64,000 bases of DNA from an uncultured Eubacteriales bacterium (GTDB taxonomy: Bacteria > Acidobacteriota > Aminicenantia > Aminicenantales > Aminicenantaceae). Below, piece after piece: positions 1 to 64,000 of this stretch. Position numbers and translations under genes: made by a program. The DNA lies in NCBI GenBank assembly GCA_964440805.1, contig CAYTTR010000005.1:19847-83846 (forward strand). The letters are read 5' to 3'. Below the pieces are notes generated by a model. The model searched no databases. It saw only the letters and a list, made by a program, of their open reading frames with translations, and was not told where the DNA came from. Every line of letters begins with the position of its first letter. Within the stretch, counting starts at the first letter, position 1.

Positions 1-2608
1 CTGCTTTTTTTCGCTCAAGGATTTCCTGCTCAAGCCTCAGGTTTATCCTCTCCAGCTCTTCCTTTCTTTTTCTCACTCTGCTTGTTCGAACAAGATGAGC
101 GGTCAAAAGAAGAAGAGCTCCCGCCACAATTGCTACCAAACGGAACCACCATGTCTGCCAAAAGGGAGGGATTACCCGGAAGACAAGGGAAGTTCCTTCT
201 TCGTTCCAAATCCCATCATTATTTGAACCTTTGACTCTAAAAACATATCTTCCTGGATTAAGATTGGTATAAGTTGCCTGTGATGTATTCTCTACATAGT
301 TCCATTCCTTATCAAATCCTTCCAGAAAATAAGCATATTGGTTTTTCTCAGGGGCAACAAAATCCATGGCAGCGAATTCAAAAGTAATTACCCTGTCCTG
401 GTAAGAAAGAGCGATTTCATTTGATTTTTTACTGTTTCTTTCCCGGTTAGAGGAAGACAACAAATCAGCTCGCCTTACCGGCTTATGATAAATTAAAAGT
501 TCAGTAACTACCACCGGAGGAACATGCGGATTCTGTTTAATTTTTTCCGGAAAAAAGGAGTTGAATCCCTTCACCCCGCCGAAAAACATCTCTCCGTTCC
601 GGCCTTTGAAATAAGCTCCGGAATTAAATTCATTGCTCTGCAGCCCGTCTGAAACATCATAATTCCGGAAAGCCTTTTTTTCAGGATCAAAGCAGGAAAG
701 ACCTTGATTGGTACTGAGCCACAGGCGTCCCCAAGAATCTTCCAAGATGCCGTAAACAACGTTATTGGATAATCCATCTTCCTCATCAAAATGAGAAAAC
801 CTTTCTTCATCCCGGTGATAAAGATTAAGCCCCCCACCATAAGTTCCGAACCAAAGTCTTTTTCTGCTATCCTCGTAAATAGAGAGGATACGGGCGCTTG
901 AGATTGAATTTTCATTTTCAGTTTCCGGGAGAAAACAAAAAAATCTTTCCGACTTCTTGTCAAATCTGTTAAGGCCGTTGGATGTTCCAATCCAAAGAAT
1001 ACCTTGACTATCTTCAAGCAGAGCTACCACCCGGTCATCACTCAGACTCCGGGAATCTTCAGGCTTATGACGAAAAGAAATAAATTCATTTTTCACCGGA
1101 TCATAGCGGTTGAGGCCACCTCCGAAAGTTCCTGCCCAGATGAAACCGTCATCATCCCGGCCCAGAGCCCGGATATAATTATGGCTCAAGCTCTTTGTAT
1201 TCCCAGGTTCATGAACATGATGCCTGAAAACACCAGTTTGCGGCTCAAACTCATCCAGCCCGTCATAAGTCCCTACCCATAAAACTCCCCGCTCATCCTC
1301 CATAATACAGCGGACATTGTCACTTATCAGACTGTTTGGATTTCCGGGTTCATGTCGATAATGAAGCCACCTGTTTTCTTTCCTGTTGAAGCAGTTCAAA
1401 CCTCCTCCGTAAGTTCCGATCCATAAATTGTTATCTCTATCCTGATAAATGGCAAAAACAATATCCGCACTCAGGGTATTGGATTCAAAAGGATCTTTGG
1501 CATAGTGGATAAACTTTCTTTTAATATGCTCACAATACTTGGCGAAACCTCCTCCGAAAGTACCTATCCACAAGATTCCGCTGCGGTCCTGATAGATGCA
1601 ATTAATGAAATTACTGACTAAGCTATCAGGCTTAACAGGAGAATGAGAAGAGTGAATAAAACTCTGGCTTCCTGGTAAGAGAATATTCAATCCTCCTCCA
1701 TAGGTTCCCACCCATAAATTCCCCTGGTTGTCTTCAATAATAGCTCTTATATAATCATTATTAAGGCTCGTGGGATCGTCAGGATCATGAAAGAATCGCT
1801 TAAAATAACCATCCTCAAAAAGATGCAACCCTTCATCTGTACCAATCCATAGCCGCTCTTTACTGTCACTGTAGATAGTTCTTATAACATTGTTTGCCAG
1901 AGAGGTTTGATCCTTCGAATCACTCAAGAAGCGAAGAAATCTATTTTCTTCAGCAATAAACTTGTTCAAGCCACTTTCCGTCCCCACCCAGAGCTTCCCC
2001 TCTTTATCCTCGGCCAAAGAAATCACCGAGTCGTGGCTGAGACTTTGAGGGTTCTGGGGCTCGTGGTAAAAGCTTCGGAAGCTTTCTGTCTTAAAGTCAA
2101 ACTTGTTCAATCCTTTTCTCGTTCCCACCCATAAGTCTCCCCTACTGTCACAAAAAACCACTTGAACCGAATCGTGGCTCAAACTCATGGGATTTTCCGG
2201 CTCATGACGGTAATGCTCAAATCGGTCTAAATCCCGGACATAACGGTTTAAACCTCCATTGAGCGTACCGATCCATAGATCTCCTTGAGAACCTTCACCT
2301 ATGGAAAGAATATAACCGTCTGAAAGTGAAAAGGGATCATTAGGAGAAGGGCGGTAAACTTTAATTCTTACTCCATCATAGCGGTTCAAACCGTCTTCTG
2401 TTCCCAGCCAGAGAAATCCCTGGCTGTCCTGGAAAACGCAATTACCGGTGTTCTGGGAAAGTCCGTTTTCAATATTCAGCTTTTCAAAGGAAAGGATGTT
2501 TGGGAATTCAGGAGTAAAAGCGAGAAGTTTCGGAAGAAAAAAACAAAAAAGAATCAATGAAAAGGCTAAAATATAAAATTTTTTTCCTTTTTCTTCTCCC
2601 CCGATCAT
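1..2608 (-). CDS. Membrane sensor with two-component-regulator beta-propeller repeats, YYY domain and TM helix; 3' end (output domain) lies outside the window
   Basis: Not in the ORF track because the stop is off-window. Hand translation from ATG 2608 gives MIGGEEKGKKFYILAFSLILFCFFLPKLLA...FEKLNIENGLSQNTGNCVFQDSQGFLWLGTEDGLNRYDG (signal peptide plus propeller repeat). The same frame near 178 reads RVIPPFWQTWWFRLVAIVA (end of YYY domain and TM). Not every intervening codon was checked. Confidence 0.88.
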   Translation of the reverse strand, partial: MIGGEEKGKKFYILAFSLILFCFFLPKLLAFTPEFPNILSFEKLNIENGLSQNTGNCVFQDSQGFLWLGTEDGLNRYDGVRIKVYRPSPNDPFSLSDGYILSIGEGSQGDLWIGTLNGGLNRYVRDLDRFEHYRHEPENPMSLSHDSVQVVFCDSRGDLWVGTRKGLNKFDFKTESFRSFYHEPQNPQSLSHDSVISLAEDKEGKLWVGTESGLNKFIAEENRFLRFLSDSKDQTSLANNVIRTIYSDSKERLWIGTDEGLHLFEDGYFKRFFHDPDDPTSLNNDYIRAIIEDNQGNLWVGTYGGGLNILLPGSQSFIHSSHSPVKPDSLVSNFINCIYQDRSGILWIGTFGGGFAKYCEHIKRKFIHYAKDPFESNTLSADIVFAIYQDRDNNLWIGTYGGGLNCFNRKENRWLHYRHEPGNPNSLISDNVRCIMEDERGVLWVGTYDGLDEFEPQTGVFRHHVHEPGNTKSLSHNYIRALGRDDDGFIWAGTFGGGLNRYDPVKNEFISFRHKPEDSRSLSDDRVVALLEDSQGILWIGTSNGLNRFDKKSERFFCFLPETENENSISSARILSIYEDSRKRLWFGTYGGGLNLYHRDEERFSHFDEEDGLSNNVVYGILEDSWGRLWLSTNQGLSCFDPEKKAFRNYDVSDGLQSNEFNSGAYFKGRNGEMFFGGVKGFNSFFPEKIKQNPHVPPVVVTELLIYHKPVRRADLLSSSNRERNSKKSNEIALSYQDRVITFEFAAMDFVAPEKNQYAYFLEGFDKEWNYVENTSQATYTNLNPGRYVFRVKGSNNDGIWNEEGTSLVFRVIPPFWQTWWFRLVAIVAGALLLLTAHLVRTSRVRKRKEELERINLRLEQEILERKKA

Positions 2609-2818
2609 TTCTTGATCTATTTCCTAAGGATATAAATCTTATTTTTCTTCTCTTTGTTACCAATTTAATAACATGATTTAAATGAAGTCAATAATTTTTT
2701 TGCATAAATTGTCTCCCCTAGAAAGATAATCTTTTAAGCTCCAAAAAGCTTTAGGTTTCTTTATTTTGTTTTAAACGGATTCTCATTGGGATAGGCAAGA
2801 GAAGGAGAACGATTATAT

Positions 2819-3063
2819 TCATTTCCACTCCCAACAGGAGGAGAGCGGCAAACAAGGCATTTCCGGTGTGCCTGAAAGCAACAGTGTTATGATGGGGGAA
2901 TCTTTTTTTCCGTTCAATTCCAAAGAAGTCCGGCTTTTGACGAAGAGATTGACATAAAGGCTATCCTCCTTTACTGCATACATATAGCCGGGAAAATGGA
3001 CTGGTTTAGTAATAACAAACAAAATGCACAGAAAAATAAAATCCATTTCTTTCTGCCAACCAT
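2819..3063 (-). pseudogene. Degraded remnant of a secreted GH127-like (beta-L-arabinofuranosidase family) gene
   Basis: AAGGAG RBS and ATG 3063 give a signal-peptide-like MVGRKKWILFFCAFCLLLLNQSIFP that stops at 2971. Another frame (2992-2903) reads PGYMYAVKEDSLYVNLFVKSRTSLELNGKK, resembling the segment that follows the catalytic barrel in GH127 proteins. Confidence 0.55.
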
Positions 3064-3090
3064 GTATTTCTCCTTTTATTTCAAAAAGAC

Positions 3091-3939
3091 TTAAAGCCTT
3101 AGAGATATTCCTCCCCGGAGAAGAAAACCGTTAAATACACCTGCATCCACCAGCAGATGAAGATTGGGCATCACCCGGGCTTTAAGCCCAAAATTAAGTT
3201 GAATAAAAGGAATGAAGCCCGGAAGGAAAAATTCTTCCCCTTCTTCTTCCATATCCTCTTTTAATTGCTGAAGGCTCTTGCTTTCCCCTCCTTGGTAATT
3301 CTCTGGTTCTTCTCCAGTGACTTCAAGGCTTCCCGAATAGGAATAGGTTAAAGTAGCATTTTCCAGGGCAGTTCCGGTAGCTGCACCAAAACCCATGGTG
3401 AAATAAGGATGAACAGAAGAGGAAGGAATAATATCCCAACGAAGGCTTAGCAAGAAGGACCATGGTTTGATCAAGAAACTGCTGGAAGCATCGCCTTTAA
3501 AACTTGCTTCTTCCTGAGTAATCATATCCTTCATGTCAAGTTCAGCGGAAATGTTGGGAAGACTTAATTCAAAACTGGATTTTTCCACTGATAACCCCAG
3601 GCTAAAAGAGCCTGTTTTTCCCCCTGGATACCAACGTAATTCAAAACCAAAATTATTTCCGCCTGAATCAAACTCCACAGCCTGTGAATAAAAGGTCTCC
3701 TGTAGCGACGGATGATCCTGCTGAATATCTTCTATGAATTGGTCCTTTAGCTCAGACTCAAGTGCTTCAGAAAGCCCTTCCTCAATAATTCCTTTCAAGA
3801 GGTTGACGCTCCATGATCCATAGTGAAATCCAAGCTCGATATGACCTTGCCCTTTTAGTGAAGAGGGAGCAGCCAACAAAAAACAAATAAACACCAGTAA
3901 ACAAGGAAGGAAAAAGCTTTTTTTAAGTTTTTTCATCAT
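3091..3939 (-). CDS. Putative outer-membrane beta-barrel protein of unknown function
   Basis: Signal peptide, alternating amphipathic strands (FGFELRWY, FLLSLRWD, PYFTMGFG, FIQLNFGLKA), C-terminal GGISLRL strand, GGAGG RBS. Confidence 0.7.
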   Translation of the reverse strand: MMKKLKKSFFLPCLLVFICFLLAAPSSLKGQGHIELGFHYGSWSVNLLKGIIEEGLSEALESELKDQFIEDIQQDHPSLQETFYSQAVEFDSGGNNFGFELRWYPGGKTGSFSLGLSVEKSSFELSLPNISAELDMKDMITQEEASFKGDASSSFLIKPWSFLLSLRWDIIPSSSVHPYFTMGFGAATGTALENATLTYSYSGSLEVTGEEPENYQGGESKSLQQLKEDMEEEGEEFFLPGFIPFIQLNFGLKARVMPNLHLLVDAGVFNGFLLRGGISLRL

Positions 3940-4102
3940 TCCTCCTTCTTCTCAACTCAAATTCCCGGTTCATTATTTTAGTCTTGAGATTAAATGTCAA
4001 TAACAATCCCGGCAATTCCTGGAATCAAGGCGGCATTGATTTGAGAGAAAGATTCTGTTATTTTGGATTCTAAAGCCAAATGCTGGTTTCAAGGAGGAAT
4101 TT

Positions 4103-4696
4103 ATGACCAGAAAAATTTTCATGACCTTTCTTTTTTCAGGGCTTGTTTTAATTATTTTCCCTTCCTTACAGGCATCTGACTCTAATCCTATAGTTTTAAT
4201 GAAAACCACCAAAGGGGATATTATTATTGAGCTTTATCCAGACAAAGCTCCGGTCACGGTGGAAAACTTTCTCTCTTATGTTGACGAAGGCTTCTATAAC
4301 GGAACCGTATTTCACCGGGTGATAAAAGGTTTCATGATTCAAGGTGGAGGATACACAACCGAACTTCACAAGAAAAACACAAAGCCTCCAATTAAAAACG
4401 AGGCTTCTAATGGACTATTCAACAAAAAAGGGACAATTGCCATGGCCCGGACTATGGATATTGATAGTGCCACATCTCAATTTTTCATCAACCATGCTGA
4501 CAATCTCTTCCTTGACCACAAGGATAAAACCCCTGAAGGCTACGGCTACTGTGTTTTTGGGAAAGTAGTAGAAGGCATGGATGTTGTTGATGCCATAGCC
4601 GAGGCACAAACCATGACCAGGCGGGGAATGAAAGATGTTCCCAGAGAAACTATGGAAATTATTTCCATCACCCGGCTGGAAGAAAATTTACCTTAA
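4103..4696 (+). CDS. ppiA: Periplasmic cyclophilin-type peptidyl-prolyl cis-trans isomerase
   Basis: Signal peptide; APVTVENFLSY, FYNGTVFHRVIKGFMIQGGG, GTIAMART, SATSQFFIN, GYCVFGKV motifs; AGGAGG RBS. Confidence 0.95.
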   Translation: MTRKIFMTFLFSGLVLIIFPSLQASDSNPIVLMKTTKGDIIIELYPDKAPVTVENFLSYVDEGFYNGTVFHRVIKGFMIQGGGYTTELHKKNTKPPIKNEASNGLFNKKGTIAMARTMDIDSATSQFFINHADNLFLDHKDKTPEGYGYCVFGKVVEGMDVVDAIAEAQTMTRRGMKDVPRETMEIISITRLEENLP

Positions 4697-4728
4697 TGTT
4701 TAAAAGCCATTTCTGAGAGAACAGACGA

Positions 4729-4926
4729 ATGTCCGACTGGATTTTCGCCTTTTTTCATCTCTTTCTCCTTCTTGGTGTCGTTGGTTACACTTTTTTTTCT
4801 CTTTTCCAAGGAAACACATACCGTTTCTTAGTGCTGCTGGCTTGTCTTGCCCTGTATTATTTTCTGGTGCTCCACAAAGCTGTAATGAAAGAAATCAGGC
4901 GTAAGCGCAAAAAAGTAAAACCGTGA
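4729..4926 (+). CDS. Small two-TM membrane protein
   Basis: Two hydrophobic helices and a basic tail; fills the gap between ppiA and the M23 gene, with a GTGA overlap at 4923-4926. Confidence 0.65.
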   Translation: MSDWIFAFFHLFLLLGVVGYTFFSLFQGNTYRFLVLLACLALYYFLVLHKAVMKEIRRKRKKVKP

Positions 4927-6260
4927 AATTTCATCTAAGAATTGAAAATTTTTCTCCACAAAAAAAGAAACGAAGACCGGACAAACCAGCCGGCCAATTG
5001 TATCTTGTGTTTTTTATTTTTTTCTTGCTTTGTATCTTTATGGTCCTTAGTTTCATCCCCAAAGAAACTTCAGAAAAAACCACACTCACTCCAAACGAAC
5101 CACCACCTCCTCCCCAGCCATCTCCTCCACCTCTAATTGAGAAAAAAATTATTGTTGAGAAAGGGCAAACCATATCAGACATTCTCCTGAATGAAGGTTT
5201 TTTGCCGGGTGATGTCCATAGGATGCGTCAGGAAGTTAAATCCGTCTATGACTTAGCCCGAATCATGGCCGGTCATGAAATGAATCTTTATTTCAATCAA
5301 GAAAGAGAATTCATATCTCTCAAGTATATCATTGATAAGGAAAGCTTCATTCAGATCGATTCCACTGAAAATGGCTTTGAGGCAAGCCTTTCCCCTCTGC
5401 CTTATGAGATTCAAATCCAGGTAATTTTTGGAGAGATCCGGGATAGCCTTATACAGACAATGGCCGAAAAAGGCGAAAGCGATTTACTGGCTTTAAATCT
5501 GGCTGAGATTTTCTCATGGGATATTGATTTTTATTCAGATATCAGAGCAGGCGATTCTTTCAAGATTCTTTTCGAGAAAAGATATCTTTATGGAAACTTC
5601 GTGGGGTATGGAAAAATCCTGGCCGCTGAATTCACCAACCAGGGTAAGACTTTTCAAGCTTTTCACTACACCTACCCGGATACAGGAGAATCCGACTATT
5701 TTACTTACGAGGGACAATCATTACGCAAGGAATTCCTCAAATCTCCCATTCAATTCGCCCGGATTACTTCCCGCTTCAGCCGCAGCCGACTTCATCCTAT
5801 CCGCAAAGTCTACCGGCCACATTACGGCGTAGATTATGCCGCCAGAGTGGGCACCCCTGTTCAGGCAACAGCCGATGGGACAGTTACTTTTGTCGGCTGG
5901 AATGGGGCTGCTGGCCGCATGATTAGAATCCGCCACCGAAATGACTACGAAACAATGTATTTTCACTTGCGCAACTATGCTCAGGGAATCCGTCAGGGAA
6001 GCCGGGTCAAGGCGGGGCAGACAATCGGTTATGTAGGTTCCTCCGGAGAATCAACCGGCCCACATCTGGATTACCGCATTAAGTATAAAGGAAAATACAT
6101 TAATCCACTTGCCTGGAGATTCAAACCTGTCGCTCCTTTAAGGGAGGAGTTTCTGGAAGATTTTCAGAAAAAAGCGGTTCCTAACCTGCTTTGTTTGAAC
6201 TCCGGAGAAAAATTGCCTTTTCTTCTGAGAAATAACCTGTTTTTTATTGCTATTCCTTAA
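4923..6260 (+). CDS. M23 family peptidoglycan DD-endopeptidase (MepM/Csd3-like)
   Basis: N-terminal TM and Pro-rich linker; WDIDF...IRAGDSF; HxxxD (HYGVDYAA), YFHL and HxH (GESTGPHLDY; second His position reads Asp). Confidence 0.9.
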   Translation: MKFHLRIENFSPQKKKRRPDKPAGQLYLVFFIFFLLCIFMVLSFIPKETSEKTTLTPNEPPPPPQPSPPPLIEKKIIVEKGQTISDILLNEGFLPGDVHRMRQEVKSVYDLARIMAGHEMNLYFNQEREFISLKYIIDKESFIQIDSTENGFEASLSPLPYEIQIQVIFGEIRDSLIQTMAEKGESDLLALNLAEIFSWDIDFYSDIRAGDSFKILFEKRYLYGNFVGYGKILAAEFTNQGKTFQAFHYTYPDTGESDYFTYEGQSLRKEFLKSPIQFARITSRFSRSRLHPIRKVYRPHYGVDYAARVGTPVQATADGTVTFVGWNGAAGRMIRIRHRNDYETMYFHLRNYAQGIRQGSRVKAGQTIGYVGSSGESTGPHLDYRIKYKGKYINPLAWRFKPVAPLREEFLEDFQKKAVPNLLCLNSGEKLPFLLRNNLFFIAIP

Positions 6261-6310
6261 AAAGGAAAATTTATCTGCCTTATGGGAAATGGTTATTTTA
6301 TTTGGCTGCT

Positions 6311-6820
6311 TTAATTGTTCTTTTTTACTTTTGTTCCTGATGATCCAGAAGATGACACTCTGGTGCGAGTGCCAGAACTTGAAGATGATACTCTGGTGCG
6401 AGTACCCGAGTTTGAAGTAGTCCGAATGGATGTGGTCCTGGTTTGAGTAGAAGTTTTTCTAATTGTCCTTTGGGTGGTTGAAGTTGAGCTTGAGGGCTGT
6501 CTAAGTTCCCTTTTCCTGACATAAGTTTTTCCTGCTCGAGTGGTAGTCGGGTAGTAATAATAACCGCCGTAATAGTAGTAAGGATAAAGATAGCGGTAAT
6601 AGGGGTAATAATAATAGCTGTAGAATCCATAGTACCATAGAGGATCCCACCACATATAACCCGGCCACATAACTGGTGAAACATAAGTATAATAATGATA
6701 AGCTGATTCGTAATATTCAGGTTCAGTGTGAATTCTTTCTCCCTGATAACGTTCTTGAATAACAGTACAGCTTGATAAGGCAAAAATTACAGCGATTGAA
6801 ATGATAATTGCTTTTTTCAT
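6311..6820 (-). CDS. Tyr-rich, Ser/Thr/Arg-tailed low-complexity lipoprotein
   Basis: Lipobox ALSS-C18; about 28 Tyr, concentrated in residues 35-90; disordered tail with TRTRVSSS repeated; AGGAG RBS and a sigma54-like promoter upstream. Confidence 0.8.
   Translation of the reverse strand: MKKAIIISIAVIFALSSCTVIQERYQGERIHTEPEYYESAYHYYTYVSPVMWPGYMWWDPLWYYGFYSYYYYPYYRYLYPYYYYGGYYYYPTTTRAGKTYVRKRELRQPSSSTSTTQRTIRKTSTQTRTTSIRTTSNSGTRTRVSSSSSGTRTRVSSSGSSGTKVKKNN
6349..6412 (-). repeat. Two-copy ~33 bp tandem repeat encoding SGTRTRVSSS
   Basis: gaagatgacactctggtgcgagtgccagaact followed by gaagatgatactctggtgcgagtacccgagt on the + strand. Confidence 0.75.
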
Positions 6821-6852
6821 TTCATGCTCCTTTTAACACACATAATATTTTA

Positions 6853-6870
6853 ATGCAATTTTTATGCCAT
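6853..6870 (-). promoter_or_regulatory. sigma54 (RpoN) -24/-12 promoter for the Tyr-rich lipoprotein
   Basis: Minus strand reads ATGGCATAAAAATTGCAT, i.e. GG-N10-GC with TGGCA and TTGCA, about 33 bp upstream of the ATG. Confidence 0.75.
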
Positions 6871-7041
6871 GTAAAATTAGGGAAAAAAGTTTACCAGCAC
6901 AATCCTTTTTGCTCTCTTCAGAGTCCAGGTGTCGTAAAAAGAGACATCGGAGTAAAGTTGATTTTTCTAAAAAACATCGATAGAATGAAAAAAGTCAGTT
7001 GTCATTATAAAATTAATAAAGATCAATCTTAGGAGGTTTAA

Positions 7042-8142
7042 ATGAAAATTACCCTTAGCGTTCTTAAAGCGGACGTAGGAAGTATTGGAGGGCATATCAA
7101 GCCAAGTAAAGCACTTATTAAAGAAATTAAAAACTTTGTTGAAGATGAAGGCAAAAATTTTCTTATTGATTCCTACATAAGCCACACCGGAGATGATATG
7201 GCCATCCTTTGCACTCATGAAAGAGGAGTGACGGACGAAAAAGTCCATCAGCTTGCCTGGGATGCATTCAAATCCGGCACAGAAGTTGCCAAAAAACAGG
7301 GGCTTTACGGAGCTGGTCAGGATCTTTTAAAAGATGCCTTCAGCGGAAATATTAAAGGGATGGGACCGGCTGTTGCCGAGATGGAATTTGAAGAAAGACC
7401 AAATGAACCTTTTATTTTCTTTGCTGCAGATAAGACCGACCCCGGAGCTTACAATCTTCCATTTTATCTTGCTTTCACCGACCCCATGTACTGCGCCGGA
7501 CTTATTCTCAGCCCCAAAATGAGCCAAGGTTTTGAATTCCGTATCATTGATGTTGGATACATTGAAAAAGATAAAATAATCAAGTTGAACGCACCTGAAG
7601 ATATTTATGATATAGCTGCTCTTCTCAGAGATAACGAGCGTTATGTAATTGAAAGCATTTATTCCAGGGAGACTGGAAACCAGGCAGTCTCAATCTCAAC
7701 TACCAGGCTTCACAATATAGCCGGCAAATATACCGGAAAAGACGATCCGGTAGCCCTGGTCAGAGTTCAAGGAGAATTTCCTGCTACGGGAGAAATTTTG
7801 GCACCCTTTCAACTTGGTCACTTTGTAGCCGGATTTATGAGGGGAAGCCATAATGGTCCACTCATGCCCTGTCAATTAAACTCAACCATTTCCTACTTTG
7901 ACGGCCCCCCTATTGTTACCGGAGCTGCTTTCAGTGTAAAAGAAGGAAAGCTGACCGAACCGGCTGATGTCTTCGATCATCCCTTCTGGGACTATGTCAG
8001 AACAAGAATATCAGAAAAAGCTCTGGAGATAAGAAGACAGGGGTTTTCTGGAGCAGCCATGCTGCCTTACAGTGAACTGGAATACGGTGGAATCGTGGAA
8101 AAACTGGAAAAACTGGAGAAGAAATTTACTCTCATCGATTAA
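7042..8142 (+). CDS. fbp: Bifunctional fructose-1,6-bisphosphate aldolase/phosphatase (class V FBPase)
   Basis: [37 protein letters not shown], Schiff-base loop [23 protein letters not shown]. Confidence 0.96.
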
Positions 8143-8179
8143 TCTGATATCCCCCTTTCAAACTGGTTACTTTCAGCCC

Positions 8180-8587
8180 ATGAAGAGAAAAAACCCCATT
8201 CCCACAGTCGATATAATTATCGAGGTGGAAAGAGAAGACAGCCAGAAAGGAGTGGTTCTAATAAAAAGAAAAAATCCGCCTTTCGGCTGGGCTCTTCCAG
8301 GAGGATTCGTTGACTACGGGGAATCCCTGGAAGAAGCTGCCAGGAGGGAAGCCAAAGAAGAAACCTCTCTGGAAGTGGAACTTATTAAACAAATGCATAC
8401 CTATTCGGCCCCTGACCGCGACCCCAGACAGCATACTATTTCCACTGTCTTTATAGGCAAGGGGAGAGGAAAACCTGTGGCAGCAGATGATGCTAAGGAA
8501 ATTGGAGTTTTTACCAGAGATGAAATCAATTTCCCTCTGGCTTTCGATCATAAACAAATTCTTGAGGATTTTTTCTCCAATTATTAG
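8180..8587 (+). CDS. NUDIX hydrolase (ADP-ribose pyrophosphatase-like)
   Basis: Nudix box [24 protein letters not shown], plus RDPR and LAFDH; start moved from 8072 to ATG 8180 to avoid overlapping fbp. Confidence 0.92.
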
Positions 8588-8622
8588 AGAACAGGAAGAA
8601 AAAACAATTTAAGGAGGGAATA

Positions 8623-8922
8623 ATGGCAGGAGGAATTTATCACGAAATTTCAGAAAAACTCTCCAAAAAAACTAAAGAGCTTCACCGGGCCCTGAATTCA
8701 CTCATTGAAGAACTGGAAGCAATTGACTGGTATCAGCAGCGGGTAGATTCAACCGAAGATGAAGAACTCAAAGCAATCCTGGCTCACAACAGGGATGAAG
8801 AAAAGGAACATGCTGCTATGCTCTTAGAATGGTTGAGAAGAAATGACTCTTCTTTTGCCAAGGAACTCAAGGAATATCTGTTCACTAAAGGAAAGATTAC
8901 GGAAATAGAAGAAAAAAGTTAA
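8623..8922 (+). CDS. Encapsulin-associated-type ferritin-like protein (EncFtn/Flp family)
   Basis: YHE...HRALNSLIEELEAIDWYQQR...ILAHNRDEEKEHAAMLLEWLRR...YLFT matches the EncFtn ferroxidase pattern. Confidence 0.9.
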   Translation: MAGGIYHEISEKLSKKTKELHRALNSLIEELEAIDWYQQRVDSTEDEELKAILAHNRDEEKEHAAMLLEWLRRNDSSFAKELKEYLFTKGKITEIEEKS

Positions 8923-8957
8923 ATTAATGAAAGAAGATCAAATTAAGTAAATATTAA

Positions 8958-9227
8958 ATGAGAAAAAAAATAGAACATGCATCCGACTTAGTTGAAATCG
9001 CTAAAGTATGGGGGCCAGCTGAAGCAGAAGTCGTCAAGAGTTTCCTGGAAAGTGAGGGAATCTCCTGCATTCTCAAAGGACTGGTGGTCCAATCCGTCCA
9101 TCCCTTCAGTGTAGATGGTTTGGGTGAAATCCGAATCTTTGTAGCCAGGCAAAACAAAGACCTGGCAAAAAAACTTATTCAAATAGAAAAAAGAAAAAAA
9201 ACGGACAAGAAAGACCAGCCGGATTAA
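8958..9227 (+). CDS. DUF2007 (putative PII-like signal-transducing) protein
   Basis: EAEVVKSFLESEGISC...GLGEIRIFV...AKKLI pattern. Confidence 0.8.
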   Translation: MRKKIEHASDLVEIAKVWGPAEAEVVKSFLESEGISCILKGLVVQSVHPFSVDGLGEIRIFVARQNKDLAKKLIQIEKRKKTDKKDQPD

Positions 9228-9265
9228 TACTCAGGCATTCTTATCCGGTTGATAAATATTACAGT

Positions 9266-9299
9266 TCTATTCCTGAAGGATAAGAATAGAGTTTTTATT
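9266..9299 (+). terminator. Possible weak intrinsic terminator after the fbp-NUDIX-EncFtn-DUF2007 cluster
   Basis: TCTATTC/GAATAGA stem followed by GTTTTTATT; the stem is AT-rich. Confidence 0.3.
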
Positions 9300-9401
9300 C
9301 TCTGGAAACCGAAGATATAAAAGGCATTCTTCTCAAGGTTAAATTAAAGCCTACTTTTTATTTACCTCCAAATAAATTTCCGTTTTTTTCTTATTTTTTC
9401 C

Positions 9402-9430
9402 TTGACATAAAGAAATATCTTCCATATATT
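9402..9430 (+). promoter_or_regulatory. sigma70 promoter of the dcw cluster
   Basis: TTGACA (9402-9407), 17 bp spacer, TATATT (9425-9430). Confidence 0.8.
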
Positions 9431-9435
9431 GTACT

Positions 9436-9465
9436 AAAACGGGATAAAACGGGACAAAGTGGGAC
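9436..9465 (+). promoter_or_regulatory. MraZ operator: three 10 bp direct repeats
   Basis: AAAACGGGAT AAAACGGGAC AAAGTGGGAC. MraZ is known to bind TGGG/GTGG boxes with 10 bp periodicity upstream of mraZ. Confidence 0.75.
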
Positions 9466-9941
9466 AACTACTAATAGGAAGCTTCACCGCCCGCTTAGAC
9501 AAAAGCGGGAGAATAAAAATTCCTGAAAAATTCCGCTTAGCCATAGAAGAAAATTTCGGCAAGGAAGTCTTCATTACTTCCTTGAATGATCAATCCATTC
9601 AGATCTATCCCCTATCTGTATGGTTAAATCTGACCAACATCACAGGGGAGGGTTTTCTTCACTTAAAACCGGAGATCAAAAGATTTCTGCTCCGGGTCAA
9701 TCATATGGGTACACATTATGAAATCGATTCTAAAGGCCGGATTCTTATCAGTCAACACCTCAGGGATAAAGCCCGCCTTGACGGTGAAGTGGAAGTTTTA
9801 GGCCTCCATAATTATATCGAAGTCTGGAATCCAGAACTTCTGGAAGAATCAGTCCTTCAACAGCCTTTAACCGATGAAGATTTCGAACACATTTCCCGTT
9901 TATCTCCACTTAAAAGAGAAAGCTCTTATGACCCAGATTAA
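9459..9941 (+). CDS. mraZ: Transcriptional regulator MraZ
   Basis: Two DxxGR repeats (LDKSGRIKIP, IDSKGRILI), IEVWN; first gene of the dcw cluster. Confidence 0.93.
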   Translation: MGQLLIGSFTARLDKSGRIKIPEKFRLAIEENFGKEVFITSLNDQSIQIYPLSVWLNLTNITGEGFLHLKPEIKRFLLRVNHMGTHYEIDSKGRILISQHLRDKARLDGEVEVLGLHNYIEVWNPELLEESVLQQPLTDEDFEHISRLSPLKRESSYDPD

Positions 9942-10824
9942 ACACATTCCAGTACTTCTGGAAGAAGTGCTGGAGTATTTAGACGCAGAAAGACCAGGTA
10001 TATATTTAGATGGAACCATTGGTTTAGGCGGTCATACCTTAGAAATCCTGAGAAGAAATCCTCAGGTAAAAGTAATTGGTTTTGATCTTGACGAATCCAC
10101 ACTGCTTGAAGCCAGGAAAAAGCTCCGGCCTTATTCTGACAGGATTGAACTTTATCATTCAGACTTTAGATACATACCTGATCTGAAACTTGATTTTACT
10201 AAGGTTAAGGGATTGTTACTCGACCTGGGAGTTTCATCTTTTCAGCTGGATAACCCCGAAAGAGGTTTAAGTTATCAACATGAAGGCCCTTTAGATATGA
10301 GAATGGATACCAGAAACAAAACCACTGCTTCCCGAATCCTTAATCGCTACTCCGAACGCAACCTAACAGAAATTTTCAGAAAATACGGAGAATTAAGACA
10401 GGCAAAAAGGCTCGCCCGGGCCATCGCCTCTCTGAGAAAAAATGAAAAAATCAATTCCACTTCGCAATTATTGAACATCATAGAAAATGTCTGTCACTGG
10501 AGGCCGCAAAAGGGGAAAACTCATCCCGCTGCCAGGGTTTTCCAGGCTCTCCGGATTGAAGTTAACCAGGAACTAACCGGAGTGTCTCATTTCCTTGAAC
10601 GAATAACCATGGTGTTGAAAAAAGGGGCCAGACTGGTAGTCATTTCTTTTCACTCCCTTGAGGACAGAATTATTAAAAGGACATTCAACCGGTTGGCTTC
10701 CCCTGTAGATTCTTCCCCGCTTCTTCAGATTTTAACAAAAAAACCGGTTACCCCTGAAGAAAATGAAATTATCTCTAATTTCAGATCACGCTCAGCCAAA
10801 CTCAGAGCCGCAGAGAGGTTATAA
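9928..10824 (+). CDS. rsmH: 16S rRNA (cytosine1402-N4)-methyltransferase
   Basis: HIPVLLEEV, DGTIGLGGH, DLGVSSFQLD, PLDMRM, FQALRIEVN, ISFHSLEDR, RSRSAKLR; start ATG 9928 preferred. Confidence 0.97.
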   Translation: MTQIKHIPVLLEEVLEYLDAERPGIYLDGTIGLGGHTLEILRRNPQVKVIGFDLDESTLLEARKKLRPYSDRIELYHSDFRYIPDLKLDFTKVKGLLLDLGVSSFQLDNPERGLSYQHEGPLDMRMDTRNKTTASRILNRYSERNLTEIFRKYGELRQAKRLARAIASLRKNEKINSTSQLLNIIENVCHWRPQKGKTHPAARVFQALRIEVNQELTGVSHFLERITMVLKKGARLVVISFHSLEDRIIKRTFNRLASPVDSSPLLQILTKKPVTPEENEIISNFRSRSAKLRAAERL

Positions 10825-11139
10825 ATGGTCAGGAAAAGATTTAACCGTCATCAAATCATTTTCGGTTTCGGCCTAACTATTTTGGTGGTGGCCTTCCTCA
10901 GTTTTTATATATGGCACCTAACAGAATCCATTAGAATTGGCTACGAGATCAACCGCCTTCATCATAGGCGCGAAGAACTTCTCAAGCAAGTTGAAAAACT
11001 TGAAACCAGAAAAGTTTCTCTTCTCCGCCTTGAGAGAATCGAAAAAATCGCCACTAATAAACTCCATTTAAAAAAAGCTGAATCAGCCCAGATAATTCTG
11101 TCACCTAACAAAAACTGGGAGGAAATTGAATCCCCATGA
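10825..11139 (+). CDS. ftsL: Cell division protein FtsL
   Basis: Single TM followed by a coiled coil, RIEKIA..KLHL; lies between rsmH and ftsI. Confidence 0.88.
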   Translation: MVRKRFNRHQIIFGFGLTILVVAFLSFYIWHLTESIRIGYEINRLHHRREELLKQVEKLETRKVSLLRLERIEKIATNKLHLKKAESAQIILSPNKNWEEIESP

Positions 11140-12899
11140 ATATTGGACTCAACCGGGAAAAGATAAAAAATCGATCCATTTTGTTCTCCATTTTTATTTT
11201 TTTCTGGATAACAGGGATTCTTTTTCGTCTTGTTCAACTTCAGATTGTTCATCATTCCCGCCTGAAAGCCAGGGTTATTTCTCAGACCGAAGATAAGATT
11301 CCAGTCCGCCCCAAAAGAGGAGCTATTTATGACCGGAACGGTTCCATCCTGGCCAAAAGCCTTCCTGTTTATTCAGTTTTTTATTCAGCCTACCAGGATG
11401 AAGGCTGGGAAACTCAGTGGAAAAGAGTTTCCCAGTTGATAGAAATTCTAAGCATCCCCTCTTATAAGGCTCTGGATATCCAGGATAGAGTAAAACAGAA
11501 AAAAACCTTCACTTGGATAAAAAGAAAGACAGACCAGGAAACTGCAGAAAAAGTAAAAAATCTAAATCTCAAGGGAGTATTTCTCAAAGAAGAGAAGAAG
11601 CGCATCTATCCTCACGGCCAACTATCAGCTCAGGTTCTGGGAATGGTAAATATTGATGAAAAAGGAATCATAGGTCTTGAATATGAATACAACTCCCTCC
11701 TGGCCGGAGAAAACGGAGAAGCTATTATTCTGAAAGATGCCCACCGGAGGGAATTCCGGGAGGAAACTCTAAAATCTCCGGTTCCTGGAAAAGACCTTAT
11801 CCTTTCTCTTGATGAAACAGTCCAGTATATTGCTGAAAAAGAGCTGGAAAGACAAATGAAAGAGTCCCAGGCCTCATGGGGAACAGTGGTTATTTCTTTT
11901 CCCGGAACAGGCGAAATTTTAGCCATGGCCAATTACCCCACATGCGATCTCAACCAGGTGAACAATCGCCAGCTTCCCCTGATCCAGCGGAATATCGCTG
12001 CTCACTACACCTTTGCTCCTGGTTCCACCTTCAAAATCATCTCCTTCGCTGCAGCCCTTGAATCAAGAGCCGTAGCTGAAACAGAAACATTCGACTGCAG
12101 CCAAGGCTTTGTCCAGATTGAAGGAACAAGTAAAAGAATAAGAGACCACCACCGATTTGGAATTCTAACCTTCCCAGAAATTCTCATTAATTCTTCCAAT
12201 GTAGGAACAGTAAACGTTGCCTATCGCACCGGATCTGAATCAATCTTTAAAACAATCAAAGCTTTTGGCTTCGGGCAAAAAACCGGAATAGATTTCCCTG
12301 GTGAAGAAAGTGGTATTCTTCACCCTTTTAGAAGCTGGTCTAAAACATCTTTACCTTCTCTTTCCATTGGTTATGAAATTTCCGTAACCGCCATCCAGCT
12401 CCTCAAAGCTATAAATATCATTGCCAACAAGGGAGTAGAAATCCCTTTGAGACTGATTAAAGAAGCTGAGTTCTTAAATGTGAAAAACAACCTTCTTCCA
12501 CACCAGGAGAAAAGAATCATCTCATCCGAAACAGCCGAAAAAATAACCGGATATCTCATCCAGGTGGTGGAACAAGGCACGGGAAAAGAAGCGCGCCTTA
12601 AAGGTTACCTGATAGCTGGAAAAACAGGCACAGCTCAGAAGTTTGACCGAGAACTGGGACAATATTCTTCTTCTGCTCATTTAGCTTGTTTCGTCGGTTT
12701 CATTATTTCCAAGAAACCTCTTCTCTCTATAGTGGTGGTTATAGACGAACCAAAAGGGCTCTACTACGGGGGACAGGTAGCTGCTCCTCTTTTCAAGAGA
12801 ATAGCTGAACAAGTGCTTCTCTACCTCCAAGTACATCCCCAACCACCAGCAAGACAAACCCTGATAACAGCTATGAACAAAGGGGAAATTGACCCATGA
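11136..12899 (+). CDS. ftsI: Class B penicillin-binding protein FtsI/PBP3
   Basis: RGAIYDRNG, GLEYEYN, PGSTFK (SxxK), SSNVG (SxN), GKTGTAQK. Confidence 0.95.
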   Translation: MNIGLNREKIKNRSILFSIFIFFWITGILFRLVQLQIVHHSRLKARVISQTEDKIPVRPKRGAIYDRNGSILAKSLPVYSVFYSAYQDEGWETQWKRVSQLIEILSIPSYKALDIQDRVKQKKTFTWIKRKTDQETAEKVKNLNLKGVFLKEEKKRIYPHGQLSAQVLGMVNIDEKGIIGLEYEYNSLLAGENGEAIILKDAHRREFREETLKSPVPGKDLILSLDETVQYIAEKELERQMKESQASWGTVVISFPGTGEILAMANYPTCDLNQVNNRQLPLIQRNIAAHYTFAPGSTFKIISFAAALESRAVAETETFDCSQGFVQIEGTSKRIRDHHRFGILTFPEILINSSNVGTVNVAYRTGSESIFKTIKAFGFGQKTGIDFPGEESGILHPFRSWSKTSLPSLSIGYEISVTAIQLLKAINIIANKGVEIPLRLIKEAEFLNVKNNLLPHQEKRIISSETAEKITGYLIQVVEQGTGKEARLKGYLIAGKTGTAQKFDRELGQYSSSAHLACFVGFIISKKPLLSIVVVIDEPKGLYYGGQVAAPLFKRIAEQVLLYLQVHPQPPARQTLITAMNKGEIDP

Positions 12900-14368
12900 A
12901 GCTAAGAAAGGTGCTTCAGGGAGTTTCGCCAGTCAAGCTTACCGGGAACCACGAGGAGGAAATAAAGCTTGTCACTTATTCTTCGGAAAAAGTCGGACCC
13001 GGTGCCTTATTTACTGCCTTGAAGGGAACCAGGACGGATGGAAATCTTTTTATAAATGAGGCTATGGAAAAGGGAGCTGTGGCTGTACTTTCAGAAAACT
13101 CCTGCCCCCAGGGCTTTCCTGCTTCCTGGATTGAGGTAGAAGACTGCCGCAGAGCCTTGGCCCTTGCTTCAGCCAACTTTTTCGACCATCCTTCTCGTAA
13201 TTTAAAGGTAATAGGAGTAACCGGCACCAAGGGAAAAACCACCATCTCTTACCTTCTGGAAGAAATCCTCAAAAAAGCCTCGTTCAGGCCGGCGGTTATC
13301 GGGACCATTTCCTACCGGGGACCTGGACTGAATAATTCTGCCGGAAGAACTACACCAGAAGCACCGGAACTTCAACAAATGATGCACTTTACTCTGAACC
13401 AAGGGGCTACTCACTGCATTATAGAGGTTTCCTCACATGCCTTGGTACTCAAAAGAGTAGAGGCAGTGGATTTTGATATCTCTGTTTTTACCAACCTCAG
13501 CGGTGAGCATCTCGACTATCATCATACCCTGGAAAATTATTTTGAGGCCAAAAAAAAGCTATTCAATCCCGGCTCCAAGAAAAAAGTGGCTGTTATCAAC
13601 CACGACGATCCCTGGGGGAAAAAATTACTTAATGAACTTGCCATTCCCGCTATTACTTTTGGCATGGAAGCAAAAGCAAACATCCATCCCACCGGGTTTT
13701 CCTTCTCCGAGAGAGGTATCGAAGCAGAAATAAAATATCCAGGCGGCAACCTGAAATTCTCATCATCACTTTTGGGACGGCCCAACCTCTACAATATTCT
13801 CACCGCTGTCTCTGTTGCTCTGGTCATGGGAATAAATCCTCCCTCGATTCAGGAAGGCCTTAAGTTTTTGGAAAAAGTCCCCGGCCGATTGGAGAAAATA
13901 GAGAATTCTTTTGGCCTTAACATTTTTATTGATTATGCTCACACAGACGATGCTCTTAAAAAGCTCCTGCAAACCTCGCGCGAGCTATGTCAAAAAAAGA
14001 TTATTTTGGTTTTCGGAGCAGGAGGAGATCGGGACAAGAGCAAACGTCCCCGTATGGGAGAAGCAGCTGGAGAACTGGCTGATTGGACCATTATTACTTC
14101 CGACAACCCGCGAAGCGAAGATCCCATGATTATTATATCAGATATAGAAAAAGGATTGAAAAAGACAGGCTCTTCTTCTTATGAAATTGAACCGGACCGC
14201 CGGGCTGCCATTAGGAAGGCTTTGAGCCTGGGAGAAAAAGGTGACTATATTCTAATTGCCGGCAAGGGGCACGAAACCTATCAGATAATAAAAGACCAGA
14301 TTATCCCCTTTAGTGATAAGGAAGTAGTCAAAAAAATCCTCATAGAAATGGAGGCCCAGGTTGGCTGA
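12896..14368 (+). CDS. murE: UDP-MurNAc-Ala-Glu--diaminopimelate ligase
   Basis: GVTGTKGKTT, RTTPE, EVSSH, DYAHT, DNPR (mDAP-specific motif), AGKGHE. Confidence 0.97.
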   Translation: MKLRKVLQGVSPVKLTGNHEEEIKLVTYSSEKVGPGALFTALKGTRTDGNLFINEAMEKGAVAVLSENSCPQGFPASWIEVEDCRRALALASANFFDHPSRNLKVIGVTGTKGKTTISYLLEEILKKASFRPAVIGTISYRGPGLNNSAGRTTPEAPELQQMMHFTLNQGATHCIIEVSSHALVLKRVEAVDFDISVFTNLSGEHLDYHHTLENYFEAKKKLFNPGSKKKVAVINHDDPWGKKLLNELAIPAITFGMEAKANIHPTGFSFSERGIEAEIKYPGGNLKFSSSLLGRPNLYNILTAVSVALVMGINPPSIQEGLKFLEKVPGRLEKIENSFGLNIFIDYAHTDDALKKLLQTSRELCQKKIILVFGAGGDRDKSKRPRMGEAAGELADWTIITSDNPRSEDPMIIISDIEKGLKKTGSSSYEIEPDRRAAIRKALSLGEKGDYILIAGKGHETYQIIKDQIIPFSDKEVVKKILIEMEAQVG

Positions 14369-15737
14369 AATGACCCTCCAGCAGGCTGCCGAGCGAATTA
14401 AGGGCCGACTTCTCCAGGGAAGCCCATCTCTTAAAATAGAAGGCTTCACCACCGACACCCGTCAGGCCAGGGAAGGAGATCTTTTCTTTGCTCTCACCGC
14501 CGAAAGAGACGGTCACGACTTTATTCATCACGCCGTTCAGAAAAAAACAGCCGGGGCTGTTATCTCCCGGGAAATAGAATTGCCATCACCTGAATTCGGC
14601 CTGATTATGGTTAAAGACACTCTCAAAGCCCTTCAAACCCTGGCTGCCTCTGTTCTCAGAGAGCATCCAGTCAAAGTAGTGGGTATCACCGGGAGCTGCG
14701 GAAAAACTTCAGCCAAAGAGTACACAGCCTCCCTTTTAGCCAGAAAACATATGGTTTTAAAATCAGAAAAAAGCTTTAACAATCACATCGGCCTGCCACT
14801 CTCTCTTCTCAAACTAAATAAATTTCATGAAGTAGCGGTCTTGGAAATGGGAATGAATCACCCTGGCGAAATTAAAGACTTGACCCGAATTGCTCCTCCG
14901 GACTTAGCAGTTATAACCAACATCATGCCTGTTCATCTACAATTTTTTAAAAATTTGCGGGAAATAGCCAGGGCTAAAACAGAGATTCTCAGGGGTGCCA
15001 AAAAGGGAGCTGTTGCTGTGCTTAATGGGGATGATTCTCTCCTCATGAACACAACCAAGGATTGGGAAGGAAAAAAAATTACTTTCGGACTCTCTCTTTC
15101 CTGCACCATCCGGGCAGAAAACATCCGGACTAAAGGCTATGAAGGTTATACCTTGGGCTTAGTCTACGGCCATATACGTACCGAACTCACTCTTCCTGTT
15201 TTTTATAAAAGTTATCTTTTTAACTTTCTGGCTGCCGTTGCTGTGGCCTACAGTTTTTCTTTGCCCCTGGAAGATATTCTGAAAACAATCCCTGAATTAA
15301 AACCCCTCCCCATGCGAGGAGAACTTCTATCCCTTGATTCAAGAATAAAGATCATCAATGACTCATACAACTCCAGTCCAGTAGCTCTGGAAATGGCTCT
15401 AAACAGCATCCGTCAGCTCCCCGGAAAACGAAAGATAGCTGTTCTGGGAGATATGCTGGAGCTGGGAAAAAATGAAGTTCAATTCCATCGCCAAGCAGGA
15501 AAAAAAGTGGCTGAATCAGGATTTGATATCTTGGTTACCGTAGGTCCTTTAAGCAGACATATGGCCAAAGAAGCTTCCTTGTCAGGAATGCCGAATATTT
15601 TCACCTGCCAGGATTCCCTTGAAGCTGTAAGCCGGATAACATCTTTACTTCAAGATGGAGATCTCATCCTGATTAAGGGTTCCCGGAAAATTGGGTTGGA
15701 GAAAATCATTCAGAACCTCCAAGGAAGGGAGGCCTGA
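14361..15737 (+). CDS. murF: UDP-MurNAc-tripeptide--D-Ala-D-Ala ligase
   Basis: GITGSCGKT, NNHIGLP, EMGMNHPGEI, DSYNSSP, LGDMLELG, KGSR. Confidence 0.96.
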   Translation: MAEMTLQQAAERIKGRLLQGSPSLKIEGFTTDTRQAREGDLFFALTAERDGHDFIHHAVQKKTAGAVISREIELPSPEFGLIMVKDTLKALQTLAASVLREHPVKVVGITGSCGKTSAKEYTASLLARKHMVLKSEKSFNNHIGLPLSLLKLNKFHEVAVLEMGMNHPGEIKDLTRIAPPDLAVITNIMPVHLQFFKNLREIARAKTEILRGAKKGAVAVLNGDDSLLMNTTKDWEGKKITFGLSLSCTIRAENIRTKGYEGYTLGLVYGHIRTELTLPVFYKSYLFNFLAAVAVAYSFSLPLEDILKTIPELKPLPMRGELLSLDSRIKIINDSYNSSPVALEMALNSIRQLPGKRKIAVLGDMLELGKNEVQFHRQAGKKVAESGFDILVTVGPLSRHMAKEASLSGMPNIFTCQDSLEAVSRITSLLQDGDLILIKGSRKIGLEKIIQNLQGREA

Positions 15738-15738
15738 G

Positions 15739-16827
15739 ATGCTCTACTGGTTATTGGTTCCACTCAAAGAGTACTTTTTCTTCTTCAATGTCTTCCGTTA
15801 TATCACTGTCCGGACTGCCATGGCCGGTATCACTTCTCTTGCCATCACTTTGATTCTCGGTTCAATAGCCATCAAACTTCTCAAAAAATACCAGCTTGGG
15901 GAGGAGATTCGAACCGACGGCCCCAAGACTCATCTAAGAAAAAAAGGAACCCCTTCCATGGGAGGAGTTCTGATTATATTTTCCACAGTGGTGACTACTC
16001 TTCTCTGGGGAAATTTGAATGACATCTACATCTGGATTGCTATTTTTACCATGGTAGGCTTCGGTGCTCTGGGCTTCTGGGACGATTACCTGAAAATAAA
16101 GAAAAAAATTAAAGCCGGACTTCCTATGAAGCATAAGTTTGGTTTTCAGTTTCTCCTGGCGGGAACAATTGGCCTTTTTCTTATTTATTTAGGATTCAGG
16201 GGAGACTTCAGCTTGAACCTCCACTTTCCCTTTATCAAAGAATGGATTCCCTACATCGGTTGGTTTTATCTTCCCTGGATTATGCTTATTGTCATCGGGT
16301 CTTCTAATGCAGTAAACTTGGCCGACGGGCTGGACGGACTGGCTATCGGGCTGATATTTATAAGTGCCAGTGCTGTAACCGCCCTTTCCTACATCGCCGG
16401 CCATGCCCTCTGGTCTCAATATTTAAATATCGCCCGGGTTCCCTTAGCGGCTGAATTAACTGTTTTTGCCGGGGCTCTGGCGGGAGCCTGCCTGGGCTTT
16501 CTCTGGTATAACTGTCATCCCGCCGAGATATTCATGGGTGATGCAGGGGCTCTCTCCCTTGGAGGAACAGTAGGAGTTATGGCCCTACTTATAAAACAGG
16601 AATTCCTCCTTTTCGCTATTGCCGGAGTATTTATCCTGGAGGCTCTTTCGGTAATGATTCAGGTAGCCTGTTTTCGCTTTAGTGGTGGAAAAAGAATTTT
16701 TCGCATGGCTCCCCTTCATCATCATTTTGAACTCCTGGGTTGGTCTGAATCCAAAGTAGTAGTTCGCTTCTGGATACTGGGAATAATTTTTGCCCTGTTC
16801 AGTTTAACCACCCTGAAACTGAGATGA
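15739..16827 (+). CDS. mraY: Phospho-N-acetylmuramoyl-pentapeptide transferase
   Basis: KKGTPSMGG, DDYLK, NAVNLADGLDGL, FMGDAG, MAPLHHHFE; ATG 15739 follows a GGGAGG RBS. Confidence 0.97.
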   Translation: MLYWLLVPLKEYFFFFNVFRYITVRTAMAGITSLAITLILGSIAIKLLKKYQLGEEIRTDGPKTHLRKKGTPSMGGVLIIFSTVVTTLLWGNLNDIYIWIAIFTMVGFGALGFWDDYLKIKKKIKAGLPMKHKFGFQFLLAGTIGLFLIYLGFRGDFSLNLHFPFIKEWIPYIGWFYLPWIMLIVIGSSNAVNLADGLDGLAIGLIFISASAVTALSYIAGHALWSQYLNIARVPLAAELTVFAGALAGACLGFLWYNCHPAEIFMGDAGALSLGGTVGVMALLIKQEFLLFAIAGVFILEALSVMIQVACFRFSGGKRIFRMAPLHHHFELLGWSESKVVVRFWILGIIFALFSLTTLKLR

Positions 16828-16830
16828 AAC

Positions 16831-18201
16831 ATGGAACTTAAAAACAAAAAAGTTCTCGTTGTCGGGCTGGAAAAAACCGGAAAAGCAGCCTGCGACTTTC
16901 TTCTTCGCCGGGGTGCCAAAGTCACTATTTCTGAAAAAAAACGCCCCGAAGAAATCAAAAATTATCTTGAAGAATTAGCCGCCAAAGGAGCAATCATCGA
17001 AGCTGGAGGCCACCAGCAGGATACTTTTCTCCAGGCAGATCTTATCATTCCCAGCCCGGGTGTTCCTCTCCTTAAGGAAATAAGGGAAGCAGAAGCCAGA
17101 GACATCCCGGTATTCTCGGAGGTGGAACTGGCCTTCAGATTTCTTCAAGGAAAAATTGTAGGGATTACTGGATCCAATGGAAAATCAACTACTGCCACTT
17201 TAATTCATAAAATTTTAAAAGAAGCTGGAAGGCCTTCTTTTCTTGCCGGAAACATCGGCACTCCCTTGATAAGCTTCATCGAAGGAAGCCGACCAGACCA
17301 TATATATGTAACCGAGCTTTCCAGTTTCCAGTTGACTCACACCCAGTCTTTCAAAGCCCATGTGGGCGTTTTGCTCAATATCACCCCAGACCATCTAGAT
17401 TGGCATCCTTCCTTCATCCATTACTCTGCAGCCAAAAAAAAGCTTATTCTTTCCCTTGAAGAAAAAGATGTAGCTGTCCTCAATAGAGATGATTCCGAAG
17501 TCTGGTCACTACATAGCCAGACCAGGGCTGATGTTTTCGGTTTCAGCCGGCAGCACCAGGTGGATAAAGGAATGTTTATTAGAGAAGGCTGGATTTATTC
17601 TGTCTTCAAAAAACAAAATAAATTCCTGAAAACATCGGACATCCAGCTTTTCGGCCTTCATAATCAGGAAAACGTGATGGCTTCTGCTCTGGCAGCCTGG
17701 TCTCTGGGAGTTAAGGTGCCTAGAATCCGGGATTCCATCCAGACCTTTAAGGGTCTGGAACATAGGCTGGAAAAAGTGTCCACAATCGAGGGGGTGACCT
17801 TTTACAACGATTCCAAAGCCACTAATGTGGATGCCGCTCTGAAGTCAATTCAGAGCTTTCAGCAAAAAATCATTCCTATTCTGGGAGGCAAGGATAAAGG
17901 AGGCGATTTTTCGGCTCTCAGGCCGTTTCTCAAGCAAAAAGCTAAAGCGGTAATTCTTATTGGTGAGGCAGCCGAAAAAATCCTTAAGGAACTACGCAAT
18001 ATTTCTATTCTCCACCAGGCTCATTCCATGAAAGAAGCAGTAGAGAAAGGATTTTCCCTGGCAGATCAGGGAGATATTGTTCTTCTGGCTCCCGCCTGCA
18101 CAAGTTTCGACATGTTTGCCAATTTCGAAGAGAGGGGTCAATGCTTTAAAAAAGAAGTTCGCTCTTTAGAGGAAAAAATCCTTCAGGGAAATAAGAAATA
18201 A
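16831..18201 (+). CDS. murD: UDP-MurNAc-L-Ala--D-Glu ligase
   Basis: SPGVP, GITGSNGKSTT, ELSSFQL, NITPDHLDWH, NDSKATN, PACTSFDMF. Confidence 0.96.
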   Translation: MELKNKKVLVVGLEKTGKAACDFLLRRGAKVTISEKKRPEEIKNYLEELAAKGAIIEAGGHQQDTFLQADLIIPSPGVPLLKEIREAEARDIPVFSEVELAFRFLQGKIVGITGSNGKSTTATLIHKILKEAGRPSFLAGNIGTPLISFIEGSRPDHIYVTELSSFQLTHTQSFKAHVGVLLNITPDHLDWHPSFIHYSAAKKKLILSLEEKDVAVLNRDDSEVWSLHSQTRADVFGFSRQHQVDKGMFIREGWIYSVFKKQNKFLKTSDIQLFGLHNQENVMASALAAWSLGVKVPRIRDSIQTFKGLEHRLEKVSTIEGVTFYNDSKATNVDAALKSIQSFQQKIIPILGGKDKGGDFSALRPFLKQKAKAVILIGEAAEKILKELRNISILHQAHSMKEAVEKGFSLADQGDIVLLAPACTSFDMFANFEERGQCFKKEVRSLEEKILQGNKK

Positions 18202-19313
18202 TGGAAGTTTTCAGACCTTATGGTTTCGATAAACCCCTTTTCCTCGTGGTATTGGGACTGCTGGGTGCCGGGCTGGTTATGGTTTTCAGCTCTTCTGCAG
18301 TCCTGGCTGCCGAAGCATATAACAGCTCCTTTTATTTTATCATCCAACAAGGAATTGGAGCTGGGCTGGGATTGCTGTTTATTTTATTCATCCTTTCGAT
18401 AAGAAAGGCATTCTACCAGAATCCTCTTTTCATCTTCGGGCTTCTTTTAAGCTCCTTCTTTTTGCTCGCCCTATGCCTTACCATGCCGACTTTCAGCGGT
18501 GCCAATCGATGGATTTATTTTTTCGGAATAAGTTTTCAACCTTCGGAATTGGCTAAAATTAGCCTTATTCTTTTCTTTGCTTTCTATATTGATAAGAAAA
18601 AAGAGCTTATCCAGAATGTAAAAAATTTTCTCCTGCCAATGGGAATTCTTTTCCTTTTTATCCTGCTGATTATAAAAGAACCTGATTATGGAACAGCTCT
18701 TCTCGTTTTTATTATTTGTTCTATAATGCTCTTTATTGGTGGATTCAGACTCAGCTATTTTCTAAGCCTTGCAATTCTCAGCATCATTACCTTTGGATTC
18801 TATCTTATCCAGGCTGAATACCGAATAGAAAGGATTCTCGCTTTCCTCTCCCCCACTGAAGATCCTTTGGGCAGGGGATTCCAGGTCATCCAATCCAAAT
18901 TGGCGGTAGGGGCCGGTGGGCTTCTCGGGGTCAGCATAGGAGAAAGCGTACAAAAACTCTACTTTCTGCCTTGTGCCCACACAGATTATATTTTTGCCAT
19001 AATCGGAGAAGAATTAGGACTCCTGGGGACAATGGGTATCTTAACTTTGTTCATTCTATTCCTCTGGAGAGGTCTGGTCATATCCTTAAGAGCTCCCAAC
19101 AGCTTTTCTCAGCTCCTGGCTGCTGGTCTAACCTTAGCTGTTTTTGTTCAAGCTGTTTTCAACATAAGCATCGTCCTGGGATTGGCACCCCCTACTGGAT
19201 TGCCCCTTCCCTTTATCAGCTACGGACGTTCATCTCTGGTTATGACACTTTTTGCTGTCGGGATCCTGCTTCATATTTCTCAAAGAAGAACAAATTTAAA
19301 GGAAAAAGCATGA
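18201..19313 (+). CDS. ftsW: SEDS peptidoglycan polymerase FtsW
   Basis: GANRWI, QPSELAK, EPDYGT, HTDYIFAIIGEELG, GLPLPFISYG. Confidence 0.96.
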   Translation: MEVFRPYGFDKPLFLVVLGLLGAGLVMVFSSSAVLAAEAYNSSFYFIIQQGIGAGLGLLFILFILSIRKAFYQNPLFIFGLLLSSFFLLALCLTMPTFSGANRWIYFFGISFQPSELAKISLILFFAFYIDKKKELIQNVKNFLLPMGILFLFILLIIKEPDYGTALLVFIICSIMLFIGGFRLSYFLSLAILSIITFGFYLIQAEYRIERILAFLSPTEDPLGRGFQVIQSKLAVGAGGLLGVSIGESVQKLYFLPCAHTDYIFAIIGEELGLLGTMGILTLFILFLWRGLVISLRAPNSFSQLLAAGLTLAVFVQAVFNISIVLGLAPPTGLPLPFISYGRSSLVMTLFAVGILLHISQRRTNLKEKA

Positions 19314-20401
19314 GAAAGCAGGCAGTAATTTTTACCGGAGGAGGCACAGGAGGACATCTCTATCCTGCCATTGCGGTCAGTAATAAACTCCGGGAAAAAG
19401 CCCCTGAACTTCGCCTTGTCTTCGTGGGAAGTAAAAGGAAAATTGAGGAAACTCTTATGAAAAAGGAAGGCATAGAATTTTTCAAGCTTCCCATCAAAGG
19501 CTTGAAAGGAAGAGGATTACGGGCTCTGGACACGCTCATGCTTCTTCCTTTCGCTTTCCTGAAATCGCTGATTATTTTCCTTAAGGTCAGGCCTTGCCTT
19601 GTTGTTGGAGCTGGAAGTTATAGCGCAGGCCCATTGGTTCTCCTGGCATCGATGATGAAAACCCCCGCCCTTATCCTCGAACAGAATCTTTTTCCAGGAT
19701 ACACTAATCGCCTTCTTCTCCCCAAAGTTGATAAGGCAGTAGTTGCCTTCGAGGAGTCTCTTCCTTACTTCAAGGGAAAAGGAGTCTTTCTGGGAAACCC
19801 GGTAAGAGAAGATTTCTATTCCATTCCCCCCAAGGAAAGAACAGGACCTCTAACCCTATTGATTTTCGGTGGAAGTCAGGGCTCTCACTTTCTTAACTTA
19901 GCTGTTTTGACCACCCTCCCTTTCCTTCAGAGAGAAAAAAATTCTCTGCTGATATTTCATCAGACCGGACCAAAGGATCTTGAGCTGGTAAAAACCGGCT
20001 ACCAAAAACACAGCTTTCGCTTAGTTAAGGTAGCTGCTTATTTTCATAACATGGCCGAATTCTTCAGTAAATCTGACCTAATCATCTGCCGGGCAGGAGC
20101 AACCACCATCGCTGAAATTATAGCCGCAAAAAAAGCTGCTCTCCTTATTCCTTTTTCCCGGGCCACTGAAGACCATCAACTTCAGAACGCTCGCTTATTA
20201 GCAGAGAAGAAAGCAGCGGAATTAATGACTGAAGAAAATTTTAGCCCAGAAAACTTAGCTGCTAAAATCTTGGGTTTTCTGGAAAACAGGGAGAGTCTTG
20301 ACCAGTTTGAAAGGAATCTGGATTCGTTCCGTTCAGAAGATACGGCCGGAAAGATTGCAGGGCTTTGTTTCCAAATGATGAAGAACAGGAAAAAGGAGTG
20401 A
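19310..20401 (+). CDS. murG: Lipid I N-acetylglucosamine transferase MurG
   Basis: GGGTGGH, EQN, GNPVR, GGSQG, RAGATT, HQLQNA; start ATG 19310 (ATGA overlap with ftsW), not 18971. Confidence 0.96.
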   Translation: MRKQAVIFTGGGTGGHLYPAIAVSNKLREKAPELRLVFVGSKRKIEETLMKKEGIEFFKLPIKGLKGRGLRALDTLMLLPFAFLKSLIIFLKVRPCLVVGAGSYSAGPLVLLASMMKTPALILEQNLFPGYTNRLLLPKVDKAVVAFEESLPYFKGKGVFLGNPVREDFYSIPPKERTGPLTLLIFGGSQGSHFLNLAVLTTLPFLQREKNSLLIFHQTGPKDLELVKTGYQKHSFRLVKVAAYFHNMAEFFSKSDLIICRAGATTIAEIIAAKKAALLIPFSRATEDHQLQNARLLAEKKAAELMTEENFSPENLAAKILGFLENRESLDQFERNLDSFRSEDTAGKIAGLCFQMMKNRKKE

Positions 20402-21795
20402 ATCAATTGGTAGATCACATCTACAGCAAACTAAAACACATCCACATGGTGGGAATCGGCGGTACAGGAATGAACGGTATCGCTGAAGTCCTGCTTAACC
20501 TCGGATATAAAGTCTCGGGAACAGACCTTCAAGAAAACGAAGCCACTCATCGCTTAAGAAACTTAGGGGCGAAAATATGGAAAGGACATAAGGCCGAGCA
20601 TATACAAGGAGCAGATGTTGTGGTTATTTCTTCGGCCATAAAGAAAGGCAACGTGGAAGTTGAAGAAGCTAAAAAACTTAAGATTCCAGTTATTCCCAGA
20701 GCGGAGATGCTGGCTGAGCTGATGCGTCTAAAAATGGGGATTGCAGTAGCGGGCTCCCACGGAAAAACATCCACCACCTCCATGATCGCCCAGGTTTTAG
20801 AACAGGCAGGATTTGACCCAACTGTCATTGTGGGAGGCAGATTAAACACGGTTGGTGCCCATGGAAAGCTGGGTGAAGGAACTTTTATTGTGGCTGAGGC
20901 TGATGAAAGCGACCGTTCTTTTCTTTATCTTTCTCCCTTTATAGCAGTTTTGACTAACTTAGATGAAGAACATCTCGACCAGTACAGGACTGTGGAAGAA
21001 ATCAAAAAAACATTTGCATCCTTTGCCAATAAGGTTCCTTTTTACTGTCCGGTTATACTCTGTCTTGATGACCCCAACCTGCAAAGCCTCATTCCTTCCT
21101 TAGAACGCCGTATCATAACCTATGGTTTTTCCGCCCAGGCTGATATTTACGCTCAGGAACAGACATTCAATGAATTCTCAAGTTCCTCTACTATTTACTG
21201 GAAAGGTAAAAAACTGGGAACTCTCAGGCTAAATGTCCCCGGTCTTCACAGTATTTACAACGCCATGGCTGCCGCAGCTGTAGGCCTTGACCTGAACATT
21301 CCTGTTTCCACTATCCTTAAAGGACTGGAAGCTTACCAGGGAATAGGGCGGCGTTTTGAGCTCAAAAAAACAATAAACAATATCATGCTAATTGAAGATT
21401 ATGCCCATCACCCTACCGAAATAAAAGCTACTCTTGACGCCGCTAAAAAAGGATGGTCCCGGCGCATTCTGGCTGTTTTCCAGCCCCATCGTTACACCCG
21501 CCTTTTCCAATTGATGAAAGAGTTCGCCACTTCTTTCAATCAGGCCGACTCTCTTATAATTAGCGAAATTTACCCAGCAGGAGAAGATCCAATTCCTGAT
21601 GTTACGGGAGAAAAACTTTTTCAGGAAATTCAGCTTTTTGGACATAAAAATGTGCTTTTTGAGCCAGAACTCGAAAGAATTCCTTCTCTTTTGAAAAAGA
21701 TAACCAAGCCGGAAGACATGATTTTCATTCTCGGAGCCGGCAACATTAGCCAAATCATCCCTGATATCATCAGACAACTGGGAGGCAAGAAATAG
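20398..21795 (+). CDS. murC: UDP-N-acetylmuramate--L-alanine ligase
   Basis: GIGGTGM, AGSHGKTSTT, EADESD, DYAHHPTEI, FQPHRYTR; start is GTG 20398 or TTG 20407. Confidence 0.96.
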   Translation: MNQLVDHIYSKLKHIHMVGIGGTGMNGIAEVLLNLGYKVSGTDLQENEATHRLRNLGAKIWKGHKAEHIQGADVVVISSAIKKGNVEVEEAKKLKIPVIPRAEMLAELMRLKMGIAVAGSHGKTSTTSMIAQVLEQAGFDPTVIVGGRLNTVGAHGKLGEGTFIVAEADESDRSFLYLSPFIAVLTNLDEEHLDQYRTVEEIKKTFASFANKVPFYCPVILCLDDPNLQSLIPSLERRIITYGFSAQADIYAQEQTFNEFSSSSTIYWKGKKLGTLRLNVPGLHSIYNAMAAAAVGLDLNIPVSTILKGLEAYQGIGRRFELKKTINNIMLIEDYAHHPTEIKATLDAAKKGWSRRILAVFQPHRYTRLFQLMKEFATSFNQADSLIISEIYPAGEDPIPDVTGEKLFQEIQLFGHKNVLFEPELERIPSLLKKITKPEDMIFILGAGNISQIIPDIIRQLGGKK

Positions 21796-21797
21796 TC

Positions 21798-22679
21798 ATG
21801 GCCGTTCAGTTTCCTTCCACCCTGGGGTATGGAGAAAAATCCCTAACTAAAGGAACTCTCTATTTTCGCCGGAAAAAAACAGAGGTCCGCACCAAAAAAA
21901 TCCAACGCCGGAAGCAAAAACTTCGATTCAAACACATTATGGGTATGTTTATCCTCTTCTCTATTATGTTTCTGGGCTTGCAGCAATTCTGGCTCTTTCT
22001 CATTAGCTGGGATAACCTCAGGGTCACCCGTATTGAAGTCCGTTGTTCTTTGACTGAACTCCAGCAGGGATTCGAGAAGGCTCTGAAAAATCAGGATTTG
22101 GGAAACCTTCTTCTTCTGGATTTAAAAAACCTGCAAAAAGCAATTTCTTCCCATAATTGGGTCAAAACGGTCCAGACAAGAAAAATATTGCCCTCATCTC
22201 TGGTAATTGACATCATTCCCAGGACACCTTCTGCCGTACTCGAAAAAAATGGCTCTCATTACCTTATTGATCAGGATGGTATTTTCCTAAAAAAAATCGA
22301 GCCCGGTCAAGAAGCAGAACTTCCAGCCCTGATTGATAAAAACAATTTCCAGAAAGATTATTTACAGAAGCTCAGCCTTGCCTGGCAATGCCTAAATGAA
22401 TTGCCTTCTGAGACCGTCAGTAATATTTCCCTCATGGATCTTTCTCTATTTAGAAATATTTCCATTAAGCTTAAAGAATCGGAGACTTGGATCCATCTGG
22501 GAAACACAGGATTCAAGGAAAAAATGGAATTTTTGCACCGGGAACAGGAAAGCCTGAAAAATTTTCAACCGCTTGAATATATCGACCTACGCATTTCCGG
22601 CAGGCTTTACTTCATGCCCGGGAAAGAAACTAATTCTTCCCGCTTAGCCGGTTCTGCAGAGGAGGATAATAATGCCTAA
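21798..22679 (+). CDS. ftsQ: Cell division protein FtsQ/DivIB
   Basis: TM, POTRA-like segment (NLLLLDL...WVKTVQTRKILPSSLVI), C-terminal YIDLR; lies upstream of ftsA. Confidence 0.9.
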   Translation: MAVQFPSTLGYGEKSLTKGTLYFRRKKTEVRTKKIQRRKQKLRFKHIMGMFILFSIMFLGLQQFWLFLISWDNLRVTRIEVRCSLTELQQGFEKALKNQDLGNLLLLDLKNLQKAISSHNWVKTVQTRKILPSSLVIDIIPRTPSAVLEKNGSHYLIDQDGIFLKKIEPGQEAELPALIDKNNFQKDYLQKLSLAWQCLNELPSETVSNISLMDLSLFRNISIKLKESETWIHLGNTGFKEKMEFLHREQESLKNFQPLEYIDLRISGRLYFMPGKETNSSRLAGSAEEDNNA

Positions 22680-23895
22680 GAACGGATACCTTGTTGGACT
22701 CGATATCGGCACCAAAAAAACTACAGTCCTCATTGGAGAAATAACCGAAGAAAAAAAAGCTGAAATCATTGGAATCGGCACCGCAGAATCAAAAGGACTC
22801 CGAAAAGGAGTAGTGGTCAACTTAGAAGCAACTGTAGAAGCTATTAAAAAAGCTCAGGAAGAAGCAGAACTAATGGCCGGAGTGGAAATCGGTTCAGCTT
22901 TTGTAGGCCTTTCCGGTGCCCACATAAAAAGCTTTAACAGCCGGGGTGTCATTGCTGTATCCGGGAAAAACCGGGAAATAACAAGGGAAGACATCCGGAG
23001 AGTTATAGACCAATCCAAAACAGTTTCCATCCCCCCAGATAGGGAAATTATCCACATTATTCCCCAGGAATTCGTAGTGGATGAACAGGACGGAATTAAG
23101 GATCCCCATGGAATGAGTGGCATAAAGCTTGAAGTCAATGTTCATATAATTACAGGCATAATCACTTCAGTTCAAAACCTCCGGACATGTATAACCAGAG
23201 CCGGCATTGAAATCGAACAAATCGTTTTAAACCAGATTGCCGGCAGTCATTCGGTACTGACTCATGATGAGATGGAACTCGGAGTGGGGCTTATTGATAT
23301 CGGAGGCGGAACTACTGAGGTGGCTATTTTTGAAAGGGGCAGCCTCTGGTACACTTCGGTCATTCCCATAGGTGGAGACAACTTCACCAATGACATTGCT
23401 GTCGGTCTCAGAACCCCTATTCCAGAAGCAGAAAAAATCAAGAAAAAATTCGGTTGTGTAGTTAGCCCCCTTGTCGAAGAGCAGGAGACCATCGAAGTTC
23501 CTTCAGTAGGCAAAGGCAAAAAACCTCGTGTCCTTTCCCGCCAGCTTTTGGCCGATATCATATACCCCAGGGCCGAAGAAATTTTCAGGCTCGTAGATAA
23601 CGACATAAAAAGAATGGGCTTCGAAAAATCCCTTAATTCGGGAATCGTTATCACCGGAGGAGCCGCTCTTCTGGATGGACTCGAAGATGTGGCGGAAGAA
23701 ATCTTTGACCTCCCTGTCCGCAGGGGAGATCCCAGCGGAGTCGGAGGGCTTGTTGACAGAGTCAGTACCCCTGACTATTCCACTGCCATGGGATTAATCC
23801 TCCATGGCTACAATGAATGGAAAATCAGGGGATTTACAAAAGATAGAAAAAAAGGATTTTGGTCAAAATTAAAAGATTGGCTGAAAGAAGCATAG
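22672..23895 (+). CDS. ftsA: Cell division protein FtsA
   Basis: GLDIGT, GLRKGVVVN, IDIGGGTT, AEKIKKKFG, VITGG. Confidence 0.97.
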   Translation: MPKNGYLVGLDIGTKKTTVLIGEITEEKKAEIIGIGTAESKGLRKGVVVNLEATVEAIKKAQEEAELMAGVEIGSAFVGLSGAHIKSFNSRGVIAVSGKNREITREDIRRVIDQSKTVSIPPDREIIHIIPQEFVVDEQDGIKDPHGMSGIKLEVNVHIITGIITSVQNLRTCITRAGIEIEQIVLNQIAGSHSVLTHDEMELGVGLIDIGGGTTEVAIFERGSLWYTSVIPIGGDNFTNDIAVGLRTPIPEAEKIKKKFGCVVSPLVEEQETIEVPSVGKGKKPRVLSRQLLADIIYPRAEEIFRLVDNDIKRMGFEKSLNSGIVITGGAALLDGLEDVAEEIFDLPVRRGDPSGVGGLVDRVSTPDYSTAMGLILHGYNEWKIRGFTKDRKKGFWSKLKDWLKEA

Positions 23896-23904
23896 GAGGC
23901 AAAA

Positions 23905-25113
23905 ATGAGTGTAGAAACAAAAAACAAACTTAAATTTCACTTGGTGGAAGAAGACTTGGGGGCCAACATCAAGGTCATCGGAATTGGTGGTGGCGGAGGA
24001 AACGCCGTCAACCGTATGATCGAAGCCCATATAGAGGGTGTGGATTTTATATCCGTCAATACAGACCTCCAAGCCTTGAGTAACAACCATGCCGGGACAA
24101 AAGTACAGATCGGCAATCAATTAACCAAGGGATTGGGCTCTGGTGGAAGATCGGATATCGGCAAGCAGGCCGCCTTGGAAGACACCGAAAAAATTGTAGA
24201 GATACTCCAGGGAGCTGACATGGTTTTTCTTACCACTGGACTCGGAGGAGGAACTGGTACCGGAGCTACTCCTGTAATCGCTTCCCTGGCAACTGAGCTC
24301 GAGATACTGGTTATTGCTATTGTTACCCTTCCTTTCGGTTTTGAAGGAAAAATACGGGCCCAACAAGCAAAAGAAGGACTTAATGAGCTGAAATCTGCAG
24401 TTGACACTGTCATCTCCATTCCAAATGAAAGACTTCTCCATACAGTAACCCTGGATACAACCATTCAGGACGCTTTCAAAATGGCAGATGATATTCTCAG
24501 ACAGGCTGTACAGGGCATATCCGATCTCATTACCCGGCCCGGCATCATCAACCTTGACTTTGCCGATGTTAAGTCCATTATGAAAGGAATGGGTATGGCT
24601 TTTATGGGAACCGGAATTTCATCTGGCGAAAACAGGGCTGTAGAAGCAGCTCAAAGAGCTATTTCCAGTCCGCTCTTAGTAGATACCTCTATTGATGGAG
24701 CTCACGGAGTCCTCATCAACATCACCGGCGGGAAGGATATAACTCTTCATGAGGTTTCCAAAGCTTCCGAGCTCATCCATGATATGGCTCACCCCGAGGC
24801 CAATATTATCTTCGGAACAGTGATAGATGAAGGCATGAAAGAAACCGTAAAAGTGACGGTTATTGCCACTGGCTTTGATCATAAAGCTCAGCGCCCTGCT
24901 GCTCCTCCGGAGCGCTTCACTCCTGCTGCTCAGAGAATCAGTGCTTCATCCCCTGTTCCAGTCAAACCGGACACTCCACCCTATCTCTTCGAACCTAAGG
25001 GTGGTGACACTGTCTGGGAGAGACCAGCCTGGGAAAGGCAATGGGACTCATATGAAACTCCCTCCTTTATCAGGAGAAATAAAAACACTCCCTTGAGAAA
25101 AACACCTTCATGA
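23905..25113 (+). CDS. ftsZ: Cell division protein FtsZ
   Basis: GGGGGNAV, tubulin motif [18 protein letters not shown]-terminal YETPSFIR. Confidence 0.98.
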
Positions 25114-26384
25114 TAAAAGCCGACCTGCTCATCCGGAACTGCCACCAGCTTCTTACCTGTCAGGGGCCTGTTCCCAAAAGAAGAAGTGAGCTACAGAATG
25201 TTGGCCTCCTTGAAAACGCCTCAATAGCTTCTTATAGAGGAAAGATTGTCTTTGTAGGAAAAAATGAAGAACTAAACAAAGAAGTCATCCTAAAGGATAA
25301 CGGCATGGTGGTGGATGCCGAAGGACTGGTTGGCCTTCCTGGATTCATAGATTCACACACTCATCTTCCTTTTGCCGGCAGCCGGGAGAAAGAATTTTCC
25401 CTCCGCCTTCAAGGTTATTCCTATCAAGAACTTGCCCAAAAAGGGCTGGGTATTCAGACAACTGTCAAAGCCACCCGGAAAATTCCTCCGGAGGAACTTC
25501 TAACCACTTGCCTCTCCCGCCTGGATTCTATGCTTCGTCATGGCACTACTACTGTGGAAGCTAAAAGCGGTTATGGATTGAACCGGAACGATGAGCTCAA
25601 ACAGTTGGAGGTTCTCCGGCAGGCAGATAAGCTTCATCCGGTGGATATTATTTCTACTTTCATGGGAGCCCACGAGATCCCCCCTGAGTATAAAAACAAT
25701 AAGGGAGCTTATTTAGATTTTCTGATTAAAAAAGTTTTGCCTGAAATCAAGCAAAAAAATCTAGCTGAATTTGTGGACGTTTTCTGTGAAGAAGGAGTCT
25801 ATAACCTTGAAGAATCCAGGCATCTCATTCGGGAAGCAAGAAAAATTGGATTTAAGTCAAGAATTCATGCTGATGAATTTTCTTCTTTAGGTGGGGGCCA
25901 ATTAGCAGCTGAAGAGGGGGCAGCCTCAGCCGATCATTTAATAGCCATTACCAGGGAAGGAATTCAAGCTTTGGCCGGAAGCAACACAGTGGCCACCCTT
26001 CTCCCAACCGTTTCATTTTTTCTCATGCAAGAAAAAAAGGCTCCGGCCAGAAAACTTATTGAAGAAGGCGCAGTGGTAGCTCTGGCTACTGATTTCAACC
26101 CAGGAAGCTCTCACTCTGAATCAATGCTTTTTTCACTTCAACTGGCTGTTTTTACTCTCAACATGACCGTAGAAGAAGCCATAAATGCATCCACAGCAAA
26201 CGCTGCTTATGCCCTGAACCGGGAAAAAGATACGGGCACGCTAAAAAAAGGGAAAAAAATGGATCTTCTTCTTTGTGACATCCCTAATTATCTCCACCTT
26301 GCCTACCATCCAGGGATAAACTTTATCCGCCATGTAATAAAGAACGGAAAAGTAGTAGTTAAGGACGGTTTCCTTGTAAAATAA
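25110..26384 (+). CDS. hutI: Imidazolonepropionase
   Basis: [45 protein letters not shown]. Confidence 0.93.
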
Positions 26385-26480
26385 ACTACTTGCCTGTGGC
26401 GGTCTTGCCTCCCGCAAACAATAAAAATGTCCATTTTTTATTTCTTTAAGTTTCGATTGCTTTTCTCTCCCGCCTCGTTT

Positions 26481-26605
26481 GTTTATCTCGTTTGCTTAGT
26501 TCATCTTGTTATTTAGTTTCATTTATCTCGCCCATATCGCCTTTTTCACCCAGTTATACCAGACAAACCAGATGAACTAGATAAACTGAACAGACCGAAT
26601 AGACT
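26481..26605. repeat. Inverted pair of degenerate 9 bp tandem arrays between convergent genes
   Basis: gtttatctc gtttgctta gttcatctt..., then accagacaa accagatga actagataa actgaacag accgaatag; agttcatct and agatgaact are exact reverse complements. Confidence 0.7.
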
Positions 26606-26622
26606 CTTTTTTGTTTTCGAAC

Positions 26623-26637
26623 TAACCTGAATTATTC
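26623..26637. repeat. Solo copy of the MITE terminal repeat
   Basis: TAA|CCTGAATTATTC resembles both ends of the 59856-60117 element. Confidence 0.5.
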
Positions 26638-26641
26638 CCAT

Positions 26642-27925
26642 TCATCTGTTTCCGAACCTGGGATTAACTACATTGCTGAAGATAGAACCAAACCTGTAGT
26701 TGAATCCTACTTCCAGGCGGAAGTTATAGGAAGTAGCTAATTGCTTCAACTCAAGTAAAACCTCTTCCTTGGAAGCCCCGCGGCGGGGAAGAGCCAATTG
26801 ATCCCTTATTTGTGAATAAGAACCCTCAATATTGAAAGAAAACCCTTTAAAAACCCTCATGCTTATGCCTGCCTCAGCTCTTATATTGTTTTTAGAGAAA
26901 TCATGAAGAAAATGAGAACCTTCCAGCCTTAAACCGGCAGAACCCCATGGTTCCTTAAGCTCAAAGATAACCTGAAGCTCCTGGCGGAAAAGATGCTCCT
27001 GAAGCTTGTCAAATATTGTGACCTCTATATAATCCCTGAAATTGTAATCGAGCCTGTATTGAATACGAAGCTCCCTCCTATTTGCCTGCTCATAAGGAAA
27101 AATATTATATTCTATTGCTGGTCCGAGCCCGGTAAATACATTGGCATTATCATAGGTCGATGAAAAGACCCGGATAAAAATACCGGCTGCCCAGTTTCCA
27201 CCAACACCCTTAACATATTGGGAAAAGAGGATTTTTCGAGTGCTCCGGCTTATAATTTCACCTTCATCTTCTACATTGTACTTGTTTTCGCTGAAGTTAG
27301 CATTGGCCCAGAAACGGAACTTCATCTCTTCTGTGGTCCGGTTAACTGAAAATGATAAAGAGCCTGAGTATTGTTTGGAAAGTTCTTCCACATCGGCATC
27401 GCCGCGCAAGCCAACGCTGAAAACCCAGTAGTTCCAGGGATCACTTATCATAGAGGGGCGGGACTGCGGTTGTCCTTCATAAGTCACTGAAATATGTTCA
27501 GCCAATGGAGTGTCGGAAACATAAGGAATCAATCCTTGCTTCAGGACTTTGACCATTCCTTTTCGGATTTCATCTTCTGTATCCGTGGCTTTAGAAAAAA
27601 ATTTCAACGATGAATCTCGGCCCACGTAACGACCCCTTCCTATAAAATCAAGGTTGAACTCAAAACCTCCGCTTCCTGTTCTTTGTCTGGTAACAATAAT
27701 ATGAATATCAGCACTTTCCCTGTCCAAGACGTAATTGACAAAAGTGATCTCAGTCCTGATATAGTTCAGATCACAAATACTGCGGCTGCAATCCAGAAAA
27801 ACTTTAGGAGCAACACTGCGGAGTTTATCCATTTGAAGATAGGAGGAATTAGCTCCGAAAACCTGAATTCCACTAAATCCCAGGAGGATAACAAACAGAA
27901 CGATTAGTGTTCCTCTTCTTCTCAT
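26642..27925 (-). CDS. Putative outer-membrane beta-barrel protein with an N-terminal soluble domain
   Basis: Signal peptide; CSRSICD..YIRTEITFVNYV.DR...DIH N-domain; many amphipathic strands; ends FGSIFSNVVNPRF. Confidence 0.75.
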   Translation of the reverse strand: MRRRGTLIVLFVILLGFSGIQVFGANSSYLQMDKLRSVAPKVFLDCSRSICDLNYIRTEITFVNYVLDRESADIHIIVTRQRTGSGGFEFNLDFIGRGRYVGRDSSLKFFSKATDTEDEIRKGMVKVLKQGLIPYVSDTPLAEHISVTYEGQPQSRPSMISDPWNYWVFSVGLRGDADVEELSKQYSGSLSFSVNRTTEEMKFRFWANANFSENKYNVEDEGEIISRSTRKILFSQYVKGVGGNWAAGIFIRVFSSTYDNANVFTGLGPAIEYNIFPYEQANRRELRIQYRLDYNFRDYIEVTIFDKLQEHLFRQELQVIFELKEPWGSAGLRLEGSHFLHDFSKNNIRAEAGISMRVFKGFSFNIEGSYSQIRDQLALPRRGASKEEVLLELKQLATSYNFRLEVGFNYRFGSIFSNVVNPRFGNR

Positions 27926-27973
27926 GAAAATGCCCTCTTCATTTTGACTTTGATTAAGCACCTTTTATCTATC

Positions 27974-28702
27974 TTAAAAGCTGTCTTCTTCGGTGCGGAT
28001 AAAAACCTGAGACCAGGGAATAATGTTTATCTCTGATCCCCTGACCAAATCACGTCCTTGAAGAAATCGTTTATAAAGCCAGGAGTGGATAACATAAATA
28101 CGAACAATAGTCCCGGAAGTAATTTTCTCCGGAGCTACCACAATTTCCTTGGCCTCAAGGTCATTTTTATGACAAATTTCGTCTCCAGTTTTAAAGTTAT
28201 ATATAAAAACATTGACAGGATTCTCAAATCCAGAGAATTCCCAGGAAACTTTTAACTCCTTTGTGCTGTCAATAATCGAAGGCCGGGGAGAATGTAAGAT
28301 AAGCCAAATGGGAATAGAGTGAACTTCCTCAAAAAATCTTCCATCAGGCATCTCTATCCGGAGAATTATTTTACGGGGAAGCTCATCAGCCTCGACCTTA
28401 ATTCTCTTTTTATATTGTCCCCTATCCAGGATCAAAGGCTCAGAATTAACCCAAACTAATGCATCTGTAATGGGTTCGCCTGCCTGGGTTTCTCTTCGTA
28501 ATTCCACATATGCCCGGAGTTCATAGAGGTCAAGATCATTATTGTAGTCATAGCGGGAAAGACTTACAGTTGGATATATAGTTGCCCGGCAAAAAATTTT
28601 GTCCATTGGGGAACTTTCTTCCTGAAGAGAATGGCCCTGTTGAATTACTCCTATCAAAGTAAACAGACAAAGCAAAATAAAAAGGTTCCTTTTAATCATC
28701 AT
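27974..28702 (-). CDS. Secreted hypothetical protein (beta-rich)
   Basis: 242 aa ORF with a signal peptide and AAGGAG RBS; co-oriented with the downstream OMP gene. Confidence 0.75.
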   Translation of the reverse strand: MMIKRNLFILLCLFTLIGVIQQGHSLQEESSPMDKIFCRATIYPTVSLSRYDYNNDLDLYELRAYVELRRETQAGEPITDALVWVNSEPLILDRGQYKKRIKVEADELPRKIILRIEMPDGRFFEEVHSIPIWLILHSPRPSIIDSTKELKVSWEFSGFENPVNVFIYNFKTGDEICHKNDLEAKEIVVAPEKITSGTIVRIYVIHSWLYKRFLQGRDLVRGSEINIIPWSQVFIRTEEDSF

Positions 28703-28858
28703 TACTCCTTAACAATTGAATATTATAATACATCTCTGGCCTCGTGCCTATTTTTAATACACTTTGAACATTAAAATTATATATTGTATCCCTCAACAGT
28801 GAGTGTTAGAATCACTAACCGGCTAATAAAAAAATGAGAACCCACAGGGAGTCATCCA

Positions 28859-31021
28859 ATGAAAAACATATTAAACCGATTTTCAATTGTTAGCTTAGCA
28901 GTCCTTATGATTTCCGGTTTTGCCTGGGTCGATGAGGGCATGTATCCTCTGAGTGAAATCCATAAACTGGATCTCCAAGCCAAAGGATTGAAACTCGAAA
29001 ACAGGGAAATTTTCAACCCAGACGGCTTGAGCCTTATTGATGGTATCTGCAATGTAGGCGGATGCTCGGGTTCTTTTGTCTCTGAGCAAGGATTAATATT
29101 GACCAACCACCATTGTGCTTTTCGAGCCATCCAGGCTGCCAGCACCAAAGAAAATGATTTGCTTGAAAAAGGATTCCTAGCTCAAAATCGTTCTAAGGAA
29201 ATCCCAGCTCCAGGATACACTGTAAGAATAACTGAATTCTACCAAGATGTATCCTCAGAAGTTCTTAGTGTCCTTCAACCTGATATGGATCTTGTTGCCA
29301 GAACCAAAACCATTGAGCAAAAAATAAAAGAAATAGAAAAAAGGGCCGAAGAAGAAAATCCCGGGATGAGGGCTGAAGTATCGGAAATGTTTATCGGGAA
29401 AACTTATGTTCTTTTTCTTTATACATTTTTGAAAGATATAAGACTGGTTTATGCTCCTCCTCAATCAATTGGGAATTTCGGCGGTGAAGTAGACAATTGG
29501 ATCTGGCCGAGGCATGCCGGCGATTTCTCTTTCATGCGGGCTTATGTGGCCTCAGATGGTTCTCCGGCTGAATATTCCCTGGAAAACATTCCCTACAAGC
29601 CAAAAAAAGTAATTAAAGTTGCGCCTCAAGGAGTTAACGAGGGAGATTTTATCTTTCTCTTGGGATATCCAGGCCGGACCTACCGTCATCGGACCTCTCA
29701 TTTTTTATCGTATGAAAAAGAAATCCGCATGCCTTTTGTGGTGGATCTTCACCAATGGCAGATAAACGTCATGGAGAAAATGGGACAGGAAGATAGAGCT
29801 GTCTCTCTTAAACACGAAACCAGAATAAAAGGTCTGGCTAATGTTATGAAAAATTACCGGGGGAAACTCCAGGGCATAGAACGCCTGGATCTGGTGGAGA
29901 AAAAAAAGGAGGAAGAAAAAGCACTGCAACAGTTCATCGAGGCTGACCAACAGAGACTTAAACAGTACGGAACTTTGCTTAAAGACATAGAAAAAATCTA
30001 CTTAGAAATAAAGGATAGAGCAGCTCAGGAACTCATCCTGGATAATCTTTTACGAAGTTCTATCTTGCTTAATACCGCTTATACTATCTATGAAGGAACC
30101 ATTGAGCGGCAGAAAGATGATATCTCAAGAGAAAGCGCCTTTATGGATCGAAATTGGCCCCGGACAAAAGAAAGGCTGTTAATTTCACTTGAGGACTATT
30201 ATGAGCCAACCGATAAAATTCTCCTGAAAGACCTGCTGTTAAGGACCGGCCGATTGCAGGAAGATAAAAGCATCCCTGCTGTACAAAAAATTGCGGGGAG
30301 CAAAGATCCTGAAAACGTCATTGAAGATTTCATTGAAAAAGCCTTTAAAGATTCAAAACTATCAAACATTGCTTTTGTCAAAGAAGCCCTGGACAAATCC
30401 TTGAATAAAATAATCAAATACAATGATCCCTTGCTTGATTTGGCTGCAGAGCTTTATCCCAGTTACCAGGAATTAAAGAAAATCCGGCAGGCCCGTCAAG
30501 GTGCTCTGGATCAACTTTATGCCAAGCTCGTTGATGTTAAAAAAGAATTTCTGGCCAAAGACTTCATCCCCGATGCCAACAGGACTCTCCGCTTGACCTA
30601 CGGCTATATCCGAGGTTACTCTCCCCGGGATGCTGTTTTTTACCATCCAATAACCACTGTCAAAGGGATTCTGGAAAAAACCACAGAAGAAACTCCTTTT
30701 GCTACTCCTCAAGAGCTTATTGATCTCATTGAAGCAGCTGATTTCGGTAGATTCGAACACCCCGGACTAAAAAGTGTTCCCGTTTGTATTCTTTATAATG
30801 CTGACACTACTGGCGGAAATTCAGGCAGCGCTGTCCTTAATGCCAAAGGTGAATTGGTGGGAATAAATTTCGACCGCGCTTTTGAAGCTACCATCAACGA
30901 TTATGCCTGGTCAGAAGATTACAGCCGGTCAATTGCCGTAGATATCCGATATGTCCTTTGGCTAACTCAAAACATCGGAAAAGCTAATCATCTGTTGGAA
31001 GAAATGGGTATTTATTTCTGA
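28859..31021 (+). CDS. S46 family dipeptidyl peptidase, DPP11-like (Asp/Glu-specific)
   Basis: DEGMY N-terminus, TNHHC, DNWIWPRH.GDFS, GYPG.T.R, DTTGGNSGS, and GINFDR (Arg at the S1 position). Confidence 0.92.
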   Translation: MKNILNRFSIVSLAVLMISGFAWVDEGMYPLSEIHKLDLQAKGLKLENREIFNPDGLSLIDGICNVGGCSGSFVSEQGLILTNHHCAFRAIQAASTKENDLLEKGFLAQNRSKEIPAPGYTVRITEFYQDVSSEVLSVLQPDMDLVARTKTIEQKIKEIEKRAEEENPGMRAEVSEMFIGKTYVLFLYTFLKDIRLVYAPPQSIGNFGGEVDNWIWPRHAGDFSFMRAYVASDGSPAEYSLENIPYKPKKVIKVAPQGVNEGDFIFLLGYPGRTYRHRTSHFLSYEKEIRMPFVVDLHQWQINVMEKMGQEDRAVSLKHETRIKGLANVMKNYRGKLQGIERLDLVEKKKEEEKALQQFIEADQQRLKQYGTLLKDIEKIYLEIKDRAAQELILDNLLRSSILLNTAYTIYEGTIERQKDDISRESAFMDRNWPRTKERLLISLEDYYEPTDKILLKDLLLRTGRLQEDKSIPAVQKIAGSKDPENVIEDFIEKAFKDSKLSNIAFVKEALDKSLNKIIKYNDPLLDLAAELYPSYQELKKIRQARQGALDQLYAKLVDVKKEFLAKDFIPDANRTLRLTYGYIRGYSPRDAVFYHPITTVKGILEKTTEETPFATPQELIDLIEAADFGRFEHPGLKSVPVCILYNADTTGGNSGSAVLNAKGELVGINFDRAFEATINDYAWSEDYSRSIAVDIRYVLWLTQNIGKANHLLEEMGIYF

Positions 31022-31052
31022 TTGATTAGATAAAAAAATATAAAAATATTGT

Positions 31053-33143
31053 TTATTTTTTGGCTTCCAGTTCTTCGATAATCTTCTTGATCTCTTTCTG
31101 CTCAGTGTTCAGGCGAAGGGAAGCTTTAAACACTTCCAATGCCTGCTTAATCTTACCTGTTTTTTGATAACAAATACCCAGACTGTTTAAAAGATTAGTA
31201 TCGCTGTCGTATATTTTATTTCCTTCTTGAAGTTGAATCAAAGCTTCATCATATCTATTTAGACCCATGAGAGCTCTCCCCTTAAGGAGAAAATACTGGA
31301 AGCGAAATTCAGCCTTATCTTTTATTCTTTCAATTAATTGCAGTACTTCCTCATATTTTTCATGCCGGAGACAGAAATCAGCATAGCCAAGAAGTCCTTG
31401 CCAATAATCCGGCTTTCCTTGAAGAGCTTTATTAAAGTAAAAATCAGCTGAATCTACTTCATTAAGTTTGTCATATTGAAAAGCCAAAATGTAATAATAA
31501 ATAAACGTATTAGAGAGAGAAAAAGTTTTTTTCAAGGAAATAGGGTGTGCCACTTCCGCCTGAGGAGAAAGGATAAAATTAATCTTTTTTTTATCAATAA
31601 TTTTTGAACCGTTTTCAATTAAATTAAGATCAAGTAGATAATAATCACTTTCCATCTCCTCAAGAGGAAGGTTCCGGAATAGATGACAAACATCACCAAA
31701 TGGAACCTGGCTCAGAGGAGCTGAAAATATTTTATTTCTCTCCTCACCGGATTCCCTTGTTCCGGTTAAAATAATCTCTGCCTTTCCTTTTTCTCTAAGT
31801 GCTTCCGACACACCAATAATATTCAGGTAAAGAACAAGTTCATCATTTTTAGAAAAAACGTTTTTAGGATCAATGGCGATTGTTTTCCTTCCTACTTTAT
31901 AAGGAAAATGGGAGTCGCTCATGTCATCTTCCAATTTATAACCCAGGAGAGTTCCCAAAATTCGAGCTTGACTTGTCTCTTCTGCTCTTCCAGGAACAAC
32001 AATTTCAGTTTCAAAAACACTGAATTCTTTGGCTACTGAATTCTGGATAAGGAGATTCATGGTGAACTGACCTTCAGGAACAGGCAAAGTATCCTGAATG
32101 GCTAATCCTGAGGTTCTTACTTCAGGAACTCTATCCTGACTGAAATAAAAAGGATATTCCTTGGAATACTGATAGATTATATTTTTTCCTTTTTTTAAAC
32201 TGGCGGTAAGAGTATAGTTGCAGTAGTATTGATCATTAGATTCATAGTAATCAATAGAAATCTCTTGAGGAACTATGGAGAAATGGACAAAATTCATTTC
32301 CAGGGATGGCTCATTAATAACACTTACATCGGCTATACATTCAATAAAATTGGTTAGATATTCAGTGCTCACATAGCCTTTATACTCAAGGAAATGAGTT
32401 GCATAGGTTGTTTTAACCTCTTTAGCCGGCAATTCCTCGATTTGAGCCAGCAATATATTGGACCTTAGGGAGGGACTATAATTATAAGGAATTTCTCCAG
32501 GAATACTGGAAAGGGCTACTCGAGCCAGGTCCGGAGCCAACTGCTTGATTTTTTCAAATTGAAGGCGGTAATCAGTAGGATCTACTCCTTCCGGATGACG
32601 CATCAAAGAAGCCGGGCCATCTGATACTGGATTGTAAAGTTTATATTCTCCACCTCTTCTTTGAGTGAAGACAAGAGCAAAATAGGTAGGCAACCCCAGT
32701 CTTTTATCCCCATAGTAATACCAAACCTGGGTGGGCAGAACATCCCTGACATTATCAAAACGGTCAATACTACTGGGAGGGCCAAGAATAATATAATATT
32801 TTCCCATATCAGTCATCCATCCTGGCCTGGTGGTGCTCCGTCCGTAATAGGTATTGGCATGATTGAAACGCCGTATATGCTCCTGTTTATACTCATTCTG
32901 AGGAGTGCCTTTAGTAGGGTCTCTCTGCTTCCAAAAAGCTTCCATAAAAATATCTCTTTCCCGGTCTGCCCTGAGATTCATAAAAACCTCTCGTTCTTCA
33001 GGCGTGACGATGTAGTGGACTAAGTCAAGCCACTGCTGGTATTTTGGAGCCAGTTCGGGGGAAGATTTTTCCTGAGAAAAAGAGATAAGAGTCTGGACAA
33101 AAATCAGTAAAAGAAAAAACATCATTATATATTTCTTTTTCAT
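31053..33143 (-). CDS. GWxTD domain protein with C-terminal TPR repeats
   Basis: Signal peptide; W...V.YI....ER..F...FWKQRDP...NEYK.EH.RR...PGWMTDMG..YI.LGPP; TPR helices in the last ~140 aa. Confidence 0.9.
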   Translation of the reverse strand: MKKKYIMMFFLLLIFVQTLISFSQEKSSPELAPKYQQWLDLVHYIVTPEEREVFMNLRADRERDIFMEAFWKQRDPTKGTPQNEYKQEHIRRFNHANTYYGRSTTRPGWMTDMGKYYIILGPPSSIDRFDNVRDVLPTQVWYYYGDKRLGLPTYFALVFTQRRGGEYKLYNPVSDGPASLMRHPEGVDPTDYRLQFEKIKQLAPDLARVALSSIPGEIPYNYSPSLRSNILLAQIEELPAKEVKTTYATHFLEYKGYVSTEYLTNFIECIADVSVINEPSLEMNFVHFSIVPQEISIDYYESNDQYYCNYTLTASLKKGKNIIYQYSKEYPFYFSQDRVPEVRTSGLAIQDTLPVPEGQFTMNLLIQNSVAKEFSVFETEIVVPGRAEETSQARILGTLLGYKLEDDMSDSHFPYKVGRKTIAIDPKNVFSKNDELVLYLNIIGVSEALREKGKAEIILTGTRESGEERNKIFSAPLSQVPFGDVCHLFRNLPLEEMESDYYLLDLNLIENGSKIIDKKKINFILSPQAEVAHPISLKKTFSLSNTFIYYYILAFQYDKLNEVDSADFYFNKALQGKPDYWQGLLGYADFCLRHEKYEEVLQLIERIKDKAEFRFQYFLLKGRALMGLNRYDEALIQLQEGNKIYDSDTNLLNSLGICYQKTGKIKQALEVFKASLRLNTEQKEIKKIIEELEAKK

Positions 33144-33164
33144 TTTATCTTCCTTAAGAAAAAG

Positions 33165-34088
33165 TTATATTTCCATTTTCTTAATTTGTCTGAATTTGGC
33201 TATTCCACTGGAATCACTGATTTTCACATCGAAGTAATGCTTTCCTGGATTAAGTTCAACAGGGAAGGAAGAAATGATATCTTCTTCTCTTTTAAGAAAT
33301 TCCTTATCCAAAGAAAAATATTTCTCCCGGGAAAACTGTTTTACTTTTTGCCCGTTTTGGTCATAGATATAGATTTCAAAAAGTAAGGAAACTTCAAAAC
33401 GGTCCTTGTCTTCCTCAAAATAAAGTATAGTTAATGGTATTTGAATGAATAATTCTTTTTTTTTATGGTCATAATTCATCCTAATTTCAGACGAAGCCTT
33501 ATCCAGATGTGCCTGGTCCCTCTGGAGAAGACCAAATTTAGCCCGGTTAATGGCATTTAACAACCGCAGGGAATGATATCTGTCTATTCTCATTTCATAA
33601 GTCCCATTCCCCAAACGGTCTTCAAAGATTACTCCTGTTCGGTATTTATAATAAACCCAGGTGATTCGGGCTTTTACACTGGGACTATTTATAAAAGGCT
33701 GTTGATATGTCTGGTCAGGAGGTCCTAAATACATATATATTCTTCCCCGGTCCGTTTTCCAACCAGGTATTCCTTCACTTTGAAAATGGGTATTAACAAA
33801 ATCAAGTCTTTTCTCAAATTCAATCTTGAATTCATTGACTTCCGTGCTCAGATCAGGGTCTCTTTTTGCCCAAAATTCATCCAGAAATTCCTTCTTGTCC
33901 TGCTTGTTTTGAAGTTTGTTGTAGATTTCTCTTTCCAGGCTGGTCATTACCAGTTGAACTGCCTGCCCCAGTCCTTCCAGGTCAGGTTCGAGATGGATAC
34001 TTCTTTTCAAACAGCCGCTCGATACCAGAAACAGCATAAACAGAACCAAACAACCAGAAAAAATAATGTTTTTTGGATTTATTTTCAT
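33165..34088 (-). CDS. GWxTD domain lipoprotein
   Basis: Lipobox VSSG-C; FWAKRDPD...NEFK.EF..R...PGWKTDRGRIYMYLGPP; ATGA overlap with the upstream gene. Confidence 0.88.
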   Translation of the reverse strand: MKINPKNIIFSGCLVLFMLFLVSSGCLKRSIHLEPDLEGLGQAVQLVMTSLEREIYNKLQNKQDKKEFLDEFWAKRDPDLSTEVNEFKIEFEKRLDFVNTHFQSEGIPGWKTDRGRIYMYLGPPDQTYQQPFINSPSVKARITWVYYKYRTGVIFEDRLGNGTYEMRIDRYHSLRLLNAINRAKFGLLQRDQAHLDKASSEIRMNYDHKKKELFIQIPLTILYFEEDKDRFEVSLLFEIYIYDQNGQKVKQFSREKYFSLDKEFLKREEDIISSFPVELNPGKHYFDVKISDSSGIAKFRQIKKMEI

Positions 34089-36196
34089 TTTTCCTTGCAT
34101 TTCTGGATGAACTGGTCAAGTTGTTTTTTTTCTGCCATTGGAAGCCGCTCATAATGATAATTCTTGTACTGTTGAAAGTATTTTAGAGATTTTTCTTTTT
34201 TTCCCAATTCAAGATAAGTTAATCCCAGATTGTAGAGGGGAAAAGAAAAAGTGGGTTCTATTTCCAGCGATTTTTTCCATAAAGATATAGCCTCTTCAAT
34301 TTTTCCTGCCTTTTTGTAGGTTCCTCCAAGGCCATTGTAAGCCGAGGCAAGGCGAGGATCCAACCGGATTGCTTTCTTAAAATTTTCTTCAGCTAATACA
34401 TAAGCATTTTTATCTTGATTACTCAGGTATACAGCTAAATAAATATTTCCAATGTTATTATAAGCCAGAGCATAATCTTCATCCAGAGAGATGGCTTTAT
34501 TATATGCATCCAGGGCTAATTTGAATTTAGATGACAAATAATAAGCAATTCCCAGATAATTCCAGTATTCAGGATTAAAATCTTCTCTTTCCGTGCATTG
34601 AACAAGTAAAGGTATCGCTTCTTCAGCTTGTCCAACTTCTGTCATCAGAAATCCCAGTTTGGAGAGAAGATTGACATTGTATTTATTATGTCTTAGTCCT
34701 TCCCTGAGAATGGGAATTGCTTCCTTTGTCCGTCCTGTCTCATGTAAAATTGTGGCCAGATTATTATAAGCCATGACAAAAGCGGGGCTTTCTGAAATCA
34801 CTTCTTCCAACAAGGAAACAGCTCTTCCGGTTTTTCCTTCTCTATGTGAAGCTACTGCATTCATCATTTTGTTTTGAAGCGGGAGAAGTGTTTTTAGGTC
34901 ATCCTTTTCAGTAAACGATGATTTCCTCGCCTGACTTCCGGCCGAAACATAACCTAATGCTCTCAATTTAGCCCGAGTATGACTGTCAATGGTTTTCTTT
35001 CTTTCAGTTATTTCTTTATTTTTTAAAAGCTCCTTAAGTTCACTGAGCTCCTTTTGAAACCTAGCCAGATCAACCTTGTCGGCCAGATTTCTCATCTCTT
35101 CCATGTCTTTTTCCAGGTCATAGACTTCCTGGAGAGGAAGATTAATATACTTTAAATTTTCTTTTATGAATCCAGTAAGCGGAGCCCAGCCCCTGTTAAG
35201 ATAGGGGCTCATGGATTCAAAATAAATGGCTGGCTGTTTCCGCTTCTTTCCCTGGATTAAAGGAACAAGTGATTCTCCCTGAATATGTCCGGGGACAGTG
35301 TAACCGAGGAGTTCACATATGGTAGGAAAAATATCCACATGGCAGACATTTTCACTTACCCGCCGGGAAGAAAGACCGGGAACATAAAAAACAAGCGGTA
35401 CATGAATGGTACTATTATAGGCAAAATAAGAATGGGTTTTTTCTCCATGATCTCCCAGTCCCTCTCCATGGTCAGCGGTCAAGACAACAATGGTTTTTTC
35501 AAAAGAGCCGGATTTTTTTAAAAATTCAAACAAGCGACTCAGTTGAGCATCCACATAAGCCACTTCACCGGAATATAAATCATAAGGATATTTCTGGGCA
35601 AATTCTGGAGAAGGCAAATAAGGCTGGTGGGGATCGAAAAGATGAACCCAAGCAAACCACAATCCTCCCTGTTTTTCAAGCCATCGTAGGGCAGGGTTGA
35701 TTACATCCTCAGCTTTTCTTTCAACATAGAAGAACTCAAGCGGGCTTTTAGTACCGTAGTGGTCATCATAGACATCAAATCCCTGGTCCAATCCAAACCT
35801 GGAATCAACCGGAAAAGCACCCACAAAGGCTCCGGTAGAATATCCTTGGGATTTAAGATGCTCTGCTATGGTCAAAAAGCGCTCTTCCAGTTTATATCCG
35901 GCATTATCGCTAATTCCATGAAAAAGAGGAGTTGTGCCCGTGAGAATATTCACATGAGAAGCAAGAGTAAGAGGATTATGGGCGAAAGCCCTGGTAAAAA
36001 GGATCCCTTCTGAAGCCAATTCATCTATATGAGGAGTCTGAACATATTCTTCTGAATAAGCACTAACCCGGTCGACCCGGAGCGTATCAATAGTGATGAG
36101 AAGAACGTTTTTTTCTTTTTCCTTAGGCAAAACCAAGGAAAAAAGCAGGAAATAAATAACTAAAAAAAGAAATAATCCCAGAAATCCTTTCTTCAT
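34085..36196 (-). CDS. Sulfatase-like (alkaline phosphatase superfamily) enzyme with C-terminal TPR repeats
   Basis: LLITIDTLR.D, PLTLASH..ILTG, HLFDPH.PY, ADHGE..G.HGE..H, LRALGY, then TPRs. Confidence 0.88.
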   Translation of the reverse strand: MKKGFLGLFLFLVIYFLLFSLVLPKEKEKNVLLITIDTLRVDRVSAYSEEYVQTPHIDELASEGILFTRAFAHNPLTLASHVNILTGTTPLFHGISDNAGYKLEERFLTIAEHLKSQGYSTGAFVGAFPVDSRFGLDQGFDVYDDHYGTKSPLEFFYVERKAEDVINPALRWLEKQGGLWFAWVHLFDPHQPYLPSPEFAQKYPYDLYSGEVAYVDAQLSRLFEFLKKSGSFEKTIVVLTADHGEGLGDHGEKTHSYFAYNSTIHVPLVFYVPGLSSRRVSENVCHVDIFPTICELLGYTVPGHIQGESLVPLIQGKKRKQPAIYFESMSPYLNRGWAPLTGFIKENLKYINLPLQEVYDLEKDMEEMRNLADKVDLARFQKELSELKELLKNKEITERKKTIDSHTRAKLRALGYVSAGSQARKSSFTEKDDLKTLLPLQNKMMNAVASHREGKTGRAVSLLEEVISESPAFVMAYNNLATILHETGRTKEAIPILREGLRHNKYNVNLLSKLGFLMTEVGQAEEAIPLLVQCTEREDFNPEYWNYLGIAYYLSSKFKLALDAYNKAISLDEDYALAYNNIGNIYLAVYLSNQDKNAYVLAEENFKKAIRLDPRLASAYNGLGGTYKKAGKIEEAISLWKKSLEIEPTFSFPLYNLGLTYLELGKKEKSLKYFQQYKNYHYERLPMAEKKQLDQFIQKCKEK

Positions 36197-36218
36197 TCCT
36201 AATCCCAATAGTGCATAT

Positions 36219-37145
36219 TTATAAATTTTTTCGGAGTACTTCTATAAGGGATTTCGCCGTGGAAGCATTCTCGGATTCTGGATTTAACTGAAGAAACTTT
36301 TCCAGGGCTTGAATAGCCTCCTGAGTCTGACCAGTTGAAACATAACTTAATCCCAACTGGTAAAAGGCATCGGCAAAAGTATCATCAATAGCTACTGCTC
36401 GTTCTAAATAGGCAATAGCCTTCTCCGGCTGGCTGTTATTGAAATAAAGCACCCCTATATTGTAAAGAGCCAGAATATCCTGAACTTTTTCCACCTCCAC
36501 TTTATTGTACCATTCAAAAGCCTTTTGGTCTTCTTTCAAGTTAATGTAAGAGTTTCCGATAAGAATACAGACTTCAGAATTTTCCTCCTCTTTCTTTAAA
36601 AGATTTCTATAATATTCAATGGCTTTTTCATACTCCCCCATGGTGAAATAAGTATTTCCGATGTTCTTATTAATAATATAGGCATCGGGATATTCCTGAA
36701 GAATGTCTTGGTAAGAGGAAATGGCTTCAGAATATTGTCCTTGGGCATAGAGATCGTTGGCATCTTCCACTTTTTTGACAATGTCTTCTGTTAAAGCCAG
36801 TCCTTCAATTTTTTTCATTTTTATTTCAATTTCCGGATTGCTCCTCATTTCAGATACGGTATAACTTATTTTTTTGGGCTCATAACCTGTTTTTAAAAAA
36901 TCTATATGCCACAGGCCTCCTCTGATCCAATTAGCTTTCCATTCCCCTTCTTTATCTGTTTTGACTTCAAAAGTGGAATTATCCTTGGTTGATAGAAGTT
37001 TTACAGTCACTCCTTCCAAAGGATTCCCCTCCATGTCTGTCACTACTCCTTTTAGCCTTCCTTTACCGCGGTAACTTTGAGAAAAAAGCATAACTCCCAG
37101 AATTATAAAGAAAATTATAAATCCGAATGTTAATAACTTCTTCAT
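36219..37145 (-). CDS. Carboxypeptidase-regulatory-like domain plus TPR protein
   Basis: Signal peptide; G.LKG.VTD..G.PL.GVTV...TDK.G.W...G.W...F.K.GY prealbumin-like fold pattern, followed by TPRs. Confidence 0.87.
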   Translation of the reverse strand: MKKLLTFGFIIFFIILGVMLFSQSYRGKGRLKGVVTDMEGNPLEGVTVKLLSTKDNSTFEVKTDKEGEWKANWIRGGLWHIDFLKTGYEPKKISYTVSEMRSNPEIEIKMKKIEGLALTEDIVKKVEDANDLYAQGQYSEAISSYQDILQEYPDAYIINKNIGNTYFTMGEYEKAIEYYRNLLKKEEENSEVCILIGNSYINLKEDQKAFEWYNKVEVEKVQDILALYNIGVLYFNNSQPEKAIAYLERAVAIDDTFADAFYQLGLSYVSTGQTQEAIQALEKFLQLNPESENASTAKSLIEVLRKNL

Positions 37146-37178
37146 CAACAACTCCTTTTAGTGAAATAGTACTTGTTA

Positions 37179-37187
37179 ATTATAGCA
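37179..37187 (-). promoter_or_regulatory. Extended -10 sigma70 promoter for the TPR/sulfatase/GWxTD genes
   Basis: TGCTATAAT on the minus strand about 34 bp upstream of ATG 37145, downstream of the receptor terminator. Confidence 0.55.
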
Positions 37188-37294
37188 TGTATCATATGGC
37201 TTAAGCATCTTGATTAAAGAGTTGAACTAAAATTTAACCGCAAGTTAAGTTGAATGATTGAGCCGCTTGCCTTGGAATAAATTAATCATTTGAT

Positions 37295-37334
37295 AAAAAA
37301 AGGAGCCCTCACCGTAAAAGTGAGGGCTCCTTTT
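37295..37334 (-). terminator. Rho-independent terminator after the TonB-dependent receptor
   Basis: Perfect stem AAAAGGAGCCCTCAC / GTGAGGGCTCCTTTT with a 7 nt loop and a 7 nt U-run on the minus strand. Confidence 0.9.
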
Positions 37335-37347
37335 AAATCGGGCTAAT

Positions 37348-40215
37348 TTAGAATTGGAATCTGATACCGAACTGGAACACAGCGGGGTTAAGGAACCTTT
37401 CAATCTGGTCAGTTGCTCCAGTGAGAACTGGATTCCTTTTGAGTACAGTGGCATTGTTGGTGACATTAAAAGCATCCACATGGACAGAGACCTGGGCTCT
37501 TTCCCAGACCCGGAAAACTTTTTCCAAACCCAGATTCAAAACCCAAAGAGCGGGTAAGCGGTCGTCTCCGAACTTTTTCCCGCCTTCGTAGTTATAGGTA
37601 GTTCCCAAGCCTGAACCTCTGCTAAAAGGGGCATAATAGGGTATTATATAACCTTCTCTTGCCACCAGCACAGCACTGAGATTTATTTCATAGGGGAACT
37701 GGTAAAGTCCGGCCAGCTTGAATTCCCAGCGAGAGTTAACAAAGATACCGGTCAGGCCGGAACCTCCGGATTGAGGAGCAACTACCCCTCCATCGAAATA
37801 ATCAAAGTTTGTCTTGTCAAAGTATTCCGATTCATCGCGGAACTGCCTCCAGTCAGATAGAGTCAAAGAGGCATCCATCATCCAGTTATGGGAGAATCTC
37901 TTTTTCAAAACCAATGAAGCAGCCAGATAACGGGAATAAGTCTTTTCGTAATTTGTTCTGTAACTGGCCACCGGTATTTCATACCTCTCATAGTAAGGCT
38001 GGCCCAGATTGGGGTCGGTCCCCGCCAGAAACCAGTTGTCGGCAGTTTCAATGGAACCGTCTTCCATTATTCCAATGGTCCGGGTAGCCCGGTGTCTCTT
38101 TTTATAGAAGAGGTTAAGTGAGGAAGCCAGGTCAGTGCTTATCTCCCTTTCAATGGTCAGAGTGACTTCATCAATCAAAGGAGAATTGTAATCAGGGTCA
38201 AATCGATTGGCACTTTCTGGATTATAAGGATCAGTCCGGTCAAAACCGCCGTACCAGAAGGCATTTTTTGGATCAAGAACCAAAAATTCCCCTGCTTGAG
38301 GTTTACCATCGCCATTGGTATCAAACCAGGGGACAGCAATGTAACGGGTACCCACTGTCCATAGAAAAGCAGCAATTGAGTTTCCTGACTGGGAACCATA
38401 TCTGGCCAAAGCCAGCTTGAAGACGGTTTTACCATCTCCCATTAAGTCATAGGTCAGGCTGAACCGGGGAGAAAGAACTTTCCATTTGGTATCAATGTCT
38501 CTGGCTGGAGCTTCCATTGGGCCAAGATAGTCGGGCCAGGGGTTAACCCCATCCAATTCAAATCCTTTGGCTTCAGCTTCATTATGGGCTCCCTGCTCTA
38601 TGTCATAGCGAAGACCCAGCATTAGAACCAGGCGGCCAAAGCTCATGGTATCTGAGATGTAAGCAGAATATCTTTTGAAATTGACATCGAAGACACCGTT
38701 GGTATTGGGTTCAAAAACGTCAAAGGGATAGCCGAAGTCTGAAAAGCGGTAAAGCATCCTTTCGTTGGGATAGTAAGTCATGGAAGTTGTATCAGCGTTA
38801 ATATAATCTACTCCGAACTTTATCTCATGATTTCCGCCCAGCACTTCTTCGGCAAAATAGTTTCCATCCAGGACTAAATTCACCTGATTTCTGTTTGTAG
38901 TGTAATGGTAAAGAGAACCATGAAAATAATAGGAAGGTACCCATGAAATCAACCAGTCTTCACCTACCGCCACTCCGTCAATAATATCATTTCCCCGGGG
39001 GTCAAGAGTGAATCCTCCATCAGTAAGGATGGCTTTAAAAGAAAGCAGCAGATCACCGAATACGTGTTGATCTGAAAAGCGGTAGAGAAATCCTGGTCCT
39101 GTCTGATCAAAAAGGGTTCCTGGATCCTGGTTGGCAGCTCCAATAACGGTTCTTCCCCACTTCAATTTGTCGTCATAAGAGAAAAACATATCTCCCATAT
39201 TGTTTCCAAACTGCCAGTTTATCTTGCCGTAACCACTTACAAGCCAGGTGGCATCTTCTGTCCCCACAATAGTCCGGGAATGAATGTCCTGAATACCCCA
39301 GGAACCATAGAAAAAGAGATGATCTTTGATGAAAGGACCACCAAAGTCTGCTCCATACATATACAACCGGAAAATTCCCGGTGATTGGTAGCCGGGAGCT
39401 AAGTCTTCAGTGGGGTGTTTGTCCAAGTTATCAAGTTCCCACTTTTCATCTTCAAAATAGAGATGGAACATGCCGGTGTAATTATTTCCGGCTCTCTTGG
39501 TAACAAAGTTCAACTGAACACCACCTGTCTGGGCGGTGATGTCGTTACTTCCGTAAGAAATCTGAAGTTCCTCATAGGCGTTCATGTTGAGATAAGCGGG
39601 AGCTGCCCCAATGGCAGAGGGGTCCGTGATATTAGCTCCATCAATTCGCCAGGTGGAGTCGCTATCAGCCACTCCGTGTCCGTAGTAAGCAGACTGCTGA
39701 CCACTTTCGTTACCCCCCACATCTTCCCGGTCAATAAGCATGCCCGGTGCCAACTGCATTATGGTCCAGGGATTCCTGGAAGTGGGAAGCTGCTGGACTT
39801 GATCTGCGGTAACATTCCTGGCTACTGTGGTAGATTTAGTATTTACCAGAGGCGAAGCAGCGGTTACGGTGACTTCCTCTTCGATGGTTGCTTGCTCCAA
39901 TGTAATTTCCAGATCCACAGTTTGGCCGACATAGAGATCCAATCCGCTACGAACAAAGGTATTGAATCCAGGAAGCTCGAAACGAAGTTCATAATTTTTG
40001 CCGACCGGAAGACTCAGAAAGCGAAAATAACCTCCCTCAGAGGTAACAGTGGTCATTTTTCCGATTTTCTCACCGGTTAAAGTAACCGCCACTCCTGGAA
40101 GAGTAGTTCCATTCTCGTCAGTAACCACTCCCTGAATTTTCCCGGTAGCAGTTTGTCCTGAAGCGAAACTCGCAACAAAAAGAAGTATTGTCAGCGAGAT
40201 TGCGAGTTTTTTCAT
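37348..40215 (-). CDS. Oar-like TonB-dependent receptor with N-terminal carboxypeptidase-regulatory domain
   Basis: MKKLAISL signal peptide after AAGGAGG; G.I.G.VTDE.G..LPGV.V; plug LP..RN...APG, IDGA.ITD, GGV..NFVTK; SPRFS..YDL.GDGKTV; ends FGIRFQF. Confidence 0.93.
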   Translation of the reverse strand: MKKLAISLTILLFVASFASGQTATGKIQGVVTDENGTTLPGVAVTLTGEKIGKMTTVTSEGGYFRFLSLPVGKNYELRFELPGFNTFVRSGLDLYVGQTVDLEITLEQATIEEEVTVTAASPLVNTKSTTVARNVTADQVQQLPTSRNPWTIMQLAPGMLIDREDVGGNESGQQSAYYGHGVADSDSTWRIDGANITDPSAIGAAPAYLNMNAYEELQISYGSNDITAQTGGVQLNFVTKRAGNNYTGMFHLYFEDEKWELDNLDKHPTEDLAPGYQSPGIFRLYMYGADFGGPFIKDHLFFYGSWGIQDIHSRTIVGTEDATWLVSGYGKINWQFGNNMGDMFFSYDDKLKWGRTVIGAANQDPGTLFDQTGPGFLYRFSDQHVFGDLLLSFKAILTDGGFTLDPRGNDIIDGVAVGEDWLISWVPSYYFHGSLYHYTTNRNQVNLVLDGNYFAEEVLGGNHEIKFGVDYINADTTSMTYYPNERMLYRFSDFGYPFDVFEPNTNGVFDVNFKRYSAYISDTMSFGRLVLMLGLRYDIEQGAHNEAEAKGFELDGVNPWPDYLGPMEAPARDIDTKWKVLSPRFSLTYDLMGDGKTVFKLALARYGSQSGNSIAAFLWTVGTRYIAVPWFDTNGDGKPQAGEFLVLDPKNAFWYGGFDRTDPYNPESANRFDPDYNSPLIDEVTLTIEREISTDLASSLNLFYKKRHRATRTIGIMEDGSIETADNWFLAGTDPNLGQPYYERYEIPVASYRTNYEKTYSRYLAASLVLKKRFSHNWMMDASLTLSDWRQFRDESEYFDKTNFDYFDGGVVAPQSGGSGLTGIFVNSRWEFKLAGLYQFPYEINLSAVLVAREGYIIPYYAPFSRGSGLGTTYNYEGGKKFGDDRLPALWVLNLGLEKVFRVWERAQVSVHVDAFNVTNNATVLKRNPVLTGATDQIERFLNPAVFQFGIRFQF

Positions 40216-40350
40216 TAAAACCTCCTTTTTACATCTTTCCTTACCCTTGGAGTGTTCTAAAAGCACTCCCCTTTTACCTGAACGTAATTCTTCTCTTTTT
40301 CTATTCTACACATCACCTCCATTTTATTTGGATTATTTACCTTTTAAGAT

Positions 40351-40368
40351 ATGCAAATTTTATGCCAG
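40351..40368 (-). promoter_or_regulatory. sigma54 -24/-12 promoter for the TonB-dependent receptor
   Basis: Minus strand reads CTGGCATAAAATTTGCAT (GG-N10-GC). Confidence 0.75.
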
Positions 40369-40472
40369 TTTTAAAATTTATTGATAACTAATGAGTTAGC
40401 TGGGAATAGAGAAAAATCATAGAAATAATAAGAGGGATTTTATCCAATTTTTTGTATTTCTTATCTAAAATT

Positions 40473-40488
40473 ATTCAAATATTTGAAT
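40473..40488. promoter_or_regulatory. Perfect 16 bp palindrome, candidate enhancer-binding-protein site
   Basis: ATTCAAATATTTGAAT about 105-120 bp upstream of the -24 element; it lies in AT-rich DNA, so a chance occurrence is possible. Confidence 0.35.
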
Positions 40489-40518
40489 CATATTTATTAT
40501 TTTTTCTTATCCTTAAAT

Positions 40519-43416
40519 TTAATGACAAATGCAGGCTGCTACTAGGACAAGAGGGTGAACCACCGGAATTTCCCCTGGCAGCTCTAAATACCTGGTACTA
40601 AAATACTTTGTCAGAGCCTTGTCCTCCGGTTCAAAATTCTTTATTCCCAGCATTTTTCTAATTTGCAGCCGGCAGGTCACACAGGGAGAAACCACAATTT
40701 CCGGATTAACGGAACGAATTTCTTGAATCAATTCTTCTCCTATCTTCTCTGCATGGGAAGCCCATCGCTTCTCGAATCCCCGGCTCCCGCCAAAGCCGCA
40801 GCAATTGGTTTTCAATTCAATAACCTCGGTTCCTGGGAGAGGCCTTAGAAAATCGAGCAATGATTTCTCTTTTCCCAGCACTTTAAGGTGACAGGGAACC
40901 TGCACCGCCACTTTCAGCCGGGAAAAACCGGCTAAGGCTCCAGTCTCCTTATTAAAGAGAGTTGACTTTAATATAACCTCGTCATTACTTTTATATTCTA
41001 CTTTTTTCTGAAGAAAAAGATTGTTGATAAAATCAACAGCTTCATGAAACAATCTTTTTCCATTTTCCTCTATTAAGAACCCGGAGAAAGAAACAGCGTG
41101 ATCACGAAAGGGAATCATACAGGAAGGCGAGGTAAAGAGAACCGGAATTCTCTCATCAAGGTATGGTTTTAATTTTTTCAACGATTCTTCTAATTGAAAC
41201 GAAGCTTTTTTTGTCAAACCGCGGACAAAGGCAGGCTCACCGCAGCAGAGACCGCTGATCATTTCCACTTTATAGTTGAATTTTTCCAAAAGCTTAAAAG
41301 CCGCCTTGACTTCTGAAGAATTAAAGAAATCTCCTGAACAGCCTGAAAACAAGACCGCTTTTTCTTTTTCTTGATTTATTTCATCTTCACCCTCTTCCCT
41401 TTTAAGAAAATCAAATTTCAGGGAATCCAGATTGGCCATTCCTGAAACAGCAGCAAGCTTTTTAGTAAGCCTGAAATTAAGTGCTTTCCCGGATAAGGGC
41501 CACAAGCTGCGGACAAACTTACCCATTCGTCTCGATCGGGATAAAAGTCTATCAGAAAGAGGAGCCGGCTTGTGTTTATATTTTTCCTCAAAATAGGTTT
41601 CAATCAAGCTGGCTACATCCACTTTAGTCCCGCACTCCCTCTGACATGTTTTACAGTGAAGACAGAGGTTGAAAAATTCATTTAAATCTTCACGTTCAAA
41701 AGGCTTTTTCAGGTGGCCGGCAATGATTTCTCTTAATAAATTAATCCTGGCTCTGGAAAGTGCTCTCTCCCCCCGTTCGCTCCGGATTACCGGGCAAAAA
41801 CTCACACACTTCCCGCAGCCATGACAATCTTCAATTTCAACCGTTAATCGATTTAAAGCCCCGGAGCCTTTATGTCTATAACCTTCGTAGTATTTCAAGA
41901 AATCCTTTACCCCGTAATTCCGGACAGGGACAATGGATAAAGGATTTAACCTGAAATCAGGGTCGAATATTTTCTTGAGCCTTTGAAAATAGGGATAAAC
42001 ATTGCCCCAGATTTCTTTTAAATAGGGAGTGCGGAGAAGGCCATCCCCATGCTCGCCCGAAGGAACTCCTTTGAGACTGCGGGAAAAAAGAGCATGCTCC
42101 CGGCCCAATTGTTCAATTAAATCCGGAAATCCAGGGGACATTCTGTTTAAGCGGGGCGAAAAATGGAGAAGCCCCTGACCGGCATGACCGAAAAGAGCGG
42201 CCGAGGTGTTGTATTTTTGGAGAAGTTTCTCCAGTCCCATAACAAAATCAAGCAACCTCTCAGCCGGCACAGCAGCATCTTCTATCCAGCGGACCGGTTT
42301 TTTCCCGGGAAGACGGGAAAGATAAGCGGCAGCGGAGCGCCGGATAGCCCAGACCCAGGCCATCTCAGCCGGCTCTTCAGCTAAGCGGGATGAAAAAGCA
42401 GAAGAACGTCTGATAAGTTCTCTGGCCCGCCTCTCAAGATCCTGAGGGTTGCTTCCATCAAATTCAGCCAGGATAAAAAACTCAGTGCCTTTGGGAAGCC
42501 GGTTATAATTCTCCGGTTCTTCAGAAGCAATAATCCTTAAAAACTCCTGAGCCAGAACTTGAATAGTGGAAGGTTTTAAATCCAGAAAATCCTTAACTTC
42601 TGAAAAGGCCTGAAGATGGTCTTTATAGGAAAGGAGTACTGAATATCTAAGAGGAGGAATTGGGGCAAGAGTTAGGGTTATTTCAGAAAAAATTCCCAGG
42701 GTACCCTCAGAACCGCAAAAAATTCTGGTTAAATCCACACCTTCCTGTGATAAAGCCTCAAATAAATTATAACCACATGAGTTCCTGAAACTTTGCGGCT
42801 TATTCTTAGCGAGAACAGGCCGGGCTTCTCTCAGCAGCTCTTCGACCTGATTTTTATATTTTACCGGAGCGGAACCGGAATTGGTGACCATAATCTCTTC
42901 TGCTTCCGGGGTAATAACTTTCAGGCTTTTTATGTAATTTTTGGTGGTCCCGTAGAGCAAAGAATGAGCTCCCCCTGAATTATTGGCCGTCATGCCGCCC
43001 AGAGAGGCATAATCCGAGGAAGACGGATCAGGAGGAAAAAACAATCCCTGAAGTCTGATTGCTTTGAGTAAGTCCGACCGGATAAGACCGGGCTGAACAG
43101 TTACAGAAGGCTCAGCTCGATTTAAATGAATAAGCTTATTCATATGGACTGAAAAATCAAGGATAATCCCTTCTCCCAGATTTTGGCCGGCTACACCAGA
43201 GCCGCAACCTCTGGCTGTTAGAGGGATGTCTTCCTCTGCCGCAATTCGTACTGCTTGAAGGACATCCTCCTTATCAAGAGGATAAATTACACCGGCCGGG
43301 ATTAAATAACAGATAGAAGCTGAGTAAGCATAAAGTCTCCTGGTCAGCTCGTCAAAAAAAACTTCTCCTTTTATTTTTTGAGCGAATTGCTTTTTAACAG
43401 ATGATGATATTTCCAT
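40519..43416 (-). CDS. FAD-linked oxidase/Fe-S/CCG-domain oxidoreductase (YdiJ/GlcDF-like 2-hydroxy-acid dehydrogenase family)
   Basis: RGCGSGVAGQ, FPPDPSS, GSEGTLG, GHAG.G.LH, SGEHGDG, CHGCGKCVSFCP, CLHCKTCQREC, two CCG motifs. Confidence 0.9.
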   Translation of the reverse strand: MEISSSVKKQFAQKIKGEVFFDELTRRLYAYSASICYLIPAGVIYPLDKEDVLQAVRIAAEEDIPLTARGCGSGVAGQNLGEGIILDFSVHMNKLIHLNRAEPSVTVQPGLIRSDLLKAIRLQGLFFPPDPSSSDYASLGGMTANNSGGAHSLLYGTTKNYIKSLKVITPEAEEIMVTNSGSAPVKYKNQVEELLREARPVLAKNKPQSFRNSCGYNLFEALSQEGVDLTRIFCGSEGTLGIFSEITLTLAPIPPLRYSVLLSYKDHLQAFSEVKDFLDLKPSTIQVLAQEFLRIIASEEPENYNRLPKGTEFFILAEFDGSNPQDLERRARELIRRSSAFSSRLAEEPAEMAWVWAIRRSAAAYLSRLPGKKPVRWIEDAAVPAERLLDFVMGLEKLLQKYNTSAALFGHAGQGLLHFSPRLNRMSPGFPDLIEQLGREHALFSRSLKGVPSGEHGDGLLRTPYLKEIWGNVYPYFQRLKKIFDPDFRLNPLSIVPVRNYGVKDFLKYYEGYRHKGSGALNRLTVEIEDCHGCGKCVSFCPVIRSERGERALSRARINLLREIIAGHLKKPFEREDLNEFFNLCLHCKTCQRECGTKVDVASLIETYFEEKYKHKPAPLSDRLLSRSRRMGKFVRSLWPLSGKALNFRLTKKLAAVSGMANLDSLKFDFLKREEGEDEINQEKEKAVLFSGCSGDFFNSSEVKAAFKLLEKFNYKVEMISGLCCGEPAFVRGLTKKASFQLEESLKKLKPYLDERIPVLFTSPSCMIPFRDHAVSFSGFLIEENGKRLFHEAVDFINNLFLQKKVEYKSNDEVILKSTLFNKETGALAGFSRLKVAVQVPCHLKVLGKEKSLLDFLRPLPGTEVIELKTNCCGFGGSRGFEKRWASHAEKIGEELIQEIRSVNPEIVVSPCVTCRLQIRKMLGIKNFEPEDKALTKYFSTRYLELPGEIPVVHPLVLVAACICH

Positions 43417-43494
43417 TATTTCTTTGATTGAAAATTATGCGTTAAAGTAAAGCATTCGGACAATTTTTATCTTTCCGGTAAAATAAGAAAACTA

Positions 43495-43523
43495 ATTATA
43501 AGGTGATTAAACCCCTAAAACAA
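43495..43523 (-). promoter_or_regulatory. Candidate sigma70 promoter of the FAD/Fe-S oxidoreductase
   Basis: Minus strand TTGTTT, 17 bp spacer, TATAAT. Confidence 0.45.
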
Positions 43524-43525
43524 GT

Positions 43526-43546
43526 AAAAAAGGGGGACGTTCCCCT
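43526..43546 (-). terminator. Candidate intrinsic terminator after the 43551-44156 lipoprotein gene
   Basis: Minus strand GGGGA-ACG-TCCCC then CTTTTTT, directly after the stop codon. Confidence 0.5.
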
Positions 43547-43550
43547 ATCT

Positions 43551-44156
43551 TTATTTGACAAGATTCCGGACGGTTAAATTGAAGACATCCTTTGCCCTGC
43601 ACTCTTTGGTTACAGGATAAGCATCAATAAGATTCCGCAGGGACTCTTGATTTAATTCATCGAATTGAAAATCAAGGAAAATGAGATTTTTCTTTCCCTC
43701 AACAAGATAGACATATCTTGTTTCCTGGTAATAATCCCAGCAAATACCGACTTTATCGAGATCCAAAAGGTAGTTAAATTCATCTTGTTGGATAATTTGA
43801 GGCGTTAACTTTCCCGGCTGAACTTTCATGATGACTTTTTGAACCGGGCTCCATGAAAGAGTATCTTTATCGAACCTGCTAAAGTCAGAAAAATAATAAA
43901 TTGGGCCCAATTCTTCATCATCATGAATACCCATAAATACGCCGATAATTATTTCATCCGCATTATAATATGATTTATGCATTTCTTGACCCATAGAACG
44001 CTGGAATGGCTTCAGTACAAAACCGCGCGGCACAGGAGGTGGAGCGGGTTCAGCCTTAGCTGGTTCTGGCTCGACTTTGGGAGCTCTGGCACAGCTTGTA
44101 ACCAGTGCAGCCGCTAAAATAATATAAGTTTCATACCTAATGAACTTTTTAAACAT
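43551..44156 (-). CDS. Hypothetical lipoprotein
   Basis: Lipobox LVTS-C, Pro-rich linker, GGAG RBS. Confidence 0.75.
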   Translation of the reverse strand: MFKKFIRYETYIILAAALVTSCARAPKVEPEPAKAEPAPPPVPRGFVLKPFQRSMGQEMHKSYYNADEIIIGVFMGIHDDEELGPIYYFSDFSRFDKDTLSWSPVQKVIMKVQPGKLTPQIIQQDEFNYLLDLDKVGICWDYYQETRYVYLVEGKKNLIFLDFQFDELNQESLRNLIDAYPVTKECRAKDVFNLTVRNLVK

Positions 44157-44328
44157 TTTATCCGACTCTCCGTTTTCAGATAAATTGAAATCAATTTTCT
44201 TAAGAAGCCCCAGTTTAGTTAAATTCCAGAATAAAGTCCACTTTGATTAAGTTTCTCTCTTTTCCCCAGGATAATTGACCGCCGGGAAAGTCTGTGCTAT
44301 AGAAAAAGAAAAAATAAAAGAAAACAAT

Positions 44329-45549
44329 ATGAACAAAAAACCAAAAGATTCCAACCATTCTTCAGAAAAATTCTCTGCCTCTTTAACAGAGAATGAACCT
44401 CCTCCGCCTGAAATAAACTCAAAAAATTCCCCAAACGCTATAAACGCAACAAACGCTATTAACTCCCATGATACAGGGGGCAATTTTTTTCCTCTTGATG
44501 AAGCCTCTTCCCACATTCTTGAATTGACCGCTGAGCTGGAGGCTCAACGAAAAGTGGCCATGAACAGCTCCCTTCCTCTTGAAAAGCGCTTGGAGGCCTT
44601 CGAAGACATTATGGAGTCGGAAATAGGCGATACCGCGCTTCATCGTGCCCGGAACATTGAACGAGAAGTCGGACTGCGCCAGATATATTTAAAATTTGAA
44701 GGAGGGAACCCCACCGGTACCCAAAAAGACAGGATAGCTTTTTCCCAGGCAATGGATGCTCTTCGGGCCGGTTACCAAAGCATAACCACAGCAACTTGCG
44801 GAAATTACGGAGTAGCTGTAGCCCTGGCAGCTTCTCTGGCCGGATTAAAGTGCATTATTTTTATTCCTGAAAACTATCATACCAAAAGGGCTCAGGAAAT
44901 GATTTCTTTCGGGGCTGAACTCCGCCGAGTTCCCGGTGATTATGAAAGAACGGTCATTATCTCCCGCGAATTTGCCGAATCGGAAGAAGAAGTTTACGAT
45001 GCCAACCCGGGAGGAGCCAATACCATTTTGCAGCTCAAAGCTTACGGTGAAATCGCTTATGAAATATATGACGAACTGCGTGACGCCCCATCAGCCTTGG
45101 CTGTTCCGGTTTCCAACGGAACCACTCTGGCTGGAATCCACCGGGGGTTTCTTAGTCTTTACCGGCGGGGAAAAACCTCCAAGGTTCCCCAGATGATAGG
45201 CGGTTCATCTTACCGGAAAAATCCCATAATCCATGCTTTCATAAAAAATATCTCTACATGCCAGGATTTAAAGCCTGAACAAATTAAAGAAACCGCCATA
45301 AACGAGCCCCTGATAAACTGGCAATCAATTGACGGAGATCAGACCTTGGCTGCCATCCGATTATCCCAAGGCTGGGCCGCTTATGCCAGCGACAAAAGCA
45401 TGCTTTACTTCTCACGTCTTATCCGGGAGCAAGAAGGTCTCAACATATTACCTGCCGCCACTGCCGGACTAATTGCTCTTTTAGAAAAGCATAAAAGAGA
45501 GACCCTTCCAAATGATCGTTATGTAGTTATTTTAACAGGGAGAAAATAA
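44329..45549 (+). CDS. PLP-dependent fold-type II enzyme, threonine synthase-like with divergent motifs
   Basis: GDT.L.RARN, LKFEGGNPTGTQKDR (PLP Lys), ATCGNYG, VPVSNGTTLAG, VVILTG. Start placed at ATG 44329; the TTGACC at 44275 may be a -35 element rather than a start. Confidence 0.88.
   Translation: MNKKPKDSNHSSEKFSASLTENEPPPPEINSKNSPNAINATNAINSHDTGGNFFPLDEASSHILELTAELEAQRKVAMNSSLPLEKRLEAFEDIMESEIGDTALHRARNIEREVGLRQIYLKFEGGNPTGTQKDRIAFSQAMDALRAGYQSITTATCGNYGVAVALAASLAGLKCIIFIPENYHTKRAQEMISFGAELRRVPGDYERTVIISREFAESEEEVYDANPGGANTILQLKAYGEIAYEIYDELRDAPSALAVPVSNGTTLAGIHRGFLSLYRRGKTSKVPQMIGGSSYRKNPIIHAFIKNISTCQDLKPEQIKETAINEPLINWQSIDGDQTLAAIRLSQGWAAYASDKSMLYFSRLIREQEGLNILPAATAGLIALLEKHKRETLPNDRYVVILTGRK
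44413..44466 (+). repeat. Six degenerate 9 bp units in the disordered N-terminus (INS KNS PNA INA TNA INS)
   Basis: ataaactca aaaaattcc ccaaacgct ataaacgca acaaacgct attaactcc. Confidence 0.65.
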
Positions 45550-46634
45550 TGACATCTTCCCTCCCTGAAGGAAATGCGATTGTCTATTGTGAAGGAGCCT
45601 TCGAGACTCCCAACGGCAAAACAGCTCATGGCCTTGTCCGTTTTTCTAAAAGATACAAGGTCCTTTCAGTTATTGATTCCCGTTTAGCTGGAAATGATGC
45701 CGGTGGAGTCTTAAACGGGCGGCCCAAAGGAATTCCTATTGTAAAAAATCTAAAGGCTGCTCTTGATTCAGCCCGCCGGCAAAACCTTAAGGCTACTCAT
45801 TTTGTTTTTGGAGTCGCCCCTGATGGAGGAAGATTTACTGCCTCTGACCGGGAAGCCATCCGCGAAGCCATTCTCATGGGGCTTAATGTAGATTCCGGCC
45901 TCCATGATTTCATGACGGATGACCCGGAACTAAGCGCCTTGGCCCGGGATGCCGGCGTCAAGCTTCGTGATGTAAGAAAACCTCCTCCTCCCTCCTCTCT
46001 CCACTTTTTTAACGGCAAAATCGAAGAAGTAACCTCTTTGAAAGTGGCTATGCTGGGAACAGATTCAGCGGTGGGAAAAAGAACCACGGCTTGGGTTCTG
46101 GTAAAGGTTCTTAATTCAAGCGGCCACAGGGCTGAACTTATCGGGACCGGCCAGACCGCCTGGCTGCAAGGTGTCCGCTACGGAATAATCATGGATTCCC
46201 TGATAAATGATTTTGTTTCCGGCGAAATTGAGCATGCCGTCTGGACTGCCTGGAAAGAAGCCTGTCCTGAGGTGCTGGTTATTGAAGGACAAGGAAGCTT
46301 AATGAATCCAGCCTACCCCGGCGGCTTCGAAATTCTGGCTGCCGGCCGCCCCGATGCAATTTACCTCCAGCATGCTCCGGCCCGCAAAGAATATGACGGC
46401 TTTCCCGGTTATCCTATCCAGCCTATTGAAACGCAGATCCAAGCTATAGAGCTTCTTTCCGGAAAACCGGTTATTGCCATCACCATCAATCACGAAAAAC
46501 TCAATGAAGACCAGATTGCCCGGGAAATCGTTTCTCTTAACCGGCGAACAGGCCTCCCCGTTATTGATCCTCTCCATTGTCAACCCTCGGAAATCATTGC
46601 TCCTCTTTTTCCCTATTTGAAAAAAAGACAATAA
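45549..46634 (+). CDS. DUF1611 protein, DgcN-like D-glutamate N-acetyltransferase family
   Basis: GKTAHGL.R, SGLH, GTDSAVGKRTT, TGQT, DFVSG..E, EGQGSL. Confidence 0.9.
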   Translation: MTSSLPEGNAIVYCEGAFETPNGKTAHGLVRFSKRYKVLSVIDSRLAGNDAGGVLNGRPKGIPIVKNLKAALDSARRQNLKATHFVFGVAPDGGRFTASDREAIREAILMGLNVDSGLHDFMTDDPELSALARDAGVKLRDVRKPPPPSSLHFFNGKIEEVTSLKVAMLGTDSAVGKRTTAWVLVKVLNSSGHRAELIGTGQTAWLQGVRYGIIMDSLINDFVSGEIEHAVWTAWKEACPEVLVIEGQGSLMNPAYPGGFEILAAGRPDAIYLQHAPARKEYDGFPGYPIQPIETQIQAIELLSGKPVIAITINHEKLNEDQIAREIVSLNRRTGLPVIDPLHCQPSEIIAPLFPYLKKRQ

Positions 46635-46662
46635 AAGAGATAATATTGCTCCTGAGGTGCAA

Positions 46663-49020
46663 ATGACTTCCAAGAAAAGCAGTTCGGCCGGAGCTTCACT
46701 CGACCCGCTCAAAGTTATTTCATCGCTTGAAATCGGACCGGTCAAGATAGAACCACGTAAGCTAATTGCTCCCTATGAAGTTAAAAAAGACAACTTATCC
46801 TCGACCACAGAATTTATATGCAGTTATGATGAAGACGTTTTTGATCCCGGCAATCCGGTCTCCATAAATCTGGCTCAGGTGATGGCTGCTCAGGTTGCCT
46901 TGAACTACGGATTATTCGCCCATGAAATTATATTTCGCGGCCCCTATGATGCCATTGACAAACGTTTCATCACGGACATGATGGAAAACACTTCCCGGGA
47001 GATTTATGTAAAAAAATTTCTGGAACCGAATCCTTTTCTCAAAGGCCAGGCTTCACAACTTACTCCTGTCCGCCAGCCTCGTTACACTCAGGCTGTACTC
47101 AAATTCCCGGATTCCCCGCTTAAGGGGAAAAACACTGCTCCTTATAAAACATTTCTTCATTTGGATCAAAACCGCCACCTTGTTCTCTCCAGCGGAGGAA
47201 AAGACAGCCTTCTGAGCTTTGGTCTTCTCAAAGAGCTGAACCGGGAAACTCACCCTGTATTTATTAATGAATCAGGGCGCCACTGGTTTACTGCTCTTAA
47301 TGCTTTCCGGAATTTTTCCAAAAATTATGCTGGGACAGCCCGGGTCTGGACAAATTCGGACCGCCTTTTCAGCTGGATGCTCCGTCTTTTTCCTTTCATA
47401 AGAGAAGATTTTCCCTCAGTACGTTCGGATGAGTATCCCATAAGACTCTGGACTGTTGCTGTTTTCCTATTCGGCGCTTTACCTATAATGTTTAAGCGAA
47501 AAATAGGCCGTTTGGTTATCGGAGATGAATTCGACACCACTACCAGAATGAGTTTTAAGGGCATAACTCATTATAACGGTCTTTACGATCAAAGCCGCTA
47601 TTTCGATAATGTCTTAACCCGTTATTATCAAAAAAAGGGCTGGAACATCCATCAGTTTTCTCTTCTTAGGCCTTTGTCCGAGCTGCTGATTGAAAAAACC
47701 TTGTATGAACGCTACCCCCACCTGCAAACCCAACAAATGTCCTGTCACGCAGCCCATATAGAAGGAGATCGTGTCCGTCCTTGTGGAAAATGCGAAAAGT
47801 GCCGCCGTATAGTCGGCATGCTGCTGGCTTTTGACGGGAACCCGGAAAACTGCGGCTATACCCGGGGGCAGGTCCAACAATGCTTAAAGGCAATCTCTGA
47901 AAAAGGGGTTCACCAGGAACCTGCAGGGGCAAAGCACTTAGCCTATCTTCTAAAAAAGAAGGGAATAGTTTCCACCTCCTCGGCCGCCTTCAAAGCGAAA
48001 GAGCATCCTGAAATAATGAAAGTGCGGATTGATCCGGAAAAATCACCCTTTGATACCGTTCCTCTTGATCTGCGCCGGCCCCTTTTTAAAATATTTTTAA
48101 CCCATGCCTCAGGAGTGGTCAAGCGAGTCGGCCGGCAATGGGTTGAATTCGATCCTTTTAATGATCCCTCTTTCAGCCGGCCTCTCGATTTTAAAAAAGC
48201 CGGCAAGAACAATCGGGACAAAAAAAATCCGGCCGCCCTGCCTTCCTATCTTCTGGGTGAGCTCAGCTGGCCGGAAGCTAAAGCTTATCTGCAGAAAGTT
48301 GATATTGCTCTTCTTCCGGTTGGGGCAACCGAACAGCACGGCCCACATCTCCCTCTGGACACCGATGCCTTTGATGCTGATCTTCTGGCAAGAAAGGTGG
48401 CTGAAGCCTGCAGTGATCCCAAACCTTTGGTCCTTCCTCTTATTTCTTACGGGGTTTCATATCATCATGAGGATTTCAGCGGAACAATAAGCATCAGTCC
48501 TGACTCTCTATCCCAGCTTGTCTATGAAGTGGGCATGTGTGTAGCCAGGCAAGGTATAACCAAACTGGTCATTATCAACGGCCATGGAGGAAATATTCCT
48601 GCCCTCCATTTCGCAGCTCAGAAAATAAACCGCGACTCTCATATTTTCACCTGTGTGGAAACAGGAGAAACCAGCGAGAAAGATATGTCTTCAATTATAG
48701 AAACTCCTAATGATGTTCATTCCGGAGAAACGGAAACCAGTACTGCCCTGGCTGCCAGGCCTCACTTGGTTAGGATGGACAAGGCCAGGCGATTCGTCCC
48801 CAAATTTTCCATTAAATATCTTAATTTCAGCTCCAAGAGAAGAGTAGACTGGTACGCCCGGGTTTCCAAAATTTCCTCAACCGGAGTTCTGGGCGATCCC
48901 ACCAAGGCAACCCGTCAAAAAGGTGAACAAATCTGGGAAGTCATGGTTAAACATTTAGTTGAATTTGTGGAAGAGTTAAAAAGCCTTACTCTCGAAGAAA
49001 TCTATCAGAAAAAGTATTAA
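46663..49020 (+). CDS. Fusion of a PP-loop/Cys4 (MurL/QueC-like) ATP-dependent domain and a C-terminal creatininase-family amidohydrolase
   Basis: N-domain: LSSGGKDS, GDEFD, FSLLRPLSELL, SCH..PCGKCEKC. From about 48247: LGELSWPE, PVGATEQHGPHLPLDTD, NGHGGN, DVHSGETETS, GVLGDP. Confidence 0.88.
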   Translation: MTSKKSSSAGASLDPLKVISSLEIGPVKIEPRKLIAPYEVKKDNLSSTTEFICSYDEDVFDPGNPVSINLAQVMAAQVALNYGLFAHEIIFRGPYDAIDKRFITDMMENTSREIYVKKFLEPNPFLKGQASQLTPVRQPRYTQAVLKFPDSPLKGKNTAPYKTFLHLDQNRHLVLSSGGKDSLLSFGLLKELNRETHPVFINESGRHWFTALNAFRNFSKNYAGTARVWTNSDRLFSWMLRLFPFIREDFPSVRSDEYPIRLWTVAVFLFGALPIMFKRKIGRLVIGDEFDTTTRMSFKGITHYNGLYDQSRYFDNVLTRYYQKKGWNIHQFSLLRPLSELLIEKTLYERYPHLQTQQMSCHAAHIEGDRVRPCGKCEKCRRIVGMLLAFDGNPENCGYTRGQVQQCLKAISEKGVHQEPAGAKHLAYLLKKKGIVSTSSAAFKAKEHPEIMKVRIDPEKSPFDTVPLDLRRPLFKIFLTHASGVVKRVGRQWVEFDPFNDPSFSRPLDFKKAGKNNRDKKNPAALPSYLLGELSWPEAKAYLQKVDIALLPVGATEQHGPHLPLDTDAFDADLLARKVAEACSDPKPLVLPLISYGVSYHHEDFSGTISISPDSLSQLVYEVGMCVARQGITKLVIINGHGGNIPALHFAAQKINRDSHIFTCVETGETSEKDMSSIIETPNDVHSGETETSTALAARPHLVRMDKARRFVPKFSIKYLNFSSKRRVDWYARVSKISSTGVLGDPTKATRQKGEQIWEVMVKHLVEFVEELKSLTLEEIYQKKY

Positions 49021-49023
49021 AAA

Positions 49024-50088
49024 ATGCGGATAACAGGTATTGAAGTTTATTCTGTCTCCATGCCTCTGGCCGATCCTTACACCATTGCCTACCAGACTGT
49101 AGAAAAAGCAACCAATGTCTTTCTTCATTTAAAAACAACCGGCAGAGAAGTCGGGTTCGGCTGCGCTGCACCCGACATTTATATCACTAAAGAAACGCCG
49201 GAAGGAGTAGAAAAGGCTCTCCGGGAAACAGCCTTTCCGGAGATAAAAGGCTCTGACCCCCTCAGAGTTGCCTTAGTCCTGGAAAAAGTGAGACGCAGCC
49301 TGGACAAGCAACCTTCAGCCCTGGCTGCCCTGGATATGGCCCTCCATGACCTCCTGGGAAAGGTAAGCAACCTCCCTCTCTGGAAGCTTTTAGGAGGCTT
49401 CAGGGACCGCATCAAAACCAGCATCACTATTGGTATTTTATCTGAGGAAGAAACAATCAGACGGGCCAGGGATTTTGTAGTCAGAGGCTTTAAATCAATA
49501 AAAATAAAAGGCGGTAAAGACGTTGAGGATGATATCCTTAGGGTGCTTCGGGTAAGAGAAGAAGTCGGACCCAGAGTAGAGCTTCGTTTTGATGCCAATC
49601 AAGGCTATACCGAAGAACAAGCATTGAAATTTGTTGAAAAAACCCGCAGCGCTAAGCTGGAGCTTCTCGAACAACCAACTCCCAAAGGTCATCCAGATCT
49701 TCTCGGCCGGGTAACCTCAGCGGTTCATATACCGGTGATGGCTGATGAAAGCCTTCTCACCCTCCGCGATTCTTTCAGGTTAGCCCGGAGGGATCTGGTG
49801 GATATGGTCAATGTAAAGCTTATGAAGGTAGGGGGGATATTTACGGCTTTGGAGATAAATGCGGTGGCCAAGTCTGCCGGCCTTGAAGTAATGGTAGGCT
49901 GCATGGATGAATCTGCCCTGGGAATTGCAGCCGGTCTTCATTTTGCCCTGGCCAGGCCAAACGTTATTTATGCCGACCTGGACGGCCATCTTGATCTACA
50001 AGGAGATCCGGCTGAAGGAGCGGTCATTTTAAAAGAAGGGATTCTCTATCCATCAAACAAGCCCGGTCTGGGATTTAACCTCGAGTAA
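49024..50088 (+). CDS. Enolase-superfamily dipeptide epimerase, DgcA-like N-acetyl-D/L-Glu racemase
   Basis: KIK, DANQGY, EQP, ADES, NVKLMKVGG, MVGCM.E, DLDG (DxD of Ala-Glu epimerases). Confidence 0.92.
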   Translation: MRITGIEVYSVSMPLADPYTIAYQTVEKATNVFLHLKTTGREVGFGCAAPDIYITKETPEGVEKALRETAFPEIKGSDPLRVALVLEKVRRSLDKQPSALAALDMALHDLLGKVSNLPLWKLLGGFRDRIKTSITIGILSEEETIRRARDFVVRGFKSIKIKGGKDVEDDILRVLRVREEVGPRVELRFDANQGYTEEQALKFVEKTRSAKLELLEQPTPKGHPDLLGRVTSAVHIPVMADESLLTLRDSFRLARRDLVDMVNVKLMKVGGIFTALEINAVAKSAGLEVMVGCMDESALGIAAGLHFALARPNVIYADLDGHLDLQGDPAEGAVILKEGILYPSNKPGLGFNLE

Positions 50089-50137
50089 ACTAAATATTTC
50101 TCTCTGCCTTTATCTTGGCTTCTTTTTTCTGGGTATT

Positions 50138-51178
50138 TCAGTTCAATCTACGGTATAGTCCCATAGCTTTCCTGGCTTCAGCAATAACCTGGGAAGCTAT
50201 CTTCCTGGACTTCTCCGCTCCTCTGGTAAGAACATCATGAATGCAGTGAGGATTAGCACGAAGTTCTTCTGCTTTTTTTCTAATCGGAGCCAAAACCTTA
50301 TCCATGTTGACCAAAAGTCTTTTCTTACATTCCAGGCATCCAATTGAAGCGGTTGTACATCCTTTCTCAATTTGCACCAGTTCTTCCGGCGGAGAAAAAT
50401 AGCGATGATAGCTCATGAAAATATTACAATCCTCAGGAACTCCGGGATCACTCCGGAGTTTGCGCCGCTCATCGGTCTTAGCAGGAGCAAGTTTTTTCCA
50501 GATGTTCTCCGGCGGTTCCAGCATACCGATTGTATTACCCAAACTCTTAGACATTTTGTTCTCTCCATCAAGCCCCAGAATTCTTTTGGCTTCAGAAAGA
50601 TAAGCTTGGCATTCCGGAAAAACCACTCCGAAGCGGGAATTGAATTTACGAGCGATTTCCCGGGCAATCTCAATGTGCTGCACCTGATCTTCACCAACAG
50701 GGACAGCACTTGCTTTGTAAAGAAGAATATCGGCGGCCTGGAGTACAGGGTAAGTAAAAAGGCCCACATTCACGTTTTCCTGATGTTGGTTCGCTTTCTG
50801 TTTAAATTGGGTCATCCGGGCCAGGTCACCAAACTGAGTAACCGTACTGAACATCCAGGTAAGCTCAGTATGTTCTTTGACCTCGCTCTGGACAAAAAGA
50901 GTACAGCGTTCCGGGTCAAGTCCGGCAGCTATATTGGCCACAGCGGCATCGAATATTCGGCTCGGCATTTCCTTCGGCTTATATTCGATAGTAGTTGCGT
51001 GGTGATCAACTATACAAAAGAAACATTCATAATCTTCAAGAAATTTAACCCAATTGGAAATGGCACCGAGATAATTCCCGATATGAAGCTCACCGGTAGG
51101 CTGAATGCCTGAGAAAACCCTGATTTTGCCTTCATTATTATAGTAAGTAAGATAACCTTTTTCATCTCTTTTCATCAT
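50138..51178 (-). CDS. trpS: Tryptophan--tRNA ligase
   Basis: FSGIQPTGELHIGNYLG, YPVLQAADIL, VPVGEDQ..H.E, KMSKS; start approximate. Confidence 0.96.
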   Translation of the reverse strand: MMKRDEKGYLTYYNNEGKIRVFSGIQPTGELHIGNYLGAISNWVKFLEDYECFFCIVDHHATTIEYKPKEMPSRIFDAAVANIAAGLDPERCTLFVQSEVKEHTELTWMFSTVTQFGDLARMTQFKQKANQHQENVNVGLFTYPVLQAADILLYKASAVPVGEDQVQHIEIAREIARKFNSRFGVVFPECQAYLSEAKRILGLDGENKMSKSLGNTIGMLEPPENIWKKLAPAKTDERRKLRSDPGVPEDCNIFMSYHRYFSPPEELVQIEKGCTTASIGCLECKKRLLVNMDKVLAPIRKKAEELRANPHCIHDVLTRGAEKSRKIASQVIAEARKAMGLYRRLN

Positions 51179-51275
51179 TTTTCCGGACCTGATTAGAGTG
51201 GTTTCAAAGACCGCCTCATTATAACCTTTTATCACAGTTACTGTAAACGGGAAGGATTGAAAGAGACATTATTAG

Positions 51276-51503
51276 TTAAAAAAAATCCGGAAAAGCCGTC
51301 TCCGCTTGGGACATTCGCTGGTGCTGGCTCTCGGTTTCCTGATTGGAGCCGACATTTTGAAAACAGCCATCGCTCCTACTTGGAATGAAATCGGTCAGTT
51401 GGCGGCCATAATTGCCTTGCGTACTATTGTGAATTTTGTTATGACCTGGGAACTTAAGCAAGAGGCTTACCCGGTAGAGAAAAAAGAGAATAATCCAGGT
51501 TAA
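51276..51503 (+). pseudogene. C-terminal half of a DUF1622 membrane protein, ending inside a MITE terminal repeat
   Basis: RLRLGHSLVLALGFLIGADILKTAIAPTWNEIGQLAAIIALRT.NF...E is the DUF1622 core. An in-frame TAG at 51273 removes the first TM helix. The last codons ENNPG* are GAATAATCCAGG|TTAA. Confidence 0.65.
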
Positions 51504-52967
51504 TCATAATTCATTAATATAAATGTTGCGGAAATAAACTGTAGTGTCCGGGTCGTGGTTTTGCAGTCCGATATAGCCCTCTTGGGCAAAATCAACTATT
51601 TTTCCCCTTGGCTCTGCTTCCCAATCAATGACCTTAACGCCGTTCAGTTCCACCATTATATGATTCTTCTGAAATGTAATTTTCAAGTGATTCCATTCGC
51701 CTGTGTTATTAAAAGCATCTGCTGAAGGGGGCTCGGCATCATAGACCGCCCCGGTTTCATGGATTCCTTCACCGGCATCGTTTATCTGAATCTCGAAGCT
51801 GTGATAGATGTAATCATCACTCACCGGCACTTCCGGCACTCTTAAGAAAATCCCTGAATTTGTGTTTTTATCCGAACACTTATATTCAAGATCCAGGACG
51901 AAATCCTTGAATTTTTTTTCACTGAACCAGAAAAGCCCCATGCCCCCATGCGACTTGAGAATTCCTGTTTGCGGGTCAAGGCTGAAATATCCCGGGCCGT
52001 AATGATTCCAGCCGTGCTTGCTGTAACGACCGCACTCTCGGTTCAGAAGCGGCTTATATTCTTCATAATAAGTGATGCTTTTTATGTACTCTAATCCTTT
52101 TCTCACCGGCGGCATGGGATTGTCTGCTTCTTCCTCGTTTTCATATTCGACTGTTAAATAGCCGCTATAATCCTGAAGGGTCAGTTCAGCCAGGATATTA
52201 TGGATATCGGCTTCTCCCTCTCCAAAAGGCACATCCCGGGCATCTTCGGTTCCGAAAGCATTCCTGTCCTTTAGATGGACATCCAAAATGCGTCCTTTAA
52301 GCAGCCGAAGAGATGCAACCGGCGACCTATCAGTTCTCATCCAGTGGCCGGGATCAGCACAGGCACCTATTCTCTCATCCCTTCCTTTAATCTTTTCCAA
52401 CACTGCTTCCGGCAAGGCATATTTGGATGGCTGAGGATGATTGTGTATGGCCGCTTTTATTCCATACTCTTGGACCAACTGTTCAAGTAAAGGGAAAGCT
52501 TCATCTTCCGGTTCGCAGACAATTATTTCAATACCCATTCTCCGGGCAAAATCAAAAACCGGCCTCATAGTTTCCTCACTAATCCCTAAATCAACCACAC
52601 CGTAAGCGGCCAACTTTATTCCTTTTTCATCCAATAAAGACAGAACTTGTTCAGCCAGCTCCCTGTTCATATTATGGTCGAATTTTTCCTCCGGAAAATC
52701 TTTACCCAGAGTTTGACCCGGATAAGCTTGAATATACTTCAACCCCAGTTCCTTTGTTTTCTCCACTGCCTCTATAAAACTGAATTTCCTGAAAGTCCAG
52801 GTCTGCATGGCCACAGGGAATTTCTTTATTTTTACTTCACTGTAGTCTACCTTAATATCTTCTGTTTTCTCAGAAGCAGACATTCCGGTTTCCTCTCTCT
52901 CTATCTTGCATCCAGCAGCCATCATCAGAAAAGCTGTTAATATCATTACTAAATACCTCCATGACAT
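51504..52967 (-). CDS. Lipoprotein fusing a sugar-phosphate isomerase/AP-endonuclease-2 TIM barrel to DUF1080 (3-keto-disaccharide hydrolase-like)
   Basis: Lipobox AAG-C; AIHNH, CADPGHW, VHLKD, TVEYE; then DF.L.LEYK...NSGIF, EIQI.D, TGAVY, GEWN, GYIGLQNH. Confidence 0.9.
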   Translation of the reverse strand: MSWRYLVMILTAFLMMAAGCKIEREETGMSASEKTEDIKVDYSEVKIKKFPVAMQTWTFRKFSFIEAVEKTKELGLKYIQAYPGQTLGKDFPEEKFDHNMNRELAEQVLSLLDEKGIKLAAYGVVDLGISEETMRPVFDFARRMGIEIIVCEPEDEAFPLLEQLVQEYGIKAAIHNHPQPSKYALPEAVLEKIKGRDERIGACADPGHWMRTDRSPVASLRLLKGRILDVHLKDRNAFGTEDARDVPFGEGEADIHNILAELTLQDYSGYLTVEYENEEEADNPMPPVRKGLEYIKSITYYEEYKPLLNRECGRYSKHGWNHYGPGYFSLDPQTGILKSHGGMGLFWFSEKKFKDFVLDLEYKCSDKNTNSGIFLRVPEVPVSDDYIYHSFEIQINDAGEGIHETGAVYDAEPPSADAFNNTGEWNHLKITFQKNHIMVELNGVKVIDWEAEPRGKIVDFAQEGYIGLQNHDPDTTVYFRNIYINEL

Positions 52968-53071
52968 TTCCAAACCTCCTTATATTTACTTTAATTTCTA
53001 TAGATTTGCCTGCAGACCCAATTCTCTCTCAGACAATTGTTCCCGGGCTCAAAACGGAAAAAACCGCAATT

Positions 53072-54319
53072 TTAGAGCTTCGGATTCCACTCTCCCTTGG
53101 CCACAGCCGGAATAAAGGAATCCAGGCTCGGCTCCGGTAAATTAACGGTTCTTTCCTGCTCGGCACTCATATAAGCAGCTATTAAAAGCTCGGTGACGTT
53201 TACTCCGTCAGAGAAATTCTCCCGGGGCCGGACACCTTCCAAAAAGGACTGCACCATGTGACGGTTTTCATCCGTATATCCGTATTCAATTTCCTCAGAA
53301 GCTACTACCGGCATTAAACCGGTTTCAGCATTCTGTTTCTCCACCATATCTTCACCCTCTTTTCCTTTGATATTCCGGCTGAAAAAAACTTTAAGGCTTG
53401 AATCAAGAGTATTGACCATCATTGAATATTCAGGACCAAAAAGCTCCATAGAAAGACGGAGGCCGGCTCCCACAAAGCACCAAGAGGTTGTCGTCTCTAC
53501 CACCAGGATTTCTCCTTCTTCATCACGGTATTCAACAAGGGAGCGGGCAAAGTCTTCAGACGGCCTATTGAGGTAGTCTGTTTTTCCTCCGCTCTGTTCG
53601 GCAAGTTTTCTGGCGTATTCAGGCCGCTGCCATTTAAGACACGAAGTGTAAGCAGTTATTTTGACCGGCTTCAGCACATCCCGTTTTTTCCCTGGAGGAG
53701 TCAGCATGAAACGGGCTTCTTCCACTGAATGGCACATCATGTCATTAAGTACTCCTCCTCCCTGGAGTTCTCCCTCCCAGAACCAGGGCCTATGAGGGCC
53801 GCTGTGTTCTTCCGCTGCCCGGGCCAAGTAAGGTTTCCCGGAAATAGGGACTCCTCTTCCCCAGATAATTTCTTTCCCTCTGACTACTGACGGGGCGAAG
53901 ACCTGATTTTCCAGGTATCCATCAAGAATTCCCAGCTCCTCTACCAGTTCCAGCATCCTGCGGGCTTCCCGCAGATTTCTTCCCAGTGGTTTTTCACAGG
54001 CAATTCCAACAAGTTCTCCTTTGCCGCTTTTCAGAGCTTGGGCAATTTCTTCCATCACTTCCAGGCGGGTATAATTTGGGGCGTTAATCCAAACAGCATC
54101 AATCGACGGATCTTGGACCATTTCAGTGACTGAAGAATAAACCTTGGCTTCACCCACCTTAAGTTCACGGGCAAGAGCCGCCGCTTTTTCAGCTCTCTCC
54201 CGGCTGCGTGAAGCAATCCCCAGGACATCAGCGTCTCTGACACCAATCCAGGAACGAAGATGAAAGTTGGTGATAAATCCTGCACCTATCATTCCAATTC
54301 CCAATGATCTTTTACTCAT
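53072..54319 (-). CDS. Gfo/Idh/MocA family NAD(P)-dependent oxidoreductase (cytoplasmic)
   Basis: GMIGAGFI, CEKPLGR, GGGVLNDMMCH. Confidence 0.92.
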   Translation of the reverse strand: MSKRSLGIGMIGAGFITNFHLRSWIGVRDADVLGIASRSRERAEKAAALARELKVGEAKVYSSVTEMVQDPSIDAVWINAPNYTRLEVMEEIAQALKSGKGELVGIACEKPLGRNLREARRMLELVEELGILDGYLENQVFAPSVVRGKEIIWGRGVPISGKPYLARAAEEHSGPHRPWFWEGELQGGGVLNDMMCHSVEEARFMLTPPGKKRDVLKPVKITAYTSCLKWQRPEYARKLAEQSGGKTDYLNRPSEDFARSLVEYRDEEGEILVVETTTSWCFVGAGLRLSMELFGPEYSMMVNTLDSSLKVFFSRNIKGKEGEDMVEKQNAETGLMPVVASEEIEYGYTDENRHMVQSFLEGVRPRENFSDGVNVTELLIAAYMSAEQERTVNLPEPSLDSFIPAVAKGEWNPKL

Positions 54320-54357
54320 GTTCACCTCATACTAACTAATAATTTTTTTGAGATTTA

Positions 54358-55572
54358 TTATGTCTGATTAGTAATTACTTTCTTTTTCTCTTTGAAAAGC
54401 AGCATGAAAGCTACTGCACAAAGTATAGTCAGGATGGCAGGAACAGTGAAAACCGTCCTCCAATTGGTTCCTGCTTCTGTGGTGAAAAGACTCTGAATGG
54501 AGCCGGAAAAAAGGCTTCCCAGAAAACTACCTATTCCCAGGACAACAATGGCAATTAAGCTCTGGGCTGAAGCCCGGATATCCCGGGGTGAAACCTCGTC
54601 CACATAAATAAAAGCAGCCGTAAAGAAAAAAACATAACAAAAACCATGCAGAGCCAATGATGCAATAACCATCCAGGCCGGGTAGGCAATAACAAAGATA
54701 ATATAACGAAGAGGCCAGGCCAACACTCCGATGACCATGGTCTTTTTTATACCGTATTTCGGCAGAAAAACCGGCAAAAGAAGAGCCATGACGAAAATCT
54801 CGGCAATCTGGGCAATTACCATAACTCCGGAAACAGCCGAGCTGCTTACTCCTATCATATTAGATGTCAAATAGGGAGCGGTCAGAACATAGTAAAACTG
54901 AAGCTCAGTAGCTACCACAAAGGATATGATCACGAATATAAAAAAATTGCGGTCTCTGAGCATTTTCAGAGCTTCAAGGAAAGCCCAGGGCTTGGCTTCC
55001 TCTTTCTTGGGAGGTGTATGGGGCAGCTTGAAAGAAAAAATCCCCATAATAAGAGAGAAAATTCCAGCCAGAAGAAGAGTATCTCCTTTTACAGCAATGG
55101 CTTCTTCTGACTGAGTCAGAAACCTCCAGCCGGCCAGGGTTAAACCAGCTACAATCCAGCCGATGGTACCCCAAACCCGAATAATTCCAAATTCTTTCTC
55201 CGAATTTTTCAGGTTGATAAAAGCAATGGAATTGGTTAAAGCCAGAGTAGGAGCATATAGAAGCGAATAGAAAAGCATCATCCACATCAGGGTGCTATAA
55301 TCAGTGATGGTGGAAGTGAAAACCAGAAGAAATCCTCCCAAGAGCTGAAGGAAAGCGATTACCTTCTGAGTGGGAAAATAGCGGTCAGCAAACTGGCCTC
55401 CTATAAAAGGAGAGATGATAGTTGCAAGGGGAAGAAGGCTGTAAATTATTCCCACCTGGGCTCCGGAAAATCCAAGCTTGTTAATAAGATAATCCGAAAG
55501 AACCGGCGCCCAGGCTCCCCAAATAGCGTATTGGAGAAACATCATGGCACTCAGCCGAATTTTAGCGTTCAT
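54358..55572 (-). CDS. MFS transporter, nucleoside:H+ symporter (NupG/YegT) family
   Basis: RLS.MMFLQY.IWGAW, GQFADRYF, IRVWGTIGW, Q..EI, LHG.CY.FFF; about 12 TM helices. Confidence 0.92.
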   Translation of the reverse strand: MNAKIRLSAMMFLQYAIWGAWAPVLSDYLINKLGFSGAQVGIIYSLLPLATIISPFIGGQFADRYFPTQKVIAFLQLLGGFLLVFTSTITDYSTLMWMMLFYSLLYAPTLALTNSIAFINLKNSEKEFGIIRVWGTIGWIVAGLTLAGWRFLTQSEEAIAVKGDTLLLAGIFSLIMGIFSFKLPHTPPKKEEAKPWAFLEALKMLRDRNFFIFVIISFVVATELQFYYVLTAPYLTSNMIGVSSSAVSGVMVIAQIAEIFVMALLLPVFLPKYGIKKTMVIGVLAWPLRYIIFVIAYPAWMVIASLALHGFCYVFFFTAAFIYVDEVSPRDIRASAQSLIAIVVLGIGSFLGSLFSGSIQSLFTTEAGTNWRTVFTVPAILTILCAVAFMLLFKEKKKVITNQT

Positions 55573-55621
55573 TTCCTTCTCGCTTTCCCTTTTCTTAAAA
55601 AGGCCAATAACCTCAATTCCC

Positions 55622-57229
55622 TTAGACAATGCGGCGTTTCACCGGGTCCCAGTAGACTTTCCGGCCTTCAAGATAAGAACGGGTGGCCATATGGCAGGTT
55701 ATAGCTTCCTCAAATCCTCTTTCAATGCCGCAGCTCGGAGTTCCTCCATTACGGATACAGTCCAACCATTCTTTGATATGAAGATGAGCAGTGTCTACCC
55801 GCCGGCCATTACGATAAGTATAAAGAAGACCCCGGCTGGCGAAATATTCTTCAGTAGCTGATGTAATGGTATCGATTCCTCCAGCTCCAGGGCGGAAAGT
55901 AAACAGAGGGAGAGAAAGGTCAATAACTTTATTTTTGATTTTTTCCTCATAGCGGGTGGATTCCGAATCAACCCTGACTGTCAGATCACTTCCCACTTCC
56001 ATGGAGGCATCATGTCCCATGAAAATCCGGCCGCGGTTGCGGTTACTGGAAAGGGTGGCGCTGTAGACAAGAGTCATGTTTCTGTCAGGATACTCACAAA
56101 CAACCTGAAAAACATCAGGAACATCCCGGCCGTCCCGATAGAAATAAATCCCTCCGGAAGCTGTTACCGAATGGGGAATACCCAGTTCCATTATTTGATT
56201 TACTGCATCGTACTCATGGGAAAAGAGGTCGCCGGAAAGGCCGGTTCCATAATCAAACCAGCAGCGCCAGCGGAAAAATCTCTCTAAGCTAAAAGGAACC
56301 TTGCGGGGAGCCGGACCTTGAAACTGTTCCCAATCTATATTATGAGGACCGGCTTCCTCGTGAATTTCATAAACCCAGGCTCCAATGGGGGAATTGCGGT
56401 TGGTTGTTGTTTCAACCAGATTAACCGGCCCCAGGATATTTCGCTGGAGCAGCATCCTGGCTTTCATATGACTTTCCAGTTGCCGGTTCTGATGTCCGAG
56501 CTGAAAGACCACTTTTCCATTATTGACAGCTTCATATACTTCATGGGTTTCCTCTTCAGTCCGGGTCATGCATTTTTCACAGTAAACATGTTTCCCTGCT
56601 TTTACTGCATCAACAACCATTTTGGCATGCCAGTGGTCGGGTGTAGCGATAATCACTGCATCTACATAGGGGCTTTCCAGAAGATCCTGATAGTTATGGA
56701 ACCGCTTGGCGCCGATGGACCTTGCTTTTTCTCCTCCCGGACCTATTTCATTTGAAGCAGCGGCTAATCCCCGTTCAGCCCGTATGTCGAAGACATCACA
56801 GACTGCAGTAAGGGCAACATTAAGGTCTTCTTGATTGAGAAAATCCTTTAAAGAAGTATTGAGGCGGTTCTTCCTGGAAGCTTCCCTTGCTTCCTCTATC
56901 CATTCAGGATGGGCAAAACCGGCTGAATGGACAAGACTTTCTCCCCGGCCTCCAAAGCCAATAATTCCAAGGCGGATAATCTCTCCCGGTTTGGCCGGTG
57001 CAGATTCAGGAAATTCAGGCACTTCCTCGGTCAATCCCAGTTCTTCCAGAAGCACCGACCTTTTCTTGTCATCATGAGTTTTTTTGAGCCAGGCACTTAC
57101 TCCGAATGCTCCCAGGGCCGGTACAGTTGCCAGGCCTTTAAGAAGGTCTCTCCGGGCAATTCTTCCCTTTGCAGGGCTTTCTTTTTTTATTCCGGTTTTT
57201 TCTTTAATTTCTTTTTTTTCATCGCTCAT
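55622..57229 (-). CDS. Tat-exported Gfo/Idh/MocA oxidoreductase (glycoside 3-dehydrogenase-like)
   Basis: ARRDLLK twin-arginine motif, GIIGFGGRG, IATPDHWH, YCEK, RWR.WFDYGTG..GD..SH. Confidence 0.9.
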   Translation of the reverse strand: MSDEKKEIKEKTGIKKESPAKGRIARRDLLKGLATVPALGAFGVSAWLKKTHDDKKRSVLLEELGLTEEVPEFPESAPAKPGEIIRLGIIGFGGRGESLVHSAGFAHPEWIEEAREASRKNRLNTSLKDFLNQEDLNVALTAVCDVFDIRAERGLAAASNEIGPGGEKARSIGAKRFHNYQDLLESPYVDAVIIATPDHWHAKMVVDAVKAGKHVYCEKCMTRTEEETHEVYEAVNNGKVVFQLGHQNRQLESHMKARMLLQRNILGPVNLVETTTNRNSPIGAWVYEIHEEAGPHNIDWEQFQGPAPRKVPFSLERFFRWRCWFDYGTGLSGDLFSHEYDAVNQIMELGIPHSVTASGGIYFYRDGRDVPDVFQVVCEYPDRNMTLVYSATLSSNRNRGRIFMGHDASMEVGSDLTVRVDSESTRYEEKIKNKVIDLSLPLFTFRPGAGGIDTITSATEEYFASRGLLYTYRNGRRVDTAHLHIKEWLDCIRNGGTPSCGIERGFEEAITCHMATRSYLEGRKVYWDPVKRRIV

Positions 57230-57247
57230 GTTTAAGCCTCCATTCCC

Positions 57248-57766
57248 CTATTTATTGCTTAGTCTTTTAGGAGGGCCAGATAACAAACGATCCAAACCTA
57301 TAATACGTCCGGTGGGAAAGGCAGCCAGAACCAGCAGCGCTCCCAGCTCAACCAGGTTTTTATTGACTATGACATAGCTTCCCTCCTGGGGAATAGAATA
57401 GGAGTAACCAATAAAAGGAGGATTGCTGATATAGTAGAGAAAAAGAAGTACTGCTCCCGCTAAACAAGCTGCCCTGTCCAGAATCCCCAGCATTAGAGCC
57501 AGGCCAATGGCCATAAGTCCCCAGGTGTTAAGAAAATCAACTGCTTTGAGGGCGGCTGGATAGGCCACAATTGTTTTAAAGATACCAGAAAAAAGCCACT
57601 TGGATTCAAGCAAGTAAGCGGCTGAACCCCAGTAAGGATTGAGCAACTTGGCCAATCCTTCATAGAGAAAATGCCAGCCGATAAGAATCCTCAAAAAGAC
57701 CAGCAGCCAAAGCTGCAGGTTAGTGTAAGAAGAATTCAAAACAAGATTACCGTTTTTGGATGACAT
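57248..57766 (-). CDS. DoxX family membrane protein
   Basis: LRILIGWHFLYEGL.K, EGSY.IVNKNL.E, GLD. Confidence 0.88.
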   Translation of the reverse strand: MSSKNGNLVLNSSYTNLQLWLLVFLRILIGWHFLYEGLAKLLNPYWGSAAYLLESKWLFSGIFKTIVAYPAALKAVDFLNTWGLMAIGLALMLGILDRAACLAGAVLLFLYYISNPPFIGYSYSIPQEGSYVIVNKNLVELGALLVLAAFPTGRIIGLDRLLSGPPKRLSNK

Positions 57767-57893
57767 TTTTATCCACCTTTCTTAAGAAGGAATATAAAAA
57801 AGATTTCCCTTTGTCAACAACAAGAAAAATCTTCTCTTTCTTACCTGATTGAATCCTGGGGGTATTTAAATTAAAATGGTTTCTGGAGTTTTT

Positions 57894-59855
57894 ATGACTG
57901 CAAAAAGAATAATTGGGCTCTTGTTGACACTTTCCCTGATTTTTGTTGGCTGCAAGGAAAAATCCTCCTCACGTTTTAAGGTCTTTAGATTAATTGACCA
58001 TCTGGAATCAGAAAATATAAAAAAAAGCCCGTTATTTGAAGTTCGAAAACAAAGTGAAAACCCAGCCTCTTTTTATCCTTTAAAGTCTAACCCGTTGACA
58101 GATCTCGGAACCGGGGAAAACCCCATTGAAATCAAGAGAAAATTAAAATTGGGCGGCACTGAATTTAACATTATCTTTGCTCCGGCCAACAGCGAATACA
58201 GCTTTGAATGCGATATGTCGGAAAATTCTAAGCTTGCGTTCGGGACTGGCTTACTCAGGGATCAGAATTCTGACCAACTCACTGGCAAAAACAAGGAAAA
58301 TCGAGGTGTAAACTTCCAGATTTATTTGGAGGCAAACGGCAGACGAAAAAGCCTTTTCCAGAAATATGTCTCTTTTCCCCCTTTTAAAGAAGAGGGGACA
58401 TTTGGCTTCCATTTTCATCAAATTTCTCTCCCTCACCGGATTAAAAAAGCCAGGCTGATCTTGAAAACAGAAGGTTCCGATTGGGGATTTTCATTCTGGT
58501 TTAATCCTGTCCTCTACCAAGAGGATAAAAACGACTTGAACATTATATTTATCTCGGTAGACACCTTAAGAGCTGACCACCTAAGCTGCTATGGATATGA
58601 AAGAGAGACCAGTCCCAACATCGACGCTTTGGCCAAGGAAAGTGTCCACTTTTCCAATGTTTATACTTCCTCACCCTGGACACTTCCTTCTCATGTCTCA
58701 ATGATGACTGCTCTCCACGGAGTTCATCACCAGGTCTATTATGATGATGAAAGAATACCTCTTGATCTTGTTACACTGGCCGAGCTACTAAGAGAAAATC
58801 ATTTCTTCTGCTCTGCTTTTACCGGAGGAGGGTTTGTCAGCTCGGTTTACGGTTTTTCCAAAGGTTTTGATACCTACGAGGAAGGTTCTGGAGGAGTGTT
58901 TAGACAGGATTCTGCCGAGTTTCTCGGCGAGACCGCTTCAGAATGGATAGAAAGACATAGGGACAAAAACTTTTTTCTTTTTCTTCATACCTATCAACCA
59001 CACGATCCCTATGCTTGCCCCTATCCTTATAAAGCTATGTTTTTGGATGAAGATGCGGAATGGGGACATATTAACCTGAGGGAGCACCTCGGAGGCAAGA
59101 CTGGAATTTTCAAATCCCTTCCCGAAAATCAAAAGCGAAATATCATTGGTTTATACGATGGTGAGATACGATACACAGATGAGAAGCTCATAGGAACACT
59201 GGTTGCCAAACTGAAAGAAGAAGGTTTGTACGACAAGACACTTTTAATTTTTACCAGCGATCACGGCGAGGAATTTTATGACCATAATGGCTGGGGACAT
59301 GGTCATAGTCTATATGATGAATCGTTGAAAGTCCCTCTTATTATTAAATTCCCTGGGGGAGAGCATGGAGGAAAAGCGATAGAAAACATTGTATCGCTGG
59401 TCGACCTTATGCCCACAATTCTTGATTTAACGAATATTTCTTTTAACCAATACCCTTTTGATGGAAAAAGCCTGATCCCCGTTATTGAGGGAAAAGAGCG
59501 GAAAGACAGAGAATTTCTGGCAGACGTAGCGGACAATGTACTAAATTTTCATATTCCCCAGAAAATAAGTTTAAATAGGGGAAAATACAAGTTGATTTTA
59601 AATAAAAGATTCAGTCCAGATGACCTCGCTTTTTTCAAATTTCCTCCTCCGGAAGTTGAGCCGGTAGAGGTCTTCGATCTAAGTAAAGATTCCAAAGAAA
59701 CTACAAATGTCGCCCACCAAATGCCAAAATGGGTGAACGAAATTCTTGAATTCATCAGAATTACATATGAAGAAGCAGAAAAAAGAAAAACAGGCAAGGT
59801 GGAAATCGATAAAAATCTTCGCGAACAGTTGAAAGCTCTTGGTTACATTAATTAA
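57894..59855 (+). CDS. Sulfatase-like (alkaline phosphatase superfamily) lipoprotein
   Basis: Lipobox FVG-C; ISVDTLRADH, SPWTLPSH.SM.T, HTYQPHDPY, SDHGEEF.DH...H, LKALGYI. Confidence 0.9.
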   Translation: MTAKRIIGLLLTLSLIFVGCKEKSSSRFKVFRLIDHLESENIKKSPLFEVRKQSENPASFYPLKSNPLTDLGTGENPIEIKRKLKLGGTEFNIIFAPANSEYSFECDMSENSKLAFGTGLLRDQNSDQLTGKNKENRGVNFQIYLEANGRRKSLFQKYVSFPPFKEEGTFGFHFHQISLPHRIKKARLILKTEGSDWGFSFWFNPVLYQEDKNDLNIIFISVDTLRADHLSCYGYERETSPNIDALAKESVHFSNVYTSSPWTLPSHVSMMTALHGVHHQVYYDDERIPLDLVTLAELLRENHFFCSAFTGGGFVSSVYGFSKGFDTYEEGSGGVFRQDSAEFLGETASEWIERHRDKNFFLFLHTYQPHDPYACPYPYKAMFLDEDAEWGHINLREHLGGKTGIFKSLPENQKRNIIGLYDGEIRYTDEKLIGTLVAKLKEEGLYDKTLLIFTSDHGEEFYDHNGWGHGHSLYDESLKVPLIIKFPGGEHGGKAIENIVSLVDLMPTILDLTNISFNQYPFDGKSLIPVIEGKERKDREFLADVADNVLNFHIPQKISLNRGKYKLILNKRFSPDDLAFFKFPPPEVEPVEVFDLSKDSKETTNVAHQMPKWVNEILEFIRITYEEAEKRKTGKVEIDKNLREQLKALGYIN

Positions 59856-60117
59856 CCTGAACTATTCATAAAAAAGGCCGATACTTTTTATACCACAAAT
59901 ACTACCTATGACTTAAGAGGTTTTTTTATGGCGTAGGTAAAGAAATTAAGTTCATTAAATCCTTTCATCAAATCTTGTCTAAAATCGGCCTTTTTTACCC
60001 TTCGGGCGAGCCGCGCTTGGCGCATCTGCTTCGTTACAGGACACTTGCGGTGGAGAACCACAGCTGCATGTCCTGTGCCTCGCATCTACACCAACCTCGA
60101 CTCGTGAATAATCCAGG
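59856..60117. mobile_element. 262 bp non-autonomous MITE-like element
   Basis: Terminal inverted repeats CCTGAACTATTCAT and GTGAATAATCCAGG (11/14 match); TTAA on both flanks (59852-59855, 60118-60121); internal perfect 14 bp IR (59869-59882 with 59984-59997); long GC-rich imperfect hairpin at 60008-60104. Confidence 0.7.
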
Positions 60118-60223
60118 TTAACTAAGATTATGTCTGCTAATTATGGCTTCCGGGATTAAGTTTGACCCTCTCCGTCGGCTTATGCTATATCTATTGTGAC
60201 TTTTTAAAGGATAAATAGTTTAA

Positions 60224-61507
60224 ATGAATATTGTTCGCTTTGCTCCAAGTCCAACTGGATACCTTCATCTGGGAAGCGCCCGGACCGCTCTTTTTAACTG
60301 GCTTTTCGCCAGGCATTATGGCGGTAAGTTTCTTCTTAGAGTGGAAGATACAGATCAGGTCCGGTCTGAAACCAGATTTCTGGAAGAAATCCTTAACGAC
60401 CTCCGCTGGCTGGGTATCGACTGGGACGATAAACCTATTTTCCAGAGCCAGCGGTTTGAACTTTATCGGAAAAAAGCCCAAGATATCCTGGCTTCCGGCA
60501 AAGCCTACAGAGAAGGCGAGGCCATAATTTTCCGGATGGAAAAAGGTCGGACTATCCAGGTGGATGACATGATACATGGGCGGTTAATCTTTGAAACAGA
60601 TGTAATCAAGGATCAGGTGATGATTAAATCCGACGGCTCACCTACTTACAATTTTGCTTGTGTGGTTGATGATTCAGCTATGAAAATAACACACATCTTG
60701 AGGGGAGACGACCACATTTCCAATATTCCCAAGCAGATCCTATTTTACGAAGCCTTGGGAGAAACTCTTCCCCGCTTTGGCCATATGCCTCTTATTTTAG
60801 GACCGGACGGAGCCAAACTATCTAAGCGCCACGGCGGAGTTTCCGTTGAAGAGTACCGCCAGCAAGGCTTCCTGCCCGAAGCCCTGGTAAATCACCTCAT
60901 CCTTCTGGGCTGGTTTCCTGGAGAGGAACATGAGGTCCTCACTTTAAAAGAGGCGGTCAAACTTTTCGAAGTTAAGGACATGAGTGCGGTCCAGGCGAAA
61001 TTCGATATCCAGAAACTCTTATGGCTGAACTCCCAGCACATTATAAGAAAAAACTCCCGGGAGCTTCTTTCCTTAATTAAAGAAAAACTCCTGGAAAAAG
61101 GAGTGGCGTTATCTGGAATAAAAGAATCATTTCTGCTAAAGCTTATCGAGCTTTATAAAATTAGAATGAAAACCATCAATGATTTTGCAGCTCTTACAGA
61201 ATGCTTCTTTAACGATGATTTCACTATGGATGAAAAGGCCAGAAAAAAACATCTGGAAAAACTTGAAAACAGGGAAAACTTGAAATTGTTCGCTCAGAGA
61301 CTGGAGTCTCTCCATAATTTCAGCCATCAACAAATTGAAGAAACCTGCCGCAGCTTAGCTGAAGAGAAAGGGCTTAAAGCTTCAAGTTTGATTCACCCCG
61401 CCCGAGTGGCTATTAGCGGCAGAACCACCGGAGCAGGGTTGTTCGAAATGATGGAACTTTTAGGAAAAGAAAAAACCTTGGAGAGAATGAGGAGGTTTTT
61501 TCCATGA
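60224..61507 (+). CDS. gltX: Glutamate--tRNA ligase (short form)
   Basis: [49 protein letters not shown]; anticodon-binding domain present. Confidence 0.95.
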
Positions 61508-63201
61508 GTCCTGTCGGAAGCAAAACCAATTTCATCAAGGAAATAATCGAAGAAGATATCCGGGCTGGAAAACATGGAGGACGGATTCACACCCGCTTTC
61601 CTCCCGAACCCAATGGTTATCTCCATATTGGCCATGCTAAATCCATCTGCCTGAATTTCGGACTGGCTGATGAATACAAGGGCCTGTGTAATCTCCGCTT
61701 CGACGATACCAATCCGGAAACAGAAGAAATTACTTATGTTGAATCAATAAAAGAAAATGTCTGCTGGCTGGGATTCGACTGGGAGGAGCGGGAATTCTAC
61801 GCCTCTGATTATTTTGAGAAACTCTATCAATTCGCTTTAGATCTAATAAAAAAAGGAAAAGCCTATGTCTGCGATCTGAGTGCAGAAGAAATAAGCGCAA
61901 CCCGCGGCACGTTGACTGAACCGGGCAAGGAAAGCCCATACCGTAACCGTAGAGCCGAAGAAAACCTGGATCTTTTTCAAAGGATGCGGGCCGGTGAATT
62001 TCCTGATGGCTCCAGGGTTCTGCGGACTAAAATAGACATGGCTCACCCCAACCTTCTCATGCGCGATCCCATTCTCTACCGGATAAGGCGGGCCACTCAT
62101 TATCGTACCGGAGATAATTGGTGTATTTATCCAACCTATGACTGGGCTCACGGTCAAAGTGATTCCATTGAGGGTATCACCCACTCGCTTTGTACCCTTG
62201 AGTTTGAAGTGCACCGGCCTCTCTACGATTGGTTCTTAGAGCAGCTGGAAATTCATCGGCCTCAGCAAATTGAATTTGCCCGCTTAAATTTAAGCCATAC
62301 AGTTTTAAGCAAGCGCAAGCTGCTGGAACTGGTTAAGGGAGGATTTGTCAGCGGCTGGGACGACCCCCGCATGCCTACTATTTCAGGAATGAAAAGGCGG
62401 GGCTATACACCACAGGCCATAAGAGAGTTTTGTGACAAAATCGGAGTAGCCAAGGCTAACAGTATTGTGGATATGGCTCTTCTTGAAGACTGTGTCCGCC
62501 GAGATCTGAATAAACACTCACCCCGGGTAATGGGTGTTTTAAAACCTCTCAAGGTGGTCATAACAAATTATCCTGAAGACAAGGAAGAAGAGCTGGAAGC
62601 CATTAATAATCCAGAGGACCTTTCTGCCGGAACCAGGAAAGTACCCTTTTCCAGGATTATTTACATCGAGAGAGAAGATTTCATGGAGAATCCTCCAAAA
62701 AAATTCTACCGTTTGGCTCCGGGAAGAGAGGTCAGGCTTCGCTACGCCTATTTCATCAAGTGTGTTGAGGTTAAAAAAGATCCTTCTACAGGCGAAGTAA
62801 AAGAGCTTCACTGCACCTACGATCCGGCCACCAGAGGAGGCAATGCTCCGGACGGCCGTAAAGTCAAGGCTACCCTTCACTGGGTATCAGCCTCCCCTGC
62901 CGTTGAAGCAGAAGTTCGTCTTTATGATACTCTTTTCAGCATTCGTGATCCCAACCAAGTTCCAGATGGGAGAGACTGGAAATCCAACCTAAATCCAAAC
63001 TCCCTTCAAACTCTTACCGGCTGTAAGGTTGAACCCAGCCTGGCGAAGGCAAAACCAGGCAACCGATTCCAGTTTGAAAGAATGGGATATTTTTGCTTAG
63101 ATACTGTTGATACAAAACCGGGAAAACTTGTATTTAACCGGACCGTCACTCTACGTGATGAATGGGCCAGACTGCTTCGTTCAGGCAAGTACAATTTGTA
63201 A
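61504..63201 (+). CDS. glnS: Glutamine--tRNA ligase
   Basis: [60 protein letters not shown]; ATGA overlap with gltX. Confidence 0.97.
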
Positions 63202-63370
63202 AATAAGGAAATTTCCTCTTAGATTACTATAAGGGAGTCAGAAATTCCGGGCAATGGATAGCTAATAAAAATGCTGGTTTTTCCAAAGCCAATCCAACTA
63301 GTTGATCTTTTTTTAAAAGAAATCAAGCGTATTATTCAATGAAAAAAACAAAAAAAGGGGGAATCAAATC

Positions 63371-64000
63371 ATGGTTCCAAAAAAAATAAATTCCTCAGGA
63401 AACATTATTCATGGACCAACCCTTATCACTGAAGAAGATATTTATCTTTTCAAAGAGGGTAATCATTGCCAGCTTTATCTTAAAATGGGAGCCCACCTAA
63501 TGACAGTCGATGGAAGAAAAGGTACTTACTTCAGTGTCTGGGCACCCAATGCCCGGAAGGTTTCAGTTGTTGGAAATTTCAATAACTGGAATCCCGGTTC
63601 TCATCCCTTGGCTGTAAGGTGGGACGGCTCAGGAATCTGGGAAGGATTCATTCCAGGTTTGGGGCAAGGTGAATTATATAAATTCCATATGCTTTCTCAT
63701 GATGGAGATTACCAAGCTGATAAAGGTGATCCTTACGCTTTTTTCTGGGAAATCTCACCCCGGACAGCATCTGTCATCTGGGATCTTGACTATCAATGGA
63801 AAGACATGGACTGGATGAAAGAACAACGCCGCCAGCACAATGCCCTACAAAATCCAATTTCCGCCTATGAAGTCCATCTTGGTTCCTGGCGAAGAGGAGG
63901 TAAAGACTCTAATAAACTTCTATCTTACCGGGAAATTGCTTCCCAGCTGATTGAATATGTCAGAGAAATGAAATTTACTCATGTTGAATTACTGCCAATT
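63371..64000 (+). CDS. glgB: 1,4-alpha-glucan branching enzyme (5' part; continues past the window)
   Basis: Hand translation: DIYLFKEGNH..LY.KMGAH, FSVWAPNA..VSVVG.FN.W, SGIWEGFIPG, DPYAF, AYEVHLGSW, FTHVELLP. Confidence 0.95.
   Translation, partial: MVPKKINSSGNIIHGPTLITEEDIYLFKEGNHCQLYLKMGAHLMTVDGRKGTYFSVWAPNARKVSVVGNFNNWNPGSHPLAVRWDGSGIWEGFIPGLGQGELYKFHMLSHDGDYQADKGDPYAFFWEISPRTASVIWDLDYQWKDMDWMKEQRRQHNALQNPISAYEVHLGSWRRGGKDSNKLLSYREIASQLIEYVREMKFTHVELLPI

Follow-up and report, generated by a model that had tools for sequence, protein, structure and literature searches.

The four co-oriented genes at positions 44329-50088 of the window (the whole 64,000-nucleotide stretch of DNA analysed here) very likely form one conserved functional module, comprising genes for a threonine synthase (ThrC)-like PLP enzyme, a DUF1611 protein, a PP-loop/creatininase fusion protein and an enolase-superfamily epimerase. 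Their grouping is, with high confidence, far beyond chance, because the gene order recurs in 18 of 28 genome loci and the presence or absence of the PLP enzyme and the fusion is identical in 151 genomes. The domain identities, intact catalytic motifs, conservation of gene order, strict co-occurrence and natural fusions are shown.

Gene layout, distribution and variants

The four ORFs are located on the + strand at 44275..45549, 45549..46634, 46657..49020 and 49024..50088. Base 45549 is common to the stop of gene 1 and the start of gene 2, representing a 1 bp overlap, while genes 2 and 3 are separated by 22 bp (to GTG 46657) or 28 bp (to ATG 46663), and genes 3 and 4 by 3 bp. The original prediction of four co-oriented genes with a 1 bp overlap and gaps of 28 and 3 bp held (the former from ATG 46663), as did its gene anatomy, with a ThrC-like enzyme first and a 785 aa PP-loop/creatininase fusion between the DUF1611 and enolase genes. 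The spacing behind its claim of a probable single transcript was also confirmed, co-transcription itself remaining inferred. Its labels DgcN-like, DgcA-like and MurL-like were upheld only in part: all three proteins score well below the curated cut-offs, and the family labels of the four genes are resemblances, not memberships.

Co-occurrence of the four families across phyla, the neighbourhood check set in advance, was confirmed. Of 80 genome loci fetched, 28 were examined: all four genes were present in the same order in 18, six were cut by contig ends and four deviated. The same order was observed in metagenome-assembled genomes labelled Aminicenantes, Acidobacteriota, Desulfobacteraceae/Deltaproteobacteria, Gemmatimonadota, Bacteroidota and Krumholzibacteriales, as well as in a cultured organism, Desulfosarcina widdelii PP31. 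Conservation of the four proteins between phyla is unusually high (48-73% identity), and their identities to the window proteins co-vary (rho 0.66-0.95, 16 loci). No fifth gene family was conserved in the genome-locus neighbourhoods.

In a sample of 151 genomes from the window's phylum (9 carriers and 142 non-carriers), genes matching NF004996, the family of the PLP enzyme, above its cut-off and genes encoding the N-terminal domain of the fusion were found in exactly the same nine genomes, adjoining each other in eight of these. The window's own class was represented in the sample by 11 genomes, none of which has the module. Its spread is patchy (9/151), and its distribution has the likely appearance of horizontal transfer.

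A further set consisted of 80 metagenome loci with a MurL-like gene, for which counts were restricted to loci with room to see the neighbour. DUF1611 was located directly upstream of the MurL-like gene in 60 of 63 loci and the PLP gene upstream in 47 of 53, and the epimerase was present in 21 of 50. Natural fusions were represented by P0127 (855 aa; DUF1611 and MurL-like) and the distant P0156 (781 aa, 31% identical; MurL-like and creatininase). In more distant subfamilies the creatininase is absent and a RimI-like GNAT acetyltransferase takes its place (39/66 loci), neither being present in 12/66. These GNATs are closest to RimI, with a further resemblance to acetyltransferases for streptothricin and arsinothricin resistance; an M14 carboxypeptidase-like gene was found in eight GNAT-type loci, seven of which also carry the epimerase. 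The PLP gene is absent from five loci (L108-L112), and L024 lacks both DUF1611 and the epimerase. DUF1611 and the MurL-like protein thus represent a constant core, usually with the PLP enzyme, and the creatininase and epimerase are an add-on limited to one subfamily, which sharpens the earlier four-gene reading. The cluster is followed by a gene for an amino-acid permease at L027 and for an MFS transporter at L020, and radical SAM/SPASM family genes occur in 8/80 loci.

The four gene products

The PLP enzyme (44329..45549, +) comprises 406 aa from ATG 44329, the longest ORF opening at TTG 44275. Residues 1 to ~50 are of low complexity and unconserved, and orthologue alignments start at residues 34-69, mostly 50-57. 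This fold-type II protein matches PALP (185.9 bits) and NF004996 (416 bits, cut-off 266), the latter bearing the NCBI name 'threonine synthase'. It shares with ThrC (PDB 2zsj and 1uim) a matching fold and the PLP lysine, as predicted Lys133 aligns with K61 of Thermus thermophilus ThrC. However, its score on TIGR00260 (thrC) is 95 bits, under the cut-off of 167, R160 of ThrC is replaced by Gln, and the STGNT loop by TCGNYG, both replacements being kept in 22 orthologues. NF004996 exceeded its cut-off only alongside the MurL-like fusion (9/9 carriers, 0/142 non-carriers of the phylum sample) and in none of 14 well-known control genomes. Because a canonical ThrC is encoded elsewhere in 5/5 other carrier genomes, and because of the Arg to Gln exchange, the PLP enzyme is inferred from sequence alone, with considerable confidence, to be a dedicated, atypical enzyme and not the housekeeping ThrC.

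The DUF1611 protein (45549..46634, +; 361 aa) consists of a Rossmann-like N domain (PF17396, DUF1611_N, 87.8 bits) and a P-loop-like C domain (PF07755, DUF1611_C, 204 bits; GTDSAVGKRTT), with PDB matches to 2g0t, 2obn and 7xrj (E 1e-37 to 3e-30). It is likely a relative of the D-glutamate N-acetyltransferase DgcN, well below the family cut-off (148.8 against 480). Known relatives include D-glutamate acetyltransferase and a predicted N-succinyl-L-glutamate synthase (PMC13759103; NCBIfam name). No second DUF1611 gene was found in the window's genome.

The fusion protein (46657..49020, +), with a MurL/QueC-like PP-loop ATP pyrophosphatase region at its N-terminus and a C-terminal PF02633 domain, comprises 787 aa from GTG 46657 or 785 aa from ATG 46663, the shorter form being a protein-database entry at 100% identity (P0005). 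Residues 1-520 are without any Pfam match, and the MurL model aligns only at residues 311-389 (33 bits, cut-off 700). Homologue alignment placed the PP-loop motif SSGGKDS at residues 178-184 (47188..47208, +), invariant or nearly so across 19 homologues and aligned with GGGKDS of true MurL. A predicted QueC-type zinc site (C363, C376, C379 and C382; SCH...PCGKCEKC; 47743..47802, +), invariant in the same 19, aligns with CGLCPKC of MurL, with weak QueC/DUF6395 matches. The PP-loop domain matched a MurL-like protein by BLASTP (E 1e-8, 26% identity over 226 residues) and true MurL by hhalign (E 6.7e-5, probability 64%; reference scoring 821 bits on NF041275), and MurL families were represented on 27 of its 30 ESM Atlas feature matches. 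One nearest feature cluster was 67% archaeal, most commonly Thermoplasmatota (phylum known for 15 members). The AlphaFold model of the region matched the QatC, QueC and Cap9 folds (Foldseek E 1e-3 to 0.08). The MurL-like family is small, with 436 representatives at E <= 0.001 among 1.84 billion.

The PP-loop domain is thus a remote MurL homologue with a QueC-like fold, the homology covering the PP-loop core only. MurL requires ATP and Mg, releases AMP and acts one-way, and an adenylation mechanism has been proposed (PMC5808125, PMC8788868). The core shares SGGKDS, SLLRPLSEL and CGxCxKC with MurL and, by homology, would probably adenylate a carboxylate adjoining an amide with release of AMP. 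Unlike MurL, only fusion residues of about 171-391 align, no MurD2-type ligase lies beside the MurL-like gene, which DUF1611 nearly always precedes, and what comes after the domain is a creatininase-family hydrolase, fused or encoded separately, or a GNAT. With QueC, QatC and Cap9 (PDB 3bl5, 2pg3, 9y01 and 9nto), the domain shares the ATP-binding core fold and Cys-rich zinc motif. However, it scores 11.6 bits on the Pfam QueC model (cut-off 22), neither queuosine nor defence genes are found nearby, and the fusion carries an extra N-terminal domain of ~170 residues and a C-terminal extension of ~130 residues.

The creatininase-family domain (residues 535-771; 48259..48969, +) scores 240 bits on PF02633, well over the Pfam cut-off, 163.7 on the MftE model (just under 172) and 105.9 on the creatininase model (cut-off 235). 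As in the creatininase/MftE family (PDB 3no4 and 1j2t), all predicted metal ligands (E559, H561, D570, H643 and E693) and H688 are retained, being invariant in 19 homologues and aligning with E34, H36, D45, H120, E183 and H178 of Pseudomonas creatininase, respectively; creatininase Glu122 corresponds to Gly. Unlike that family, the domain is joined to a PP-loop enzyme, and no mycofactocin genes were found among the conserved neighbours of the module loci.

The epimerase (49024..50088, +; 354 aa; MR_MLE_N/C) belongs to the dipeptide-epimerase/N-acyl-amino-acid-racemase group, yet falls under every curated epimerase cut-off, its best NCBIfam matches being L-Ala-D/L-Glu epimerase (214, cut-off 500) and DgcA (158.5, cut-off 400). 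The closest PDB entries were 3rit (Methylococcus), 1jpm (YkfB) and 3jva (Enterococcus), with E-values of 1e-72 to 1e-67. The KxK, D, E, D and K positions of these dipeptide epimerases, including both catalytic lysines and three metal ligands, and their DLD motif are aligned. In contrast, the position of YkfB Arg24 is Gln in the window and Glu in most orthologues, and the genomic partners differ. The 20s loop reads AYQT in the window, mostly AYET in orthologues and ISRGxRT in eight DgcA sequences.

Proposed pathway and rival explanations

The leading proposal, in which the module would protect, activate, invert and deprotect an amino acid, is tentative and slightly more apt to fail than to hold, as its chemistry, direction (L to D or D to L) and substrate are all inferred from sequence alone. 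The module would be a single horizontally spread pathway unit around a constant enzyme pair. The DUF1611 enzyme would use acyl-CoA to acylate a free amino acid at its alpha-amino group, and the MurL/QueC-like PP-loop domain would then adenylate the alpha-carboxylate of the acylated amino acid (ATP to AMP and PPi). This N-acyl amino-acid adenylate could ring-close to an oxazolone type with a labile alpha-proton, so that the C-alpha configuration would be inverted, and the fused creatininase/MftE-like metal amidohydrolase would open or deacylate the product to free the inverted amino acid. The ThrC-like enzyme (NF004996) would supply the entering amino acid or use up the exiting one, its substrate probably not being O-phosphohomoserine, and the epimerase may equilibrate a related dipeptide or N-acyl amino acid, perhaps one whose side chain is not acidic. 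In short, the putative sequence is N-acylate, adenylate, invert (or ligate), deacylate.

Among the closest described systems, the DgcN-DgcA pathway of D-glutamate catabolism (Yu et al. 2023, ISME J 17:537) likewise has, in a single operon, an acyltransferase-type DUF1611 protein together with an enolase-superfamily racemase, and is reported to open C-alpha to inversion by acylating the amine, with deacylation as the last step. Unlike that pathway, both window proteins are far under the equivalog cut-offs, the constant partner of DUF1611 is a PP-loop ATPase and not the racemase, and the operon further contains a dedicated PLP enzyme as well as a fused amidohydrolase. The combination of acylation, ATP-dependent activation, racemisation and amide hydrolysis in the original prediction fits the sequence evidence, as an inference, and its possibly undescribed pathway is supported, no account of such a pathway having been found in the literature searched. 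A tie to D-glutamate in particular, however, is unsupported, because the epimerase 20s loop differs from the eight DgcA sequences. Its atypical PLP enzyme was confirmed by the TIGR00260 score, the R160 exchange and the separate ThrC. Neither outcome that would have refuted it (no co-occurrence in other genomes, or a plain ThrC with a fusion acting on no Dgc intermediate) was met, within what sequence can test.

Several points weigh against inversion: the MurL homology is remote and other enzymes of the PP-loop fold make amides, not epimers; an operon with both an ATP-driven inverter and an enolase-type epimerase appears redundant; the second acetyltransferase of GNAT loci is unexplained; and five loci lack the PLP gene and L024 lacks DUF1611 and the epimerase. 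It is possible that the module instead makes a small N-acyl amino acid or dipeptide metabolite (antimetabolite, osmolyte or signal). Here, the PLP enzyme would yield a non-proteinogenic amino acid, DUF1611 would acylate the amine as protection, the PP-loop domain would act as a QueC-type amide ligase joining adenylated carboxylate and amine, the creatininase domain would deprotect, and the epimerase would turn the C-terminal residue to D; in GNAT versions, the acetyltransferase would tailor the product or shield the producer. QueC, QatC and Cap9, whose chemistry is amide formation, are the nearest folds, and the dedicated, strictly co-occurring PLP enzyme, the resistance-acetyltransferase-like GNATs (39/66 loci), the use of each enzyme exactly once, the retained DLD motif and the patchy, apparently horizontal spread are also in favour. 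Conversely, the characterised protein nearest in sequence, MurL, is an epimerase, the conservation of all four proteins is unusually high, no transporter, regulator or additional tailoring gene is conserved among the neighbours, and DLD is no proof of a dipeptide substrate, because the N-acetyl-D-Glu racemase DgcA also has it. An extended Dgc-type catabolism of D-amino acids or D-residue-containing peptides is unlikely. DUF1611 would acylate the D-amino acid, the enolase enzyme racemise the N-acyl form and the creatininase domain deacylate it, with the PP-loop and PLP enzymes as accessories, e.g. channelling the L-product to central metabolism. This follows the described DgcN-DgcA logic (PMC10845958; NCBIfam names); the M14 carboxypeptidase-like protein with the epimerase recalls E. 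coli murein-peptide amidase (MpaA, a member of M14) and YcjG (ycjG context, PMC5808125), and the permease (L027) and MFS transporter (L020) after the cluster are compatible. However, it is the MurL-like gene that constantly accompanies DUF1611, the epimerase being present in only 21/50 metagenome loci; the DgcN and DgcA scores (148.8 against 480 and 158.5 against 400) and the 20s loop are unlike those of true members; ATP to AMP plus acyl-CoA is costly for catabolism; and two of the best conserved proteins are left without a role.

Two further explanations are considered very unlikely. In a RiPP-like modification of a peptide or protein C-terminus, an MftE-like peptidase, a MurL-like C-terminal epimerase, the M14 carboxypeptidase-like protein and a RimI-like acetyltransferase would act on peptide ends. 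The creatininase domain is barely below the MftE cut-off (163.7 against 172), the nearest folds QatC and Cap9 derive from protein-modifying defence systems (PDB titles), and the GNATs are nearest RimI. Against this, no conserved small ORF was found <=2.5 kb from the clusters (109 loci searched), the sole recurring ones being shadow frames of the GNAT gene; no radical SAM (radical SAM/SPASM in only 8/80 loci) or other RiPP maturase is conserved among the neighbours; and free amino acids are the substrates of DUF1611 relatives. For a peptidoglycan-linked function speak the homology of the PP-loop domain to MurL, the lack of a MurI over cut-off and of a D-amino-acid transaminase in the window's genome (94% complete), where both class IV enzymes score as IlvE yet MurD is canonical, and the absence of a MurI match from 5/9 carriers of the phylum sample. 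However, the domain reaches only 33 of the 700 bits required by the MurL model, the conserved neighbours of the module include no Mur ligase, the module is in 0/11 sampled genomes of the window's class, and the mostly archaeal feature cluster represents organisms without murein. MurI is present in 4/9 carriers versus 88/142 non-carriers, and is also missing in 54 non-carriers; module and MurI are therefore not clearly complementary, and the peptidoglycan-derived peptides of the original prediction have only weak support.

Gene organisation and conservation of the module

The module (44329-50088, + strand) was shown by the ORF list to comprise four genes, i.e. a PLP enzyme gene (gene 1; ORF 44275..45549, +, with an ATG at 44329 as the originally proposed start), a gene for a DUF1611_N + DUF1611_C protein (gene 2; 45549..46634, +), a gene for a fusion of a MurL-like PP-loop domain and a creatininase domain (gene 3; 46657..49020, +, starting at either GTG 46657 or ATG 46663) and a gene for an enolase-superfamily protein (gene 4; 49024..50088, +), the domains of genes 2 and 4 being assigned by Pfam. 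The original prediction had described this anatomy, with a 1 bp overlap followed by gaps of 28 and 3 bp and with an atypical threonine-synthase-like enzyme as the first gene product. The anatomy and the label of gene 1 held, as did the spacing when ATG 44329 and ATG 46663 are taken as starts (GTG 46657 would give a gap of 22 bp rather than 28 bp), while the family labels proved to be resemblances only, with most curated NCBIfam cut-offs unmet. The database form of the gene 3 product (protein P0005) is 785 aa long and 100% identical. As the genes on both sides of the module lie on the opposite strand, the four genes form a self-contained unit, whose co-transcription is inferred. The downstream neighbour encodes a class I Trp/Tyr tRNA ligase. 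Upstream, an ORF of 201 aa without a Pfam or NCBIfam match (43551-44156, -) lies between the operon and a gene for a 965 aa FAD-linked oxidase/Fe-S fusion (40519-43416, -; FAD_binding_4, FAD-oxidase_C, 4Fe-4S and CCG domains), which is of the glycolate or D-lactate dehydrogenase type and is not kept beside the module elsewhere.

Full-length relatives of the fusion protein number in the thousands at 61-66% identity and are at best named 'creatininase family protein'; across 19 aligned relatives, the mean column identity was 71%. With each species represented by a single genome, the scan yielded 80 loci, 52 of which match the creatininase domain only, at 30-40% identity, and the remaining 28 homologous loci (L008-L035) were examined by tblastn. 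The genes for the PLP enzyme, the DUF1611 protein, the fusion and the epimerase were present in this order on a single strand in 18 of the 28 loci, and a further six are truncated by contig ends, yet are compatible with the full order. Co-occurrence, for which the original prediction had proposed a gene-neighbourhood check, was thereby found. Four loci deviate: L024 lacks the DUF1611 and epimerase genes, L025 and L027 carry only the PLP gene, the DUF1611 gene and the N-terminal domain of the fusion, and in L032 nothing but the epimerase and the C-terminal part of the fusion is present. The record titles of the loci name Aminicenantes, Acidobacteriota, Desulfobacteraceae/Deltaproteobacteria, Gemmatimonadota, Bacteroidota, Calditrichota and Krumholzibacteriales, with Desulfosarcina widdelii PP31 (L020) as a cultured carrier. 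In four loci, the fusion is split into two genes (L028, L029 and L030, titled Bacteroidota, and L033, Desulfobacterales). No fifth gene family was found to be conserved beside the module in the 28 loci, and sporadic neighbours (GGDEF, MFS and permease genes) appear unrelated. The identities of the four proteins to those of the window co-vary (rho 0.66-0.95, 16 loci), which may reflect inheritance or transfer as a block, kinship among the loci also contributing.

Some of these loci display individual features. L032 (8001-10273), which belongs to a MAG with a complete chromosome, retains the epimerase and no more of the fusion than its final ~395 residues; neither a PLP nor a DUF1611 gene was found within 8 kb upstream, and this locus is perhaps a decayed copy of the module. 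In L035 (8001-10356; Gemmatimonadota MAG), the match to the fusion gene is broken into three segments, at only 33-35% identity in the N-terminal part and 63% at the C-terminus, and the gene could represent a frameshift or a hybrid. A gene for a sigma-54-dependent response regulator (receiver, AAA and Fis-type HTH domains) is located upstream in 5/28 loci (L017, L019, L020, L022 and L027), at distances from the module of ~1 kb in L027 and 3.2 kb in L020, and might control the operon in those lineages.

Within a 151-genome sample of the window's phylum, which includes one unpublished genome (G049, a non-carrier), the fusion profile matched 68 genomes, only nine of which possess the N-terminal domain and are designated here as carriers (G000, the window's own genome, and G005, G011, G026, G042, G065, G119, G124 and G129). 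This domain was absent from 11/11 sampled genomes of the window's own class. Matches over the cut-off of NF004996, an NCBI model matched by the PLP enzyme, were found in exactly these nine carriers and in 0/142 other genomes of the sample, as well as in 0/14 well-known control genomes. The NF004996 gene adjoins the fusion in 8/9 carriers, the two being on separate contigs in G026.

Constant core and variable partners in metagenomes

For the wider family, an alignment of 18 standalone relatives, 28-46% identical to the window's domain, was employed as query. All 80 metagenome loci were examined; these had been picked by sequence pattern and likeness to one query and are not a random sample. A DUF1611 gene is located immediately upstream of the MurL-like gene in 60/63 loci with sufficient room, and a PLP gene upstream in 47/53, its absence being observed in loci L108-L112. 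Based on these neighbour counts, the DUF1611 and MurL-like genes, usually together with the PLP gene, represent the constant core. The position downstream of the MurL-like gene is variable: among 66 loci with room, it is occupied by a creatininase gene in 15, by a small GNAT acetyltransferase gene in 39 and by neither in 12. The GNATs belong to two families (38 and 12 loci overall), for which RimI is the closest match at 32-77 bits, under the cut-off of 86.4. The creatininase loci are closest to the window (48-61% identity versus 30-44% for the others), and the epimerase accompanies the creatininase in 11/11 loci with room. The window displays the subfamily whose set is made complete by a hydrolase together with an epimerase. 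Chance adjacency of the genes was ruled out by the gene order in the genome loci, the phylum-sample profile and the metagenome loci.

The epimerase was also observed in 10 loci without a creatininase, where it often adjoins an M14 carboxypeptidase-like gene, which is present in eight loci in all (L145, L149, L161, L163, L164, L165, L169 and L120), seven of them with the epimerase. This partner, found in GNAT-type clusters, is ~452 aa long with a weak match to M14 zinc carboxypeptidases (24-26 bits), and its pairing with the epimerase recalls the murein-peptide amidase and epimerase pair of E. coli. Second-tier NF004996 matches below the cut-off in two genomes of the phylum sample (G065:C92:23714-24598, 195 bits; G047:C34:5713-6609, 175 bits) are perhaps PLP enzymes of more distant GNAT-type clusters. 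An apparent PLP-DUF1611 fusion ORF in L097 was rejected, as its coordinates indicate read-through of an open frame. No conserved precursor peptide was detected in 109 loci.

Relationship of the encoded proteins to characterised families

Gene 1 encodes a fold-type II PLP enzyme (PALP, 185.9 bits) that meets the cut-off of NF004996 (PRK06381, named 'threonine synthase' by NCBI; 416 bits versus 266), and does not meet that of the thrC model TIGR00260 (95.1 bits, or 96.5 in the genome search, versus 167.1). Upon alignment with four ThrC structures, Lys133 was shown to correspond to the PLP Schiff-base lysine (K61 in 1uim), confirming the residue numbering. Two residues retained in 4/4 ThrC structures are replaced (R160 by Gln and T88 by Tyr, T. 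thermophilus numbering), and the STGNT loop of ThrC reads TCGNYG; the R160 and TCGNYG replacements are conserved in 22 orthologues. In ThrC, the region of R160 and T88 surrounds the substrate phosphate. Moreover, a canonical ThrC over the TIGR00260 cut-off is encoded at a separate locus in 5/5 other carrier genomes, the module copies of which score ~94-101 bits on this model. Plain ThrC, and with it a housekeeping role of the module copy, was ruled out by the score below the cut-off, the replaced residues and the separate ThrC of these five genomes, a distinction that is inferred from sequence alone. No canonical ThrC over the TIGR00260 cut-off was found in the window's genome (94% complete, 85 contigs), where the next best match to the ThrC search is a threonine/serine dehydratase. 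An ESM Atlas search with the PLP enzyme returned only clusters named 'threonine synthase'. To our knowledge, no test supports this name for NF004996, and annotations based on it are likely to mislabel this protein.

The gene 2 product meets the two-domain DUF1611 architecture (PF17396, 87.8 bits; PF07755, 204 bits) and matches PDB 7xrj (E 2.9e-30). On the equivalog model of DgcN, the D-glutamate N-acetyltransferase (NF041892), it scored 148.8 bits versus a cut-off of 480; acetyl-CoA-dependent N-acetylation of D-glutamate would be an inference by analogy. Similarly, the gene 4 product scored 158.5 bits on the model of the N-acetyl-D-Glu racemase DgcA (NF042940), versus a cut-off of 400 which 50/151 Alphaproteobacteria genomes exceed with true DgcA scores of 416-516. 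The catalytic lysines and metal ligands of gene 4 (KxK, D, E, D, K) align with those of YkfB, whose K162 and K268 are named in PMC5808125, and of eight DgcA sequences; however, the 20s loop reads ISRG[SA][RK]T in 8/8 DgcA versus AYQT in the window and AY[EQ]T or ANET in orthologues. The best PDB relatives are the dipeptide epimerases 3rit, 1jpm and 3jva, and the L-Ala-D/L-Glu epimerase models were again not met (214 versus a cut-off of 500 for NF041118, and 84 versus 343 for NF011708). The catalytic lysines, the metal ligands and a C-terminal DxD (DLD) motif align with YkfB/YcjG-type epimerases; this motif was discarded as evidence of a dipeptide substrate, as DLD(G) is present in 8/8 DgcA too. 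Arg24 of YkfB binds the glutamate side chain, and this position is occupied by Gln in the window and by Glu in most orthologues, which, if Arg24 has this role, would make glutamate an improbable substrate, one whose side chain is neutral or basic being likelier. A non-acidic preference of the epimerase, inferred from these alignments, is possible and represents a lead only.

The C-terminal residues 535-771 of the fusion correspond to Creatininase (PF02633, 240.1 bits versus a gathering score of 31.3), and neither MftE (TIGR03964, 163.7 bits versus 172) nor the creatininase equivalog (105.9 bits versus 235) is met. Residues E559, H561, D570, H643, H688 and E693, invariant in 19 homologues, align with E34, H36, D45, H120, H178 and E183 of Pseudomonas creatininase, of which E34, H36, D45, H120 and E183 are binuclear metal ligands; in contrast, Glu122 of the Pseudomonas enzyme is Gly in the fusion. 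The hydrolase site thus looks intact, yet the domain is not a creatininase proper, and its activity is inferred.

Residues 1-520 are without a Pfam domain, searches up to E = 10 yielding merely 12-bit matches. The 19 homologues share an invariant PP-loop (SSGGKDS, 178-184) and cysteines 363, 376, 379 and 382. In the AlphaFold model of the fusion (mean pLDDT 72; N-terminal region mostly 80-94), creatininases are the structural matches of the C-terminal part (E about 1e-8), and those of the PP-loop core are QatC, QueC and Cap9 (E 1e-3 to 0.08). In the ESM Atlas, two clusters of unnamed proteins lie nearest to residues 1-520, one from Bacteroidota (503 aa) and one that is 67% archaeal, most commonly Thermoplasmatota (474 aa); MurL clusters come next, and MurL families are on 27/30 feature matches. 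On the MurL model NF041275, gene 3 scored 33 bits, over residues 311-389 only, versus a cut-off of 700. Two proteins were used for direct comparison, a true MurL, which scores 821 bits on NF041275, and a MurL-like protein (351 bits). By hhalign, the fusion alignment matched the true MurL (E 6.7e-5, residues 171-385), and by BLASTP, the fusion matched the MurL-like protein (E 1e-8, 26% identity over 226 residues), the motifs GGKDS, SLLRPLSEL and CGxCxKC being common to the fusion and MurL. The PP-loop domain is therefore a remote homologue of MurL that falls outside the MurL equivalog, as judged from sequence alone. A partner ligase of the MurD2 type, a feature of MurL, was not seen, there being no conserved fifth family beside the cluster in the 28 loci. 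The PP-loop family is small: a search among 1.84 billion yielded 436 representatives (E <= 0.001), fragments making up many of them. Its members include P0127 (855 aa), a natural fusion of DUF1611 (residues 73-352) and a MurL-like domain (371-851), and P0156 (781 aa), a MurL-like + creatininase fusion that is 31% identical.

Putative pathway and competing explanations

Literature searches on DUF1611, MurL/MurD2, DgcN/DgcA, creatininase with PP-loop and dipeptide epimerases, and on the D-glutamate pathway, creatininase/dipeptide epimerase/threonine synthase and PRK06381, retrieved no description of the module. Its parts belong to known superfamilies and its logic resembles those of Dgc and MurL; the gene set itself is without description in the literature searched.

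Relatives of DUF1611 are amino-acid N-acyltransferases, one acetylating D-glutamate and another predicted to form N-succinyl-L-glutamate (PMC13759103). The reaction of MurL depends on ATP and Mg, liberates AMP and runs in one direction only; its proposed mechanism is adenylation, at the alpha-carboxylate, of a C-terminal glutamate bearing an N-acyl (peptide) group (PMC5808125, PMC8788868). Members of the creatininase family open a five-membered cyclic amide (creatinine) or cleave peptide bonds (MftE). In the favoured scheme, the DUF1611 protein would N-acylate a free amino acid beforehand, as MurL-type chemistry requires, the MurL-like domain would activate the carboxylate with ATP, followed by inversion, the fused metal amidohydrolase would release the product, and the PLP enzyme would make or consume the amino acid. 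The need for prior N-acylation would explain why DUF1611 and MurL-like genes are inseparable and occasionally fused. This order (protect, activate, invert, deprotect) falls just short of being probable. There is no biochemical evidence, and direction, substrate and the role of the PLP enzyme are unassigned; the remoteness of the MurL homology and the GNAT versions, for which the scheme offers no explanation, further limit it.

A bolder reading, which remains possible, regards the module as the free-amino-acid counterpart of MurL, irreversibly making or consuming a D-amino acid through N-acylation from acyl-CoA, ATP-driven adenylation of the carboxyl group and inversion through a cyclic intermediate, after which the fused creatinine-amidohydrolase-like domain would open the ring or deacylate. 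A new ThrC-derived PLP enzyme (NF004996) would supply its substrate, a non-proteinogenic amino acid, and the constant triad would constitute a new pathway spread over six or more bacterial phyla and, probably, archaea. Two logics of amino-acid stereochemistry are known, namely racemases, either PLP-dependent or cofactor-free, and the Dgc route, and energy-driven one-way inversion is not known to us other than for MurL, which acts on a cell-wall precursor. If true, a third enzymatic logic would be added, in which a free amino acid undergoes energy-driven inversion in one direction only; four families with poor annotation, namely DUF1611 outside DgcN, NF004996, a creatininase subfamily and the PP-loop family resembling MurL, would gain a function, and a systematic mis-annotation would be corrected, the NF004996 'threonine synthase' being confined to the module in the sampled genomes. 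Carriers are mostly uncultured bacteria from sediment and soil, where D-amino acids form a large refractory pool of organic nitrogen, so that a catabolic and a biosynthetic reading alike bear on the activity of the carriers. The existence of a cultured carrier, D. widdelii PP31, makes the question open to direct test.

Several rival explanations were weighed against the favoured scheme of N-acylation, activation, inversion and release. Amide ligation yielding a small N-acyl dipeptide metabolite is conceivable and ranks below that scheme. A Dgc-type catabolic route supplemented with accessory enzymes is unlikely; the gene 2 and gene 4 products resemble DgcN and DgcA and meet neither cut-off. 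The modification of peptide ends is considered very improbable and was ranked last. A role linked to peptidoglycan is also very unlikely, even though neither a glutamate racemase (MurI) over the TIGR00067 cut-off nor a D-amino-acid transaminase was found in the window's genome (94% complete, 85 contigs), which speaks in its favour. Against it, MurI is present in 4/9 carriers (missing from 5/9) versus 88/142 non-carriers, these genomes being related and non-independent; no Mur ligase is among the conserved neighbours in the 28 loci; the MurD of the window (16831-18201) is canonical, scoring 449 bits on canonical murD, and located 28 kb away; and some PP-loop relatives seem archaeal (ESM Atlas cluster). 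The same MurI counts leave replacement of glutamate racemase by the module unsupported. The source of D-glutamate for the canonical MurD is unclear; the window's genome was shown to encode two members of the Asp/Glu racemase family, one YgeA-like (305 bits, cut-off 417) and one CuyB-like (216 bits, cut-off 190), as well as two IlvE-type class IV aminotransferases.

Follow-up and report, generated by a model that had tools for sequence, protein, structure and literature searches.

The window, the whole stretch of 64,000 nucleotides that was analysed, contains a gene for a protein whose N-terminal half resembles the ATP-dependent epimerase MurL, whose C-terminal half is a metal amidohydrolase and whose next neighbour is an enolase-type dipeptide epimerase. 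This raises the question of what a MurL-like domain might do in such company. The earlier note, made from the sequence alone, had proposed a distant MurL paralogue that adenylates and epimerises a C-terminal residue.

Layout of the fusion protein and its cassette

The open reading frame on the + strand ends at 49020 and starts at either a GTG (46657) or an ATG (46663). The database entry P0002 (785 aa) is 100% identical and its length matches the ATG start, which the earlier note had used. Residue numbers are counted from the ATG at 46663. The features of the gene and its three neighbours are as follows.

44275..45549, + strand: gene 1, fold-type II PLP enzyme, threonine-synthase-like (Pfam PALP, E 1.6e-54)
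45549..46634, + strand: gene 2, DUF1611 protein (Pfam DUF1611, E 2.1e-60; DUF1611_N, E 6.2e-25)
46663..49020, + strand: gene 3, fusion protein, 785 aa (open reading frame and identical database entry P0002)
46663..47157, + strand: alpha/beta subdomain at the N-terminus (residues 1-165), its topology RNase H-like (predicted fold)
47164..47838, + strand: QueC/MurL-like PP-loop ATP-pyrophosphatase core with Cys4 knuckle, residues 168-392 (structure search and hhalign)
47188..47208, + strand: PP-loop, SSGGKDS (motif search)
47521..47535, + strand: GDEFD motif including E289 (motif search and alignment)
47653..47691, + strand: QFSLLRPLSELLI, counterpart of FSLLRPLSEL of MurL (motif search and alignment)
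47740..47802, + strand: Cys4 cluster, SCH-x11-CGKCEKC, with C361, C374, C377 and C380 (motif search); SCH lies at 47740-47748 and CGKCEKC at 47782-47802
47839..48222, + strand: residues 393-520, the mainly helical subdomain that closes the N-terminal half (confident in the predicted model)
48259..48969, + strand: metal amidohydrolase domain of the creatininase family, HGGN (MftE/3no4-like) type (Pfam PF02633)
49024..50088, + strand: gene 4, enolase-superfamily dipeptide epimerase (Pfam MR_MLE_C and MR_MLE_N)

All five motifs that the earlier note had described in the N-terminal half were recovered by motif search where it had placed them, and the GDEFD motif (residues 287-291), said to follow a beta strand, does follow one in the AlphaFold model (E281-285). 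The spacing within the cysteine cluster had to be corrected, as eleven residues and not eight separate SCH from CGKCEKC. The domain end that had been placed near 48246 is sound, given that the Pfam Creatininase match begins at residue 535 when the protein is read as 787 aa (nucleotide 48259). The motifs are not a product of chance: they occupy columns that are invariant or nearly so in a family with 436 cluster representatives at E<=1e-3. A search at that threshold found 2960 protein clusters.

Related loci were collected with a 14-sequence alignment as query from contigs at one genome per species, in which 574 of 585 pattern-matched stretches encode a relative. The order of the cassette (ThrC-like PLP enzyme, DUF1611 protein, MurL-like/creatininase fusion, dipeptide epimerase) was identical in every one of the 57 loci, out of 80, that had all five parts, and the N-terminal domain was joined with the creatininase domain in one stop-free frame in 71 of the 72 loci that had both. 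Carriers include the cultured Desulfosarcina variabilis (L061), through which this compact, widespread and now defined cassette is directly testable. No published description of the cassette was found in a literature search (subscription journals were outside its reach), and searches joining creatininase with dipeptide epimerase, QueC-like or PP-loop, as well as those on DUF1611, on DgcN with DgcA and on N-acetyl-D-glutamate racemase, returned nothing relevant. A promoter and terminator scan over 43400-50400 was uninformative, and no RNA runs are listed that cover the operon.

Gene 1 was present in 69/70 related loci with sufficient upstream flank. It scored 416 bits against the NCBIfam model PRK06381 'threonine synthase' (cut-off 266), and its best PDB matches were threonine synthases at about 83-100 bits. 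The TTG at 44275 may not be its true start, which could lie downstream. A phospho-amino-acid substrate, considered from the threonine synthase alignments, was dropped for lack of a source for the residue roles. Gene 2, present in 68/74 loci with room for it, matched 2g0t, 2obn and 7xrj in the PDB and reached 148.8 bits with the NCBIfam DgcN model, whose cut-off is 480; it is DgcN-like and not a DgcN orthologue.

The presence of a second epimerase in the operon had been claimed earlier, and gene 4 is indeed an enolase-type dipeptide epimerase by its Pfam domains, its PDB matches (3rit, 245.6 bits; YkfB, 1jpm, 235 bits; 3jva, 231.3 bits) and its conserved residues. The alignment keeps the KxK motif, the second Lys and the metal ligands, all of which we assume to act here as in the aligned enzymes, as well as the DxD motif (as DLD), which we take to bind the free N-terminal ammonium of a dipeptide. 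At the position of Arg24 of YkfB, presumably a Glu-binding residue, gene 4 encodes Gln.

The hydrolase domain of the fusion protein belongs to the creatininase family both by score, with a full-length PF02633 match (E 3e-71, 240.1 bits; gathering threshold 31.3), and by its metal-ligand positions. In an alignment with Pseudomonas creatininase the E-x-H...D, GHGGN and H..ETS positions are matched, so that the metal-binding and His positions are in place, with their roles assumed by us to carry over; E122 of that enzyme is replaced by Gly, and GHGGN stands where true creatininase has GHYEN. Among NCBIfam models MftE was the best (163.7 bits), just below its cut-off of 172, and the creatininase model gave 105.9 bits against 235, so that neither equivalog cut-off was reached. 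The cassette showed no mycofactocin genes.

Relation of the N-terminal half to MurL and QueC

MurL was reportedly first described by Feng et al. in 2017. Its model, NF041275, was the sole NCBIfam match to residues 1-520 (E 2.3e-8, 33 bits), spanning residues 311-389 only. A profile search of the genome added a second, weak, collinear match that covers the PP-loop, and the gene was the only one in the genome to match the MurL model. The curated cut-off for equivalog membership is 700 bits; likely true MurL proteins from another phylum scored about 300 bits, with 104-124 bits for unnamed MurL-like paralogues.

The relationship was much clearer in profile-profile comparison. The family profile aligned by hhalign with nine MurL-like proteins at 98.0% (E 2.5e-13, 324 columns, about 18% identity), the core alone with the MurL-like core at 98.7% (E 1.6e-16, 186 columns), and the family profile with the single likely true MurL (L090), whose gene is directly followed by one for a MurD-family ligase, at 93.3% (E 2.6e-7). 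The genome's own single QueC, used as a control, gave 6% (E 0.006). By BLASTP, the QFSLLRPLSELLI region was 46% identical to the likely MurL over 52 residues (E 3e-7). The N-terminal subdomain aligned with the N-terminal part of MurL in the correct register at E 1.3e-3 (off-diagonal controls, 0.2-0.6), and for residues 393-520 the comparison with the C-terminal part of the MurL-like proteins was not significant (hhalign E 0.15). In the ESM Atlas, 27 of the 30 nearest clusters were in the set with Pfam MurL_N and MurL_epimerase_C, the MurL families PF26298 and PF26299.

The conserved positions agree with these alignments. The motif order that the earlier note had given for MurL (GGGKDS, NE.S, FSLLRP, SCN, WC..C.KC) is present in the MurL-like proteins that were fetched, and the same collinear set occurs in the fusion protein with the variants SGGKDS, DEFD and SCH, so that the common pattern can be written (S/G)GGKDS, conserved Glu/His/Ser, FSLLRP(L)SEL and SC(H/N)...C..C.KC. 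Of 33 family members, 30-31 keep the PP-loop, which aligns with the GGGKDS that is invariant in all nine MurL-like proteins; E289 is found in 29/33 members and aligns with the Glu of NE.S (E238, 9/9); and the Cys4 cluster is invariant or nearly so in both groups. Among the columns conserved to at least 85% in both families are the PP-loop, Pro259, Glu289, His303, Ser333, Ser360-Cys361, Cys374, Cys377, Lys379 and Cys380. The ATPase halves are also of similar length, about 450-520 aa.

Taken from these alignments, the resemblance to MurL proposed earlier is a real but distant homology. The comparisons support homology of the N-terminal approximately 390 residues with MurL beyond the PP-loop, clearly over the core and weakly over the N-terminal subdomain, and a closer relationship to MurL than to QueC. 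The first approximately 520 residues belong to the MurL superfamily as a divergent member and are not a MurL orthologue, differing from MurL also in the C-terminal subdomain, the fused creatininase-type hydrolase and the cassette of PLP enzyme, DUF1611 protein and dipeptide epimerase around the gene.

The predicted structure (pLDDT 91.7) places the core, with its SGGxDS loop and Rossmann-like alpha/beta fold, in the PP-loop ATP pyrophosphatase superfamily; in the model it is a QueC-like PP-loop fold with a Cys4 knuckle, which presumably binds zinc. The best solved matches were QueC, Cap9 of type IV CBASS and QatC of QatABCD (PDB 3bl5, 2pg3, 9nto and 9y01/9y02), with a VIA Z of 12.9 over 174-189 aligned residues for Cap9 9nto_B and QueC 3bl5_A and Foldseek E-values of 5e-6 to 1e-3. 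Argininosuccinate synthetase, TtuA, TilS and LarE were likewise found, together with QueC and Cap9, at Z 9-12.9. The N-terminal subdomain folded alone with pLDDT 84.6 and had weak matches of RNase H-like topology (best Z 6.5; Foldseek E 3.5e-4, TM 0.36). A PDB sequence search with the N-terminal half gave a chance match only (E 1.8), and no MurL entry was among the matches listed in the PDB structure search. Of the findings that would have counted against the earlier note's reading, a QueC-like best structural match was obtained, the top solved structures being QatC, QueC and Cap9, but the sequence similarity to MurL is not confined to the PP-loop and extends beyond it.

The QueC-like fold and Cys4 cluster, along with the label '7-cyano-7-deazaguanine synthase' that JGI gives to many family members as well, would fit a QueC paralogue with a 7-deazapurine substrate, whether its role lay in queuosine or archaeosine metabolism or in defence, as a ligase of the Cap9/QatC type. 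We regard this as highly improbable. The gene was not among the six matches of the QueC model TIGR00364 in the genome at E<=1e-3, a true QueC (187.9 bits) is encoded elsewhere in it, and Pfam QueC (PF06508) gave only E 0.2 over 28 residues. With its extra N- and C-terminal subdomains the protein has over double the length of QueC, and the locus has no deazapurine or defence genes nearby, the cassette being free of que, CBASS and Qat partners. A QueC function was rejected on the QueC HMMs, the separate true QueC and the cassette content.

The comparisons showed a PP-loop and a Cys cluster in the MurL-like proteins and linked these, by profiles, to a family with a predicted QueC-like core. This large, unstudied family offers MurL research a comparative handle. 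Literature searches on MurL with PP-loop found nothing relevant, and one since 2019 on MurL, epimerase and adenylation found nothing new on MurL.

Glutamate racemase and the peptidoglycan context

If the protein were a true MurL orthologue it would supply peptidoglycan D-Glu in place of an absent MurI. In the genome (94% complete) no glutamate racemase scored above the cut-off (best 31.6 bits against 146.65) and no D-amino-acid transaminase reached its own (124 bits against 277), and with the gene as the sole MurL-model match this would leave it as the candidate. The distribution of the family points the other way. MurI was found in 8/18 carriers among the 151 sampled genomes of the class, in all eight carriers of one family (f9) and in three of five complete carrier genomes, while in the genome's own family it was found in none of 29 sampled genomes, nine of which have the N-terminal domain. 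In the sampled genomes of this family MurI was not found with or without the gene, and across the samples the presence of the gene is independent of MurI. A relative was also found in a Thermoplasmatota archaeon.

The gene context argues in the same direction. No Mur ligase adjoins the cassette, and the sole MurD-family gene above cut-off lies at 16849-18162 of the window, about 28 kb upstream, in the ordinary mur cluster. The MurL-type context of a MurD2 partner and of absence of MurI, two genes that the earlier note had suggested checking for, was not borne out. With a MurL score of 33 bits against 700, and a partner epimerase that has Gln at the presumed Glu-binding position, a true orthologue is very hard to credit. 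The peptidoglycan D-Glu route was rejected on the MurL score, the gene context and the MurI distribution, and the cassette is not tied to peptidoglycan synthesis.

Predicted chemistry of the fusion protein

In two reviews MurL is an 'unprecedented' epimerase that has no known domains; it is reported to need ATP and Mg2+, to form AMP and to act one way from L to D, with a proposed sequence of adenylation, epimerisation and hydrolysis (PMC5808125, PMC8788868). Given that the mechanism of MurL itself is unsolved in these reviews, the Glu, His, Ser and Lys common to both families cannot be assigned to epimerisation; they are the obvious targets for mutation.

By analogy, ATP would bind at the PP-loop and a free carboxylate would be adenylated with release of PPi. 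We consider such ATP-dependent carboxylate adenylation likely and, with somewhat less assurance, expect the substrate to be a small-molecule amino acid or dipeptide. It would be dipeptide-like or an N-acylated amino acid, and adenylation would take place on the alpha-carboxylate at its C-terminus. On the MurL precedent the stereochemistry of the activated residue could then be lost by way of an enolisable adenylate or an oxazolone-type cyclic intermediate, after which the tethered creatininase/MftE-type metal amidohydrolase would complete the reaction and open or cleave an amide. In sum, ATP would drive processing in one direction of the same scaffold on which the neighbouring enolase-type dipeptide epimerase acts reversibly, all within a self-contained four-gene cassette. 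This proposal as a whole, from MurL-like adenylation through inversion to a hydrolytic finish, is a tentative one that falls somewhat short of an even chance. Inversion as the outcome, taken separately, is doubtful; if it does occur, ATP-driven stereo-inversion would be far commoner than thought. An epimerase role for the MurL-like domain would be partly redundant because a second epimerase is encoded in the same operon.

The nearest solved structures count against the epimerase reading, since QueC, Cap9 and QatC form amides and do not invert stereocentres. The protein may instead be an amide ligase, cyclase or transamidase in which an amine captures the adenylate, as in these enzymes, NAD synthetase and asparagine synthetase. 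It would then make a dipeptide or cyclic amide for the enolase epimerase, which would do all the inversion, and the role of the fused amidohydrolase would be to supply the amine, like an amidotransferase, or to cleave the bond stereoselectively at a later stage. Glutamine-dependent NAD synthetases, which combine a hydrolase with a PP-loop domain, are among the fold matches (Z 7.4-8.4). The cassette has no other obvious ATP-dependent peptide ligase, the DxD motif kept by the epimerase would, in the role assumed above, seem to need a true dipeptide, and a dedicated epimerase is already in the operon. Against this, the sequence profiles are far closer to MurL than to QueC, the P-loop domain of the DUF1611 protein could itself be a ligase or acyltransferase, and we know of no described creatininase-family member that releases ammonia. 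We judge the ligase unlikely, though worth serious consideration; if it were correct, the MurL clade would cover two chemistries.

Returning to MurL-type inversion, the analogy would place ATP-driven, one-way inversion of an activated C-terminal residue also outside the MurD2/MurL cell-wall route, in a horizontally spread four-gene cassette found in more than 10 bacterial phyla and, as a simpler version, in archaea that have no wall. There the MurL-like domain and its tethered cyclic-amide or peptide hydrolase would make or dismantle a D-residue dipeptide or a cyclic derivative. This is speculative and we think it improbable on balance, but if true it would give anoxic sediments a D-amino-acid route that is both new and general.

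Among the closest known systems is also the DgcN-DgcA D-glutamate pathway, in which a DUF1611 N-acetyltransferase works with an enolase-type N-acetyl-D-Glu racemase. The cassette differs from it in scores far under the cut-offs, for DgcN as given above and for DgcA with 158.5 bits against 400, in an epimerase that is nearer to the dipeptide epimerases, and in the addition of the PLP enzyme and the ATPase-hydrolase fusion.

The fusion gene and its two domains

Residues of the 785-aa fusion protein are counted here from the ATG at 46663, and counts in the Pfam, NCBIfam and motif searches run from the GTG at 46657 and are higher by 2. The gene and its N-terminal motifs were located as follows.

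46657/46663-49020 (+): fusion open reading frame (ORF reading)
47188-47208 (+): SSGGKDS (motif search)
47521-47535 (+): GDEFD (motif search)
47653-47691 (+): QFSLLRPLSELLI (motif search)
47740-47748 (+): SCH (motif search)
47782-47802 (+): CGKCEKC (motif search)

All motifs named in the earlier note were recovered where it had placed them, and in the structure model a beta strand directly precedes GDEFD, as it had proposed; SCH and the CxxCxxC cluster are separated by 11 residues and not 8. The motifs fall on invariant or near-invariant columns of the N-domain family, which comprises 2960 proteins at E≤1e-3 (of 8000 candidates scored) and 436 representatives of clusters at 50% identity. The domain boundary had also been drawn correctly, since residues 1-520 have no Pfam match and a full-length Creatininase match (PF02633, 240 bits, E 3e-71) follows. 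This hydrolase domain is intact and retains the metal and His positions of creatininase; it reads GHGGN where creatininase has GHYEN and scores just below the MftE cut-off of NCBIfam.

Homology to MurL and predicted fold

Reviews (PMC5808125, PMC8788868) state that MurL "lacks known conserved domains", requires ATP and Mg2+, forms AMP and works in the L-to-D direction only. The sole NCBIfam family matching the N-terminal half was NF041275 (MurL; E 2.3e-8, 33 bits against a cut-off of 700, model positions 257-338 of 447), and a six-frame search of the genome added another match, weak and collinear with the first, that spans the PP-loop (11.4 bits, model positions 120-172). Six of 26 diverse members of the N-domain family also matched this model weakly.

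For direct comparison we used MurL-like genes from nine genomes, one in each, out of a 401-genome sample of another phylum. Two of them scored about 300 bits over the full NF041275 model, and one of these two (L090) is directly followed by a MurD-family ligase gene (264 bits, cut-off 212), the same arrangement as the MurL/MurD2 pair of Xanthomonas. Of the MurL motifs given in the earlier note, GGGKDS and C..C.KC occur in 9/9 of these proteins and FSLLRP in the two best-scoring ones. When a 33-sequence alignment of the N-domain family was compared with the nine using hhalign, 324 columns were aligned (98.0% probability, E 2.5e-13), covering residues 20-389 of the fusion against 10-341 of 447. 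By part, the similarity was strongest in the PP-loop core (98.7%, E 1.6e-16); the N-subdomain reached only E 1.3e-3 in the correct register, and the C-subdomain showed no significant similarity to the C-terminal part of the MurL-like proteins (E 0.15), with off-diagonal part-versus-part controls at 0.2-0.6. In a like-for-like control the family profile matched the single L090 protein at 93.3% (E 2.6e-7, 193 columns) versus 6% (E 0.006) for the QueC of the source genome itself. As single sequences, the fusion and L090 are 46% identical across 52 residues (BLASTP, E 3e-7). The columns conserved at 85% or more in both families are the PP-loop, Pro259, Glu289, His303, Ser333, Ser360-Cys361, Cys374, Cys377, Lys379 and Cys380, so that the four cysteines of the cluster are among them. 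Of the 30 clusters nearest to it in the ESM Atlas, 27 belong to the set bearing both MurL_N and MurL_epimerase_C of Pfam, and one cluster labelled as the MurL epimerase scores 0.95.

The MurL-likeness of the N-terminal half is backed by three independent lines (NCBIfam models, direct comparison with MurL-like genes and the ESM Atlas), which bear out the earlier note in that, judged by sequence comparison, the kinship of this domain to MurL is distant but genuine. The domain is a paralogue of MurL and not an orthologue.

The AlphaFold model of residues 1-520 was confident (pLDDT 91.7, pTM 0.91) and has a QueC-like PP-loop fold. The top Foldseek ranks were QatC, QueC, Cap9 and TtuA (E 5e-6 to 1e-3), and in a structure search independent of Foldseek Cap9 and QueC both reached Z 12.9, the aligned region being residues 169-394, ahead of further PP-loop enzymes with Z 8-10. 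Folded alone, the N-subdomain showed nothing more specific than an RNase H-like topology (best Z 6.5). The structural comparison proposed in the earlier note thus yielded QueC-like best matches, and since no MurL entry is among the matches listed in either search, it cannot tell MurL from QueC. In our reading, MurL and the N-domain family each form a branch of one enlarged group of QueC-like PP-loop proteins, of which the fusion is a new, widely distributed, fused branch.

The other seven MurL-like genes (L092-L098, from G198, G253, G295, G099, G093, G196 and G143; 7/401 genomes) are paralogues scoring 104-124 bits to the MurL model, with GGGKDS and C..C.KC present and FSLLRP absent, and one of them lies in an 897-aa open frame. 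These seven paralogues show that further unstudied branches exist in the MurL superfamily.

A conserved four-gene cassette

Four closely spaced genes form an undescribed cassette on the + strand in the order threonine-synthase-like PLP enzyme, DUF1611 protein, fusion and enolase-superfamily epimerase (Pfam, NCBIfam). Genes 1 and 2 overlap by 1 nt, whereas the fusion is separated by 28 nt from gene 2 and by 3 nt from gene 4. In a scan of one-genome-per-species contigs, relatives were encoded in 574 of 585 pattern-matched stretches. The best 80 loci, a choice that skews the counts to close relatives, are labelled with many phyla; two of the organisms represented are the cultured Desulfosarcina variabilis and strain NaphS2. 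All five parts (fusion halves counted apart) were present in 57/80 loci, with identical order and strand in 57/57. Where the flank was long enough, the PLP gene was found in 69/70 loci, DUF1611 in 68/74, the hydrolase in 69/73 and the epimerase in 58/66. Of the loci with both the ATPase half and the hydrolase, 71/72 have the two fused. Variants consisted of the PLP gene and fusion only (five Desulfobacterales loci) or kept the epimerase and were missing the hydrolase (two loci). In one 855-aa protein from a metagenome contig (P0124), a DUF1611/DgcN-like half (73-352) is joined to a MurL-like domain (371-851); as a Rosetta-stone protein it could link genes 2 and 3 of the cassette, but it could also be a gene-call artefact, and must be treated cautiously because it is a single cluster member.

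No conserved neighbours beyond the cassette were found among the 80 loci. The commonest extra gene, following the cassette in 12/80 (e.g. L031:9440-10303 and L056:6750-7616), encodes a YitT-family membrane protein (YitT_membrane plus DUF2179) that may transport the substrate or product of the cassette.

The cassette epimerase is of the dipeptide-epimerase type. Its best PDB matches were 3rit (245.6 bits), YkfB (235) and 3jva (231.3), the KxK, second Lys, metal ligands and DxD motif all align, and Gln takes the position of YkfB Arg24; we take the roles of these residues to be those in the dipeptide-epimerase literature.

The longest ORF of the PLP gene starts from TTG and extends about 70-110 residues ahead of the region aligning in most relatives (44275-44560, +). 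A few close relatives align across 412-425 residues, from which the extension may be real in the source lineage. The opposite strand has a 965-aa ORF with Cys-rich CxxCxxC stretches (40519-43416, -), some 0.9 kb ahead of the cassette on its upstream side.

Proposed chemistry and distribution of the fusion

The PP-loop domain probably adenylates a carboxylate. The substrate is likely to be a small dipeptide-like compound or N-acyl amino acid, as suggested by its partners in the cassette, one a dipeptide epimerase and one DgcN-like. With MurL as a model, the adenylate might tentatively be resolved by inversion and hydrolysis, in which the tethered hydrolase would open the intermediate or cleave it. 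This epimerase reading is held to a plurality view and no more, because the operon has a second epimerase, identity to MurL is low and, according to the same reviews (PMC5808125, PMC8788868), the mechanism of MurL itself is unsolved. Capture of the adenylate by an amine instead, in which case the domain would act as ligase, cyclase or transamidase, is only slightly less likely than inversion, and the remaining probability goes to some other fate.

Supply of D-Glu to the cell wall was rejected as the role of the fusion, given that no Mur ligase adjoins the cassette, carriers often have MurI and, in the family of the source genome, MurI was found in none of the sampled genomes, whether or not they carry the N-domain. 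The earlier note had raised the presence of murI and murD2: the source genome (94% complete) lacks a glutamate racemase that passes the cut-off, as well as a clear D-amino-acid transaminase (best match 124 bits, cut-off 277), and its only MurD above cut-off (16849-18162) lies within an ordinary mur cluster. Around this gene, about 28 kb upstream of the cassette, four consecutive Mur-ligase-family matches (13193-21444, +), three of them weaker and flanking MurD, presumably mark the cell-wall cluster.

When 151 genomes from the class of the source genome were sampled with the completeness filter at 90%, 18 proved to carry the N-domain and 45 to carry MurI. In the family of the source genome (f1) MurI was found in 0/29 genomes and the N-domain in only 9/29; in a second family (f2) 0/38 sampled genomes (at least 90% complete) had a glutamate racemase scoring above cut-off; and in a third (f9) 8/8 N-domain carriers also had MurI. 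Among complete carrier genomes MurI was present in 3/5. The fusion gene is patchy and accessory, a distribution that agrees with a mobile cassette. A 512-aa homologue, 34% identical, is recorded from a Thermoplasmatota archaeon.
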